Origin: Epithemia pelagica
Lineage: Eukaryota > Protista > Bacillariophyta
Assembly (NCBI GenBank): GCA_946965045.2
Contig: OX337235.1
Coordinates: forward strand, 3,720,001 to 3,784,000
Length of the DNA stretch: 64,000 nt
Reading direction: 5' to 3'
Below are positions 1-64,000 of this stretch, piece by piece. The stretch's first letter is position 1. Every line of letters begins with the position of its first letter. The notes under the pieces were generated by a model. That model was given only the letters and a program-made list of their open reading frames with translations. It had not been told where the DNA came from and searched no databases. Made by a program: the position numbers and the translations under genes.

Positions 1-2
1 TT

Positions 3-551
3 GACTCGGTGGAGTATTTGGACTTTGCAAAGCCCTGCTACAATGAGGAGAGAAACGGCTCTCTGTCTACATTCATTTCCTCCTTGTCTGGCTGGACGAC
101 TCACTCTGATCTGGTACTTTCCAACCCACGATATTCTTGTGCAGTGGTTGCCGTTGGATCTTGTCTGGTGGTGACGGAAAACAATCGAACCGTGCAAGTC
201 CTGGATACGAAGCGCAACCGCGTGTGGAATCTCCCACCATTAGAAAATCGCCATGACGACGGCAGTATGGTGACTGTTGGCAATCAAGTTGCCCTGATAG
301 GGGGAATGGACAATCCTTCCTGTGCGACATATTCATTAGTCGACAGGAATACGTGGTGTTTTCGTCGACTCTGTGAGCAGCCTCGGAATGTACGGTATCA
401 GTGTCATGAAAGATTGGGGAACGGAGACGTCAATACTACATCCTGCACCATCTCGTCGTCGACTCTTAAACGATTGAGGACCCTAGATTATCCTGATTGT
501 GACCAAGGGGAGGATGACACTGGAAATGTACAACAGGTTGCACGACCATGA
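3..551 (+). CDS. Kelch-repeat protein, 3' part (5' end lies upstream of the window)
   Basis: Frame is open from the window edge. C-terminal blades (VAVGSCLVV, VALIGG, DRNTWCFRRLCEQ) align with the full-length paralogs at 3088 and 7848. Confidence 0.85.
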   Translation, partial: DSVEYLDFAKPCYNEERNGSLSTFISSLSGWTTHSDLVLSNPRYSCAVVAVGSCLVVTENNRTVQVLDTKRNRVWNLPPLENRHDDGSMVTVGNQVALIGGMDNPSCATYSLVDRNTWCFRRLCEQPRNVRYQCHERLGNGDVNTTSCTISSSTLKRLRTLDYPDCDQGEDDTGNVQQVARP

Positions 552-1149
552 GCCCGGAAACTATCTCAGGTGGTCATTATACTCTCGTACAAAAGAGGGG
601 ATCGTGCCAATACTTAATTACGTTGTGAATCATGTAAGTTAATGAAATACTTTTCAATCTCTATACCTAGACTGGAGTGGCTTGCTCTGCCGGAAAAGAC
701 ATTACAGTAGACGGAGATCAAAGAGCAACTCCTTGCATGTTACATTGCATATGACCGCACATGAATAACCTTCTAAAGCCATGACGTTTGTGACAGTCGG
801 ACCCATGCGACATGGTCAGCTATCCTTGTAGTTGATAATGAGCGACCCACTAGACAAAACGGTTAGATCAACATGTTCTCTAGCAGAGCAGGAGGAACAG
901 GACAAGAAGGTGAAGCCATGATGATCTTTGTGGACTGTGTGCCATGATTGAGAGCCATGAAGGACAATACTAAAAGGCAGGTTCCACACGTCGAGGTCGA
1001 CAAGTCCCCAATGACAGAGTCTGTATTGGAACTATTTTGTGGTGGTTGGTGGAGAAGAACGAGTCATGTTGCCCTCGTGATTGAGGACATTGCTTGTTCG
1101 TGGCTGAAACCACACAGTCTGTTACCAACAAGAGGTTGGGGCCATGTTG

Positions 1150-1500
1150 CAAGGGGGAAGAGGAACATGGTTCAATCTATTCCCACGTGGGATACGCGTA
1201 TATCAGTTGAGCGATACTCTTCGCGCCGAGCTGTCCTTGGCCGTTGTTCAATTAATCGAACGTATGCCAAACGTCATTTGTCGCCATTGTTTTTGCAATC
1301 TGTTTCAAGTCATGGTCAATGTTCCGCTATTCGGAATTGCACTGCAGTCTCGTAACCAATGAATCATCCCATTGCCCCCCACATCGCAATTCGCGACTCG
1401 AAAGTGTCGCTATGGCGTTGACGCTCCGTTCACCAAAGCCAGAGATACCGCTTTGAGACCATTTTCGGATCTTGACAGCCTCCCAAGGGAACTTGTTCGT
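1150..1500 (-). pseudogene. Decayed RNI-like leucine-rich-repeat gene fragment
   Basis: Minus-strand pieces SENGLKAVSLALVN and KQIAKTMATNDVWHTFD*LNNGQGQLGAKSIAQL, with stops and frameshifts. Homologous to the better preserved copies at 4960-5590 and 9715-10340. Boundaries approximate. Confidence 0.45.
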
Positions 1501-2036
1501 CTTCCTCTTGGTGTTGCTGCCTTGTCGTTGTCCGATCATTTTCACATGAACATCATGGACGGATGGAACATCATGTGAACAAAGAAGAGGAAGGTGCAGA
1601 ATCTGACGGTTCCTCAGCTTTGCTGTGCGTCGTTGCAATTCATCTTTCTCGTTTCGTTGCTGGTTGATGCTGTAGAGCGCCTCGATCCAAAGAAAAGGCC
1701 CGAATAGTAGTATTAGTCATCTGTCTGTGTATATATACTTCACCATTCACCACACTTGAGATGACAGCTTCGACAGTATCTGCTCTCATCGTCTCGTCTC
1801 ATTTTTGTTCGAAAAAGAGGCAACAACCAACAGTTTTGGATTGTTCATCTGCGAGTGTTGATACTTCGTCGCTTTTGAGATGACAGCAAACAGAGCATCG
1901 CGACAATGTGCTCCCCGTCATCACATCAGTTTTGTTTTTTGTGTCATGAAGTCTATGTGCGAGCCGTACGCACTACAGACATCCTTTCACCTCCACACAT
2001 CACAGCAGCACACCACGACGTCGCAGATGACCACAC

Positions 2037-2167
2037 ATGACACTGCAAGAACAAAAGCATGTCTTGTCCTTTTCGACGAGAGAGAAGAATGGAATCAAGA
2101 GAACTGGCCTCCACTTGAGGTAGGAGGGAGTTGGTCTCATACATCGGTCGAACTGAATCATCCCGAT
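2037..2167 (+). pseudogene. Relic 5' end of a Kelch gene
   Basis: atgacactgcaagaacaa...gacgagagagaagaatggaatcaagagaactggcctccactt aligns to the Kelch N-terminus (LVLLDE..EW.E.DWPPL). It is frameshifted after the start and stops at HPD. Confidence 0.75.
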
Positions 2168-3087
2168 ATGGTTTACGACAATGACTGTCTGTGTCTGTGT
2201 GTTCGTCCATATCTCTCAAGTTCCATCAATTTCCAGCAGTCGCTCCGCCGCATCATGGGTTCCCTCACTTGGTAGATACTTGTCCATCTCAACCTGTCGG
2301 TGCTTCGAGAGTAAAAGACACCCAGAACCAGATGTTGCGAATGGTCCACAGTTTTTGTCCACGACATGGCATGCTGGGGTTCTGGGAGACACCACGATGC
2401 ACAGTACTATACTCGGAAGACTCATGATGAAAATTGCAGGATGACGAGGAATCGGAAGAAATGGACGACAACAATGACCGGACCAGTAGTACAACGACAA
2501 TGACAGACAGCAACAGTCATCCGGACTGCTGAGGCATTGCACCGAGGACCAGCAGTACTAGTAGCAGGATGGAACAACAACAGGTCGAATCGAATCACAA
2601 TCCATCCACGGCCTCTGCAGTGTTGTTGCTTATTCGTTGCGAACCAACAACCAAACAGACTGTGGAGCCTTTGCATTGCTGCAGTACTCTACCGCCCATT
2701 TTAAGTGGCATCCGCAACAACCACAAACTGACTGGAACGAATCGCACCAATTCTGACATTTTTGTTCTGCAAGTCTTGTCTGAGGATACCCCAGGGGTTG
2801 TCTGTCTCGCCGTGAGGTTTCTTTCGGTATCCAAAACTATCCACGGTGGTATTTCGAATGCATAGGATGCGAAAACTTTTTTCGTTTGGTGGGACTATTT
2901 CGGTCACGATTCGTCTCGCGACGACAGCGACCCATCTCGTTTCGATCCATCTATTTCGTCAAGTCAGTCCTGCTTCCAGTCCGCACCCATCAGAGCAACA
3001 GCAAGCACAGCAGCAAACCGAAGAACCTCTCACAATAAAGTGATACAGTGTCGATCCTCATAAATTCTCCAGTCACCGTTTGGAACC

Positions 3088-4341
3088 ATGGTCACGACAC
3101 TGAAAAAACAAGCATGGCAGTCGGGCCTTGTCCTTTTGGACGAGACAGCCGAATGGAATGAAACCGATTGGCCTCCTCTGAAGGGCAGACGGCGTTACGA
3201 TCATTCGTCAGTCGTAGTGGATCATCCCGATAAGAACAACAATCACAACCACAACGGACAAACTGTCGTCGTGATGGGAGGCATCGACGAAGGTTGGCAT
3301 GTTACCAATTCCGTTCTTGTATTGAATTTAGCAAAACCGGACAAGCAGTGGCAAGAAGGACCACCCATGAACCAGAGACGCCGACGACACGCCGCTGTTG
3401 TGTGCAACAGACGCATCTACGTGATTGGAGGAGGAAACGATGAAAGTCCTTCACATTTGGGTTCTATCGAAGGGATTCATGCCAACACCTTGATACCACC
3501 ATTTTCTACATCAAGCAACACACATGAGAGCCGTTGGACCACATTGAATTGTCGCTTATCAACGGGACGAGGTTTATGTTGTGCTGTTGCGGTGCACAAG
3601 CGATACATTGTGGTAATGGGAGGATACAACAGGGGGCAGAAGTCGTATTTGTCGTCGGTCGATATTGTTGATACCAGCAATCATACTGTCATTGCGGGAC
3701 CATCCATGAACGTTCGACGACAAAGGTGTGCCAGTGCAGTCATTGGTCACCGCATCTTTGTCGTTGGCGGCTGCACGCAACGAAAACACTCGGTGGAGTA
3801 CTGGGACTTTCCAAAGCCTTGTTACAATGATGAGATAAAGGAGGACACGACTGGTACAGTCCCTTCATTCTCGTCCTCTTGGACCACTCATTCTGATTTG
3901 GCGCTTTCCGACCCACATAATAGTTCTGCAGTGGTTGTTGTGGGATCTTGTCTTGTTGTCACGGGAGGATGGACTAAAGCCGTGGAAGTCTTGGATACCC
4001 ACCGCAATCGCATGTGGAATCTCCCACAATTCGAAAATCATCGTGAAGACTGCAGTATGGTGACTGTTGGCAATCAAATTGCCGTGATTAGTGGAATGGA
4101 CAGTCCTACCTGTGCGACATTACCACTAATGGACAAGAATACATGGTGTTTTCGTCAACTCTTTGAGCAGCCTCGGATTGAATGGTATCATTGTCATGAA
4201 AGATCGGGCAACGGAGATGTCAATGTAACATCCTGGACCATCTCGTCGTCGACTCTTAAACGATTGAGGACCCTAGATTATCCTGATTGTGACCAAGGGG
4301 AGGATGACACTGGAAATGTACAACAGGTTGCACGACCATGA
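3088..4341 (+). CDS. Kelch-repeat beta-propeller protein (417 aa, no BTB or F-box seen)
   Basis: Intact ORF with about 6 Kelch motifs (VVVMGG, IYVIGG, YIVVMGG, IFVVGG, LVVTGG, IAVISG) and typical R..H/C.A.V spacing. Confidence 0.9.
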   Translation: MVTTLKKQAWQSGLVLLDETAEWNETDWPPLKGRRRYDHSSVVVDHPDKNNNHNHNGQTVVVMGGIDEGWHVTNSVLVLNLAKPDKQWQEGPPMNQRRRRHAAVVCNRRIYVIGGGNDESPSHLGSIEGIHANTLIPPFSTSSNTHESRWTTLNCRLSTGRGLCCAVAVHKRYIVVMGGYNRGQKSYLSSVDIVDTSNHTVIAGPSMNVRRQRCASAVIGHRIFVVGGCTQRKHSVEYWDFPKPCYNDEIKEDTTGTVPSFSSSWTTHSDLALSDPHNSSAVVVVGSCLVVTGGWTKAVEVLDTHRNRMWNLPQFENHREDCSMVTVGNQIAVISGMDSPTCATLPLMDKNTWCFRQLFEQPRIEWYHCHERSGNGDVNVTSWTISSSTLKRLRTLDYPDCDQGEDDTGNVQQVARP

Positions 4342-4959
4342 GCCCGGCATCTATATCAGGTGGCCATTATACGCTCGTGCAAAAGAGGGGATCGTGTTTA
4401 TCCTTAGCTCCGTTGTGAATTATATAAGTTAATGAAATGCTTTTCAAACACTATACCTAAACTGGAGTGGCTGGCTCTGCCGGAAAAGACATTACAATAG
4501 ACGGAGATCAAAGAGCAACTCCCAGCATGTTACATAGCATATGACCTCACACGAATTTCCTTCTGAAGCCATGACGTTTGTGACAGTCGGACCAATTCGC
4601 CATGGCCAGCTATCCTTGTTGTTTCGTCCAGAGCCACAGCGACAATGAATGTGGCTTATTCTTGGCAGATCCGGTCTTTTGTGTACACTTGAGAGTTTGA
4701 TCAAGTCATGCGACAGACAACGGCGAGTACGACGAGCACGAAAACGAGGACGACTCCGAGCCATACGAAGGACGATACTATATTAGGGCAGGTTCCACAC
4801 GTCCAGGTCGACAAGTCTCCAACGACGAAGTCTGTATTGGAACTATCTTGTGTTGGTTGGTTGAGACGAACGAGTCATGTTGCCCTCGTGATTGAGGACA
4901 TTGCTTGTTCGTGGCTGGAAACACACAGTATGTTACCAACAAAAGAGGTTGGGGCCATG

Positions 4960-5590
4960 TTGCAAGGCGGAAGGTGAACATGTATGTGGTCCAACTGATT
5001 CCCACGTGGGATACGCGTATGTCAGTTGAGCTGTACTCTTCGTACCGAGCTATCCTTGGCCATTGTTCCGTATATCCAACGTATGTCAAACGTCATTTGT
5101 CTCCATGGTTTCTGTAATCTCTTTCATATCTTTGTGAGTCATGATTGAATATCCAACATTCATTTTCCGCCATTAGGAATTTAGCTGCAATTCCGTAGAC
5201 AATGAAATCACCCCATCGTCCCCCATACTGCAACTAGCCACTCGAAAGTGTCGCCATAATACCGTTAACGCTTCGTTCGCCAAAGCAAGAGACATGGCGT
5301 TGAGACCAACATCGGACATGCTTGCGAGCCGGAGATCAACCGTGGCCGATTGCCAAAGCCAAGCTCTGTACTCCTTCATCGGAAATCATAGGCATGGGGA
5401 GACGGAAAAAAGATGAGCATGAAATGCATGTGCTCCCAGTCAACCAATTTGGATATGAGACAGATTCATGCAACGCCAATCGCAATTGCTCTTCATCCCA
5501 TTGACCACAGCTAATGTACACCACAGTATCATCAAGATCCGAATCGGCCTGGTCCACGATATGCCAGTTCGTGTTCTTTTGCAACATGCC
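4960..5590 (-). pseudogene. Decayed RNI-like LRR gene, convergent with the Kelch gene
   Basis: ISDEGVQSLALAIG / MSDVGLNAMSLALANEAL / CSMGDDGVISLSTELQLNS / TMETNDV*HTLDIRNNGQG*LGTKSTAQL fit the L..N..L..L.L..N.IG..G...LA pattern. Contains stops and frameshifts. Confidence 0.55.
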
Positions 5591-6305
5591 TGTAATGAAC
5601 GTGTGATTCCGTGATTGCCCATACGATTCAGGTCACTAAGCAACAAGCGGACCTTGAGCTTAGCAGCGGCAGCAGCCACGACCCTCTAGAAAGCACAAGC
5701 GACTTCCGCCAGCAATGCAACCGATCCTGTCATGACTGTCTCCCAATGGAGCTTCTGTTCTTTTTCCTTTTGGTGTTGCTGCCTTGCCGTTGTCCGTCCG
5801 TTTTCACAGGAACATCATGGATGGATGGAACACTGTCGTTGGACTTTTCATGCGGTCTTTTGTGTGTTGGTGATTGTCGGTCAAGTTGATTCGCGTCGTC
5901 TTGGTTTTTCGTTTGTTCTTGTCACGCAGAAACGAAGGAGTATAGTCAAGACTAATTGCTGGAAGACAAACAAGAGGAAGGTGGAGAATCTCGTGGTTCC
6001 TAAGCTTTGGGTGCGTCGTTGCAATTCATCGTTCTCGTTTCGTTGCTGGTTGATGTTGTAGAGCGCCTCCATCCAAGGAAAACGTCCCGAATAGTATTAG
6101 TCATTTGTAGCAACAACCAACAGCGTGTTGGATTGTGCATCTGTCTGTGTAGATACTTCGCTTTTGAGATGAAAGCAAAAACAGAGAGCATCGACAATGC
6201 TCCAAACTGTCACGGGTTTTGTTGTTTGTGTCATGAAGTCTATGTGCGAGCCGTACGCACTACAGACACCCTTTCCGACATATCTCCACACACCACGACG
6301 TCACC

Positions 6306-6416
6306 ATGACACTGCAAGAACAAAAGTGTGCCTTTTGTCCTTTTCGAAGAATGGAATCAAGATGAGGGAGGAAGGAGTTCGTCTCGTACATCGGTCGTAC
6401 TGAATCATCCCGATAT
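6306..6416 (+). pseudogene. Relic 5' end of a Kelch gene (internally deleted)
   Basis: Homologous to 2037-2167. Confidence 0.65.
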
Positions 6417-7091
6417 GGTTTACGACAATGACTGTCTGTGTCTGTGTGTTCGTCCATATCAGTCAAGTTCCATCAATTTCCAACCATCACATGCACTTCG
6501 AGAGTAAAAGACACCTAGAACCAGATGTTGCGAATGGTCCAGCACAGTTTTTGTTCACGACATGGCATGCTGGGGTTCTGGGAGACACCACGATGCACAG
6601 TACTATACTCGGAAGACTCATGATGAAAATTGCAGGATGACGAGGAATCGGAAGAAATGGACGACAACAATGACCGGACCAGTAGTACAACGACAATGAC
6701 AGACAGCAACAGTCATCCGGACTGCTGAGGCATTGCACCGAGGACCAGCAGTACTAGTAGCAGGATGGAACAACAACAGGTCGAATCGAATCACAATCCA
6801 TCCACGGCCTCTGCAGTGTTGTTGCTTATTCGTTGCGAACCAACAACCAGACAGACAGTGGAGCCTTTGCATTGCTGCAGTACTCTACCGCCCATGGCAA
6901 GTGGCATCCGCAACAACCACAAACTGACTGGAACGAATCGCACCAATTCTGACATTGTTCTGCAAGTCTTGTCTGAGGATACCCCAGGGGTTGTCAGTCT
7001 CGCCGTGAGGTGTATTTCGGTATCCAAAACTATCCACGGTGGTATTTCGAATGCATAGGATATGCGAAAACTTTTTTCGTTTGGTGGGACT

Positions 7092-7659
7092 GGGTCTTTA
7101 CTGAAATGTTTTTATCATAAACATAACATAAAACATAAACACAACGCAAATTTATGTAGGGCTCATAACCCGCTCATAACCTATTGGTTTTGTTTGAGTT
7201 TATGATTCGTCGCTTGGTTATGAGGCATGAATTCATGCCTCATAACCGTTGTGTTCAAACATAACACAAAACACATCCGAAAAATTCTCAACGCATGCCC
7301 AGCACCGGGCATGCGCATGAAAATGGACACGAGTTCCCCACCAGATTCATGGGACTCTCTTGTTGGAACTTTGCCGAGATGATACACTGGTACGCTGGGT
7401 ATGTCACTTCCACTCAATGCTTGATGAGGAAGAAGGAAGAAGGAAGAAGAATCATCAAGCTTGACCATCACACTAGCACCTTTTTTTGATGCCAAAGAAA
7501 AGCAAGGCAAAAGCATAGAGATGCGTCGGATTGAGGGGGGAAACTTTGGAGAATTTTTGTGTTCCCGCTGTTATGTTTTATGTTTTGCTATAACGAGGCA
7601 AAAACTTTGTGTTTATGTTTTATGTTATGTTTATGATAAAAACATTTCAGTAAAGACCC
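7092..7659. mobile_element. PIF/Harbinger-type MITE (568 bp)
   Basis: Perfect 53-bp TIRs (7092-7144 / 7607-7659) starting GGGTC, with 3-bp TSD ACT (7089-7091, 7660-7662). The paralogous empty site gggACTatttcgg is at about 2891-2903. Confidence 0.9.
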
Positions 7660-7847
7660 ACTATATTACGGTCACGATTCGTCTCGCGACGACAGCGACC
7701 CATCTCGTTTCGATCCATCTATATTTCGTCAAGTCAGTCCTGCTTCCAGTCCACACCCATCCGCACCCATCAAGAGCAGAAAACCCACGAACCTCTCACA
7801 ATACAGAGTCTCGATCCTCATTAATTCTGCAGTCAACGCTTGTAACC

Positions 7848-9095
7848 ATGGTCACGACACTGAAAGAACGAGCATGGCAGTCGGGCCTTGTACTTTTGGA
7901 CGAGAGAGCAGAATGGGATGAAAACGATTGGCCTCCTCTCAAGGGTGGATGGCGTTACGATCATGCGTCAGTCGTACTGGATCATAAGAACGACCATCAC
8001 AAGCACAACGGAGAAACTGTCGTCGTGATGGGAGGAAAAGACGAAGGTTGGCATATCACCAATTCCGTTGTTGTACTGAATTTAGCAAAACCGGACAAGG
8101 AGTGGCAAGAAGGACCATCCATGAACACGAGTCGTCGTCAACATGCTGCAGTTGTGTGCAATGGATACGTTTACGTGATTGGAGGAGGAAACGATGAAGT
8201 TTTTTCACATTTGGATTCTATCGAACGGATTGATGCCAACAACTTGCTACCACGATTTTCTACATCAGGCAACACACATGAGAGCCGTTGGACCACATTG
8301 AATTGTCGGTTATCAACGGGACGAGGTTTATGTTGTGCTGTTGTGGTGCACAATCGTTACATTGTGGTAATGGGAGGATACGACTGGGAGCAGGAGTCCT
8401 ATTTGTCGTCGGTCGATATTGTTGATACCAGAAATCGTACTGTCATTGCTGGACCATCCATGAACGTACCTCGCGACTTTTGTTCTAGTGCGGTTGTTGG
8501 CCACCGCATCTTTGTCGTTGGCGGCTGCACAGAACGAATACACTCGGTGGAATACTGGGACTTTCCAAGGCCTTGTTACAATGATGAGATAAAGGAAGAC
8601 ACGGCTGCTACAGTCACTTCATTCTCGTCGGCTTGGACCACTCATTCTGATTTGGCGCTTTCCGACCCACATAATAGTTCTGCAGTGGTTGTTGTGGGAT
8701 CTTGTCTTGTTGTCACGGGAGGATGGACTAAAGCCGTGGAAGTCTTGGATACCCACCGCAATCGCATGTGGAATCTCCCACAATTCGAAAATCATCGTGA
8801 AGACTGCAGTATGGTGACTGTTGGCAATCAAATTGCCGTGATTAGTGGAATGGACAGTCCTACCTGTGCGACATTACCACTAATGGACAAGAATACATGG
8901 TGTTTTCGTCAACTCTTTGAGCAGCTTCGGATTGAATGGTATCATTGTGATGAAAGATCGGGCAACGGAGATGTCAATGTAACATCCTGGACCATCTCGT
9001 CGTCGACTCTTAAACGATTGAGGACCCTAGATTATCCTGATTGTGACCAAGGGGAGGATGACACTGGAAATGTGCAACAGGTTGCACGACCATGA
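7848..9095 (+). CDS. Kelch-repeat beta-propeller protein (415 aa)
   Basis: ATG at 7848 corresponds to the paralog start MVTTLK. The longer 7461 ORF call runs into the MITE. Confidence 0.9.
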   Translation: MVTTLKERAWQSGLVLLDERAEWDENDWPPLKGGWRYDHASVVLDHKNDHHKHNGETVVVMGGKDEGWHITNSVVVLNLAKPDKEWQEGPSMNTSRRQHAAVVCNGYVYVIGGGNDEVFSHLDSIERIDANNLLPRFSTSGNTHESRWTTLNCRLSTGRGLCCAVVVHNRYIVVMGGYDWEQESYLSSVDIVDTRNRTVIAGPSMNVPRDFCSSAVVGHRIFVVGGCTERIHSVEYWDFPRPCYNDEIKEDTAATVTSFSSAWTTHSDLALSDPHNSSAVVVVGSCLVVTGGWTKAVEVLDTHRNRMWNLPQFENHREDCSMVTVGNQIAVISGMDSPTCATLPLMDKNTWCFRQLFEQLRIEWYHCDERSGNGDVNVTSWTISSSTLKRLRTLDYPDCDQGEDDTGNVQQVARP

Positions 9096-9714
9096 GCCCG
9101 GCATCTATATCAGGTGGCCATTATACGCTCGTGCAAAAGAGGGGATCGTGTTTATCCTTAGCTCCGTTGTGAATTATATAAGTTAATGAAATGCTTTTCA
9201 AACACTATACCTAAACTGGAGTGGCTGGCTCTGCCGGAAAAGACATTACAATAGACGGAGATCAAAGAGCAACTCCCAGCATGTTACATAGCATATGACC
9301 TCACACGAATTTCCTTCTGAAGCCATGACGTTTGTGACAGTCGGACCAATTCGCCATGGCCAGCTATCCTTGTTGTTTCGTCCAGAGCCACAGCGACAAT
9401 GAATGTGGCTTATTCTTGGCAGATCCGGTCTTTTGTGTACACTTGAGAGTTTGATCAAGTCATGCGACAGACAACGGAGAGTACGACGAGCACGAAAACG
9501 AGGACGACTCCGAGCCATACGAAGGACGATACTATATTAGGGCAGGTTCCACACGTCCAGGTCGACAAGTCCCCAATGACGGAGTCTGTATTGGAACTAT
9601 CTTGTGTTGGTTGGTTGAGACGAACGAGTCATGTTGCCCTCGTGATTGAGGACATTGCTTGTTCGTGGCTGGAAACACACAGTCAGTTACCAACAAGAGG
9701 TTGGGGCCATGTTG

Positions 9715-10340
9715 CAAGGCGGAAGGTGAACATGTATGTGGTCCAACTGATTCCCACGTGGGATACGCGTATGTCAGTTGAGCTGTACTCTTCGTACCGA
9801 GCTATCCTTGGCCATTGTTCCGTATATCCAACGTATGTCAAACGTCATTTGTCTCCATGGTTTCTGTAATCTCTTTCATATCTTTGTGAGTCATGATTGA
9901 ATATCCAAGATTCATTTTCCGCCATTGGGAATTTAGCTGCAATTCCGTAGACAATGAAATCACCCCATCATCCCCCATACTGCAACTAGCCACTCGAAAG
10001 TGTCGCCATAATACCGTTAACGCTTCGTTCGCCAAAGCAAGAGACATGGCGTTGAGACCAATTTCGGACATGCTTGCGAGCCGGAGATCAACCGTGGCCG
10101 ATTGCCAAAGCCAAGCTCTGTACTCCTTCATCGGAAATCATAGGCACGGGGAGCCGGAAAAAAGATGAGCATGAAATGCATGTGCTCCCAGTCAACCAAT
10201 TTGGATATGAGACAGATTCATGCAACGTCAATCGCAATTGCTCTTCATCCCATTGACCACAGCTAATGTACACCACAGTATCATCAAGATCCGAATCGGC
10301 CTGGTCCACGATATGCCAGTTCGTGTTCTTTTGCAACATG
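9715..10340 (-). pseudogene. Decayed RNI-like LRR gene (second tandem copy)
   Basis: Same as 4960-5590. The ORF piece 9838-10131 is longer here (..LQLNSQWRKMNLGYS..TMETNDV). Confidence 0.55.
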
Positions 10341-11059
10341 CCTGTAATGAACGTGTGATTCCGTGATTGCCCATACGATTCAGGTCACTAAGCAACAAGC
10401 GGACCTTGAGCTTAGCAGCGGCAGCAGCCACGACCCTCTAGAAAGCACAAGCGACTTCCGCCAGCAATGCAACCGATCCTGTCATGACTGTCTCCCAATG
10501 GAGCTTCTGTTCTTTTTCCTTTTGGTGTTGCTGCCTTGCCGTTGTCCGTCCGTTTTCACAGGAACATCATGGATGGATGGAACACTGTCGTTGGACTTTT
10601 CATGCGGTCTTTTGTGTGTTGGTGATTGTCGGTCAAGTTGATTCGCGTCGTCTTGGTTTTTCGTTTGTTCTTGTCACGCAGAAACGAAGGAGTATAGTCA
10701 AGACTAATTGCTGGAAGACAAACAAGAGGAAGGTGGAGAATCTCGTGGTTCCTAAGCTTTGGGTGCGTCGTTGCAATTCATCGTTCTCGTTTCGTTGCTG
10801 GTTGATGTTGTAGAGCGCCTCCATCCAAGGAAAACGTCCCGAATAGTATTAGTCATTTGTAGCAACAACCAACAGCGTGTTGGATTGTGCATCTGTCTGT
10901 GTAGATACTTCGCTTTTGAGATGAAAGCAAAAACAGAGAGCATCGACACAATGCTCCAAACTGTCACGGGTTTTGTTGTTTGTGTCATGAAGTCTATGTG
11001 CGAGCCGTACGCACTACAGACACCCTTTCCGACATATCTCCACACACCACGACGTCACC

Positions 11060-11168
11060 ATGACACTGCAAGAACAAAAGTGTGCCTTTTGTCCTTTTCG
11101 AAGAATGGAATCAAGATGAGGGAGGAAGGAGTTCGTCTCGTACATCGGTCGTACTGAATCATCCCGAT
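11060..11168 (+). pseudogene. Relic 5' end of a Kelch gene
   Basis: Copy of 6306-6416. Confidence 0.65.
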
Positions 11169-12028
11169 ATGGTTTACGACAATGACTGTCTGTGTCTGTG
11201 TGTTCGTCCATATCAGTCAAGTTCCATCAATTTCCAACCATCACATGCACTTCGAGAGTAAAAGACACCTAGAACCAGATGTTGCGAATGGTCCAGCACA
11301 GTTTTTGTTCACGACATGGCATGCTGGGGTTCTGGGAGACACCACGATGCACAGTACTATACTCGGAAGACTCATGATGAAAATTGCAGGATGACGAGGA
11401 ATCGGAGGAAATGAACGAGAAAAATGACCGGACCAGTAGTACAACGACAATGACAGACAGCAACAGTCATCCGGACTGCTGAGGCATTGCACCGAGGACC
11501 AGCAGTACTAGTAGCAGGATGGAACAACAACAGGTCGAATCGAATCACAATCCATCCACGGCCTCTGCAGTGTTGTTGCTTATTCGTTGCGAACCAACAA
11601 CCAGACAGACAGTGGAGCCTTTGCATTGCTGCAGTACTCTACCGCCCATGGCAAGTGGCATCCGCAACAACCACAAACTGACGGAAACGAATCGCACCAA
11701 TTCTGACATTTTTGTTCTGCAAGTCTTGTCTGAGGATACCCCAGGGGTTGTCAGTCTCGCCGTGAGGTGTATTTCGGTATCCAAAAACTTCCACGGTATT
11801 TCGGATGAATTTGAGGCGTGGTCTTCTTCATTTTGTGGGACTTTTGCGGCCCATGTGTCTCGCGACGAAGCTACTCATCGCTTGTGTTTCTTTCCATCGA
11901 TTTCGAGAAGTCAGTCGTGCTTCCAGTCCGCACCCATCAGAGCAACAGCAAGCACAGCAGCAAACCGAAGAACCTCTCACAATACCGTGTCTCGATCGTC
12001 ATAATAGTCAACGTTTGGAACCGTGAGC

Positions 12029-13108
12029 ATGACATCACCACAAGAACAAGCATGGCAGTCGGGCCTTGTCCTGCTGGACGAGACACCAAGATGGAATGAG
12101 GATGACTGGCCTCCTCTTGTAGGTGAATGGCGTTGGCGTTATGCTACGGTCGTAGTCGATCATACGGTCGTCGTGTTGGGTGGATTTCAATATTTGCAAG
12201 GCGAGCTCAATTCCGTACTGTTATTGAATTTAGCAAATCCAAATAAGCAGTGGCGAGCAGGGCCATCCATGAGCAAGAGTCGTCGTGCACATGCTGCTGT
12301 TGTGTGCAACGGAGGCATCTACGTGATGGGAGGACTTAATGGAAAAACTCTGGATTGTATTGAACAAATTAATGCCAACGATTTCCTACAACAATCTTCT
12401 ACATCAACCAACACGCATGAGAGTCATTGGACTACTTTGAATTGTCGATTATCAACGGGACGATATGGATGTTGTGCTGTTGCGGTTCACAATCGATATA
12501 TTGTTGTAATGGGTGGATGTGATGGAGGGCCAAACTTATCATCGGTAGATATTCTTGATACCAGTGTCAACACTGTCATTGCTGGGCCAGGTATGAACTT
12601 TCCACGAATATGGTGTGGCAGTGCGGTTGTTGGCCACCGCATTTTTGTCGTTGGAGGCACCATGGCATATTTCTCGGTAGAGTATTTGGACTTTGGAAAG
12701 CCTAGTGACAATGAAGAGGGACACGGCACTTTGTCCACATTAATTTCCTCCTTGTCTGGCTGGACGATTCACTCTGATCTGGTAGTTTCCGCCTCGCTAC
12801 AGTTTTGTGCAGTGGTTACCGTTGGATCCTGTTTGGTGGTGGCGGGAGACCATCGAACTGTGGAAATCTTGGATACGCATCACAACCGAATGTGGAATCT
12901 CCCACCATTCCGCAATCGCCTTGAGAACTGCAGTATAGTGGCTGTTGCCAATCAAGTTGCCGTGATTGGTGGATGGCGTAATCGATCCTGTGCGACATTA
13001 CCACTCATGGACAAGAATACTTGGTGCTTTCGCCAACTCTGTGAGCAGCAGCCAGACGGATGGTTTCATTCTCTGGAAAGACTGGGTAACGGAGATGTTG
13101 ACTCTTAA
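12029..13108 (+). CDS. Kelch-repeat protein (divergent paralog, about 359 aa)
   Basis: Intact ORF MTSPQEQAWQSGLVLLDE... with six Kelch motifs and a shorter C-tail. First ATG at 12029 (track start 12023 is GTG). Confidence 0.88.
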   Translation: MTSPQEQAWQSGLVLLDETPRWNEDDWPPLVGEWRWRYATVVVDHTVVVLGGFQYLQGELNSVLLLNLANPNKQWRAGPSMSKSRRAHAAVVCNGGIYVMGGLNGKTLDCIEQINANDFLQQSSTSTNTHESHWTTLNCRLSTGRYGCCAVAVHNRYIVVMGGCDGGPNLSSVDILDTSVNTVIAGPGMNFPRIWCGSAVVGHRIFVVGGTMAYFSVEYLDFGKPSDNEEGHGTLSTLISSLSGWTIHSDLVVSASLQFCAVVTVGSCLVVAGDHRTVEILDTHHNRMWNLPPFRNRLENCSIVAVANQVAVIGGWRNRSCATLPLMDKNTWCFRQLCEQQPDGWFHSLERLGNGDVDS

Positions 13109-13356
13109 ACGAATGATGACCTATACATGATTGTGATTGTGACATAGGGCAGGATGGCAGTCGAAATGTACAACTGGTTGCACGGCCAAGAGGCCGGAAA
13201 CTACATGGCCATTATATATACGCTCGTACAAAACAGCGATTGTATCCATCTTGAGTTACGCTGTAAATAAAGGAACTGAATGAAAAGCTTTAAATCGCTA
13301 TACCTTTACAGGAGTGGCTTGCATTGTCGTGTCGAAACATCATTCCAGTAGATGAG

Positions 13357-14996
13357 ATGTGCAACTCGTCGTCGTCCTGGATCCAGTCTCTATGGAAACG
13401 CTACGACACGTTCTTGTTTGCCCGAACGACGACAAATGCACGTCGAATTGTGACATGGATGCGAATCGTCTATGCTCTCTTGTACTTGTACGATGGCTAC
13501 GTCTGGTCGCACGTCTACCAAGCCTACTTTCATCCCACCCATGGTTTGGTATCCTATGCCGTCGGTCGACAATCCTCCTACTTTCAAGACTATTCTCAGG
13601 ATGACTCGTCGGTCGTGGAATCCCTGTGGAACGTCTTTCAACTCGCTCCGGACAGCGAGACGTGGATTTGGATCGTGTTTGGCGTGGCCATGCTGCATGC
13701 CACCTTGTTGTTATTGGGCATTTTCCCACGCTTTCAACTCCTCGGTTTGCTTGTGCATCAAAAATCCTTGCATCATCACAATCGACACCTGTGGGATGCC
13801 CAAGATGTCATGCTCCGTCTGTGGACCTGGATGTTGCTGTTGATGCCCCACAACGACAACAGTATTACTACGATTTCTAGCTGGTTCCAGAGACGGAGGA
13901 ATTCAAACAACAACAACAGCAATAGCAACCACCAGAAGAAGAGGGACGACCAGAAGGAGGAGAAACCCACAGAGACAACCGTTCCTGCTCTAATGTTACC
14001 AACAACAACAACAAGAACTACTCGAACGTCGACAGTGCTTTGGTTCACGACGAGGACACGACGACGACGGAGCCCAACAATACCATACAGACATTGAATG
14101 AGAACGACAACGACCAAGACGAAAACCAAGACGATTCTTCCTGGTCCCTGTGGCCGTTTCGCTTGTTTCAAGTGCAACTCACCATGATTTACATTGGAGC
14201 CGGTCATGGCAAATGGGCCGGCCAGGCCTGGACCACGTCTGGCTTGGCGGTCTATTTTATGAGCCATACCTGGGATTTTTATCCCGGTCTCTAGAATCCC
14301 GACTGGCTCTTTGATCGACTGGCACCCTTGAAAGTCATGGCGTGGTTTACAGTCGTTTTGGAAGTACTGGCACCCGTCACGATTTGGATGCCCCGGTTTC
14401 GCCCCGCCACCCTCGTTCTCGTGATTTTGCTCCATGTCGGCATGGAAGTCACCTTGAATATGCACCTGTTTGAAGCCTTGACCATTCTGGGATGGTGCAG
14501 CTTTCTCGTCCAACCCGACAACGACACGACAAGGAATCCTCCTCTTCGTGTGAAAAACCAACCGCCACAACCACAAGAACCAAAAGAACCACCCGCCGAC
14601 AACAAGAACAAGAAGGCATCTTCCAACCACAACCACAAGAAGAACCGCCAGCATCGCAACAGACCACAATCCAGTATGCTGGCCCATGTGGGAGGTCATG
14701 TCGTCTTTCTGTGTTGGGCCAGTTGGATTGTCCTGGGCACCATGCCCGTGGGAGAAATCACGTACGTCTGGTCGTCGCTCTTCTCCTCCACCAACACCAG
14801 CACGGGACGACGACTCTCGACTCTGGTGGAATTCGTTAATGACATGGCCCAGCAAGGACAAGACGCTGTCTGGTACTGGACCGGTCCCATGGTGTACAGT
14901 TTGGGCTTGGAACAAATTATTTTGTCCCTCTATGGAGGAGAGGGCTCCTCGATTAATCGCATGGTGCATGCCCGCATTACACTTGCCGTCACATCC

Positions 14997-15030
<34 letters not shown>

Positions 15031-15668
15031 CTCCGCCAGACTCCTTCCACCCACCCACCACCATGGTGTTGCATTGGTACAGTCCGGATTGGTTGGCCTT
15101 GACGTGGTGGGAACGCAAACTGGCGGTTCGGGACATGAATTATTATACCAGTCTCCAGGATGGATGGGATGACATGGTATCCGCATACGATCCCGAGTTT
15201 GCATCCGAAACATTGGATCCCGGATTGCTGGCGGCCTGGTTGTCCTTGGGGCATGCCTTGATTCGACACTACAGTACCGCAGCAGCTGCGGCGGTGGTAA
15301 GTCCAAATGGTACTTGTACCGACACCGACACCAATAACAACACACCACGGTGGTCGACCGTGATTCCCTGGACCGAGCCTCCCACGATCCCGGGCCACGA
15401 CGACTCTACAAGTAGTATACGAAGACTGATGGTCCAATCCGTGGATTTGGGCTTTACCACCGACTATACCGTCCCACCCCCCGATCATGTGGGATTTTGG
15501 TCCTGGCAATCGGTCCACCAACCCATGGATGACAGTGAACCACGACGACCTGTCCTGACCTTGCAAGTGAGCTGTACGAGTGTAAGCACTACAAGGATGA
15601 GACTACAAAATGGATGGACCCCACCCACCCCGAAGCTCCTTGTACCATTGTTCCCACCTTTGTGCTGA
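13357..15668 (+). pseudogene. HTTM-domain (horizontally transferred transmembrane / vitamin-K carboxylase-like) membrane protein, disrupted
   Basis: Motifs WMRIVYALLYL, WPFRLFQVQLTMIYIGAGHGKW, LEVLAPVTIW..LLHVGME..MHLF. One frameshift near 14000-14040 and an in-frame TAG at 14292-14294 (14040 and 14328 ORFs share a frame). Confidence 0.7.
14997..15029 (+). repeat. (ACA)11 microsatellite encoding poly-Thr
   Basis: Direct reading of the sequence. Confidence 0.95.
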
Positions 15669-15794
15669 CCGACGAATATGGAGAGGACGAGGAGAAGGGA
15701 GAAGAACTGTAATGGATACGGACACAACACGCACGTATGATCTCTGTCCCTCGTTTGCCATGGCACTGGAAATTAGTATCCAAGTCGACAACTG

Positions 15795-15872
15795 CAAAAG
15801 GATGAAAGTAGCTGATGAAGCGATTTTGGCAGACAGCTGCGCAGAATCGCATACGTCAGTGGGCTCTGGTAT
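15795..15872 (+). pseudogene. Isolated fragment homologous to the 3' end of the protease gene at 36618-37736
   Basis: KRMKVADEAILADSCAESHTSVGSGI versus KRMKVADEGTLADSCAESHTSVGSGI (36681-36759, minus strand). Confidence 0.8.
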
Positions 15873-16945
15873 AATCCCTTGTCCGGATCATGTGACGTGT
15901 AACTCTCCGGCAATGCGTTCGAGGCTGTATTCTGTATTAGTGAGGGATCGAAGGACTTTATCAGCGACGACGCGGACATGTGTCGTTACTCCTATAGGAA
16001 TCAAGTCCGAGACTCTCTCGCCATCGCCACAGCGCACCGTATCGAAACTTGTGTCGTCACACTGCCACATTTGTCTCCTGACCACGGTGCATTATTGATC
16101 CCATCCGTCGAACGCATTCCTCCACGCTGAGACGTAGGATCGCCAGACGACAACGCTGATGGATCAACGATTGTCCGTGTCGTCCTTGATTCACCCGATT
16201 CGTTTTCCAGTGACAGCCATTGCAACACGAGCGATATACCAATACGACAACCAATCTCAGCCGATTATTCGTATAAACCAATGCGACTCTCGTCTTTCTC
16301 TCGAACAAAGCAGCAACGACCACCTGAAGTGCAATTGCCTGTAGTATCTTGGGAAAACACGACAACAACAACAAGTCGAATCATCACCCTCGACAAGGAG
16401 CAACGTGTACTGATAACAAAATCAAACTAGTTCCTTTCGAGACTCGCCATGTCTCCATCCACGGCCTGTGCAGTGTCATTGCTTCTCCCTCGACTCGGTA
16501 TTCATTGGGAACCAACAACCAGACAGACTATGGAGCCTTTTAATTGGATGGTTGTAACACGACACTTTACAGTACTCTACCACCCATGGCAAGTGGCATC
16601 CACAACAACCATAAAAAAGATGGAAACGCATCGCACCAATCCTGCCTTTCTGGAAGTGCCAATCTTGTTAGGTTATCAGGATTGGTTGTCTGTCTCGCCG
16701 TGAGGAGTTCGTTTCGATATCATCCAAAACCGTTACGCTATTTCGCGTGGGTTTCTCCCTTTTGTGGGACTCTTACGGTCACAATTTGTCTCGCGACGAA
16801 AGCTATACGGATCGCTCGTGTTTCTATCCATTCCTTTCTCGTAAAGTCGGCAGTCGTGTTTCCAGTCCGTTCCCATCCAAGCAGCAGCAAGCAAGCAGCA
16901 ATAGAGTCCCGATCCCCATTAATTCTGCGGTCACTATTTGGAACC

Positions 16946-18025
16946 ATGAGCATGACACTGAAGGAACAAGCATGGCAGTCGGGGCTTGTCCTTTTGGACG
17001 AGACAGCAGAATGGGATGATAAGGACTGGCCTCCTCTTGTGGGTGGATGGCGTTACGATCATGCGTCAGTCGTAGTTGATCATACGGTCGTCGTGATGGG
17101 AGGAGTAAAACAAGAAGGTATCACCAATTCCGTTCTTGTACTGAATTTGGCAGAACCAGAAAAACAGTGGCGAGAAGGGCCACCCATGAACCAGAGTCGT
17201 CGTGATTATGCCGCTGTTGTGTGCAATGGAGGCATCTACGTGATGGGAGGAAACAATCGTGGTTCAATTTTGGATTCGATCGACTGGATTGATGCCAACA
17301 ATTTGCTTCCACCATTTTCTACAACAAGCAGCACACATGAGAGTCATTGGACAACATTGAATTGTCGCCTATCAACCGGAAGATACTTATGTCGTGCGGT
17401 TGCGGTTCACAATCGATACATTGTTGTAGTGGGTGGCTACAACTGGAGGGATTTGTCGTCGGTTGAGATTATTGATACCAACAACCAAATTGTTACTGCA
17501 GGGCCATCCATGACTGTTCCACGAGCATGGTGTGCCACTGCAGTCATTGGTCGCCGCATCTTTGTTGTTGGAGGCTGCACAGAACGCTCGGTGGAGTATT
17601 GGGGCTTTCCCAAGCCTTGCTACAATGAGGAGAACAAAGACAAGACTTTGGCTACTGTCATTTCTTCCTTGTCTGGCTGGACGACTCAGTCTGATTTGCT
17701 GCTTTCCATCCAACCATATGATTCGGTTGCAATGGTAGCCGTGGGATCTTGTTTCGTTGTGGTGAACTTTTCAACTCCTGATGTGGAAATCTTGGATACG
17801 AACCGTAATCGCATGTGGAATTTCCCACCCTTTGGAAATAGCCTTGCATACTGCAGAATGGTTAATGTTGTCAATCAAATTGCCGTGATTGGTGGATTGA
17901 ACAATTCTGCCTGTGCGACATTCCCACTAATGGACAAGCATACGTGGTGCTTTCGTCGACTCTGTGAGCAGCAGCCCAGTGGATGGTATCCTTCTCTGGG
18001 AAAGAATGGGTATCCGAGATGCTGA
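16946..18025 (+). CDS. Kelch-repeat protein (359 aa)
   Basis: ATG at 16946 (MSMTLKEQAWQSG) matches the paralog starts. Intact with six Kelch motifs. The upstream ORF extension reads through the conserved upstream block. Confidence 0.88.
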   Translation: MSMTLKEQAWQSGLVLLDETAEWDDKDWPPLVGGWRYDHASVVVDHTVVVMGGVKQEGITNSVLVLNLAEPEKQWREGPPMNQSRRDYAAVVCNGGIYVMGGNNRGSILDSIDWIDANNLLPPFSTTSSTHESHWTTLNCRLSTGRYLCRAVAVHNRYIVVVGGYNWRDLSSVEIIDTNNQIVTAGPSMTVPRAWCATAVIGRRIFVVGGCTERSVEYWGFPKPCYNEENKDKTLATVISSLSGWTTQSDLLLSIQPYDSVAMVAVGSCFVVVNFSTPDVEILDTNRNRMWNFPPFGNSLAYCRMVNVVNQIAVIGGLNNSACATFPLMDKHTWCFRRLCEQQPSGWYPSLGKNGYPRC

Positions 18026-19359
18026 TACAATACGCTACACCGTCACTTCGACATCAACATCTGAATTTGCTGCGAAGACGTGCAGTGGTGAAAAAGGTAA
18101 GAATGAAACTTGAATGGGCAGCATGTTCCATGTATGTCCTACAATGACGAAACTATACTACCTACTATTATAGTCATTTCGTTCTCGATAAGTTGAATTG
18201 TTTTCTGCATGACTTTGTTATTTGAGATATGTTGTACATACATCCTTTTGCACTAGCCGAAAATGAAATCTTGTAATACAGTGTGCGCCATGACACTGCT
18301 GTCCTCCGCAAACTCGCAGAGTGATAGATCCACCGACGAGGACTGGAACATTGATGTGATGCCATCCCACCACTCTTGGGTGGTTGGCCGGACGAAAACC
18401 GAGTCACAGAACAGTGGTGGTTTGTGCGGTTGTCTGTGAGGGTGTCGTATCACCACACAACCCTTATGCATTGTTGTAGTTGTTGGTCTTGTAATGATGA
18501 CTCGTCGTGGCTCGTTCCTCCTTCTTGCTGTCAATGTACTTGGCGTCCAGACTGACATGCGGTGCCACAAAACAAAGAGATTTTTCAGGTTGTGCTTTTT
18601 GTGGTTGATACTGGTCATTCTCAGCAAGAAATCTTGATCGGGTAGCATGTCATCAACGTAGTATTCTTGTTCATGTTTGTAACACTAGACCTATGGTGCG
18701 AATAGAAAGCCAACGTACGAAACCCAGCTTGTTGCGATGAAAGTTGTCGGTTGGTTGGGCCGTTCTTGTTTTGTCCAGTGTGACAACGACGTCGTTGTTG
18801 GAATTGTGATATGTCGGTCCATCGTGGTTTCGTTCTTGGCTAGAGCTGTTCGTACGACTCGTTTTGGTTGCGGGTCATCCTATGGCGATTTGGTGATTGG
18901 CTGCAACGACCAAGAAAGAAAAAGAAGTTCGACGATACTCGATCGTAGGAGTACTTCCCATCCACTACTACTCTCCAACGCTGGAAAAAGACAAATCTCC
19001 ATACCGTCCTCCGTGGGAGTCGTGGAATTCTCGTCAGGGTAGAATAAAGACAAATGTTGCGTCTGAGTGGTCCTTTTGTCTTGTCCGAGTGGGAAGGTGA
19101 CGACAGATCCAGAATGGTGGCTAGTGAATGGGAAGTGGCCTCCGTACAACTTTGACAGCGGTCCCAATTGACAAGCATAGTACATGTCGCAAAAAGTCAT
19201 GATTGATAGTGTGGTACGTCGTCTAGAACCAAACGGTTGTCTGGGTGACTGGAGTTGTGGCAATGAATTCCAAACGATTCCATCGTAAAGACGCAACCAA
19301 CAATGAGTCACGACAACACCAAAAGTAAAGTAAAGCAAAGCAAATCAGAGCAGACAATG

Positions 19360-19526
19360 TGAAAAGAGGGTTTGGTTTGTAAAATTATGACTAGTATATC
19401 GGTTTAGATCGGTAGGTCCTAATACGTAAGTGGAAATGGGTGAGGGTACGTCATTCGATTGCGACGCTGGCCTTGAACCTATGGATCGTCCCTTTGGGGT
19501 CTCCATTAGGTCGCACTGTCCTTTCA
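19360..19526 (-). repeat. 3' LTR of copia A
   Basis: Direct repeat of 26287-26453. Confidence 0.95.
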
Positions 19527-19606
19527 CTCCCTCTCAGAGGAGCAATCGGATGAGAGATAATATGTAATGAGATGGATTGTGGGATGGAAATGAAATGGTG
19601 AAGGCC

Positions 19607-22600
19607 TTACCAACCACAAAGGAGCTTCCGGATGTGCTCGAAAGTGGTTTGGGTCAATCCTTTGGTTAAAATATCCGCGCGTTGTTCCGTCGTTGCCACT
19701 TTGACAACGGTTAGGCGCTCATTTAGATGGGATCGGAACCAATGGGTTTTCACAGCATAATATTTTGATCTGGGCGTGATTCGACCTGGTTCCATATTTG
19801 CAGGGGTTAACGCTCCAGCGTTGTCTTCCCATACGGTAGTCTTGAATGTTGTGGTATAGTCGTCACTTAATCCCACTCCTTTTGCGACATGGGTCAGGAG
19901 TTCTCGTAGGGGAAGGACCGACTTCAAAGCTTCGCTTAGCGCGTTGTATTCGGCTTCCATTGTACTCAGGGCAATGGATGTTTGGAGTTTGCTCGTCCAT
20001 ATGACTGGGCAATTTGCAATGCATATAGCGTAGCCTGTACGGCTCTTGACACTGGTAGGGTCATTCTTTTCTTCGTACGGCCATAATCCGGCAAAGTCTG
20101 CATCGACGTAGCAGTCGACGTCGAGTTCTTGGCTCGGCTTCAAGATCAATCCTTGGTCTTGGGTGTGTTTCAGATACTGTCCAATCTTCTCGACTGCTCG
20201 TTCGTGTGAACGCTTCGGGTTGTGGACGAACCGGGCACATTGGCTCACGGCATACGTTAAATCAGGGCGACTGTGCGCATGAAGGTACTGGAGCATCCCG
20301 ATCACGCTAGCGTAATTGTAGCAGCCTTGTGGGGGATCTCCTTCTTTGTCTTCTACAAGGGGCTCTGATAATGCAGGTGTACAACTGCGTTCCAAGTCAC
20401 CAACTTGTAGGGCTTCCAATATACGTTTGATCAGACCTTGTTGGATCAGTTTGATAGTTCCTTGGGTATTGTCTTGTTCAATGTGAACGCCCAAGAATCC
20501 TGCTACGCTGTCTTCAACGTCGAGTTCAGCGTGTTCTTCTTTCTTTAATCGTTCGAGCACCTCGTCGATATATTCCCGCTTCGGACTGTAGAAGAGTGTG
20601 TCGTCCACGTACACTACCGCAATGACCTTGCCCGACATAAATAGGCAGGGATCAACGGATTCTTGAGACACAAAGCCCACTCTATCTAACTGGCCCTTGA
20701 AGTGTTGGAAGAAGTTCCGTGGGGCCTGTTTGAGTCCGTACAGAGAACGATTCAATTTGAGTACTCATCCGTCTTGGCCGAATCCTCTTGGCATCTCGAC
20801 GTAGACACCGCTCTTCTGTCGCTCTTCTCGAGTCATCGAGTCCCACTTGGGATCACGATCAATTGGGGCGTGAAGGAACGCCGCGGTATAGTCTATCTGC
20901 ACCGTTGCAAGGTTCAATATAATGGACAGGATAAGCATTAGGCGTACCGTTGTCCAATTGACCACAGGGGCAAAAGTATCGAAGAAATCAATCCCTTCGA
21001 CTTGATAGTCACCTCGTGCACAAAACCGTGCTTTGAGTTTCTTCACTGAGCCGTCGGGGTATTGCTTCCGTTTGAACGCCCATGTAGATGGGATCACGTT
21101 CATCCATGGTTGCCTTTCCACCACTGTCCAGGCCTTCATTAGTCGGTAAAGGGTGTCGATTTCCTTTTTGCAAGCTTCCATGAAGCCAGTGGCATCTGGG
21201 CCGCTCATGGCTTCATTCCAACGAGGGTTATCCGCTGCGTCCGCTTTTGTTACTAGCATCATAGGGTGCATAGCTTCCACCGTGTTCGTCAGGTAGTCCG
21301 TGTTGAGTGCCAGTAGACGGTTCATTAAGGTTGAGGTTGATGATCGTAACTCATTCACGGTTGAGGTCCAATTGAGTCCTGCCAGGAATGCATCGTTGGC
21401 CGAGTCACGTTTCACCTTTTGCTTGGAATAGGAATCGCGGTTGAAGCATGCGAGTGATGCCCACCGTGATTGCGAGAAGCTGGCATACTTGGGGTTTGGC
21501 TTGCGCTGTCGCTTCCCACGACCAAAAGTCATCTCGTCTGGCGGTTGTAGGTGCTGTGAACGCCGTTCTCTTTCTTGCTCTCTTCTCACGGATTCTTCCT
21601 CATCCGCATCGAAGATCACAACTTCGTCGGCTGAGTCCATCGTCGTGTTGTTGTCGCCGTTGCCGTCCCATACTCCATCCATTTGCCAATGGGGCAGTTC
21701 GTTGTTGTCGTTTGGATAGTCTTGTTCGTTCGCATCGTTGTGTTCGTTGTGCTCTGGCGCGTTGGGGTCCACTTGGTCCAAGGGAAAGTGATGGGGAAAA
21801 AGAGCAGCATCATCCACATCCACGTCCGTACCGTCTCCTTCTGGAACCAAAGGTGCCGGAGCTCCCTCTGGAGGCAAGGGCGGTGTTGGAGGCAAAGCAG
21901 GGGGCAAAGGTAAGGCATTGACCCTTTCGGCGTCGTTCCGTTGGCGCTGGAGGGCATCCAGCTCGTCGTTCGTCATCCAATCATGATGTAGGGGCGGAGG
22001 AACGGGTTCATCGGCATAGTCACCATCATCCAGCCGTTCTAGGCCACTGGCAACGAGTTGGTCCCAAAAGGACCCATGGAACACATCGGGTTGGAGGGCT
22101 CCTCCAGTCTCGGCATTAGGCACGCTACTGAACAAGTCGTCGTAGACGACGTGATACTGGGGACTCACGTATCCCGTAGCAATGTTGAGAATCAGGCCCA
22201 CGGTGCTTGAATGGGAGGGTGATACTCCCAAGTACTGACCACGACGAGCGCGAGGGGCCCATTTAGGCAGTTTTTTGCCATCTTGAAGGGCAGGGTCTAG
22301 GACATAGACCGGGCAACCCCAAACGTGACTGCGGTGCAAGTGATGTAAGGTAGGGAACGTCAGTTCCAGTAAAAACTTCCAATGGGGCAATGTGTGTTAA
22401 TCGCTTGGGGAGATGATTCCAAAGCCATACTGCATGTTGTAGGGCAAACGGCCAAAGGCTTAAATCGTGGGCATGTTCCGGCCAATGCAGCACGGCATGC
22501 AGCATCATCGTACGGGCCCAGGACGTTACGGTGCGAATACTGCGCTCGGCAACACCATTCTGGTGATGTGCCCCAACTCCGGAGAACGACATAGTCTGAC

Positions 22601-24506
22601 CGGCCTCTTTAATCGCAGCAACAAAGTCCTTGTTCCCAAACGGCTTGTTATCGGCGAGATATGATTTGATTGTTATGCCCTGTTCTTGGGCGAACTGTTC
22701 GAACTGCAGTTTGGCTTGGAGAGTCTCACCGGTATTGAGAGACACCTGGTGGACACAGTAGATAAGCCCTGAGGCATGATCTACGAAAAGAGTACCGCCC
22801 GTGAATTGATCCTTCTTCGGTTCTCTGCCACGGGTGTTCGGAAGACGACCAGTCAAAGGAGATTGATACTGGTCAATGCTGACACAGTCGCCGGGTTTGA
22901 CGTTGTCTGACTTCGTGACCATGTGACGATTTTCTTTGGTTCCCGTGTGCTGTGTGTTAGCACCACGGCGACGCTGTTTCCCGAGTCGACATGCTGTACA
23001 ATGCAAGTTGTCAATTGGACACGACGACGTTTGGTTTTCACGCGTATGCAGGACGCGACGTCGTTCCGTCCGCGGATTCCGACACAACTCTTGGATCCAT
23101 GTAAAATTAGCATGGCCCAATTTCCAGTGCCATTTAAGTAGCTCACGTTGTGCTGCGGTAATGTTCTGGTTGGCTTCATCTGCCACGGACAGAAACGCCT
23201 TCGACTCGTCCAACTCCATCTCGTCCTCGAAAGACAACCCCATTTGAACCTGGTGGCTTGTGAGCATCAATGGCAGGTTGCTCTGCCCATTGAACGGAAA
23301 CTCGAGGTCACTTCCATCATGGAGGATCAATTTACAGCGGTTGTGGTTAACCAACAATTCACCGGACGATCGTTCTTGAAAATACGATTGTGGACTAAAG
23401 AGGCGGATTTGTGCGGCTGGCACATAATAGGCCTTGGTACGGATGGTGCGGGCGACACCAAACACGTCTCGTATCGTCCATCTGGCCATGCCGACACCAA
23501 CAACGGTGGTTGAACTCGACAACCCATTCAATTCCGTTGTGTCGCAAGGCTTGATCGGTCCGTCAAAGTCTTCCAGTTTCGGGGTCAAGGACGAGGAGGC
23601 ACCTGTATCGATCACGACGGGCAAATCTGCCTCCTTGGATGAGTTGAGATACACTGACATTCGATGGTGTAGTGTCTCTTGATGATACTCGTCGTCTCCC
23701 AATAGCTTGGCAGCGGCAATCATAGCGTTTTGCATCTCGACGGCCATAACCTTCTTCTTCTGTTGGAACAGACTAGGTCCGAGTTCCCGCAACGCGAAGT
23801 ATTGCGCTAGCGGATCAGGAGGTTTTTGCTTCGACGGACATGCGATTGCTTCCACTAGCTCATCCATCGTGCCAAAGTAGGAAGAAAGCCGTCCCTTCGG
23901 TAGCTTCTATCGGTCAGGTCCGGTTAGCGAATCTTGTTGGCTTGGGATCGTCCATGATCCCGGGAGATAAACGCCATGGTCGCTGGTATCGTATTCAGCG
24001 TCGTTTGTTTGCTTTTCGCGGCGAGAAGATCCCTTGGGCTTTGTTGATCGTTGAGGCTTAATTCGACGTCGGCGTTGAGGCAGACGGGTTAAGGTATAGG
24101 GCGTCCGTCCACGATCGACGGTACCAGCCCATGTAACGGTCGTGTTGGTCACGGTGTGAAACATCATGAGGGCAGTAGTAAACCGACGCCGGGCGATGTA
24201 CGTCTTGGTCTTGTAGCGACGGTGGACTTGCACGGGCAAATTAGGGAAGGCAAAAAGGTGACGCCAACCCAGTCCTCCCTCTCGCGAGCAGGACGCAACG
24301 GACAAGAACAAGATCAAGATCAAAAGGGGGACGAAGTAAAAAGAAAGATTTATCCAGGCACACAGGGTGCGGAAGGAACACAAAAAAACCACTAAGGTAG
24401 GCAACAACCAACCAAAGGGCAATGGAGCCCAGGTATCCCTCCTGGGATTGGTAGTTTGGAAGAAAGGGTGGCCTGTACCGACAGAGAGAAGTCGGCGGCC
24501 ACACCA
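19607..24506 (-). pseudogene. pol: pol of copia A (hydrophobic linker, protease, integrase, RT, RNase H)
   Basis: VIDTGAS protease, DCVSIDQ/ADN/NGVAERSIR integrase, YVDD, YVDADFAG. Lesions: TAG 23907-23909, frameshift about 22370, TGA 20765-20767. Confidence 0.9.
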
Positions 24507-26081
24507 TCATTCGAGATCCTGGAACTGGGTCAGTAGAGTCTGGACCGTTCGTTCCATGGCACGACGAGTGCTGGCCCGATTGCCACCGGACTCATCAATT
24601 TGCACACGTCGATTGGAAGCAGCTGTGGCTAGATTGGCCGCAGGGGTTGTGCCGGACGACGATGCTGTGGGCGTAGTGGCGGTGGACAATGCCACCCAAC
24701 GACGAGTGTCGGCATTCCACGACATCATTTTGCCATCAATTTCGCGGTGGTTGTTCTCGTCCGCGGTTGGTGCTCGCCATTTGTGGCGACGGGAGGTAGA
24801 GGACGATGAGTTGGCATTGTTGGCACTGCGGGAATTCTTACAGGCCTCATTGAACTTCTTGCGATTCGCCTCAATCAGCGCTTCGTTCCTGGGCTTGGTA
24901 CAGTCCTTCAACGTGTGAGGACCACCACAGTTCCAACAAACGGGGCCCTTGCGGCCAGAACCACCTTTAGATCCATCAGTAGATGTAGCAGGGAAGGACG
25001 AAGGACTTCCTCTTGTCTTGGCTCCGGTCCAATCATTAGAACGGCATAGGGATAGATATTCCTTCTCAGCTAGATCGAGTAGGGACACGATAGAGGGGAT
25101 AGCAAACTGCGACTGAACAGCGGGACCGGACCGAGCTAGGGCGTCAGCGATTCTAGCCTGACTCTCTATTAGCTCAAATACCTTGTTGAACTTCTCAACG
25201 GAACTGGTCTGGAGCACCTTCAACACTGTCTTGGCAAAATCCTCGGGAACCATCTCGATAGCTTCAAGACGCTCATGAGCTCCGAGAATTAGACTCACAA
25301 TCTTCGAGACATTTTCTCCACGGACCTTGGAAATCTTAAGATTTTCAACAGTATCGACTAAAGTTTTGGTCGCTTGCTCGGTATGAGTTACTAGAAGCTT
25401 CATCATAATGATGAATAGCAAGGGGCCACCTTGTTCTTCTGTCTTGAAACGCTTGTAGCGCTCATAGACCTTAGTCCAGAGCGGATTCTTCATACTAACC
25501 TCAACCTGTTTAGCTGTCAGCATTAGATTTTCCCGATACCAACTCTTCTTGGGCCAGGTTGAATACCAGCGGTTGCTTGCCGCTACCTGTTCTTCGGTCA
25601 TGTCGGAATAGTACGAATACAAATCCCTGGGTTTCTTCTTCACGTCTGTGGACAAGGTTGGGCCGGTTCCATCCGGAGTAACGATCACAAAGACGTCATG
25701 CATGTCGTACATTACATGCTGACTGCGGATCTTTGATACCATGAGGTTCAAGTTATAGCACTCTTTAAGCTGCTTTACATCGGTGATGTTCGCCGACAGT
25801 AGGTCAAACTTGGTAATAATTGACGTGGCAGCGTTCGCAAAGAGTTCTTGGCGCTTCTCGGGTGCCATTCCTTCACGGTCTTCCTTCTTGAAGAGGGCGG
25901 TTTCGACATCTTGTGCTGGCGTCGCCTGATCGTTCACCTCGATCGTCTCTCCGTTAATTGTGATTGTAGAGTCCGTCGTCGTCGACATTATACTACTTAT
26001 ACTTGAGTTCTCCGACCACCCTGGTATGGAATCCAAATCTGAGTCAGTCAAAAGGCGAAGAAGGTCTTCTAAACTTTCCAT
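24507..26081 (-). CDS. gag: gag of copia A (524 aa)
   Basis: Intact ORF with zinc knuckle CWNCGGPHTLKDC, downstream of the 5' LTR and PBS. Confidence 0.88.
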   Translation of the reverse strand: MESLEDLLRLLTDSDLDSIPGWSENSSISSIMSTTTDSTITINGETIEVNDQATPAQDVETALFKKEDREGMAPEKRQELFANAATSIITKFDLLSANITDVKQLKECYNLNLMVSKIRSQHVMYDMHDVFVIVTPDGTGPTLSTDVKKKPRDLYSYYSDMTEEQVAASNRWYSTWPKKSWYRENLMLTAKQVEVSMKNPLWTKVYERYKRFKTEEQGGPLLFIIMMKLLVTHTEQATKTLVDTVENLKISKVRGENVSKIVSLILGAHERLEAIEMVPEDFAKTVLKVLQTSSVEKFNKVFELIESQARIADALARSGPAVQSQFAIPSIVSLLDLAEKEYLSLCRSNDWTGAKTRGSPSSFPATSTDGSKGGSGRKGPVCWNCGGPHTLKDCTKPRNEALIEANRKKFNEACKNSRSANNANSSSSTSRRHKWRAPTADENNHREIDGKMMSWNADTRRWVALSTATTPTASSSGTTPAANLATAASNRRVQIDESGGNRASTRRAMERTVQTLLTQFQDLE

Positions 26082-26286
26082 TCACCGGAAAATCGCGGCT
26101 GCTCCTTCTATTTCGTGTCTTCGATGCTCTTCGTTCCAATAAACGGGCTCTCGAAACTGGTTGGACTTCAACGGGCTCTTCCGACGGCTTCTTGTCAACG
26201 TCGATGGACCGGTTCTTCCTTGCTTATTTTACTTTCGCAACCAATTTGTGCGTAAAATCACGTGCGTGATACTTGGGCTCATAACC

Positions 26287-26453
26287 TGAAAGGAGGGTTT
26301 GGTTTGTAAAATTATGACTAGTATATCGGTTTAGATCGGTAGGTCCTAATACATAAGTGGAAATGGGTGAGGGTACGTCATTCGATTGCGACGCTGGCCT
26401 TGAACCTATGGATCGTCCCTTTGGGGTCTCCATTAGGTCGCACTGTCCTTTCA
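26287..26453 (-). repeat. 5' LTR of copia A
   Basis: Direct repeat of 19360-19526, followed by the PBS. Confidence 0.95.
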
Positions 26454-27639
26454 CAATGGTGTATCCAAAGGGTGGTGCGACGACATAATCACCCTGACAC
26501 AGATCATTCATGGTCTCCGGGACGCAACTTACGTACATTTTCCCCAATAAGACACCGAACCAGAAAAGAAAGCCATGATTCTTTTTCCATAACCGCAATA
26601 AGAGGTTTCCTGCTCCAAAGGATATTGATCATGATGAGTCTTTTTTTGTCACGAAAGAGTCGTCCAAACACCATGAAAAAAGACCCAAATGTTTCCGACG
26701 CACTCGCATGATCACGTACCATCTACATTATTTTTGCCAGCAATGGCACACCTTTGAAAGGGCGGTAGTGCCGTTGGAAACAAAGCCATGAAATCATTGA
26801 GCCATTCACTCTGAGTATGAGCTACGGGTGTTGATGGGCTTGTTCTATCGCTCGAGAAGGTGGAGAGAATTGGATGACAATCCTTCATTTTCATTCGGTC
26901 GGAGCGTGTTGTTGTTGTTGTTGCGATGGTTCTTGTGATGTTGATGATATAGAATAGTCTATCGAATGGTGCTCGTCGGTTGTTTGGGTACTTTGTGATG
27001 TTTCGTGAAAATTGCTGGAAGGTGAGCCTGCGCTCCAAGCAGCAGCGGTACACTGCTGTACCACAAATCTAAACGGATGATGCCAGTCCACCCGCATTGT
27101 TGGATGAACACCGATAGTGAAACCATTTCCACTGTGAGTTATGCCTCGAAACCCCATTCGTCAACCGTCCGGGTCCCCAAAGTTGGAATCGGATGCATGT
27201 TTTGTATTGTCACACGAGGCTTTCATCAAGGCTACCCTAGAGCTCTATTCACAAAAGAACACGGCACCACGTCCCTCAGAGCTCGAATTCGTTCCACTTT
27301 TGGGCAACGAAGAAAACATACATGAGGATGCCCCGCCGCTTTGCTCCTTGTCAATATTTTTATAGAGATGTGTGTTTCAAGTTTCAAATCTTTTTTTGAC
27401 CACAAAAGATATATACCCTGTGGTTGTGGTTCTGTCATGCATTAAATGGGCGACCGCGTACCAAGGAGAGCGAGCGTACGTACGTACGACAGACACTCGG
27501 GACGAAAAGCTTCCACGCGTACTAGTACTTTCCCTTTTCCATCAGTCCGTATCCATCACAGCGAGATCATCCTGTGGTGCCATAATACGCCCATAATACG
27601 CAGTGTTTGATCCTCATAAAGTCGCATGAGAAAGAATCC

Positions 27640-27962
27640 ATGAGCATGACATCACTGCAAGAACAAGCATGGCAGTCGGGCCTTGTTCTGCTGGACGAGA
27701 CACCAAGATGGAATGAAGATGACTGGCCTCCTCTTGAGGGAGAAGGGCGTTGCAATCATGCTTCGGTTGTAGTTGACCATTCGGTCGTCTTGTTGGGTGG
27801 ATATCATAACGCCCAAGACGTCACCAATTCCGTTCTTGTACTGAATTTGGCTGAACCAGAAAAACAGTGGCGAGAAGGACAACCCATGAACAAGAAACGT
27901 TTTCAACATGCCGCTGTTGTGTGCAATGAAAGCATATACGTGCTGGGAGGAGGCGATCTTCC
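27640..27962 (+). pseudogene. Kelch gene, 5' part, interrupted by copia B
   Basis: MSMTSLQEQAWQSG...IYVLGGGDL followed directly by the LTR start TGTTCG. Confidence 0.88.
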
Positions 27963-28417
27963 TGTTCGAATATTGTACATGCGGGCATATGTAACTGATG
28001 GGGACCTTGGGGGACCGCAGACGCAAACCTCATGACTCCATTAGGCCCAACGCATCATCGAACCGCCTTTCACAAAATGCAAAACGACGAACGATGGATC
28101 CAGGCGACGATGCCTATGTAACGATCGACAATGCCTATGTAACGATTGTCGTTCTTAAGGACGGGATCCCATGACCATTGTCATAACGGTCCATGGCCCT
28201 AAGTGAATCAGAAGATACTTAGAGGCAGCGATATCCCACGAACGGTGGCAGGCCCGTCCATAACACATCTCGTCGCCCAAATTGGTGATACAACGTCTCC
28301 ACCAACGATTCAACGCATCGACGACAGTTGGGAACGGAGACGTAGAACCTAACACCGTAGACACACAATTTTTGCAACAAGAGTCCTTTTCTTTACTCGC
28401 TAGTAAGGAAAACAACA
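27963..28417 (+). repeat. 5' LTR of copia B1
   Basis: Matches 33725-34179 and 60886-61339. Contains an internal 2x about 21-bp repeat (cgacgatgcctatgtaacgat). Confidence 0.95.
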
Positions 28418-28459
28418 CGCTTCCTCTGCGCTTTAGACAGCACACGTCCATCGTCTGCC

Positions 28460-29699
28460 ATGGCTTTCGCAATCTCTCCCGCTAACGCACACGCGAACAA
28501 CATCGTGAACTTTGCAACGGCCGCGGGAGCAAAGCTCTACAAGCAGGCAACGACTGGACTCTTTGACGGTGTATCTCTACGATCTTCACGCGGAAGGGCT
28601 GAAGACTTTTCTCGACTCATTCCAAGATCGGATCGTCGAACAGTCTTGGACCAGCACCTTTTCCATTCCCGAACACATTGTGGTTCCTCCAGCGGCTGGA
28701 CCAGCACCGCCACCAGCACCTACGCATCTCTTGACTCAAGCCTACGGTCGCGTCTCGCTCGCCCAGGTTCGCACCTACGTCGATAGTTTCATCGGACAGA
28801 ACAGGATTTCTCAGAATTCCTTTATGTCCTACATGTGTTTGATGGCGTCGCTCAACGAAGATGCGAAGGCGCAAGTAAATCTACGACGCGAAGACTTTAT
28901 TATCGACGACGTTGGCAGTGGTCCACTCCTTCTCAAAGTGATCATTTCCCTCGCGTATGTGGATACCGAGGCGACTGTGATGGTACTTCGCCAGCGCTTG
29001 TCCGATCTACAGATTCATATTGCAGACTTCAACGGTGACATCATCAAGTTCAACTCCTATGTGATGGCTACACTTCAAGGTTTGCATGCCCGCGGTGAAC
29101 GAACGCTGGACTTACTCCCTAACCTTTTCAAAGCTTATGAGACTGTGAGTGATGAGAACTTCTTGGAGATGATCCGTTGTCGAAAGAACGCATACGAAGA
29201 AGGAGATTCTCCGAATCTCTCGGCGACGCAACTCATGGATTGGGCCCGTCTCAAGTACCAAGGCCTGGTAGAAGCGAAGAAATGGCAGGCTCTGTCCGAA
29301 CGTGACCAGAAGATTATTGCCCTTGAGGCCAAAGTCAAGAAGATGGAGAAAGGAAAAACAGCCCCGCTGTCCACGACCAAGGGATCCAAACAGGGCAAGC
29401 AAAAGACCAAAGAATCAGCAAAAGAATCGTGGCTCACCATTGGGCCACATGAGGGAGGCCCAGAAGTAAAAGAAGTCAACGGAAAAATGTACTATTGGTG
29501 TAAGTGGCATGAAAAATGGTCACTCAACAAGAAACACACTTCCGACACGTGCAACGGACGGGGCTTAACCGGAGAGAAAAAGAAGGCCTATGATCTAGCT
29601 CATGCCGAGAAGAACAATGATGGTACAACTCCTGCCCTTCGCCTCGCGAATGCTCTAGCTGATCTACCGGCCCAAGAAGAATCTTCTGACGAAGAGTGA
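28460..29699 (+). pseudogene. gag: gag of copia B1, frameshifted near 28571
   Basis: Versus copy 2 (gacggtggtgatctc) this copy reads gacggtgtatctc, a net -2 nt. C-terminal WCKWHEKW..KKHTSDTC metal-binding-like motif. Confidence 0.85.
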
Positions 29700-32600
29700 C
29701 AACGAGACCCGAGGTCATTCCTCGGGCTGTTCTACAAGACGGTCGAGAAGCTCATCTATATATTACTAGTGACAACAATCCTCTACATGTCTGTCCTAGT
29801 ATATAGTGATGATGATGCTAGGTCGGCTAACCCTTCCCAAGATGACAAGACGAGTCTGCGGCCTAAGCTATGGTTTCTAACACCAACATGCAATAGCAAC
29901 AGGATACGACGACAAACAAGGAAACCAAGATGGAATAGACAAACAATGCTAATGTTATGCATGGCAACAATACTCGCAGCTCCGATAACAGGCAAACCAG
30001 CCGCAGCACATCAAGTCAAGTTCGACTCCGATAGCCAGCCCGTGTTTGTTGACAACTGTGCAACATCGTCTATCACAAACGATATCACCGACTGCATAAC
30101 AGCAATCCAGCCCGTAAGAAGAAAGATCAAGGGCATTGCAGGATTGTTCAAAATGGAAATCTACTCCACGACGATCAAGTGGCACTTCGAAGACGACAAC
30201 GGTGCCATCCATACATTCGTCCTGCCTCGATCATTCTACATACCATCGACCTCCAACAGACTGTTCTCTCCCCAACACTGGGCACAAGTAGCCAAAGACC
30301 ACAAGCCGAATCCAGATGGCACTCGCTGCATCACCACAGCTGACAACATCATTCTCGAATGGAACCAACGCGAATCTACGAGAACCATCCCACTCAATCG
30401 AAGAGGAACGAATGTGGGACAGCTGTACACTGCAAACGGTATGCTCAAGTTCCATGCTTTCTGCTGCACAGTACATGCGACACCGGAGGAAGAAGATGAG
30501 AATCCACCGATCGTTAGTCATGCGAATCTGATCGAGGATGACGAAAGCATCAACGAGAACTCACCAAGCGCCCAGATCGAACAAGATTCCAACGATGTAG
30601 AACTTGACATGGATGACGAGCACAACGAACAGTATTTTCCGCAACGGGATCAGCCCATCACCACGGATTTTCTCTTCGAAGATGAAAAAGTGGTACATGT
30701 GATTCCCAATGAAGAAGAAGTGCCAATCAAAAACCCGACGGTTGAACTCCTACGCGTTCATCATCGTCTCGGCCATCTGTCATTTGCTAAGATTCATGAA
30801 ATGGCACGACGAGGTGAATTGCCCAAGCGACTCGGTTCATGCGCTGTTCCAGCATGTACAGCCTGTATGTACGGGAAAGCGACGAAGAAACCATGGCGAG
30901 TGAAAGGTACAAGGGGTACACTGGATGTTATGACTCGTCCAGGCCAATGTGTATCGGTCGACCAACTCATATCGACAACACCAGGATATATTGCCCACTT
31001 ACGAGGTACTCCAACACGCGATAGATATCGGGTAGCGACTGTTTTCGTGGACCACTACTCTGGTATAGGGTACGTCCACCTACAATGATCGACGTCGGCT
31101 GCGGATACCATCGAAGCAAAGGAGCGATTTGAAGCATGGGCGGATACGCACGGGGTCGCAATCATGCACTATCATGCAGACAACGGCATTTTTGCTGACA
31201 ACCAATTTCGCAAAGCAGTAAGAGACAAAGGACAGCGCTTGACGTTCAGCGGAGTCAACGCGCATTTTCAGAGCGGTATGGCCGAGAGGCGCATAAGGGA
31301 CCTACAAGATTCAGCACGGACTATGCTACTCCATGCACATCGTCGATGGCCCTCTGCTATTACTCCGAACCTCTGGCCCTATGCAGTACGCTATGCATCG
31401 GATATCTTCAACTCTGCACCTATGGCGAAACATAAGAATACGACGCCTTTGGAACTCTTCTCTGGTTCCCCAGCACGATTCAACCTGCGACACGCGCACA
31501 CATTTGGATGTCCAAGTTATGTCCTAGACAATGCTCTACAATCAGGAAAAGGGATTCCCAAATGGTCCGAAGGCTCTCGGATTGGTATCTTCTTGGGATA
31601 CTCCGCCCAACACTCAAGAACCGTGGGGCTTATTCTCTCGTTGTCCTCCGGTTTATCTTCTCCACAATTCCATGTTCAATATGATGACCGTTTTGAGACT
31701 ATGCGACGTAGTTTCGGGGAAGTACAACCTGTCTCCTACTGGCAGCAGAAGGCCGGGTTCCGCAAGGGTAAAACCATGGATCAGTCCCAACCAGATCACC
31801 ACACTACCGACACACGTGACTCACAACTACCCTCACAAATGAGGGAGGTAGATCACAATTCTACCCTAGAGGAGCCACCTATAGTTCCGTTACCAGTCGA
31901 CAATGAAGAGCTAATCCAGCCGACAAATGAGGGAGCCTTTGGAGTCCGCAGGTCACAACGACAACCCAAACCAACTATGCGATATCAAGACTATATGGAT
32001 TCTTTGGGGGACGACCTAGATCCTCTAGGTGAGCTGGCAGTGACGTTACCTGGGTTGATCTCCATGACCGCACAGGCCCAAGCAAATCCAGATGTCATGT
32101 ATTGGCACGAAGCCATGCGACAACCAGATCGATTGGAATTTATAAAGGCTGCACAAAAGGAGGTCCAGGATCACACCGCAAACGGTCTCTGGGAAGTGGT
32201 TCGACGACAAGATATACCACCGGGTAGCTATGTGACTAGAGCAGTATGGAGTTGTGTCCGGAAGCGGAAACTGCAGACAGGTGAAATCTATAAATGGAAG
32301 TCACGCTTGGCATTTGATGGATCAAGACAGACCAAAGGGGTGAACTATTGGGAGACTTATGCTCCCGTAGTCCAATGGCCTGTGGTCCGCTATGTCTTAA
32401 CGACGGCTATTTCGCAAGGATGGGCGATGAAGCAGATAGACTATGTCCTCGCCTATACTCAAGCCGTGGCGGAAACTGATATGTACATGGAGGCACCTAG
32501 AGGGTTTACATTCGACACGACCGGAAAACAACGAGCCGAAGATTTTGTTCTCAAGATTAAACGGAATTACTACGGTCAGAAACAGGCCGCGCGTGTCTGG

Positions 32601-33698
32601 AATAAACACCTAGTACAGCAATTGGAACAAGTGGGATTCAAACAGAGTGATCATGATGAATGTGTCTTCTACAAAGGACGCAGCCTCTATATCCTGTACA
32701 CAGACGACTCCATCTTAACAGGGCCTGATCCACAGGAACTCGACGATATCATCACCCAGATGCAGGACATTGGGCTTAAGATTACATATGAAGACGGAGT
32801 AGAAGATTTTCTTGGAGTCAACATTACAAAACAACAGACCGGACATCTTCACCTCTCCCAGACTCGCTTGATCGACGCTATCCTTGATGATCTGCGATTA
32901 CCAGCGGACACGAATACTCGCGACGTGCCGGCAGCAACCACAGTGAAGATGCGCGCCGATGATGATGGGGACCCCTTTGATGGACACTTCAACTATCGCT
33001 CGGTCATCGGGAAACTGAATTTCCTCGAGAAAAGTACACGACCTGATATATCCTACGCAGTACATCAATGTGCACGCTTTTCCGCGAATCCAAAGCAGGT
33101 ACACGGACGAGCAGTAAAGCAGATTGGGCGCTACCTCGCTGGTACACGGTCACGAGGACTCGTGCTCAAACCACAGGACAAAGAAAATTTCGACGTTTAT
33201 GCCGATGCCGATTTTTGTGGCAACTTCAATAAGACAGATATGCCACGATCAGACATGGCCCGATCGCGTTCCGGATATGTCATCTTTTATGGAGGTTGTC
33301 CCATAGTGTGGGCATCAAAGTTACAGTCCGAGATTGCACTGTCCACAACGGAAGCGGAAATTATCAGCCTCTCTACTTCATTGCGTACAGTCATCCCACT
33401 AATGAACATTACGAAAGAGATGAAATCACTCGGCTTCCCTGTCCTGTCAACACAACCCAGAGTGCATTGTCGAGCTTTTGAAGACAATAACGGAGCTTAC
33501 GAATTGGCTACGGTCTATAAGTATCGACCACGCACGCGATACCTCTGTACCAAGCTATTTCATTTCAAGTCCTACGTCGAGAAGAAAGAGATTACGATCC
33601 TCCCTTGCGATACGGAGTTGCAGACCGCGGATATCTTTACCAAAGCACTGGATAAAGAGACGTTCGAGCGGCATCGCACGCGTATTATGGGCTGGTAG
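29700..33698 (+). pseudogene. pol: pol of copia B1, in frame with gag, one internal TGA at 31086-31088
   Basis: VFVDNCATS protease, HHRLGH..C..C, VSVDQ/HADNG/AERRIR integrase, YTDD, YADADFCG. The 29769 and 31164 ORFs are in the same frame. Confidence 0.9.
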
Positions 33699-33724
33699 TC
33701 AGATTTTCACGCTGCGTGAGGGAG

Positions 33725-34179
33725 TGTTCGAATATTGTACATGCGGGCATATGTAACTGATGGGGACCTTGGGGGACCGCAGACGCAAACCTCATGACTC
33801 CATTAGGCCAAACGCATCATCGAACCGCCTTTCACAAAATGCAAAACGACGGACGATGGATCCAGGCGACGATGCCTATGTAACGATCGACAATGCCTAT
33901 GTAACGATTGTCGTTCTTAAGGACGGGATCCCATGACCATTGTCATAACGGTCCATGGCCCTAAGTGAATCAGAAGATACTTAGAGGCAGCGATATCCCA
34001 CGAACGGTGGCAGGCCCGTCCATAACACATCTCGTCGCCCAAATTGGTGATACAACGTCTCCACCAACGATTCAACGCATCGACGACAGTTGGGAACGGA
34101 GACGTAGAACCTAACACCGTAGACACACAATTTTTGCAACAAGAGTCCTTTTCTTTACTCGCTAGTAAGGAAAACAACA
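33725..34179 (+). repeat. 3' LTR of copia B1
   Basis: Direct repeat of 27963-28417. Confidence 0.95.
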
Positions 34180-34878
34180 TCTTCCTAGTTCAGATGGATT
34201 GACGTCAATCATTTCCTGCAATCACCTTTAACAAACAGCAGCACACATGCGAGTCCCTGGACGACATTGAATCGTCGTTTATCCACGGCACGAAGAGCAT
34301 GCTGTGCTGTTGCGGTGAACAATCGATATATTGTGGTAATGGGTGGATCGAACAGGTGGCAAGACTTATCGTCGGTTGAGATTATGGATACCAGCAACGA
34401 AACTGTTACTGCAGGGCCATCCATGACTTTTCCTGGACAAATGTGGGCCAGTGTGGTCATTGGTCTCCGTATATTTGTCGTTGGAGGCCGTGACGAGGAC
34501 GGCAACGCTTACTCGGTGGAGTATTTGGACTTTACAAAGCCAAGTGACAATGAAGAGACAAACGAGGAGACTATCGGTCAAGTTATTTCCTCCTCGGTCA
34601 CTTGGACCACTCATTCTGATTTGGTACTCTCCAGCCAACGAGGTAAGGATACCTGTGCAGTGGTTGCCGTGGGATCTTGTCTGGTTGTGGTGGCTAAACA
34701 AGACTTTCCAACCACGAAAATCTTGGATACGCACCGCAACCGTGCATGGTATCTTCCGCGAGTCGGACATCGTCTTGAAGGCTACAGAATGGTGACTGTT
34801 GACAATCAAGTTGCCGTGATTGGTGGATGGCGCAATCCGTCCTGTGCGACATTCCCACTAATGGACAAGCATACGTGA
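34180..34878 (+). pseudogene. Kelch gene, 3' part (continuation of 27640-27962)
   Basis: WIDVNHFLQS..THASPWTTLNRRLSTAR...MDKHT*. Removing the element does not restore the frame, and the conserved TWCF Trp is TGA. Confidence 0.85.
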
Positions 34879-35385
34879 GGTTTTCGTCGACTGTGTGAAC
34901 AGCCGCCCAATGAATGGTATCATTTTCGGGAAGCAATGGGTTGCTCACATGCTGATATCCCACCTTTCTCCACCTCGACATCAAATTGTAAACGAGCAAG
35001 GCCCAATACGCACCGATGCGATTGAGGGAAAGATAAAGCCTGATGTGTGTGACTGTTATATCCTACAAGTAATGGTTGGAATAATGTTGTAGATATTCAT
35101 GAACTTGCCTTGCAGTAGGAAAGAAAAAGGAAAAGGCAATGGCAAAGCTATAGTATAATCATTTTGTTCTCAAACACACTTGTCTTTTTCTCTGGTGAAT
35201 CCTTGTAGTAGAAATAATGCAATAATGTGATCGGCGTCCGGCAAAGACAAAAAAAAACAATGGATTATCCAGAGGTTTGCAATGTGTTGTTTGCTAGATT
35301 ACAAACTTCTATAAGAGGCACAAACGAATCACTGCGCCTGTAGGACGGCACTCGTTGTATTCTCTTAAAGAGCGACGGATATCAC

Positions 35386-36537
35386 CTAATGCTCTTTCTT
35401 ATCCCAAATCTCACCGTCCTCAACCTCTACCGTATACAACCGTGTGCCAGCACTGTAGAAGGTGCCTCGGGATTTATCATGTCTCCGTCTAAAGTCGATT
35501 GCAATCACACGACAAGTTTCATAATCCCACGCCGACATATAAAATAAGCCGTTGTCCTCCTCGTCATTGACACCATCAACCCGTGCTTGAACGGTTGCTC
35601 CTAATAGAGAAGATGGATCAAAGCGGGTCACTCCTGCACTTCATGTTCATTCAATTCTTGTTTCAAATCGAGACGTTACCATCCATCGGTATAGGCATCG
35701 GCAATGACACCAATGTGCCATTACTGACCTTCGCGAACTTGAGCAGTTGAACCGGATACCAGCCAGGCGTTTCTCGAAGGTGTGGGCCAAGGATTGGGCA
35801 TGCCAGCAGTAATGGATATCGGAGACGGTGCCACAGCATGACGAGGCTCCAAAGAGATCCCTTGCACAGGTACCAACGGCAAAACAAACCTTTGCTTTCC
35901 TGCCATAACAGTTTCTTTCTGGTGGAACGCATGCGGTTCGTGAATCGTCTCCAAAGCAGAACTATCTGCCGTTGTTTCAAGGCGACTCGACATCAATTTG
36001 GAGGACGACGCAAGAGTGCCTGGCTCCGAAACGAGATATTGAATCGAGGCATGGTCGGCTGTTTCCATGGCTATCGTCAAGAGCCGTTCTGACATGACGA
36101 TAGGCCAACGCTGTGGCTCGGTATACACCAAACCACCATTCCGACAATACGGGTTCTATTGTTTCTTGAAGCAACCAATGCAAGACAGGATATACGGCTT
36201 GACTCAATAACCGATGTGACACCAATTGCAAGGCTTGTGAATGACTCATGAGAAACAATTGTCCATCTTGTCCTTGCTGCAAAAACCGAGCGACCTCCCC
36301 TGTTTCTTGTCCATGTCTTAGTGTCTGGTATATCCATTTTGCCACCGCGTCGCATGACATCCATATCATGGCAGACGGATTCCGCTCGTCACGGTCGCTA
36401 TTGGTGCTGACAAAGGCTTGAATGTGTTGATTCAAGTTGCGATCGCCCCAATGGCCCTTGTGACAATGCCCAAGTAATGCGATCCACCCAATCGATATTC
36501 TTCCAAAACATCGGAGCGAGTCGGAAAGGTCGACCAC
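35386..36537 (-). pseudogene. Possible decayed gene with a Tudor/Agenet-like C-terminal segment
   Basis: ORFs 35977-36537 and 35386-35631 share a frame, with several stops between. The last piece reads LGATVQARVD...WDYETCRVIAI...YTVEVEDGE. Confidence 0.3.
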
Positions 36538-36617
36538 CCCTCCCTCACAAGATCGGCACAGTTATCTTCATGACTCAAGACGGAGGCAAACGAGAAGCAA
36601 TGGATTGATTCATTGAT

Positions 36618-37736
36618 CTATTTTTCTTGCGACAAGGACGCAGTGACATACTGCACAAGTCCACGACGCTTGCAAATCAGAATACCAGAGCCGACAGACG
36701 TATGCGATTCTGCACAGCTGTCTGCCAAAGTCCCTTCATCCGCTACTTTCATCCTTTTGTTCGATTCCGCCCTGTCACTTTGTTGCATCTGGTGGATTCT
36801 CAAGCTCTCTACAGTAAGGGCTGAATTGACAGAGTCTGTGTGAATTGCGATTGCCTTACCCCTGTAAACATGTGGTCCTCCACAGGAACCGTCAAAGCCT
36901 CCAGTTTGGAAGTCAATGTAATTCTTTTTCACCAAACCAACAGATCCCTGCTTGGGAATGACATGGAGTCTGTCAGTGTATTCCGTGTCATATCGAAACA
37001 ATGTAACAGGAACATGATAAAAAGTCATTGGCTCGCTTGCCCCATCCCTTGGGATGTCTGCTATTGAAGAGGCAACAGGTATCGTCTGCGGAAAGACACA
37101 ACCATCACTGCGCTCGAGCACAGCCCAGTCATTCTCAAAGTGAAACTTTTTGACCGTGACAGGTATCTCGACTTTGCCTTGTTCCGGTGAAATGACACCA
37201 TTGTTGCGCACCAGGACCGTTGTGAGAAAGAGTGGTTCGTCAATGAGTTGTATTTCGCCACTGGTCTCGTCCTTGCTCGAGATGACATGTCCGGCGGTGA
37301 GTACAGCCGTCTTTGTCACCGCAAAAGCCGTGGCGATCACCACAATTTCATGTTCATGTGGTTTGGAATACAAAATGTAAATGCTGTCATGGAAAGGATA
37401 GCCTGGGTCACCGGACGGCTGTTTCTTTGGAGCGGGTGCCACCACGATCAAGGGGTGATGGTCGGATGTGGGAGGAGATGTATCCTTCAACTCATCCACT
37501 ATCTCTTTCAATTTCCTGCCTGGGTTATACTTTTTCTTGTCACGAAAAGATTTCGGTGGGAAGACAATCAAATCATCAAAATCACAGTGTTGGAGAGACT
37601 TGCTTTTTCGAGGGTGCACCAAACCTTTCAAGTCGGCAACATGAGTATCAGGTGCTGGACTAATTTGTATAGGGTCGCCCTCCGGCTCATCCTTTCCCTT
37701 GTAGTAGAGCTGAACCCAAACAGATGAAGAAGACAT
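36618..37736 (-). CDS. Crinkler-type (CR) N-terminal ubiquitin-like domain fused to a trypsin-fold peptidase (372 aa)
   Basis: N-terminal VWVQLY...VADLK..V...L.HCD.DDLIVFP...PLIVVAP. C-terminal LTAGH, ENDWAVLE, DGSCGGP, AIAIH. Confidence 0.75.
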   Translation of the reverse strand: MSSSSVWVQLYYKGKDEPEGDPIQISPAPDTHVADLKGLVHPRKSKSLQHCDFDDLIVFPPKSFRDKKKYNPGRKLKEIVDELKDTSPPTSDHHPLIVVAPAPKKQPSGDPGYPFHDSIYILYSKPHEHEIVVIATAFAVTKTAVLTAGHVISSKDETSGEIQLIDEPLFLTTVLVRNNGVISPEQGKVEIPVTVKKFHFENDWAVLERSDGCVFPQTIPVASSIADIPRDGASEPMTFYHVPVTLFRYDTEYTDRLHVIPKQGSVGLVKKNYIDFQTGGFDGSCGGPHVYRGKAIAIHTDSVNSALTVESLRIHQMQQSDRAESNKRMKVADEGTLADSCAESHTSVGSGILICKRRGLVQYVTASLSQEK

Positions 37737-38029
37737 GATGATATTTTGCTGTTGCCGTTATTGACGTATCGTGTATCGTCGTCTTCGTTGTTGCTATTGT
37801 TGTTGCAACATTGAAAGCGACTGCTGCGGCTGTTGTTCTTGTTGTTGCCGCTGCGGAGTGTCTTTTTATTGGTGTTGCTGTTGGATGCTCAGTCGGTCGT
37901 CGTTGTTGCTCTTCCGGTGATGTTGTTGCAACGTTGACTTCGGCATTGTCGTTGCTGCGCTGTTGTATGTTGGTGTTATAATGAAAAGTATTGACAGAGG
38001 AGGCTCGCCAGGCGCATCGCCAAAATACT

Positions 38030-38193
38030 TGATAGAATCCGTTCCAAAGAAAGACTAAGATAAGCGTTACAACTACATCCATCGCATAAAACCAGTAAAG
38101 TGGCCCCCCGGCCATAAGGCCCAATCTACGTCGCCATAAGGCCCAATCTACGTCATGCTGACGTATCAATCCCGTATCGACCAGAATGAGACA
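38030..38193 (-). repeat. 3' LTR of copia C
   Basis: Identical to 44463-44626. Confidence 0.93.
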
Positions 38194-38239
38194 GTCCCCG
38201 CCAGTGGATCAACCAATGAGAGTTGAGTTACTGGCCCCA

Positions 38240-41200
38240 TTAGAGGTGTGCGGGATTGGTCCCATTGGTAGATAAGGACGGAGGACCGCCTGCCCCGAAA
38301 GCGGCCGAATACGTAAACTGCGAAATGAGAATATTCCGACGTTCCCGTGGTAAGATCTTGGTGAAAAGATCAGCGATGTTGGATTCAGTATCTTCCTTGC
38401 CCACACGGATAATAGATGCCGCTGCTGCCTCGCGTACCGAGTGGTAGTTGATAGCATTGTGCCTCTTGCTCAAGACTGAAGACGGGAGACTCGTGTTTTT
38501 CACGACACCCCGGTTGTCACAGAGAACACTCGCCGGACCAACCAAAGGAACCCCAAACATCCGAAGTTTGTACCGTAATGCGACGATCATTTCCTTGGCG
38601 ATACGAAGCGCGACAAATTCGCTGCCAAAACTTGAAGTTTCAACGGTATTTTGCCTCTTGGAGTACCACAAGATGGGAGCATTTTGCACAAAGATGAGTA
38701 TACCGGTGTGAGATCGACGAGTGACAACGTTTCCAGCATGGTCAGCATCCACGAAACATGTGATACTGACAGGACGCCCCAATGGTGGAGGCATTTTACT
38801 TGGAATCTCCTCGGCAACTTCGCCGTAAAACTCTTTCCAATCGTCAATTGGCACTTGGGGAAAACATGACTCATCCAGCACCACGTCCTTTGGATCAAAG
38901 ACCAGCTTCAGCTTCGAGTGCGACTTGAGGAAAGCAAATATGTGATAGACTGCCTCCAAGTGACCGACCCTCGGGTTTGCCAAGAATTGTGAAAGAATGG
39001 ACACTTCCAAGTAGATGTCCACTCGCCCAATCTCCACGGCCCAACGTAACACACCAATCAACTGTTGATACCGCGACGTTAATGCTGCGTTGAGTTCTGG
39101 GGTTGTGTCCAACTCCGGCTTGTAAGAAGAGACAACCGGTACCTTGGCCGTCGTTTTAAGGTGTTTCCCGTCCCCGTCTTCCTTGAGAAGATCTTCCACG
39201 ATTCGAATCGCGTTGGCGACATATTTTTCACTGGACATGCCCCATGCCCATGACCCGCTTGGCAAGTTGTGTTTATATATCTGAGCGCCGAGATACACTG
39301 TTGGCTCACCCACGCTCCCTGCTTTGATCTTGTAATGTTTATCAATCTCGTCAAGTACCGGATGCGGATCTTCGCTTACCAGTAGTATGTCATCCACATA
39401 GACTAATATGATCTCATAATATTCCTCTCCCGAGCTTCTCCTCGCCTTCCTCCGTAGGACACATGGATCCGCTTGGGTGTCAATGAAACCCATATCATAA
39501 AGGGTCACCATGAGCGTGGCCCGCCAACTTGCACCGGAGGATTTCAGCCCGTATAGGGCCCTTACCATGACACAGACCTTTCCCTGAAACTCGTTCCCCA
39601 CTTCCGGACCCCCATGAAACCAAATCTTCTCTCGACATGGCGCATTCAAGTAGGCATTACCTATATCACACGCGAGTACCTTTAGCCCATTGAGTGCGGC
39701 AATGAGAAAAGCAATCCTGATTGAGTCTCGGCTGACGACGCTCGAGTAGGTCAGGCTTGACGGCGCGTCAGTCATATGCCCCCCTGCCACGAGCCGTGCC
39801 TTCCTGGTAAGATCCATTTTTATGTCAAAAACCATATGACATTTAATTTCCGTATACCCGATGAGCTGCCGCCCTGCTCGTACCTCTTCTAGATCCAGAT
39901 CGTCCCTCGCTTCCCATGCTACCTTCACTACCCTGAGCTCCTTGTCTATCGCATCCCTCCAGAAGGTAGTTCCAGTTACCTCATCAATCTTTAGTGCCTC
40001 TTCAACCGAATGGGGTAGCTTTATCCCATATTTCTCCGTGGTCTTCCAATATTTCTTCTTCACTTTCTTCACCATCCGACGCATATGGTTTAGCGTCTGT
40101 GGCACCCACCACTTGAATGCTGGTTCTTCCACTAGCCCTTGTGCGACCGCGTACTCTGCCAACTCGACTGCGTACCCATTTTTCGCGTCCCTAAGAGGTA
40201 TCCACATTTGCGTCCCGTCTCGACATTCGACAGCTATTTCCCATCCTTTCGTCGTTTTCTTCGGGTGCCGATTCCCGTTCTGTCCCACATGGTATCCGTC
40301 CTCGATGGCCACAGCGTCCCCGTTTTTCCTGTGACCGACGATCTCCTGTATAACGACGTATCTCTTTCCCTCCGTGTCCAGCTGTGAATAGAGATTTTCC
40401 GCCACCAAGTTGGCAGTGTATTCCTGTATCACGCCACCAGGAAAGCTTACCTGGTACGTTCTTGTGTCGAATTTCGGGTTTCGATTGGACTTTCCTACTG
40501 GCTTGCCATCTAACCCTTTTTGCCGTTTTTCCACTGTGCCAAACATCTGCTCACCTCCCATCTCGACTTGTATCTGTGCTCCGATGTACTCGTCGTATCC
40601 TTCCCCGTGCAAATCGGCCTCATCTGTCTCCTCGACGATCATGTCACCATATTCGTCGTCCGTTGGGACGATCCCGACACGTCCCCGTCTTTCCTCTTCC
40701 GGTTCTACATCCTCGAGATAACCCGGCCCATTTCCTTCTTCATCGGTGAAATTCTGATCGTCTAACCTCTCCTCAACAATCAACTTGAATTGTTTGACCC
40801 TTTCGGCAATGTCTGGCTTTCCCATATCTTCTTCCGTGACATGTTGCACCGTTGTCCGAGCAATCACCTTTCCCCCCTTTGTCAAGATCCAGTAGCAAAG
40901 GTCACTCCCGATTCGATGCGCAATCCCTAACCAGTATCCCAGCTGCACGAGATCGTCCGCTGCATCTGTTTTGGCATTGTTGTGAAACCACACGAGGTCA
41001 TAGAAGGAAAAATCAATCCACTCCGAGATGTCCGGTGTATCTCCTGAGAGTCGTTCTAAGCCGGATCGGCCGTCATGTCCCCGGGCGACTCGACTGAGTA
41101 CACCGGCCTCGTAAACAAGACCATAGTCCCAAAGCCTTCTTGGGACATGAAGATCCATGGCACGTCTGTGCCACCTCTGTTTGAGCAACCCGATCTCGCG

Positions 41201-44200
41201 TTCGGCACGGTGATTTTGTTTCCCCGTATTGCGCTCTGTCCAGTGCATGTCAATACGATGCATGCGGACCAATTTCTGGAACATGGTGGATTCACCAACC
41301 TGCTCTCCGGCCATATCTGCCGTCATCTTGTCGGGTATGCCGACTTCATCAATGAACCTTGCAAGCGCTTGCCCGACATGTGCCTTGCTGACCATGGGAT
41401 AAACCGAGGTGAACTGCCCGTCGGTGAAGACTTGGGCACACTTGTTCCCTGACAGCGAAGTCGTTTTCGAAAATAGAGTGTCCGTATAGATACGCGTTTG
41501 CAATCTGTTACGATGTAGGGCTAAGTTATCCACGCGGTATCGTCGTGTGATAGGCGAGATAGCCGTCCGGATCCCCTGTTGGGTGGTTACTCGGAGGGTA
41601 GCCCGAGCCGAATCGAGTCCAATGCGCCACTTGCGACTGAGTGATTCCGGTGTGACTGCCCCATGTCGCGTGCTCTCCACCTGCTTGACACGCGGACGAG
41701 CGGCCAGCTCGCGGTTGATTCTTTGAGGTACCAGAGCAGCCGAGATCGCTCCGACCCCGGCCATGCCCATGTCATGCGTCTCGAGGTACGGACTGTCCCC
41801 TTTTTGCAACAAGTCTACCGTATGGGGATCCCATTTTTCCTGCCGAGTAAGGACGACCGACGGCAAACTCTCGATGTCTTGAGGACTGGGTGCCCGGGAC
41901 TCAAAATACACCGTCGTTCCGCGTAGCTGAAACGGAATGTGGAACCCATCGATCCATATCCCAAACCCTTCCTTGTCCTGCCGCGTCGGGTCATCTCGGA
42001 CGTCATGCCCCGCGTGGCGCACCTGATTTTGATTCAATAAGGATTTGTCTAATCTGTTACCGAACCACAGCATCTGATGACCAATAATCACAATTTCCAT
42101 CCCAGACTTCCGATCCCTCACCACCGTTGCACATGTCGCGACTGGGACGGATGTTGCCCCCACTTGATTGCCAGCGAAATCATTCACTGTGCATTCCATG
42201 CCAGTTGTCTCCACCAAGGTCCAGTTGCGTCCAGCGCAACACGTATCTGCCATGGTATCCATTTCGTTTCTGCCAGTCTCTCCCCCGGATCCTTGCTTCA
42301 ACAACCAACCTTTCTCCACCTTCCCGACCCGTCTCTGCGGACCACAATTCACTACCGATATGCCATGGCGGCTACTCCCCGAATCGTCCCCATAAGCCCC
42401 GTTCCCGAACCTTCTCCCATTGGTGCTTCCGCGCTCTCCCTGAGTATTGCCGTCACTTCCCCTATTGCCGTCACTTCCCCCATTGCCCCCGCTGGTGGTG
42501 CGATTCCCCTCGTTGGTGATATCCGTGATGACGGATTGGTTCTCCATTTGAATTTCGGCGACCCCACGGCCTCCACCACCATGTCGTCCACCACCGTGTC
42601 CTCGTCCACCGCGACCACGTCCCCGGCCACCGAAAGTACGGCCGCCACCACGACCGCCCTGTGCTCGAACACGTTCCCGTTCCTGATGGATGTAAGCTTG
42701 GCCACTGGGACCTAACAAGTTCATTTCTTGGCTTGAGAATCGGCGGGTGACATCAGTCACGTCCACGCCAAAGAAGGTGTAAACGCCATTGTTCTGCTCA
42801 AGGCCAGTAAAATTGCGCGGCCGATTACTTGATGTGGCTTCCGAAACAAAGCGGTGACGTCCTTGGTTGCGACGGTTCCCGACAGCGACATCCGGGTAGA
42901 TGTCAGATATCTCTCGAGAGATATACGCAATAGCCCCTTGAAGATCGGTCCGGTGGTTGCTTCGAACGTACGATTTAATCACAGCGAACTCTGCTGTCGC
43001 CACCTTCATATTGTCGATGAGAATCTTGACCTGGTTCGCCGTAGACCGGCGATTTGGGGTGCTATCCAACGTCCGAAAAGCACGCAATAGTTGTGCCGAG
43101 TACGAGTCAAAGCTAAATACACGTTCGTTTTGATAGACCACCGTTTCTAAAATAGCTTCAGCCTTGGAGATGCGACGCTCCTTCTGTCCCCCCCCATCGA
43201 AATGATCGACCAATGCCATCCATGCGCGTCGACCATCTTGTGAAGCCTGGAAAGGCTGAATCCACGTCGCAGGTTGATCCTTGACAAGGTCACTCAATAG
43301 GCGAAACACTTCCTTGTTGTCTTCTTTGAAGTACGGCCCACCTAGAGGGTAGCTATAGAGCTCTTGTTCCCTAGTGCTTGCAAAGACATGGGTAGGCGCT
43401 AAATCGGGACGAATCACGTAGTCCAATGGTGCCTTCTGTTTTCCATAGATATGCGATAGGTAGGTTGGGAACTCTTGACTCCAATCCTCCCAGTCTTCTT
43501 CCTTGAGGGCAGAGGGCTTAATATCAGGTGCAGAGGATTTCTCCGACTGGATCTCCATCGCGTCCAGGGATTCGGCTAGGACAGCAGTTGTGAAGTCTCC
43601 GTAGTTAAGCGGACGGCCTTGACGACGCGCTCTGGCGGACCAGAAGCACATTCCTTGAATGTTCTTTACGACGCTTGAAGGAATCGCCACGTTGTGCGGG
43701 TACGGGCGCTTTTCCAGCCTCGACACCAGTTGGGTCACGTCATCCGATGTCATTCTTCCATATGACTCTAGGGTGTTAAGGCGTTCGGTATGTTCTAGGG
43801 CGTATATTTCGAAAGGATTCGCGCCACATACACTAAGTGCCATTCCCACAGCAGAGAGGGGTGGTGGTGGTGCTGGAACGCCTGGAGGTATTCCATCTCC
43901 TCCTCCTCCTCCAGCGCCACCACCGCCTGCTCCTCCTCCTCCGCCTCCAGCGCCGCCGCCTGCACCTCCTCCTGCACCTCCTCCTGCACCTCCTCCTGCA
44001 GCACCGCCCCCGCCTCCGCCTCCTGCGGCACCGCCACCATGTCCGCCTCCTCCCGCTCCCAGCGCACCACATCCTGCACCGGCTCCACCGCCGGCACCTC
44101 CCGTTCCGGCGCTTCCTGCGCCAGTCCCAGGCGCACCACCTGGTGCCGCCACTCCCGGGGCCGTTCCTGCAGCTGTCCCTGCTGCGGTTCCTCCTGTAGT

Positions 44201-44410
44201 TCCAGGTACACCTCCTGGCGGGTCACTCCCTCCCGCTCCCGTTCCCATACTTGCGCCATGGCGTGAAGTACGATCTCCTCCCCCATTCCCCGTGGCCCCG
44301 GGGTTCCCATTTCCGCTTCCGCCTCCACTTCCGCTTCCGCTTCCGCTTCCGCTTCCGCTCCTTCCACTTGCAGTTGCAGTTTTCGTATTCGATCGTGTCG
44401 ATGTAGCCAT
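38240..44410 (-). CDS. gag-pol: Gag-Pol polyprotein of copia C (2056 aa)
   Basis: Gly-rich N-terminus, gag, RGG tract, EMDTMADTC protease, YTDT/TAD/AEREIG integrase, chromo-like insert, YVDD RT, FVDADHAG RNase H. Confidence 0.92.
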   Translation of the reverse strand: MATSTRSNTKTATASGRSGSGSGSGSGSGGGSGNGNPGATGNGGGDRTSRHGASMGTGAGGSDPPGGVPGTTGGTAAGTAAGTAPGVAAPGGAPGTGAGSAGTGGAGGGAGAGCGALGAGGGGHGGGAAGGGGGGGAAGGGAGGGAGGGAGGGAGGGGGGAGGGGAGGGGGDGIPPGVPAPPPPLSAVGMALSVCGANPFEIYALEHTERLNTLESYGRMTSDDVTQLVSRLEKRPYPHNVAIPSSVVKNIQGMCFWSARARRQGRPLNYGDFTTAVLAESLDAMEIQSEKSSAPDIKPSALKEEDWEDWSQEFPTYLSHIYGKQKAPLDYVIRPDLAPTHVFASTREQELYSYPLGGPYFKEDNKEVFRLLSDLVKDQPATWIQPFQASQDGRRAWMALVDHFDGGGQKERRISKAEAILETVVYQNERVFSFDSYSAQLLRAFRTLDSTPNRRSTANQVKILIDNMKVATAEFAVIKSYVRSNHRTDLQGAIAYISREISDIYPDVAVGNRRNQGRHRFVSEATSSNRPRNFTGLEQNNGVYTFFGVDVTDVTRRFSSQEMNLLGPSGQAYIHQERERVRAQGGRGGGRTFGGRGRGRGGRGHGGGRHGGGGRGVAEIQMENQSVITDITNEGNRTTSGGNGGSDGNRGSDGNTQGERGSTNGRRFGNGAYGDDSGSSRHGISVVNCGPQRRVGKVEKGWLLKQGSGGETGRNEMDTMADTCCAGRNWTLVETTGMECTVNDFAGNQVGATSVPVATCATVVRDRKSGMEIVIIGHQMLWFGNRLDKSLLNQNQVRHAGHDVRDDPTRQDKEGFGIWIDGFHIPFQLRGTTVYFESRAPSPQDIESLPSVVLTRQEKWDPHTVDLLQKGDSPYLETHDMGMAGVGAISAALVPQRINRELAARPRVKQVESTRHGAVTPESLSRKWRIGLDSARATLRVTTQQGIRTAISPITRRYRVDNLALHRNRLQTRIYTDTLFSKTTSLSGNKCAQVFTDGQFTSVYPMVSKAHVGQALARFIDEVGIPDKMTADMAGEQVGESTMFQKLVRMHRIDMHWTERNTGKQNHRAEREIGLLKQRWHRRAMDLHVPRRLWDYGLVYEAGVLSRVARGHDGRSGLERLSGDTPDISEWIDFSFYDLVWFHNNAKTDAADDLVQLGYWLGIAHRIGSDLCYWILTKGGKVIARTTVQHVTEEDMGKPDIAERVKQFKLIVEERLDDQNFTDEEGNGPGYLEDVEPEEERRGRVGIVPTDDEYGDMIVEETDEADLHGEGYDEYIGAQIQVEMGGEQMFGTVEKRQKGLDGKPVGKSNRNPKFDTRTYQVSFPGGVIQEYTANLVAENLYSQLDTEGKRYVVIQEIVGHRKNGDAVAIEDGYHVGQNGNRHPKKTTKGWEIAVECRDGTQMWIPLRDAKNGYAVELAEYAVAQGLVEEPAFKWWVPQTLNHMRRMVKKVKKKYWKTTEKYGIKLPHSVEEALKIDEVTGTTFWRDAIDKELRVVKVAWEARDDLDLEEVRAGRQLIGYTEIKCHMVFDIKMDLTRKARLVAGGHMTDAPSSLTYSSVVSRDSIRIAFLIAALNGLKVLACDIGNAYLNAPCREKIWFHGGPEVGNEFQGKVCVMVRALYGLKSSGASWRATLMVTLYDMGFIDTQADPCVLRRKARRSSGEEYYEIILVYVDDILLVSEDPHPVLDEIDKHYKIKAGSVGEPTVYLGAQIYKHNLPSGSWAWGMSSEKYVANAIRIVEDLLKEDGDGKHLKTTAKVPVVSSYKPELDTTPELNAALTSRYQQLIGVLRWAVEIGRVDIYLEVSILSQFLANPRVGHLEAVYHIFAFLKSHSKLKLVFDPKDVVLDESCFPQVPIDDWKEFYGEVAEEIPSKMPPPLGRPVSITCFVDADHAGNVVTRRSHTGILIFVQNAPILWYSKRQNTVETSSFGSEFVALRIAKEMIVALRYKLRMFGVPLVGPASVLCDNRGVVKNTSLPSSVLSKRHNAINYHSVREAAAASIIRVGKEDTESNIADLFTKILPRERRNILISQFTYSAAFGAGGPPSLSTNGTNPAHL

Positions 44411-44462
44411 TCTTCGTTCTTCTTTACCAGACGATGGGTCTGATAAACTGTCTTATTCTACT

Positions 44463-44626
44463 TGATAGAATCCGTTCCAAAGAAAGACTAAGATAAGCGT
44501 TACAACTACATCCATCGCATAAAACCAGTAAAGTGGCCCCCCGGCCATAAGGCCCAATCTACGTCGCCATAAGGCCCAATCTACGTCATGCTGACGTATC
44601 AATCCCGTATCGACCAGAATGAGACA
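44463..44626 (-). repeat. 5' LTR of copia C
   Basis: Identical to 38030-38193. Confidence 0.93.
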
Positions 44627-44690
44627 GATGATTGCCCTGCTTGTGGTCACGGCTCGCTCGCAGATCTCGATCGCCCGAGACTTCTATCGT

Positions 44691-46125
44691 TACCCCTAGC
44701 GGTAGGGTGAGTCATGGTCGTGAATGACGGTGTGTGCAATCTGTTACTCACCCCCATGGCGCGATTTGCCTTTCTCGACTTTGACGAAAACTCACAACAA
44801 CCACCACGCAAACAACACGAGGCCCATCTTGTTGTGGTTGTAACATCACCCATGGCCCCTTGCAATCGCCACCGACATGTCGCGCCTATCTCTACTACTC
44901 CAAGGGACCCTTGTGGCATTTTATATGGCAGACGCGGACCCTGTTATTGGTCGAACCACTGATTACCAATAACGTGGAAATCCAACAAACAACAAACAAC
45001 AAACAACCGATGACCCACCCTCCAAACCCATTATGGATCCCTGTTGCCTCCCTTGCAGTGCCTGTTGTTGTCTCTTTCCCCTCTCTCCCTACATGCCTGT
45101 CAACCACCACCTTCCGTCGCCGACAAACCTTTGTTTCATGAAACATACCAACCAAGACCCTAAACCAACCATGAGAAATCAGAGAAGGAGCAGTAGATGA
45201 TTTGACAATCAACCGCCATTGTGGTGCTATTGGTGTGAAAAGGACAATGCCTGTATGGTCGATCAGGTTTGTTGGACAACAAAATCATTTTCGTTACCCT
45301 GCAAGCGAGGACACGTTTCACGTGCCACCAGACTTTGAATTCTATTTTGGTATTGAAAAAGTCTTTTTGCAAAGTTAATTGCTCAATGCGTGGCACACCT
45401 CCATTGCTTGGCAAACAATCGCACAGAGGACTTGTCCTAATCATGGTGGCAATAGTATTGCTTGCTGAGTCCCCAGTTATTTGAGAAGGCCGATCGAATG
45501 GCAAACCAGCCGCAGTCCTTTACACTAATGTGTGACAAACTTCATGATACGAATGATTGACCCAACAAGAGCCATCAACATTCAGGATGCCCCCTTCTTG
45601 TACAGAAGCATTTCTCAAGGTGGTAAGACGACGTTGAATTCAACAAAGTGCTCCTTCCACAGTATTCAATTGAACAGAAACGACCACACACGAGCAGGTT
45701 TTCCAGGCGCCGAACGCTCAAAACATCCGAACATGAGGCTATGGTAAAAATAAATGTGTATGAAGTTACTGTAGCCATAATAGGTTGGGAGGATGGGTCA
45801 TCGGTTTGGTTGTTGTTTGATGGATTTCCACGTTATTGGTAGTCAGTGGTTCGACCAATAACAGGGTCCGCGTCTGCCATATAAAATGCCACAAGGGTCC
45901 CTTGGGGTAGTAGAGATAGGAGCGACATGTCGGTGGCGATTGCAAGGGACCATGGCTGTTGTTACAACCACAGCAAGATTGGCCTCGTGTTGTTTGCGTG
46001 GTGGTTGTTGTGAGTTTTCGTCAAAGTCGAGAAATCGCCGATTTTGAGGATCGCGCCTTGGGGGTGAGAATCAGAATGCACCCTCTCTCATTCACGACCA
46101 GGACTCACCCTTCCGCTAGGGGGTA
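44691..46125. mobile_element. Non-autonomous long-TIR DNA element, Mutator-like (1435 bp)
   Basis: Imperfect inverted repeats of about 340 bp (about 44691-45035 / 45775-46125, ends TACCCC...GGGGTA). Flanks cttctatcgt / cttctattgt match at 9 of 10. No transposase ORF. Confidence 0.65.
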
Positions 46126-46819
46126 CTTCTATTGTACAACTGACATACGCGTATCCCACGTGGGAATCAGTTGGACCACATACATGTTCACCTTCCGCCT
46201 TGCAACATGGCCCCAACCTCTTGTTGGTAACTGACTGTGGTTTCAGCCACGAACAAGCAATGTCTTCAATCACGAGGGCAACATGACTCGTTCGTCTCAA
46301 CCAACCACCACAAAATAGTTCCAATACAGACTCTGTCATTGGGGACTTGTCGACCTGGACGTGTGGAACCTGCCCTAATATAGTATCGTCCTTCGTATGG
46401 CTCGGAGTCGTCCTCGTTTTCGTGCTCGTCGTACTCTCCGTTGTCTGTCGCATGACTTGATCAAACTCTCAAGTGTACACAAAAGACCGGATCTGCCAAG
46501 AATAAGCCACATTCATTGTCGCTGTGGCTCTGGACGAAACAACAAGGATAGCTGGCCATGGCGAATTGGTCCGACTGTCACAAACGTCATGGCTTCAGAA
46601 GGAAATTCGTGTGAGGTCATATGCTATGTAACATGCTGGGAGTTGCTCTTTGATCTCCGTCTATTGTAATGTCTTTTCCGGCAGAGCCAGCCACTCCAGT
46701 TTAGGTATAGTGTTTGAAAAGCATTTCATTAACTTATATAATTCACAACGGAGTTAAGGATAAACACGATCCCCTCTTTTGCACGAGCGTATAATGGCCA
46801 CCTGATATAGATGCCGGGC

Positions 46820-48072
46820 TCATGGTCGTGCAACCTGTTGCACATTTCCAGTGTCATCCTCCCCTTGGTCACAATCAGGATAATCTAGGGTCCTCAATCG
46901 TTTAAGAGTCGACGACGAGATGGTCCAGGATGTTACATTGACATCTCCGTCGCCCGATCTTTCATCACAATGATACCATTCAATCCGAGGCTGCTCAAAG
47001 AGTTGACGAAAACACCATGTATTCTTGTCCATTAGTGGTAATGTCGCACAGGTAGGACTGTCCATTCCACTAATCACGGCAATTTGATTGCCAACAGTCA
47101 CCATACTGCAGTCTTCACGATGATTTTCGAATTGTGGGAGATTCCACATGCGATTGCGGTGGGTATCCAAGACTTCCACGGCTTTAGTCCATCCTCCCGT
47201 GACAACAAGACAAGATCCCACAACAACCACTGCAGAACTATTATGTGGGTCGGAAAGCGCCAAATCAGAATGAGTGGTCCAAGCCGACGAGAATGAAGTG
47301 ACTGTAGCAGCCGTGTCTTCCTTTATCTCATCATTGTAACAAGGCCTTGGAAAGTCCCAGAATTCCACCGAGTGTATTCGTTCTCTGCAGCCGCCAACGA
47401 CAAAGATGCGGTGACCAATGACCGCACTGGCACACCTTTGTCGTGGAACGTTCATGGATGGTCCCGCAATGACAGTATGATTGCTGGTATCAACAATATC
47501 GACCGACGACAAATACGACTTCTGCCCCCTGTTGTATCCTCCCATTACCACAATGTATCGCTTGTGCACCGCAACAGCACAACATAAACCTCGTCCCGTT
47601 GATAAGCGACAATTCAATGTGGTCCAACGGCTCTCATGTGTGTTGCTTGATGTAGAAAATGGTGGTATCAAGGTGTTGGCATGAATCCGTTCGATAGAAT
47701 CCAAATGTGAAAGACTTTCATCGTTTCCTCCTCCAATCACGTAGATGCGTCTGTTGCACACAACAGCGGCGTGTCGTCGGCGTCTCTGGTTCATGGGTGG
47801 TCCTTCTTGCCACTGCTTGTCCGGTTTTGCTAAATTCAATACAAGAACGGAATTGGTAACATGCCAACCTTCGTCGACTCCTCCCATCACGACGATCGTT
47901 TGTCCGTTGTGGTTGTGATTGTTGTTCTTATCGGGATGATCCACTACGACTGACGAATGATCGTAACGCCGTCTGCCCTTCAGAGGAGGCCAATCGGTTT
48001 CATTCCATTCGGCTGTCTCGTCCAAAAGGACAAGGCCCGACTGCCATGCTTTTTTTTCAGTGTCGTGACCAT
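46820..48072 (-). pseudogene. Kelch gene, otherwise intact but -1 frameshift in an A8 run just after the conserved ATG
   Basis: Paralog has ctg aaa aaa caa gca; here ctg aaaaaaaa gca. ATG 48072 is out of frame with the rest. Could be a homopolymer sequencing error. Confidence 0.75.
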
Positions 48073-48699
48073 GGTTCCAAACGGTGACTGGAGAATTTAT
48101 GAGGATCGACACTGTATCACTTTATTGTGAGAGGTTCGTGGGTTTTCTGCCCTTGATGTGTGCGGATGGGTGTGGACTGGAAGCAGGACTAACTTGACGA
48201 AATAGATGGATCGAAACGAGATTGGTCGCTGTCGTCGCGAGACAAACTGTGACCGTTATAGTCCCACCAAACGAAGAAAGCCACACGCATCCTATGCATT
48301 CGAAATACCACCGTGGATAGTTTTGGATACCGAAATACACCTCACGGCGAGACTGACAACCCCTGGGGTATCCTCAGACAAGACTCGCAGAAGCAGAATG
48401 GCAGGATTGGTGCGATTCGTTTCCGTCAGTTTGTGGTTGTTGCGGATGCCGCTTGCAATGGGCGGTAGAGTACTGCAGCAATGCAAAGGCTCCACAGTCT
48501 GTTTGGTTGTTGGTTCGCAACAAATAAGCAACACCGTGGATGGATCGTAATTCGAACTGTTGTTGTTCCATCCTGCTACTAGTACTGCTGGTCCTCGATG
48601 CAATGTCTCTGTGTTCTGAATGATTGTTCCTGTTTCTCATTGTCGTTGTACTACTGGTCGGGTCATTGTTGTCGTCCATTTCTTCCGATTCCTCGTCAC

Positions 48700-48932
48700 T
48701 GTTGAGACAAGATAGCGCGCCCAAGGAAACACAGGACCAAACCGCGACTCCCAAGAGGGTGCAGTGGATGACGAACACAAAGGAAGCCGAATGGCAAGTG
48801 GTGCAACCACGTAAGAGGCACAGTCATTCAAAACCTGAGGAGGCGCAACAAAACGTTCATTCTTTTTAAAATAGAAGTAAATTGGTTTCCTTTTGTTGCC
48901 TGTACAGCACGATCGGTTGACTGGTTTCAACA
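48700..48932 (+). repeat. 5' LTR of copia D
   Basis: Matches the split 3' LTR apart from one substitution and a 2-bp indel seen. Confidence 0.95.
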
Positions 48933-48981
48933 TATTTTAAAAAGAAAACTAACACTGTTGTTCACCTCAAAGCCTGAGTGC

Positions 48982-49566
48982 ATGTCGGATCGAAATCAAA
49001 ACTCCCTACCTGCTGACGAAACGCCTGTATTCTTGTTAATCCGTGAGTTCGTGCGGTTGAACCTTCAACACGAAGGGCAAGCCAGCCGACTCAACGAAGA
49101 TCACGAAACCAGACTCAGAGCTATTGACCGGCAGTATTGGGCCGATACAGCAGAACTGGAGCAACGATATCGACGAGCACAAGGTGAAGAACACGAGCGA
49201 CACCAACGGGCCCTCCAAGAACACCGTAACCAACGAGAAGCCGATCGCGGTAGGGTATATCGGATTGCACAAGAGGCAGAAGAGACACAAGCACAGGGCG
49301 AAGAGAACCCTCAAGTTGTGGAACTGGAAACGGTTGAAGAACCTCAAGTTGTGATCGAAGAACCACGAAATCTCGAGATAGTAAACAAACCAAGAGCCAT
49401 ACAAGTGCAAGCCCGAGCCGTTGAGAATCAACAAGGCATTATCTTTCCACCTATTGGAGCACGAGTCCGAGTGGAAACCCCTGTTCGTCTCGCATTCCAT
49501 CGACACCCTTTGCATAACGCAACAGGAACAGTGCTTAGACACACCGATACCTACACGTGGATCTAA
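48982..49566 (+). CDS. Extra upstream ORF of copia D (194 aa; coiled-coil plus KOW/SH3-like tail; frame continues to 49641)
   Basis: Charged helical region and C-terminal FPPIGARVRV...ATGTVLRHTDTYTWI*VWNPITRRNEEFKRKPVNLIILQE*. Confidence 0.6.
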   Translation: MSDRNQNSLPADETPVFLLIREFVRLNLQHEGQASRLNEDHETRLRAIDRQYWADTAELEQRYRRAQGEEHERHQRALQEHRNQREADRGRVYRIAQEAEETQAQGEENPQVVELETVEEPQVVIEEPRNLEIVNKPRAIQVQARAVENQQGIIFPPIGARVRVETPVRLAFHRHPLHNATGTVLRHTDTYTWI

Positions 49567-49637
49567 GTCTGGAACCCTATCACCAGACGCAACGAAGAAT
49601 TTAAGCGAAAGCCCGTCAATCTCATCATCTTACAAGA

Positions 49638-52600
49638 ATGAGTCAGTCACCAGACAATGTTGATTCCGGTGGTGGCAGAGGAGGACGAGGCAATAACCGT
49701 GGTCGAGGTCGTGGGGGACGTGGAGGTAGAAACAACAATGGCCAAAGCAAGTTTGAAGGTCAGGAACCCTTGTTAAAGGGATGTGTGTTTGATTATACAC
49801 AAGACGCCCAAGCCAAAAAATACATTCGGAACGTGGAACTGCTGATTGGATATATTGGCATCAAGTTCCCGAAGTACAACATGGACTTTCAACGTGCCGT
49901 TGAAAATCTATCTTTGCCTACACCTCCTCGTCCAACACGTCCATCCGACACTGCTAGTCCTATTGAAATAAAAGAATGGGAGTTTCAGTATAAAGCAATT
50001 GACGAGAAGCGCGTGGCTACTGAGGGATTCCGCTCATCACTCTATAGTGTTCTTCTTGGTCAGTCAACGGACCTAATGAAGGATAAGCTCAAGGCCCATA
50101 GTACCTTCCCTTCCATACAAGCTCATCGAGACGGCATCGAGTTGTTGAAGTTGATCAAGGCTACTACGTTTACTTTCGATAGCGACAGGGTCTACACTGG
50201 AATGGCCATGGACAAGATCCGTGCCGACTTCTATGGGATGAAACGACACCCCGGACAGTCTGTCCATAGTTTCTATGAGGCATTTCGGGCGAAGGTCAAG
50301 GTAATCAACAAGATAGGAATTCTCCTCTTCGATCAGGCATATGTCCAAGAAATTGCCGCAAAGAATGGCCGACCAGGTGCACCGTCTATGGCTGATAACG
50401 AGGAAGCGCAGGATCGCATGATAGCGAATCGATTTATACGTGCTTGCGGCCAAAAAGACTACGAAGTGCATCTACACAACAACTTTTTGGATGGGCACAT
50501 CATCTACCCATCAAATCTCGCTGATGCCCGTGCTATTATCGATGCACGCATGGGGCGTCGTGAGCTCAACAGTAACAACAACAATAACCAGAATGGATCA
50601 AACGGTGGCTCTCAAGCGCAAGGCTCAGACAATACAGGTCTTGCTTATCCAACTGCGGGCGAAACAGCCAACGAGTCACAGAATAGTGATACCAACCGAG
50701 GTTCGAACTCCGCTGATTGTTGTGTATCTGAAACTGCTTCAAACTCACTTTGTCTTTCTATTGCCACGCTTTCACAGACTAACATTCCACCAACATGGGT
50801 CCTCCTGGATAACCAGGCCACCATTCACATCTTTTCCAACACATCATTACTCGTCAGTCCACCGAAGCTTAGCCACGAAACCATGCGAATCAAGGGGCAC
50901 GGTGGAACAATTACCACATCACAAACAGCCCAAGTCCGAGATTATGGAGCCGTATGGTTCTATGAGAGCGGCTGGGTCAACATACTATCATTCCATCAAG
51001 TAAAGCAACAGTACAGCATCTCATACCAAGCCAACAACGATGAATTTCATGTTCGATCCCGCACAGGCGCAATCATTGACATATTCCGCGCAAGTCCCCA
51101 AGGTCTCTATTACTCTGATTGGTCCTCCCGATCTGCCGCGACTGAATTTGGACTGGTCACTACGGTAGCTACAAATAAAGCTAAGTACACAGCAAATGAC
51201 GTCGCTAGAGCACAAGGAGTTAGATCATTGCAGATTAAAATAGGTCGACCAAGTGACAGAGAATTCTGCTCGATCCTGGACAAGCGGTTGCTACCCAATT
51301 GTCCTTTCACTAGCAAGGATGTCAAATTAGCCGCAAAGATGCTGGGACCCGACATAGGTACCTTGAAAGGCAAGACGGTTCGAAAGCGTCCCATGCAAGT
51401 TGACGCTTCTCTTATGATCGATGTCCCAATCCCAAGGAAATATCACGATGTTGTCCTTTGCATGGACGTACTTCATGTCAACGGGATTCCATTCCTGGCA
51501 ACGATCTCTCGCTTCATCAAGTTCGGGACTATTACCGCATTGAAGGCACTCAATGGACCAACACTTTTCACGGCAATCAAACAAGTAGCATCGATCTATC
51601 GTCGTGGCAACCTGCGCCCTCGAATCCTTCTCGCCGACGGGGCATTTGATAATGACCCCATGAATGAATTTCTCCTTGGGATTGGCATGAGCCTGAACCC
51701 GACATCCCGAGATGAACATGTCGGAGACATCGAATGGTACATTCGCACCATAAAGGAAAGAATGAGGTGCATGTATAATACGCTCCCATTTAAACACATG
51801 CCAAAAGTGTTGGTGGTTGAAATGGCAAAAGCCGCCGTATACTGGCTGAATGCCTTCCCAGCTGTCAATGGAATATCGGACGAGCAGAGCCCAAAGACCC
51901 TCGTCACCGGCCAACAACTGAATTATAACCGCCACTGCAAGTATGAGTTTGGACAATATGTCCAGACCCATGAGCCACACGACAATTCCATGGAGCCAAG
52001 AACCCAAGGAGCACTGGCCCTTCGCCCAACTGGCAACCAACAGGGTGGCCATTATTTCTTGAACTTGTTATCCGGTCGTGTCATCAATCGGAACCATGCC
52101 ACGATTGTTCCTATGCCTGATATTGCCCTCCAGCGAGTGCACCAATTGGCTGTTGCCCAGGAGGCATATCCGAATCTTGCTTTTGGGGACAGGGATAACC
52201 GCATCTTGGCTTTGGAATACGATGATTTTGACGAAGGAAATGATGAAGATTATGAGTATGATGTGGACGACGAGGATGATGTATTGAGGTATGATGAAGA
52301 TATCGTCGATAATGAGTTGGAGATGGTGAATGAGGACCCGGTGGAGGAGTTGGTCATGGAAGAAAAGGCAGCGATGGGAAATGAGAACGAATACGATCTT
52401 AATGATCAAGAGATAGGAGAGGAACAGGGGTGGGATGGTCCCGAGGATGGTCCCGAGGATGGAGAAAACGTGGGCCTTGGTTTGGATCTTGATGGTCCAG
52501 TGGATGGAGTCGCAGAAGGAGGTGGAAATGATGATGGAGTACAAGAAGGAATCGACATTGATGCTCATGAGGAACAACTACATGCTGACTATGTGGAGCA

Positions 52601-54686
52601 AGCTGTTGCAGATCAAGAACTAATCGAGGAAAATCAAGGAGTGGAGGCAAATCAAGGAGTGGAACCCGTGCCAAATCAAGGAGTGGGCCCACAACCCGAG
52701 CAACCACCCATGCAACAACCCAACATCCATGGTGTTGGCGGTGGGATTGTTGGCGGTGGAGGTGATGCTGTGGCAGCACCCATTCATCCTAGATATAATC
52801 TACGGACGAATCGAGAACGGAACTATGCCCATCGATACAACAATGACATTTATGTTACTGCCGAAGTGGCACAAGACGTGTCAACGCCCCAAATGGAGAT
52901 GAAACAAGGAGTGCGAATGTTTGGTGATGCAGGCGTGGCCGCGGTGAAAAAGGAAGTCCTGCAGCTGCATGACCGAGAAGTAATGCGAGCCATCATGAAA
53001 AGCTCATTGACCAAACAACAAATCCGACAAGCGCTTGGATACTTGATGTTCTTGAAGAGAAAAAGAACCGGCAAAATTAAGGGACGAGGCTGCGCCGATG
53101 GCCGTAAACAACGCGAATACATAAACAAAGAAGATGCTTCTTCCCCCACAGTCGCAACAGAGGCCGTCTTCCTAAGTGCAATCATTGATGCAATGGAACG
53201 AAGGGCAGTGGCAGTAGTGGATATTCCAGGGGCCTTTATGCAGGCCATGATGGACCCTGGGGTGCACATGAGGATCACCGGGCTAATGGTTGAGTTGTTG
53301 CTTGAAATTGATGAGAAAATGTACCGGCCATTCGTTGTGATCGAGAAAGGTGAACCCGTCATCTACATTGAATTGCTCCGTGCCCTGTATGGCACCCTGC
53401 GAGCGGCAAGACTGTTTTGGGAAAAGTTAACTGCCGTCATCAAGGAATGGGGTTTCATCGTGAACCCATATGACAGTTGTGTTGCTAACAAAACAATCAA
53501 TGGGTCGCAATGCACCATCACATGGCACATTGACGACCTCAAAATATCACACAAGGAAGAAAGCGTGGTCAGCGGCATCATAGAACAAATTCAAGCCACA
53601 TTCGGTCAACAAGGGGAACTTTCGATCTCGAGAGGGAAACGCCATGACTATTTGGGCATGTACCTTGATTATAGTGAACCAGGACAGTTGATTGTTGACA
53701 TGAGGACCGCCATTCAGAGTATCATCAATGATGTACCAAAGGAGTTCAAAGGGGTGGCACAAATCCCAGCAGCTTCCCATCTTTTCCATCTACAAGATGG
53801 AGCCGAGCAGTTGGATAGCGACCAAGCAGACCAGTTTCACAGTTTCACCATGAGGCTGATGTATATTGCCCAACGTGGGCGACCTGACATCCGAGCGGCC
53901 GTGGCTTTCCTTAGTACACGAGTGAAAGACCCAACCAAGGATGATTGGCGTAAGTTGTCGCGTGTGATGAAATACCTCCAAACAACACCCGACTTGCTTC
54001 TTCGGTTAAATTGTGATGGGACCGGGATTCTTCGATGGTGGGTGGATGCATCCTACGCCGTCCATCCTAACATGCGTGGGCATACCGGGGGCGTAATGAT
54101 GATGGGAAAAGGAGCCGCTTTGAGCATCTCATCGAAACAGAAGCTGGTAGCTCGTAGTTCCACTGAGAGCGAGCTCATCGGCGTCTATGATGCCATGCCG
54201 AATATGCTCTGGTGTCGGCAATTCCTGATCGCACAAGGTTATCAAGTCAAGGAGATGAAATTATTCCAAGATAACATGAGTGCAATGCTGTTAGAGAAGA
54301 ACGGACGAGCCTCCAGCAGCAAACGTACCAAACATATCGACATCCGATATTTCTTCATTAAAGATCGAGTCGATAAAAAGGAAGTGACGATCGAACATTG
54401 TCCCACGGAAGAAATGATCGCCGATTTCCATACGAAACCGCTTCAAGGTAACTTGTTCTACAAGTTCCGTGATCTTATCATGAATATCCCGAGCACTGAT
54501 ATCTATCATTCCTCGCGAAGGAGTGTGTTGAGACAAGATAGCGCGCCCAAGGAAACACAGGACCAAACCGCGACTCCCAAGAGGGTGCAGTGGATGACGA
54601 ACACAAAGGAAGCCGAATGGCAAGTGGTGCAACCACGTAAGAGGCACAGTCATTCAAAACCTGAGGGTCGGTCTTATCGAGCGTGA
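49638..54686 (+). CDS. gag-pol: Gag-Pol polyprotein of copia D (1682 aa; last 7 codons come from the Harbinger TIR)
   Basis: RGG-rich N-terminus, WVLLDNQAT protease, LCMD/LADG/EHVGDIE integrase, KGRGCADG and WHIDD RT, WVDASYA RNase H. Confidence 0.92.
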   Translation: MSQSPDNVDSGGGRGGRGNNRGRGRGGRGGRNNNGQSKFEGQEPLLKGCVFDYTQDAQAKKYIRNVELLIGYIGIKFPKYNMDFQRAVENLSLPTPPRPTRPSDTASPIEIKEWEFQYKAIDEKRVATEGFRSSLYSVLLGQSTDLMKDKLKAHSTFPSIQAHRDGIELLKLIKATTFTFDSDRVYTGMAMDKIRADFYGMKRHPGQSVHSFYEAFRAKVKVINKIGILLFDQAYVQEIAAKNGRPGAPSMADNEEAQDRMIANRFIRACGQKDYEVHLHNNFLDGHIIYPSNLADARAIIDARMGRRELNSNNNNNQNGSNGGSQAQGSDNTGLAYPTAGETANESQNSDTNRGSNSADCCVSETASNSLCLSIATLSQTNIPPTWVLLDNQATIHIFSNTSLLVSPPKLSHETMRIKGHGGTITTSQTAQVRDYGAVWFYESGWVNILSFHQVKQQYSISYQANNDEFHVRSRTGAIIDIFRASPQGLYYSDWSSRSAATEFGLVTTVATNKAKYTANDVARAQGVRSLQIKIGRPSDREFCSILDKRLLPNCPFTSKDVKLAAKMLGPDIGTLKGKTVRKRPMQVDASLMIDVPIPRKYHDVVLCMDVLHVNGIPFLATISRFIKFGTITALKALNGPTLFTAIKQVASIYRRGNLRPRILLADGAFDNDPMNEFLLGIGMSLNPTSRDEHVGDIEWYIRTIKERMRCMYNTLPFKHMPKVLVVEMAKAAVYWLNAFPAVNGISDEQSPKTLVTGQQLNYNRHCKYEFGQYVQTHEPHDNSMEPRTQGALALRPTGNQQGGHYFLNLLSGRVINRNHATIVPMPDIALQRVHQLAVAQEAYPNLAFGDRDNRILALEYDDFDEGNDEDYEYDVDDEDDVLRYDEDIVDNELEMVNEDPVEELVMEEKAAMGNENEYDLNDQEIGEEQGWDGPEDGPEDGENVGLGLDLDGPVDGVAEGGGNDDGVQEGIDIDAHEEQLHADYVEQAVADQELIEENQGVEANQGVEPVPNQGVGPQPEQPPMQQPNIHGVGGGIVGGGGDAVAAPIHPRYNLRTNRERNYAHRYNNDIYVTAEVAQDVSTPQMEMKQGVRMFGDAGVAAVKKEVLQLHDREVMRAIMKSSLTKQQIRQALGYLMFLKRKRTGKIKGRGCADGRKQREYINKEDASSPTVATEAVFLSAIIDAMERRAVAVVDIPGAFMQAMMDPGVHMRITGLMVELLLEIDEKMYRPFVVIEKGEPVIYIELLRALYGTLRAARLFWEKLTAVIKEWGFIVNPYDSCVANKTINGSQCTITWHIDDLKISHKEESVVSGIIEQIQATFGQQGELSISRGKRHDYLGMYLDYSEPGQLIVDMRTAIQSIINDVPKEFKGVAQIPAASHLFHLQDGAEQLDSDQADQFHSFTMRLMYIAQRGRPDIRAAVAFLSTRVKDPTKDDWRKLSRVMKYLQTTPDLLLRLNCDGTGILRWWVDASYAVHPNMRGHTGGVMMMGKGAALSISSKQKLVARSSTESELIGVYDAMPNMLWCRQFLIAQGYQVKEMKLFQDNMSAMLLEKNGRASSSKRTKHIDIRYFFIKDRVDKKEVTIEHCPTEEMIADFHTKPLQGNLFYKFRDLIMNIPSTDIYHSSRRSVLRQDSAPKETQDQTATPKRVQWMTNTKEAEWQVVQPRKRHSHSKPEGRSYRA

Positions 54687-54861
54687 AATTTCACTCATTT
54701 CACACAAATCCAGCTTCCAAATGTCACAGTTTTTAGGGTGTGAAAAACAAGGGTCCGATCGATGGCAATAGGTGTGAAATCGATTTCACACAAAACCTCA
54801 GTCTTCCCCCAAGGCTCATCCATGTGCTTCCAACAGCTAAACAACAATCAAACGAAAAACC

Positions 54862-56202
54862 ATGATCTACTCGAAGCACTTAGAGGCAGAGGCGATGGAA
54901 GAGGAAGGTGACGAAGAAGACTTCCTCCACTTACTAAAGCTGATAGAGTTTTATTCACTTACCAAAAATCAACGCAAGAAGAGAAGCCCAATCCCTCGGA
55001 ATCAAAGTCCTATACCGATTGAGCGACTCAGATGGTCTACCTTCGCCCGAGCCCAAATGGCAAGGGACCCAAAAGACTTTGTGAAGAGCATCAGAATGCC
55101 CTTGGAGGCTTTTGAAGCTCTTCATGAAATCCTTGAAGAGTTTCTCAGCAAAAATGAAGAAATGGGGGCTCTACGTGGTGGTGTAATTGCTTCGGAATTA
55201 CGACTATACGTGACAATTCGCTTCCTTGCTGGTGGCTCAATGCACGACATACGACGGCTGTTTGATATACCCAGATCCACATCCTACGACCTAGTTCGTG
55301 AAGTCTGCCAGGCAATAGTAGACTGTGACAAGTTAAGGTTTTGCTTTCCAAGAACAGAGGAGGAATGCCAAAAAGCTGCCTTGGGTTTTCGAAGCATATC
55401 TTTTGACGAAGCCATAGTCAACTGCGTCGCTGCTGTAGACGGATATTTACTTCACATTGAACAACCTAGCAAGAAAATAGCAGGCAACCAACGGCAATAC
55501 TACTCAGGTCATTACAAGAAATTTGGCATAAATGTGCAAGCTGCGTGTGACCATAATTCAATGTTTGTATACTTTGCTCTCGCAGGACCTGGTAGTCAAA
55601 ATGACAAGGTGGCCATTGACCAGTGCTCCTTGGGTCCAGCAATTGACAATTTACCCGACGGATATTGTGCCATTGGTGATGCCGCATACCATCCAACAGA
55701 ACGGATGGTACCTATTTTCTACGGTGTTAACCGCGATGACCCGCTACATGATAATTTCAACTTTTTTGCCTCTCAGCTGCGAATTAGGATCGAGATGGCC
55801 TTTGGCCTAATGCAGATGAAATGGAGGTTCCTTCAACAGGCACGCCAACCAACAAAAAATCTTCGTACACGTGTAATGGCCATAGCCCGACTTCACAACT
55901 ATGTTGTTAAGTACCGGTTGGAGCAAGGCGATGCACTTTCTCAAATGATGACTGAAGATCATGGACATCCAGATGGTGAGAGTGGCCAAACATCTGCACT
56001 ACCATCACAACCGGTGGATGAAAATGGGAACCCGATGCTCTACGATGATAATGGCAATGTCGTACGAAGACCATTGCCTAAGGGGCATTCTATGACACGG
56101 CACTCTATGGCTGTCCGGATTCAGGAGAAAAAACTTGTTCGTCCTCTGCGCAATACCATACAACGCGATGACGAATCTGATGAAGTCGACGAAGATGAAT
56201 AG
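54862..56202 (+). CDS. Harbinger DDE transposase (446 aa)
   Basis: LYVTIRFLAGGS, AAVDGYLLHI, GINVQAACD, IGDAAY, RIRIEMAFGLMQMKWRFL. Confidence 0.92.
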   Translation: MIYSKHLEAEAMEEEGDEEDFLHLLKLIEFYSLTKNQRKKRSPIPRNQSPIPIERLRWSTFARAQMARDPKDFVKSIRMPLEAFEALHEILEEFLSKNEEMGALRGGVIASELRLYVTIRFLAGGSMHDIRRLFDIPRSTSYDLVREVCQAIVDCDKLRFCFPRTEEECQKAALGFRSISFDEAIVNCVAAVDGYLLHIEQPSKKIAGNQRQYYSGHYKKFGINVQAACDHNSMFVYFALAGPGSQNDKVAIDQCSLGPAIDNLPDGYCAIGDAAYHPTERMVPIFYGVNRDDPLHDNFNFFASQLRIRIEMAFGLMQMKWRFLQQARQPTKNLRTRVMAIARLHNYVVKYRLEQGDALSQMMTEDHGHPDGESGQTSALPSQPVDENGNPMLYDDNGNVVRRPLPKGHSMTRHSMAVRIQEKKLVRPLRNTIQRDDESDEVDEDE

Positions 56203-56238
56203 AAAATCATGGTTATTTAGTACTACTTGTTCTGTTAC

Positions 56239-57564
56239 CTACAGTCCTAGAGATTCAACCACTTCATCAAGCCTTGTTTGTAGTCTCACTTTCATATCCT
56301 CATTGTTTGTCTGGACAAAAGCTGTACTTAGAGTACTGAATTCGTTGAGTAATGCAGCTCTCTCCATTCGTGTCTCACGTTTTTTGGCATTGTCAGCCAT
56401 CACATCCGTAGCTGCAGATATGACAGTGGCAATCTTGTCGTCGTCCCCTGAACGAGCAGTCGACATTGAGACAGGAGTCGTTGCACGAGAAGAACTTCTA
56501 GATGAAAGAGGAAGAGTAAGACTGTCCATTGTCAAGTCCGGGGCCAACACTGTTGTGAACTTTGTGGAAAACTCTGGAACTGCTTCGCTCTTGGAAAAGA
56601 AGTAAAAGGCAACAAATTGTGTCATAGAGGGTCCCCCTTTGACTTTTGACAGGGCATGGCGTGTAAAGTCCCAGGGGTCGCTCGAATGACTGCCACTCGC
56701 ATTCATGGCACTTTGGATGTTTTTTCGTACCTTTATGAGTGCCTTGAACAAGTCAGACACCTCTTTTTCATTTACCTTGTGCGTATTCTTTATTGATGGG
56801 TCCACTCGGCCTAAGATTGCATCTAGCACGTGCTCGTTGTAGGAACTATTTAGAGCGTCGTTTTCATCGCGTTTTTCCAATTTGCCATACCTGTCCGTTG
56901 ACTCTATTGCAGCTTCGACTTCTTCATCAATGATATCGTCATTGTCATCAATAAGGCGTTGGGTGAAGCTGTCCCTAATGGGCACCAACATAGATGTGGC
57001 TGCGTCTGTTGCCTTCTTTGTAGGAGAAGAGTCGGCCCCATTTACCGCATCTACAACTTCTTTCCAGAACCTTTGATACTGGGTGCCACTTCCTGATTCT
57101 TGCACATTCCGAGACCTGGTATCATTGTATGCCATGAACTCATCAATGAAGTCTCTGTGGAACAACACATTGATAATCCGACATTGGGTGGAAGGGATTT
57201 GTTCCAACCGTTTGTTGATGACTATCTGATTACGACTTATCTTGAGGATATGACAGCGAATCTCTGTCTTGTTCAAGCTGGCTTTGGTGATCCCGATCTT
57301 CCGCCCTAGCCTCCTTAGTTGATAAGCTGAGAGATCCTTGTCCAGATGAGTCACTTGATTGTCCTTGGCAATGGTGCATGCCACTTCGACTTCTTCCTCT
57401 TCACCTTCATCGTTCTTCAGCATCTTCTTTTCCGTAGTGATGGTGTATTCTCCCAGACTCAGAGAGTCTAGTCCCTGTAAATATTCGGGTAACGGCTTCT
57501 CTACTCGCTTGGGCTTCTTCTTTTGAGGGCCCTCTTCTGGAGGTGCACTGGACGACGACTCCAT
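56239..57564 (-). CDS. Harbinger second protein, putative Myb/SANT-like DNA-binding (441 aa)
   Basis: Second ORF inside the TIRs, with FWKEVVDAVN and LFKALIKVRKNI segments. Position and size are as expected for Harbinger; the domain call is tentative. Confidence 0.75.
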   Translation of the reverse strand: MESSSSAPPEEGPQKKKPKRVEKPLPEYLQGLDSLSLGEYTITTEKKMLKNDEGEEEEVEVACTIAKDNQVTHLDKDLSAYQLRRLGRKIGITKASLNKTEIRCHILKISRNQIVINKRLEQIPSTQCRIINVLFHRDFIDEFMAYNDTRSRNVQESGSGTQYQRFWKEVVDAVNGADSSPTKKATDAATSMLVPIRDSFTQRLIDDNDDIIDEEVEAAIESTDRYGKLEKRDENDALNSSYNEHVLDAILGRVDPSIKNTHKVNEKEVSDLFKALIKVRKNIQSAMNASGSHSSDPWDFTRHALSKVKGGPSMTQFVAFYFFSKSEAVPEFSTKFTTVLAPDLTMDSLTLPLSSRSSSRATTPVSMSTARSGDDDKIATVISAATDVMADNAKKRETRMERAALLNEFSTLSTAFVQTNNEDMKVRLQTRLDEVVESLGL

Positions 57565-58183
57565 GGTGGCAATAGCTGTGTGATTGCTGTGGAGGGGCTA
57601 AGAACTAAGAATGTCCTAATGTACTGTGGGGACAATTACACCTAGTCAACGTAGATGAATTGTGAAATTTTGGTGAAACTGCAATGGGGGGTCTCAAATT
57701 GGCTCGTGTGAAATTCACAAAAATTTCACAGCCCACCTTGGCAACGTCAGGCCACGTCGGCCAGAAGTGTGAAATGTGTGAAATTTCACGCCGATAAGAC
57801 CGACCCTGAGGAGGCGCAACAAAACGCTCATTCTTTTTAAAATATAGAAGTAAATTGGTTTCCTTTTGTTGCCTGTACAGCACGATCGGTTGACTGGTTT
57901 CAACAGTCACCCTGCAATTTTCATCATGAGTCTTTCGAGTATAGTACTGTGCATCGTGGTGTCTCCCAGAACCCCAGCATGCCATGTCGTGGACAAAAAC
58001 TGTGGACCATTCGCAACATCTGGTTCTGGGTGTCTTTTACTCTCGAAGCACCGACAGGTTGAGATGGACAAGTATCTACCAAGTGAGGGAACCCATGATG
58101 CGGCGGAGCGACTGCTGGAAATTGATGGAACTTGAGAGATATGGACGAACACACAGACACAGACAGTCATTGTCGTAAACCAT

Positions 58184-58314
58184 ATCGGGATGATTCAATT
58201 CGACCGATGTACGAGACAAACTCCCTCCTCTTTCAAGTGGAGGCCAGTTCTCTTGATTCCATTCTTCTCTCTCGTCGAAAAGGACAAGACATGCTTTTGT
58301 TCTTGCAGTGTCAT
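58184..58314 (-). pseudogene. Relic 5' end of a Kelch gene (inverted copy of 2037-2167)
   Basis: ACLVLFDEREEWNQENWPPLE...NHPD. Confidence 0.7.
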
Positions 58315-58879
58315 GTGTGGTCATCTGCGACGTCGTGGTGTGCTGCTGTGATGTGTGGAGGTGAAGGGATGTCTGTATAGTGCGTACGGCTCGCACATAG
58401 ACTTCATGACACAATGACGGGGAGCACATTGTCGCGATGCTCTGTTTGCTGTCATCTCAAAAGCGACGAAGTATCAACACTCGCAGATGAGCAATCCAAA
58501 ACTGTTGGTTGTTGCCTCTTTTTCGAACAAAAAGGAGACGAGACGATGAGAGCAGATACTGTCGAAGCTGTCATCTCAAGTGTGGTGAATGGTGAAGTAT
58601 ATATACACAGACAGATGCACAATCCAACACTGTTGGTTGTTGCTACAATGACTAATACTACTATTCGGGCCTTTTCTTTGGATCGAGGCGCTCTACAGCA
58701 TCAACCAGCAACGAAACGAGAAAGACGAATTGCAACGACGCACAGCAAAGCTGAGGAACCGTCAGATTCTGCACCTTCCTCTTCTTTGTTCACATGATGT
58801 TCCATCCGTCCATGATGTTCATGTGAAAATGATCGGACAACGACAAGGCAGCAACACCAAGAGGAAGACAAACAAGTTC

Positions 58880-59230
58880 CCTTGGGAGGCTGTCAAGATC
58901 CGAAAATGGTCTCAAAGCGGTATCTCTGGCTTTGGTGAACGGAGCGTCAACGCCATAGCGACACTTTCGAGTCGCGAATTGCGATGTGGGGGGGCAATGG
59001 GATGATTCATTGGTTACGAGACTGCAGTGCAATTCCGAATAGCGGAACATTGACCAGGATATGAAACAGATTGCAAAAACAATGGCGACAAATGACGTTT
59101 GGCATACGTTCGATTAACTGAACAACGGCCAAGGACAGCTCGGCGCGAAGAGTATCGCTCAACTGATATACGCGTATCCCACGTGGGAATAGATTGAACC
59201 ATGTTCCTCTTCCCCCTTGCAACATGGCCC
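58880..59230 (+). pseudogene. Decayed LRR fragment (inverted copy of 1150-1500)
   Basis: Reverse complement match. Boundaries approximate. Confidence 0.45.
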
Positions 59231-59883
59231 CAACCTCTTGTTGGTAACAGACTGTGTGGTTTCAGCCACGAACAAGCAATGTCCTCAATCACGAGGGCAA
59301 CATGACTCGTTCTTCTCCACCAACCACCACAAAATAGTTCCAACACAGACTCTGTCATTGGGGACTTGTCGACCTCGACGTGTGGAACCTGCCTTTTAGT
59401 ATTGTCCTTCATGGCTCTCAATCATGGCACACAGTCCACAAAGATCATCATGGCTTCACCTTCTTGTCCTGTTCCTCCTGCTCTGCTAGAGAACATGTTG
59501 ATCTAACCGTTTTGTCTAGTGGGTCGCTCATTATCAACTACAAGGATAGCTGACCATGTCGCATGGGTCCGACTGTCACAAACGTCATGGCTTCAGAAGG
59601 AGATTCATGTGCGGTCATATGCAATGTAACATGCAAGGAGTTGCTCTTTGATCTCCATCTACTGTAATGTCTTTTTCCGGCAGAGCAAGCCACTCCAGTC
59701 TAGGTATAGAGATTGAAAAGTATTTCATTAACTTACATGATTCACAACGTAATTAAGTATTGGCACGATCCCCTCTTTTGTACGAGAGTATAATGACCAC
59801 CTGAGATAGTTTCCGGGCTCATGGTTGTGCAACCTGTTGTACATTTCAACTGATATCCTCCCCTCTATCACAATCACAATAAT

Positions 59884-60885
59884 CTAAGTCCTCAATCGTT
59901 TAAGAGTCGACGACGAGATGGTCCAGGATGTTACATTGACGTCTCCGTTCCCCGATCTTTCATGACACTGATACCGTACATTCCGAGGCTGCTCACAGAG
60001 TCGACGGAAACACCACGTATTCCTGTCGACTAATGATAATGTCGCACAGGAAGGATTGTCCATTCCCCCAATCAGGGCAACTTGATTGCCAACAGTCACC
60101 ATACTGCCGTCTTCATGGCGATTTTCGAATGGTGGGAGATTCCACATGTGGTTGCGCTTCGTATCCAAGACTTCCACGGTTCGATTGTTTTCCGCCACCA
60201 CCAGACAAGATCCAACGGCAACCACTGCACAAGAATATCGTGGGTTGGAAAGTACCAGATCAGAGTGAGTCGTCCAGCTAGACAAGAAGGAAATGGATGT
60301 AGACAGAGAGTCGTTTCTCTCCTCATTGTAGCAGGGCTTTGCAAAGTCCAAAGTCTCCACCGAGTCAAGTTCGCCGTCCTCGTTGCAGCCTCCAACAACA
60401 AAGATGCGGTGACCAATGACCGCACTGGCACACCATACTCGTGGAACAGTCATGCCTGGTCCCGAAATCACAGTATGGTTGCTGGTGTCAATAATATCCA
60501 CCGAAGACAATCTCTCTAGGTTGCGTCCACCCATTTCCACGATATACCGATTGTGAACCGCAACGGCACAACATCCCCATCGTTCCGTTGATAACCTAGT
60601 AGTCAATGTCGTCCAATGATTCTTTTTTGAGGTGCTTGATGTTGTTAAAGATGATTGTACCAAATCAATAACATCAATCCGCTCGATACAATCCAACAAC
60701 GAACAGTAGTTATTGCGTCCTCCCATCACGTAGATGCCTCCATTACACACAACAGCAGCATGTCTTTCACGTTTCTGGTTCAAAGGCGGTCCTTCTCGCC
60801 ACTGCTTGTTTGATTCTGCCAAATTCAATAACAAAACAGAGTTGACAAAGCCTTTGTGTTGTTGTCTTCCTCCCAACACCACGAC
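59884..60885 (-). pseudogene. Kelch gene, 3' part, cut by copia B2
   Basis: TVVVLGGRQQHKG...KRLRT* abuts the LTR at 60886. A 1-nt deletion near 59888 shortens the C-tail relative to 3-551. Confidence 0.88.
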
Positions 60886-61381
60886 TGTTCGAATATTGTA
60901 CATGCGGGCATATGTAACTGATGGGGACCTTGGGGGACCGCAGACGCAAACCTCATGACTCCATTAGGCCCAACGCATCATCGAACCGCCTTTCACAAAA
61001 TGCAAAACGACGGACGATAGATCCAGGCGACGATGCCTATGTAACGATCGACAATGCCTATGTAACGATTGTCGTTCTTAAGGACGGGATCCCATGACCA
61101 TTGTCATAACGGTCCATGGCCCTAAGTGAATCAGAAGATACTTAGAGGCAGCGATATCCCACGAACGGTGGCAGGCCCGTCCATAACACATCTCGTCGCC
61201 CAAGTTGGTGACATAACGTCTCCACCAACGATTCAACGCATCGATGACAGTAGGGAACGGAGACGTAGTACCTAACACCGTAGACACACAATTTTGCAAC
61301 AAGAGTCCTTTTCTTTACTCGCTAGTAAGGAAAACAACACGCTTCCTCTGCGCTTTAGACAGCACACGTCCATCGTCTGCC

Positions 61382-62623
61382 ATGGCTTTCGCAATCTCTC
61401 CCGCTAACGCACACGCGAACAACATCGTGAACTTTGCAACGGCAGCTGGAGCAAAGCTCTACAAGCAGGCAACGACTGGACTCTTTGACGGTGGTGATCT
61501 CTACGATCTCCACGCGGAAAGGCTGAAGACGTTTCTCGACTCATTCCAAGATCGGATCGTCGAACAGTCTTGGACCAGCACCTTTTCCATTCCCGAACAC
61601 ATTGTGGTTCCTCCAGCGGCTGGACCAGCACCGCCACCAGCACCTACGCATCTCTTGACTCAAGCCTACGGTCGCGTCTCGCTCGCCCAGGTTCGCACCT
61701 ACGTCGATAGTTTCATCGGACAGAACAGGATTTCTCAGAATTCCTATATGTCCTACATGTGTTTGATGGCGTCGCTCAACGAAGATGCGAAGGCGCAAGT
61801 AAATCTACGACGCGAAGACTTTATTATCGACGACGTTGGCAGTGGTCCACTCCTTCTCAAAGTGATCATTTCCCTCGCGTATGTGGATACCGAGGCGACC
61901 GTGATGGTACTTCGCCAGCGCTTGTCCGATCTGCATATTCATATTGCAGACTTCAACGGTGACATCATCAAGTTCAACTCCTATGTGAAGGCTACTCTTC
62001 AAGGTTTGCATGCCCGCGGTGAACGAACGCTGGACTTACTCCCTAACCTTTTCAAAGCTTATGAGACTGTGAGTGATGAGAACTTCTTGGAGATGATCCG
62101 TTGTCGAAAGAACGCATACGAAGAAGGAGATTCTCCGAATCTCTCGGCGACGCAACTCATGGATTGGGCCCGTCTCAAGTACCAAGGCCTGGTAGAAGCG
62201 AAGAAATGGCAGGCTCTGTCCGAACGTGACCAGAAGATTATTGCCCTTGAGGCCAAAGTCAAGAAGATGGAGAAAGGAAAAACAGCCCCGCTGTCCACGA
62301 CCAAGGGATCCAAACAGGGCAAGCAAAAGACCAAAGAATCAGCAAAAGAATCGTGGCTCACCATTGGGCCACATGAGGGAGGCCCAGAAGTAAAAGAAGT
62401 CAACGGAAAAATGTACTATTGGTGTAAGTGGCATGAAAAATGGTCACTCAACAAGAAACACACTTCCGACACGTGCAACGGACGGGGCTTAACCGGCGAG
62501 AAAAAGAAGGCCTATGATCTAGCTCATGCCGAGAAGAACAATGATGGTACAACTCCTGCCCTTCGCCTCGCGAGTGCTCTAGCTGATCTACCGGCCCAAG
62601 AAGAATCTTCTGACGAAGAGTGA
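61382..62623 (+). CDS. gag: gag of copia B2 (413 aa, intact)
   Basis: MAFAISPANAHANN...QEESSDEE* with no frameshift. Confidence 0.9.
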   Translation: MAFAISPANAHANNIVNFATAAGAKLYKQATTGLFDGGDLYDLHAERLKTFLDSFQDRIVEQSWTSTFSIPEHIVVPPAAGPAPPPAPTHLLTQAYGRVSLAQVRTYVDSFIGQNRISQNSYMSYMCLMASLNEDAKAQVNLRREDFIIDDVGSGPLLLKVIISLAYVDTEATVMVLRQRLSDLHIHIADFNGDIIKFNSYVKATLQGLHARGERTLDLLPNLFKAYETVSDENFLEMIRCRKNAYEEGDSPNLSATQLMDWARLKYQGLVEAKKWQALSERDQKIIALEAKVKKMEKGKTAPLSTTKGSKQGKQKTKESAKESWLTIGPHEGGPEVKEVNGKMYYWCKWHEKWSLNKKHTSDTCNGRGLTGEKKKAYDLAHAEKNNDGTTPALRLASALADLPAQEESSDEE

Positions 62624-64000
62624 CAACGAGACCCGAGGTCATTCCTCGGGCTGTTCTACAAGACGGTCGAGCAGCTCATCTATATATTACTAGTGACAAC
62701 AATCCTCTACATGTCTGTCCTAGTATATAGTGATGATGATGCTAGGTCGGCTAACCCTTCCCAAGATGACAAGACGAGTCTGCGGCCTAAGCTATGGTTT
62801 CTAACACCAACATGCAATAGCAGCAGGATACGACGACAAACAAAGAAACCAAGATGGAATAGACAAACAATGCGAATGTTATGCATGGCAACAATACTCG
62901 CAGCTCCGATAACAGGCAAACCAGCCGCAGCACATCAAGTCAAGTTCGACTCCGATAGCCAGCCCGTGTTTGTTGACAACTGTGCAACATCGTCTATCAC
63001 AAACGATATCACCGACTGCATAACAGCAATCCAGCCCGTAAGAAGAAAGATCAAGGGCATTGCAGGATTGTTCAAAACGGAAATCTACTCCACGACGATC
63101 AAGTGGCACTTCGAAGACGACAACGGTGCCATCCATATATTTGTCCTGCCTCGATCATTCCACATACCATCGACCTCCAACAGACTTTTCTCTCCCCAAC
63201 ACTGGGCACAAGTAGCCAAAGACCACAAGCCGAATCCAGATGGCACTCGCTGCATCACCACAGCTGACAACATCATTCTCGAATGGAACCAACGCGAATC
63301 TACGAGAACCATCCCACTCAATCGAAGAGGGACGAACGTGGGACAGCTGTACACTGCAAACGGTATGCTCAAGTTCCATGCTTTCTGCTGCACAGTACAT
63401 GCGACACCGGAGGAAGAAGATGAGAATCCACCGATCGTTAGTCATGCGAATCTGATCGAGGATGACGAAAGCATCAACGAGAACTCACCAAGCGCCCAGA
63501 TCGAACAAGATTCCAACGATGTAGAATTTGACATGGATGACGAGCACAACAAACAGTATTTTCCACAACGGGATCAGCCCATCACCACGGATTTTCTCTT
63601 CGAAGATGAAAAAGTGGTACATGTGATTCCCAATGAAGAAGAAGTGCCAATCGAAAACCCGACGGTTGAACTCCTACGCGTTCATCATCGTCTCGGCCAT
63701 CTGTCATTTGCTAAGATTCAAGAAATGGCACGACGAGGTGAATCGCCCAAGCGACTCGGTTCATGCGCTGTTCCAGCATGTACAGCCTGTATGTACGGGA
63801 AAGCGACGAAGAAACCATGGCGAGTGAAAGGTACAAGGGGTACACTGGATGTTATGACTCGTCCAGGCCAATGTGTATCGGTCGACCAACTCATATCGAC
63901 AACACCAGGATATATTGCCCACTTACGAGGTACTCCAACACGCGATAGATATCGGGTAGCGACTGTTTTCGTGGACCACTACTCTGGTATAGGGTACGTC
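62624..64000 (+). CDS. pol: pol of copia B2, partial, in frame with gag, no stop seen to the window end
   Basis: Colinear with 29700-31076 without indels. Confidence 0.85.

Follow-up and report, generated by a model that had tools for sequence, protein, structure and literature searches.

The locus examined here raises the question of how a Ty1/copia retrotransposon of a diatom expresses its pol gene, which lies in the gag frame behind a UGA codon, and what is done by a hydrophobic segment that would be made only when this codon is read through. The preliminary description of the window (the whole stretch of DNA analysed, 64 kb in length) had proposed a leaky stop with a 3' hairpin, yielding free Gag and a rarer membrane-tethered Gag-Pol. 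The comparisons given below suggest that family B is a young diatom Ty1/copia element in which UGA readthrough probably gives rise to a Gag-Pol protein with a clade-conserved linker and a selected helix.

Identity and copies of the element

Family B is a Ty1/copia LTR retrotransposon of the diatom and is represented in the window by two copies, B1 and B2:

27963-28417, + strand: 5' LTR of B1 (455 nt, TG...CA; three-way LTR alignment)
28460-29696, + strand: gag of B1, its frame broken by a 2-nt deletion at 28572
30480-33695, + strand: remaining pol domains in Ty1/copia order, namely integrase, RT and RNase H (translation and Pfam)
31086-31088, + strand: in-frame TGA within the integrase, private to B1
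33725-34179, + strand: 3' LTR of B1 (LTR alignment)
60886-61339, + strand: 5' LTR of B2 (LTR alignment)
61382-62620, + strand: gag of B2, intact, 413 codons, homologue of B1 gag
62621-62650, + strand: TGA (62621-62623), spacer and hairpin (stem 62632-62650) of B2, identical to B1
62675-62728, + strand: hydrophobic helix of B2, identical to B1

Between the 5' and 3' LTRs of B1 there are 2 differences in 455 positions; TCTTCC is found at both ends of the element as a short target-site duplication. The order of pol is PR-IN-RT-RNase H with a copia-type RT. The Pfam matches are, in order, gag_pre-integrs, SH3_retrovirus and RVT_2 (E=1.8e-34); gag and protease were not recognised in the Pfam search of this element. 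B1 and B2 are about 98.7% identical (42 differences in about 3,110 aligned positions), the pol of B2 leaving the window at 64000. As copies that differ so little are not independent evidence, the layout was tested on metagenomic relatives.

The statement that pol contains no other stop does not apply to B1, which has the TGA at 31086-31088 in its integrase, plus the frameshifted gag. Copy variation was read from contigs of three sequencing runs which, reaching 443-509 kb, behave as genome assemblies (DNA-like). Contigs of other copies have two extra bases at 28570/28572 and a C at 31086, so that both defects are private to B1; the gag stop at 29697-29699 is variant-free in the genomic contigs. 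A copy with such defects might be taken to suggest that the gag stop, too, is decay in a dead element, and that the features behind it are due to chance. This is scarcely credible given that the position of the stop, its codon and the hairpin recur in relatives that are 30-50% identical, that the LTRs of B1 are nearly identical and that its defects are confined to this one copy.

The gag stop and its 3' hairpin

The elements of the putative signal in B1 are:

29697-29699, + strand: TGA ending gag, with C as the next base (UGA-CAA), putative site of readthrough; pol in the gag frame
29700-29707, + strand: 8-nt spacer CAACGAGA, the sequence between stop and stem
29708-29726, + strand: GC-rich 7-bp hairpin (CCCGAGG, loop TCATT, CCTCGGG), proposed readthrough stimulator, from the sequence and covariance model R1

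Both copies show the layout as described: TGA-C is separated by 8 nt from a perfect GC hairpin, and pol lies in the gag frame. In B1 nucleotides 29708-29714 pair with 29720-29726 in a perfect 7-bp stem, R1 matches at 29697-29734, and for the 50 nt 3' of the stop the predicted fold is more stable than in 99.4% of windows of that length in the element (percentile 0.006). The triplet after the stop is CAA, which provides the +4 C but is neither CGG nor CUA, the two classical triplets in this context. Inspection of the vicinity of the hairpin revealed no complement of the 5-nt loop UCAUU that could serve as a pseudoknot partner, and an Rfam search of the element returned zero families, SECIS included.

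The relatives sampled were 80 metagenomic sequences of 30-50% protein identity. The stop was surveyed in the 51 loci whose upstream sequence was long enough, and its context in 34 non-redundant elements. Exactly one in-frame stop separates a gag of 300 codons or more from pol in 45 of the 51 loci, and in none of the 51 is the gag-pol frame open. The codon is TGA in 33 of the 34 elements, followed by C (23), U (8) or G (3) and never by A; among the +1 codons CGG (9) and UGG (6) are the most frequent, and 24 elements have GAA, GAG or GAT at the -1 position. The spacer has a modal length of 7 nt, and the stems close compact loops of 3-10 nt. The 50 nt 3' of the stop fall within the lowest 5% of windows from the same locus in 21/34 elements, a strong local hairpin within 50 nt being missing in about a third of the relatives. 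In an alignment of loci chosen for bearing a hairpin, 91.8% of cells pair, as against 29-48% with the partners slid; compensatory double changes occur in 8 of 11 pairs, and the observed covariation score was reached by none of 500 shuffles. The hairpin of family B lies in register with this covarying hairpin. When 403 kb were scanned with R1 on both strands, matches were found only at gag/pol stop sites, among them 10 loci outside the seed of the model.

Drosophila copia sets the level of Gag by splicing. Removal of the stop from the diatom RNA in a similar manner might be considered, since G 29696 and T 29697 form a GT that overlaps it, with AG dinucleotides farther downstream, and UGA might otherwise be a sense or selenocysteine codon in this host. 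These possibilities are very improbable. The nearest GT...AG pair spans 43 nt, which is no multiple of 3, and both the hairpin and the residues that follow the stop directly show coding conservation. TGA occurs in frame exactly once per element, and neither SECIS nor another Rfam family is matched in the element. The contigs of the three runs, DNA-like as they are, contain no joint at the gag-pol junction.

The linker as coding sequence

Between the hairpin and the remainder of pol the following features were recognised:

29741-29828, + strand: second hairpin, long and imperfect, over the helix-coding region (z = -3.55 for a 134-nt region), specific to family B
29751-29804, + strand: hydrophobic helix LIYILLVTTILYMSVLVY, residues 18-35 after the stop; as LIYILLVTTILYMSVLVYS it extends over 29751-29807, residues 18-36 (KD19, AF2)
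29808-29945, + strand: acidic, then basic part of the linker (AF2 pLDDT < 50 for residues 46-68)
29946-29987, + strand: second, shorter hydrophobic stretch MLMLCMATILAAPI, just 5' of the protease, aligning with 'TAVAMQA'-like stretches of relatives
30021-30479, + strand: protease domain, with FDSDS and D-N-C instead of D-T/S-G (AF2 pLDDT > 90)

The first ~107 residues of the pol frame after the stop precede the conserved protease motifs, FDSDS starting at residue 108 and DNC at residue 118, with D109, D111, D118 and N119 invariant. The top Foldseek matches of this domain are the XMRV and M-PMV proteases; being weak (best E=0.035), they are consistent with a protease fold but no proof of it. 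The linker is under purifying selection (dN/dS 0.15-0.42; gag 0.04-0.17). B1 and B2 differ at four positions in it, all nonsynonymous, and at none in the stop, stem or helix. An overlapping reading frame within the linker was rejected, the other five frames being closed, and an ESM Atlas feature search with the linker gave sub-threshold matches only (best 0.70). In relatives the place of the acidic-basic part (29808-29945) is taken by YVPKSQR, amphipathic and K/R-rich stretches. The second hydrophobic stretch, which in family B comprises about 14 residues of low AF2 confidence, may be the N-terminal cleavage region of the protease or a second membrane segment.

Pol could in principle be made by internal initiation, at the in-frame ATG at 29787 or elsewhere, or from a cryptic promoter at the gag-pol junction. 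A minor promoter is present at the junction of Tca2, the flanks of which alone gave no readthrough in reporters in S. cerevisiae (PMC2194720). For family B this explanation is improbable. A shared frame with exactly one stop occurs in 45/51 loci, where one third would be expected if the two frames were independent, and selection is purifying from the stop onward. The distance from the stop to the first AUG varies between 2 and 242 codons across the relatives and is not conserved, and in lineages L031 and L035 this AUG lies 3' of the protease motif; the ATG at 29787 is itself within the helix. Initiation behind the stop would also leave the covarying hairpin, 7-8 nt from it, without a role. The single conserved UGA, the covarying hairpin 7-8 nt 3' of it, the selection on the linker and the unconserved AUG together lend good support to the prediction that the UGA is read through in a programmed manner, with a signal of the known 'UGA-C/CGG plus 3' stem' type, and to this extent the suggested readthrough layout stands.

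The hydrophobic helix

The presence of a hydrophobic in-frame helix before the protease was confirmed, with 18-19 residues about 75 codons 5' of the protease. Its KD19 value in B1 (2.11) is the maximum over the whole of Gag and Pol, and AF2 models a helix over residues 4-38 with a pLDDT of 94-96 across residues 11-30. The hydropathy maximum of Gag and Pol falls in the linker, which makes up 12.7% of the scanned length, in 27 of the 34 elements; a segment equivalent to the B helix is found in 26-27 of the 34 relatives, and a KD19 of at least 1.6 over ~19 residues in 26. The hydrophobic runs extend over 19-28 residues free of charged or strongly polar residues, and two consecutive hydrophobic helices occur in lineages A, L031/35/47 and L041/43/49. 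Conservation of the helix thus extends to some three quarters of the clade; as eight lineages of the 34-element set are without it, it is not essential. Our literature search found no account of a conserved hydrophobic helix made only after readthrough.

Two other causes of the segment were considered. Conserved RNA structure was rejected: the structure over the helix-coding region is strong in family B, but only 3 of 34 relatives fall below the 5% level, so that it is not conserved. Host composition was rejected in view of the single-ORF copia families in the same 64-kb window, in which a hydrophobic helix is absent.

As to function, the preliminary description had favoured a membrane tether, by which a rarer membrane-bound Gag-Pol would accompany free Gag. 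On this view the helix would be a true transmembrane anchor, and Gag-Pol would nucleate assembly on, for instance, the ER membrane. The KD19 of 2.11 and a Hessa-type sum of about -0.8 in B1 (a position-independent insertion free energy) are in line with this, as is a long, confidently modelled AF2 helix, which is typical of membrane spans. The RNA of yeast Ty1 is translated with SRP and its Gag passes into the ER, a membrane-linked step of an env-less LTR element and a precedent within the superfamily (PMC3945221). An anchor is nevertheless somewhat doubtful on grounds of topology, since a single span would put Gag and PR-IN-RT across the bilayer from each other. The double helices of several lineages could form a hairpin with Gag and Pol on one side; in family B, however, the second stretch is only about 14 residues long and of low AF2 confidence. 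About 20% of the residues after the helix are K/R, and the flank charges are inconsistent, the C-terminal side being the more positive in 16 elements and the N-terminal side in 6. With the same scale the sum is zero or below in only 10 of 34 segments, and eight lineages are without a helix.

In retroviruses the transframe and pro-peptide regions sit directly upstream of the protease. The position of the diatom helix is similar, and it may, at odds somewhat short of even, act outside the membrane in the self-association or regulation of Gag-Pol (keeping the protease inactive, dimerisation, packaging), the 'AMQA'-like stretch serving as the N-terminal cleavage site of the protease. A helix of this type avoids the topology problem, agrees with the moderate hydrophobicity of the segment in many relatives, and leaves the second stretch about 12-25 residues 5' of the first protease strand, where a cleavage site would be expected. 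Uncharged runs of 19-28 residues are, on the other hand, unusual for soluble interaction helices, and AF2 does not indicate packing of the helix on the protease, the linker 3' of it being disordered.

Family A

A second family in the window had been described as unrelated in sequence to family B and as sharing its layout:

24464-24509, - strand: gag TGA (24509-24507), spacer and hairpin of family A (MFE percentile 0.000; R1 match)
24285-24413, - strand: double hydrophobic segment in the readthrough frame of family A (hydropathy scan)

Family A has a second in-frame stop, TAG, at 23909-23907. The supposed lack of relationship was not upheld: the RT/RNase H regions of A and B are 39% identical (E=8e-81), their gag proteins show weak similarity, and the stop-hairpin modules align in register. 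Convergence was rejected on this evidence of homologous pol, weakly homologous gag and hairpins in register. The two are homologous copia lineages, and most simply both would have the module by inheritance.

Comparison with known systems

The stop-plus-stem arrangement had been put forward as the best candidate for an undescribed system; it belongs to a known class of recoding signals. Type II readthrough with an extended 3' stem is found in alphavirus nsP3/nsP4, in the replicases of tobra-, peclu-, furo- and pomoviruses and in the furovirus CP extension (Firth et al. 2011, PMC3159437), in the contexts UGA-CGG or UGA-UGG with the stem after a 7-9 nt spacer (PMC3159437). The diatom clade has in common with these signals the UGA-C, often within CGG and sometimes replaced by UGG, a stem at 7-9 nt with compensatory changes, and a readthrough product bearing enzymes. 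It differs in host element (a diatom retrotransposon rather than RNA viruses) and in the loop, which is ~100 nt in the viruses and 3-10 nt here. Family B itself has UGA-CAA, neither CGG nor CUA, and its readthrough is a prediction from sequence.

Within the superfamily the closest parallel comes from Candida albicans, whose Ty1/copia element Tca2 (pCal) has the order gag-UGA-pol, with a pseudoknot predicted 3' of the stop (Forbes et al. 2007, PMC2194720). Tca2 too has one frame, a single UGA, structure 3' of it and Pol from an LTR-driven gag-pol RNA; no hydrophobic linker is mentioned for it, and the diatom clade has a simple, covariation-supported hairpin instead. The UGA-flanking junction of Tca2 is not sufficient for readthrough in S. 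cerevisiae, a cryptic junction promoter confused the reporters, and its bypass mechanism is still unclear (PMC2194720).

MLV, a Type III system, likewise sets its Gag/Gag-Pol ratio with an in-frame stop and has the 8-nt spacer of family B, but uses UAG-G and an H-type pseudoknot, whereas family B has UGA-C and no pseudoknot partner was found for its 5-nt loop. The fission-yeast elements Tj1, Tosmo and Tcry1 have GAA-TGA-CT with no stem reported (PMC10085805). GAA before and C after the stop are frequent in the diatom-clade relatives also, although the yeast elements are of the Ty3/gypsy type. The CoDi elements, like family B, are of the Ty1/copia type and come from diatoms (Maumus et al. 2009, PMC2806351; CoDi clades, PMC2774666). 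The accessible parts of these two papers contain no description of stop context, hairpin, covariation or hydrophobic linker, and the accessible part of the Maumus 2009 supplement no table of stops.

In the sORF2/FAST-like proteins of Drosophila MDG1-group elements a hydrophobic span with a terminal aromatic residue is combined with a basic patch and an amphipathic helix (bioRxiv 10.1101/2025.03.14.642691), and many diatom-clade relatives show a similar order of features. The sORF2 proteins are, however, encoded by a separate small ORF (60-210 aa) in another superfamily and another host, whereas the diatom segment lies inside a Gag-Pol polyprotein after a stop. The segment in family B has no MGxxxS/T myristoylation motif, and acidic rather than basic residues follow its span: K/R within 15 residues after the helix number 2 in family B and at least 3 in 11 of 26 relatives. 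A more speculative and rather unlikely proposal is that the linker is a membrane module of a large diatom copia clade, either anchoring the rare Gag-Pol as a helical hairpin in an internal membrane at which particles would assemble, or released by the protease as a small FAST/sORF2-like membrane protein of ~100 residues that comprises a span, a basic patch and an amphipathic helix, its dose set by the UGA and hairpin.

A model for the expression of Gag-Pol

We infer that readthrough takes place, with what efficiency, and what the helix does, as follows. Full-length family B RNA would be translated into Gag, ending at the UGA at 29697-29699. A minority of ribosomes would accept a near-cognate tRNA at this codon, helped by the C that follows it and by a stable hairpin which, 7-8 nt 3', would stand at the ribosomal mRNA entrance; continuing in the same frame, they would produce the Gag-Pol fusion. 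Behind the stop this protein would carry, in order, a short hairpin-encoded peptide, the ~19-residue hydrophobic helix, an acidic-basic low-complexity part, the second hydrophobic stretch and the protease. The helix would be a selected protein feature unique to Gag-Pol, and most likely drives either membrane association or self-association of that protein.

Significance

A covariation-supported readthrough signal would thereby be available for a whole clade of Ty1/copia elements, a superfamily in which the evidence has so far come largely from Tca2, and the 'UGA-C/CGG plus stem after 7-9 nt' design would be extended from RNA viruses to diatom retrotransposons. Family B offers a compact element for recoding tests in diatoms, where such elements are abundant and stress-activated, and the lineages that naturally have no helix are ready controls. 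A membrane-like helix made only on readthrough falls outside the textbook Gag-Pol. If it binds membranes, an env-less retrotransposon would assemble its particles, or activate its protease, in connection with a membrane, and a link would emerge to the SRP/ER dependence of yeast Ty1, for which there is as yet no explanation.

Family B elements in the window

Family B is a Ty1/copia LTR retrotransposon represented by two copies, B1 and B2. The pol domain order of B1 is PR-IN-RT-RNase H, with matches to gag_pre-integrs, SH3_retrovirus and RVT_2.

Features of family B
27963–28417 and 33725–34179, + strand: 455-nt LTRs of B1, differing from each other at two positions
29697–29699, + strand: B1 gag TGA, GAG codon directly 5'
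Between TGA and hairpin, + strand: B1 spacer CAACGAGA, read directly from the sequence
29708–29726, + strand: B1 hairpin CCCGAGG-TCATT-CCTCGGG, read directly from the sequence
29751–29804, + strand: hydrophobic segment LIYILLVTTILYMSVLVY, post-stop residues 18–35 in the gag frame
62621–62650, + strand: TGA, spacer and hairpin of B2, same sequence as B1

The layout given in the preliminary description (GAG, TGA, spacer, GC hairpin, pol in the gag frame) was confirmed in both copies. Its statement that pol has no other stop holds in that the frame continues past the gag TGA, but not for B1 integrase, which is broken by a TGA at 31086–31088. B1 is a defective copy, its gag also being frameshifted by a 2-nt deletion at 28572. 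B2 starts at 60886, has an intact 413-codon gag (61382–62620) and continues past the window end. Since the copies differ at just 42 of ~3,110 aligned positions, their agreement is no proof of conservation.

Contigs of three sequencing runs (up to 443–509 kb) were treated as genome assemblies, providing DNA-level information. Other genomic copies in these contigs are two bases longer at 28570/28572 and read C at 31086, so the defects are private to B1; no variant of stop, spacer, stem or helix was reported among them. The change at 31086 (TGA versus CGA) is a C-to-T at CpG, of the kind expected from methylated-cytosine deamination in a silenced copy. B1, with TCTTCC on both flanks, is inserted in a single unit of a tandem repeat of ~4.75 kb (27602–27962 and 34180–34500). 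This repeat carries ORFs, its copies beginning near 190, 3980, 8734, 12858, 17781 and 34712, and the unit around 17121–17459 looks like the uninterrupted insertion site.

Conservation of the stop codon and hairpin

Protein relatives of the linker (the region between the gag TGA and protease, made only after the proposed readthrough) and protease are at most ~50% identical to family B; their sources are metagenomes and diatoms, Epithemia among them. Scanning metagenome contigs for a pattern yielded 80 loci, and the gag-pol stop was assessed in the 51 whose sequence extends 1,400 nt or more 5' of the protease match. In 45 a gag ORF 300 or more codons long lies in the pol frame with exactly one stop between; the other six look degenerate, and none of the 51 has an open gag-pol frame.

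Stop context was compared in 34 non-redundant elements, including families B and A, the latter a second copia family of the window. Of these, 33 end gag with TGA and one with TAG, the stop being followed by C (23), U (8) or G (3), never A. CGG (9) and UGG (6) are the commonest codons directly 3', and GAA, GAG or GAT precedes the stop in 24/34. Type II readthrough contexts include UGA-CGG, plus UGA-UGG in one furovirus, with stems starting 7–9 nt 3' of the stop (Firth et al. 2011, PMC3159437). The spacer is 8 nt in family B, with a mode of 7 nt among relatives.

In 21/34 elements, at least 95% of equally long windows from the locus itself fold less well than the 50 nt 3' of the stop (folding rank 0.006 for B1, 0.000 for family A), and 23/34 have a stem of at least 7 bp. 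A strong local hairpin is missing in about one third of relatives, some of which have longer-range pairing. For covariation, fifteen stop-hairpin regions were aligned, those of B and A falling in register. Paired cells amount to 91.8%, versus 29–48% with the 3' partners slid by 1–3 columns; the loci were picked for having a hairpin, which inflates this percentage, not the compensatory changes. Both sides have changed in 8 of the 11 base pairs, and 0/500 shuffles reached the observed covariation. A covariance model built from this alignment gave 27 matches on searching both strands of 403 kb, every one on the coding strand and at a gag/pol stop; the matched sites take in family A, both copies of B and ten loci that were not in the seed. 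An Rfam search matched no family and no SECIS.

Translation of the linker

For pairs with unsaturated synonymous divergence, dN/dS is 0.15–0.42 in the linker, 0.04–0.17 in the last 300 gag codons and 0.04–0.20 in protease. The other five frames are closed over the family B linker. These results indicate that the linker is probably translated from the stop onward. Initiation of Pol at ATG 29787, raised in the preliminary description as an alternative, would begin inside the helix. Among relatives the first in-frame AUG lies anywhere between codon 2 and codon 242, after the start of the hydrophobic segment in 16/26 segment-bearing elements and downstream of the protease motif in L031 and L035 (metagenome loci), so internal initiation is not a general route to Pol. 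The conserved single UGA, covarying hairpin and linker dN/dS argue for the proposed reading of leaky UGA, spacer and structure. In Tca2 a cryptic junction promoter can mislead reporters and the flanks by themselves may be insufficient (PMC2194720), a warning that may apply to family B.

The hydrophobic segment

Kyte-Doolittle scans (19-residue window) of all available Gag+Pol placed the hydropathy maximum within the linker, 12.7% of the scanned length, in 27/34 elements, a count that takes in A and L017, where the protease pattern failed and the peak lies 38–60 residues post-stop. Values reach at least 1.6 in 26/34 elements (2.11 in B1). A simple Hessa-type sum comes to roughly -0.8 in B1, and 10/34 elements score 0 or less. 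AlphaFold2, given a 27-sequence alignment, predicted a helix at linker residues 4–38 (pLDDT 94–96 across residues 11–30), low confidence at 46–108 with a weak helix at 80–91, and a confident protease domain, for which the best Foldseek matches, XMRV and M-PMV proteases, were weak (E 0.035).

In relatives the hairpin-encoded peptide is followed by the hydrophobic segment (median 20 residues, starting at about residue 25, often ending aromatic and acidic), a YVPKSQR-like motif, an amphipathic Trp-containing stretch, a stretch of ~20% K/R, a short hydrophobic 'TAVAMQA'-like stretch, and FD(S/T)DS with the catalytic loop. The motif, Y-V-P-K-S-Q-R-(S), lies ~10–20 residues past the segment in L001, L013, L019, L021, L072, L074, L075 and others, is degenerate in family B (SLRPKLW), and might serve in cleavage or sorting.

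Single-ORF copia elements
49638–54683, + strand: RVT_2 the sole domain recognised
38243–44410, - strand: RVT_2 the sole domain recognised

These two families have uninterrupted gag-pol ORFs of 1682 aa (49638–54683) and 2056 aa (38243–44410), the longer opening with ~180 Gly/Ala-rich low-complexity residues. Neither has a stop or hydrophobic segment between gag and protease, so host composition was rejected as the cause of the segment. RNA structure was likewise rejected: a long imperfect hairpin covers the family B helix-coding region (29741–29828; 134-nt region z = -3.55, matched by 0.005 of own-locus windows) and recurs in just 3/34 elements.

Eight lineages (L005, L007, L009, L023, L024, L027, L053 and L080), several with the strongest hairpins, lack the helix, which is thus dispensable in some contexts. 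Any function of the helix is one that we infer. That it is a true membrane anchor is doubtful: a single span would put Gag and Pol on opposite membrane sides, hard to square with co-packaging, and the flanking charges are inconsistent among elements. In some lineages, family A included, a pair of neighbouring hydrophobic helices could fold into a membrane hairpin; family B combines a single strong helix with one weak stretch. A membrane link is made conceivable by the need of Ty1 for SRP and ER (PMC3945221) and by the small FAST-like membrane proteins of Drosophila MDG1-group elements (bioRxiv 10.1101/2025.03.14.642691). Unlike the latter, the family B segment lacks a myristoylation motif and is not an ORF of its own, and so fails their defining features. 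A role outside the membrane, in self-association or protease regulation, is considered somewhat likelier than anchoring, at less than even odds.

Relationship of families A and B

Family A
24509–24507, - strand: gag stop TGA-TGG, with hairpin, double hydrophobic segment and canonical DTG protease

Families A and B had been considered sequence-unrelated. This proved incorrect: RT/RNase H is 39% identical (E 8e-81), gag is weakly similar, and the family A hairpin is in register with those of the clade. Convergence was rejected on these grounds, and shared descent of the module is the simplest reading. A further in-frame stop, TAG (23907–23909, - strand), interrupts family A 200 codons past the gag TGA and 100 before DTGA, and beyond it come another stop and frame changes.

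Protease

The family B clade (window 30021–30065; alignments A2 and A4) has D-N-C, or its variants DNR and DNH, at the retropepsin D-T/S-G site; family A retains DTG. For a lineage that seems to be active, it is unusual to have lost the Thr/Ser-Gly of the 'fireman's grip'. FD(S/T)DS, 7–9 residues upstream of D-N-C, is invariant, as are D109, D111, D118 and N119 (27 sequences). Close relatives of the diatom-type protease-integrase labelled Janthinobacterium sp. and Bacteroidota MAG (P0022, P0054) are most likely mis-binned or mislabelled eukaryotic contigs.

Relation to known readthrough systems

Readthrough of gag-UGA-pol is already known in MLV, Tca2 and fission-yeast Tj1/Tosmo (PMC10085805), and stems that follow a spacer of 7–9 nt form an established class of stimulators. 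Full-text literature searches found no paper on this signal or on a hydrophobic Gag-Pol linker. Of the 'undescribed system' first proposed, the stop and stem thus belong to a known class, within which a new family B readthrough signal is well supported by sequence comparison. The conserved, readthrough-only hydrophobic Gag-Pol linker appears to be a new variant, and is worth experiment.
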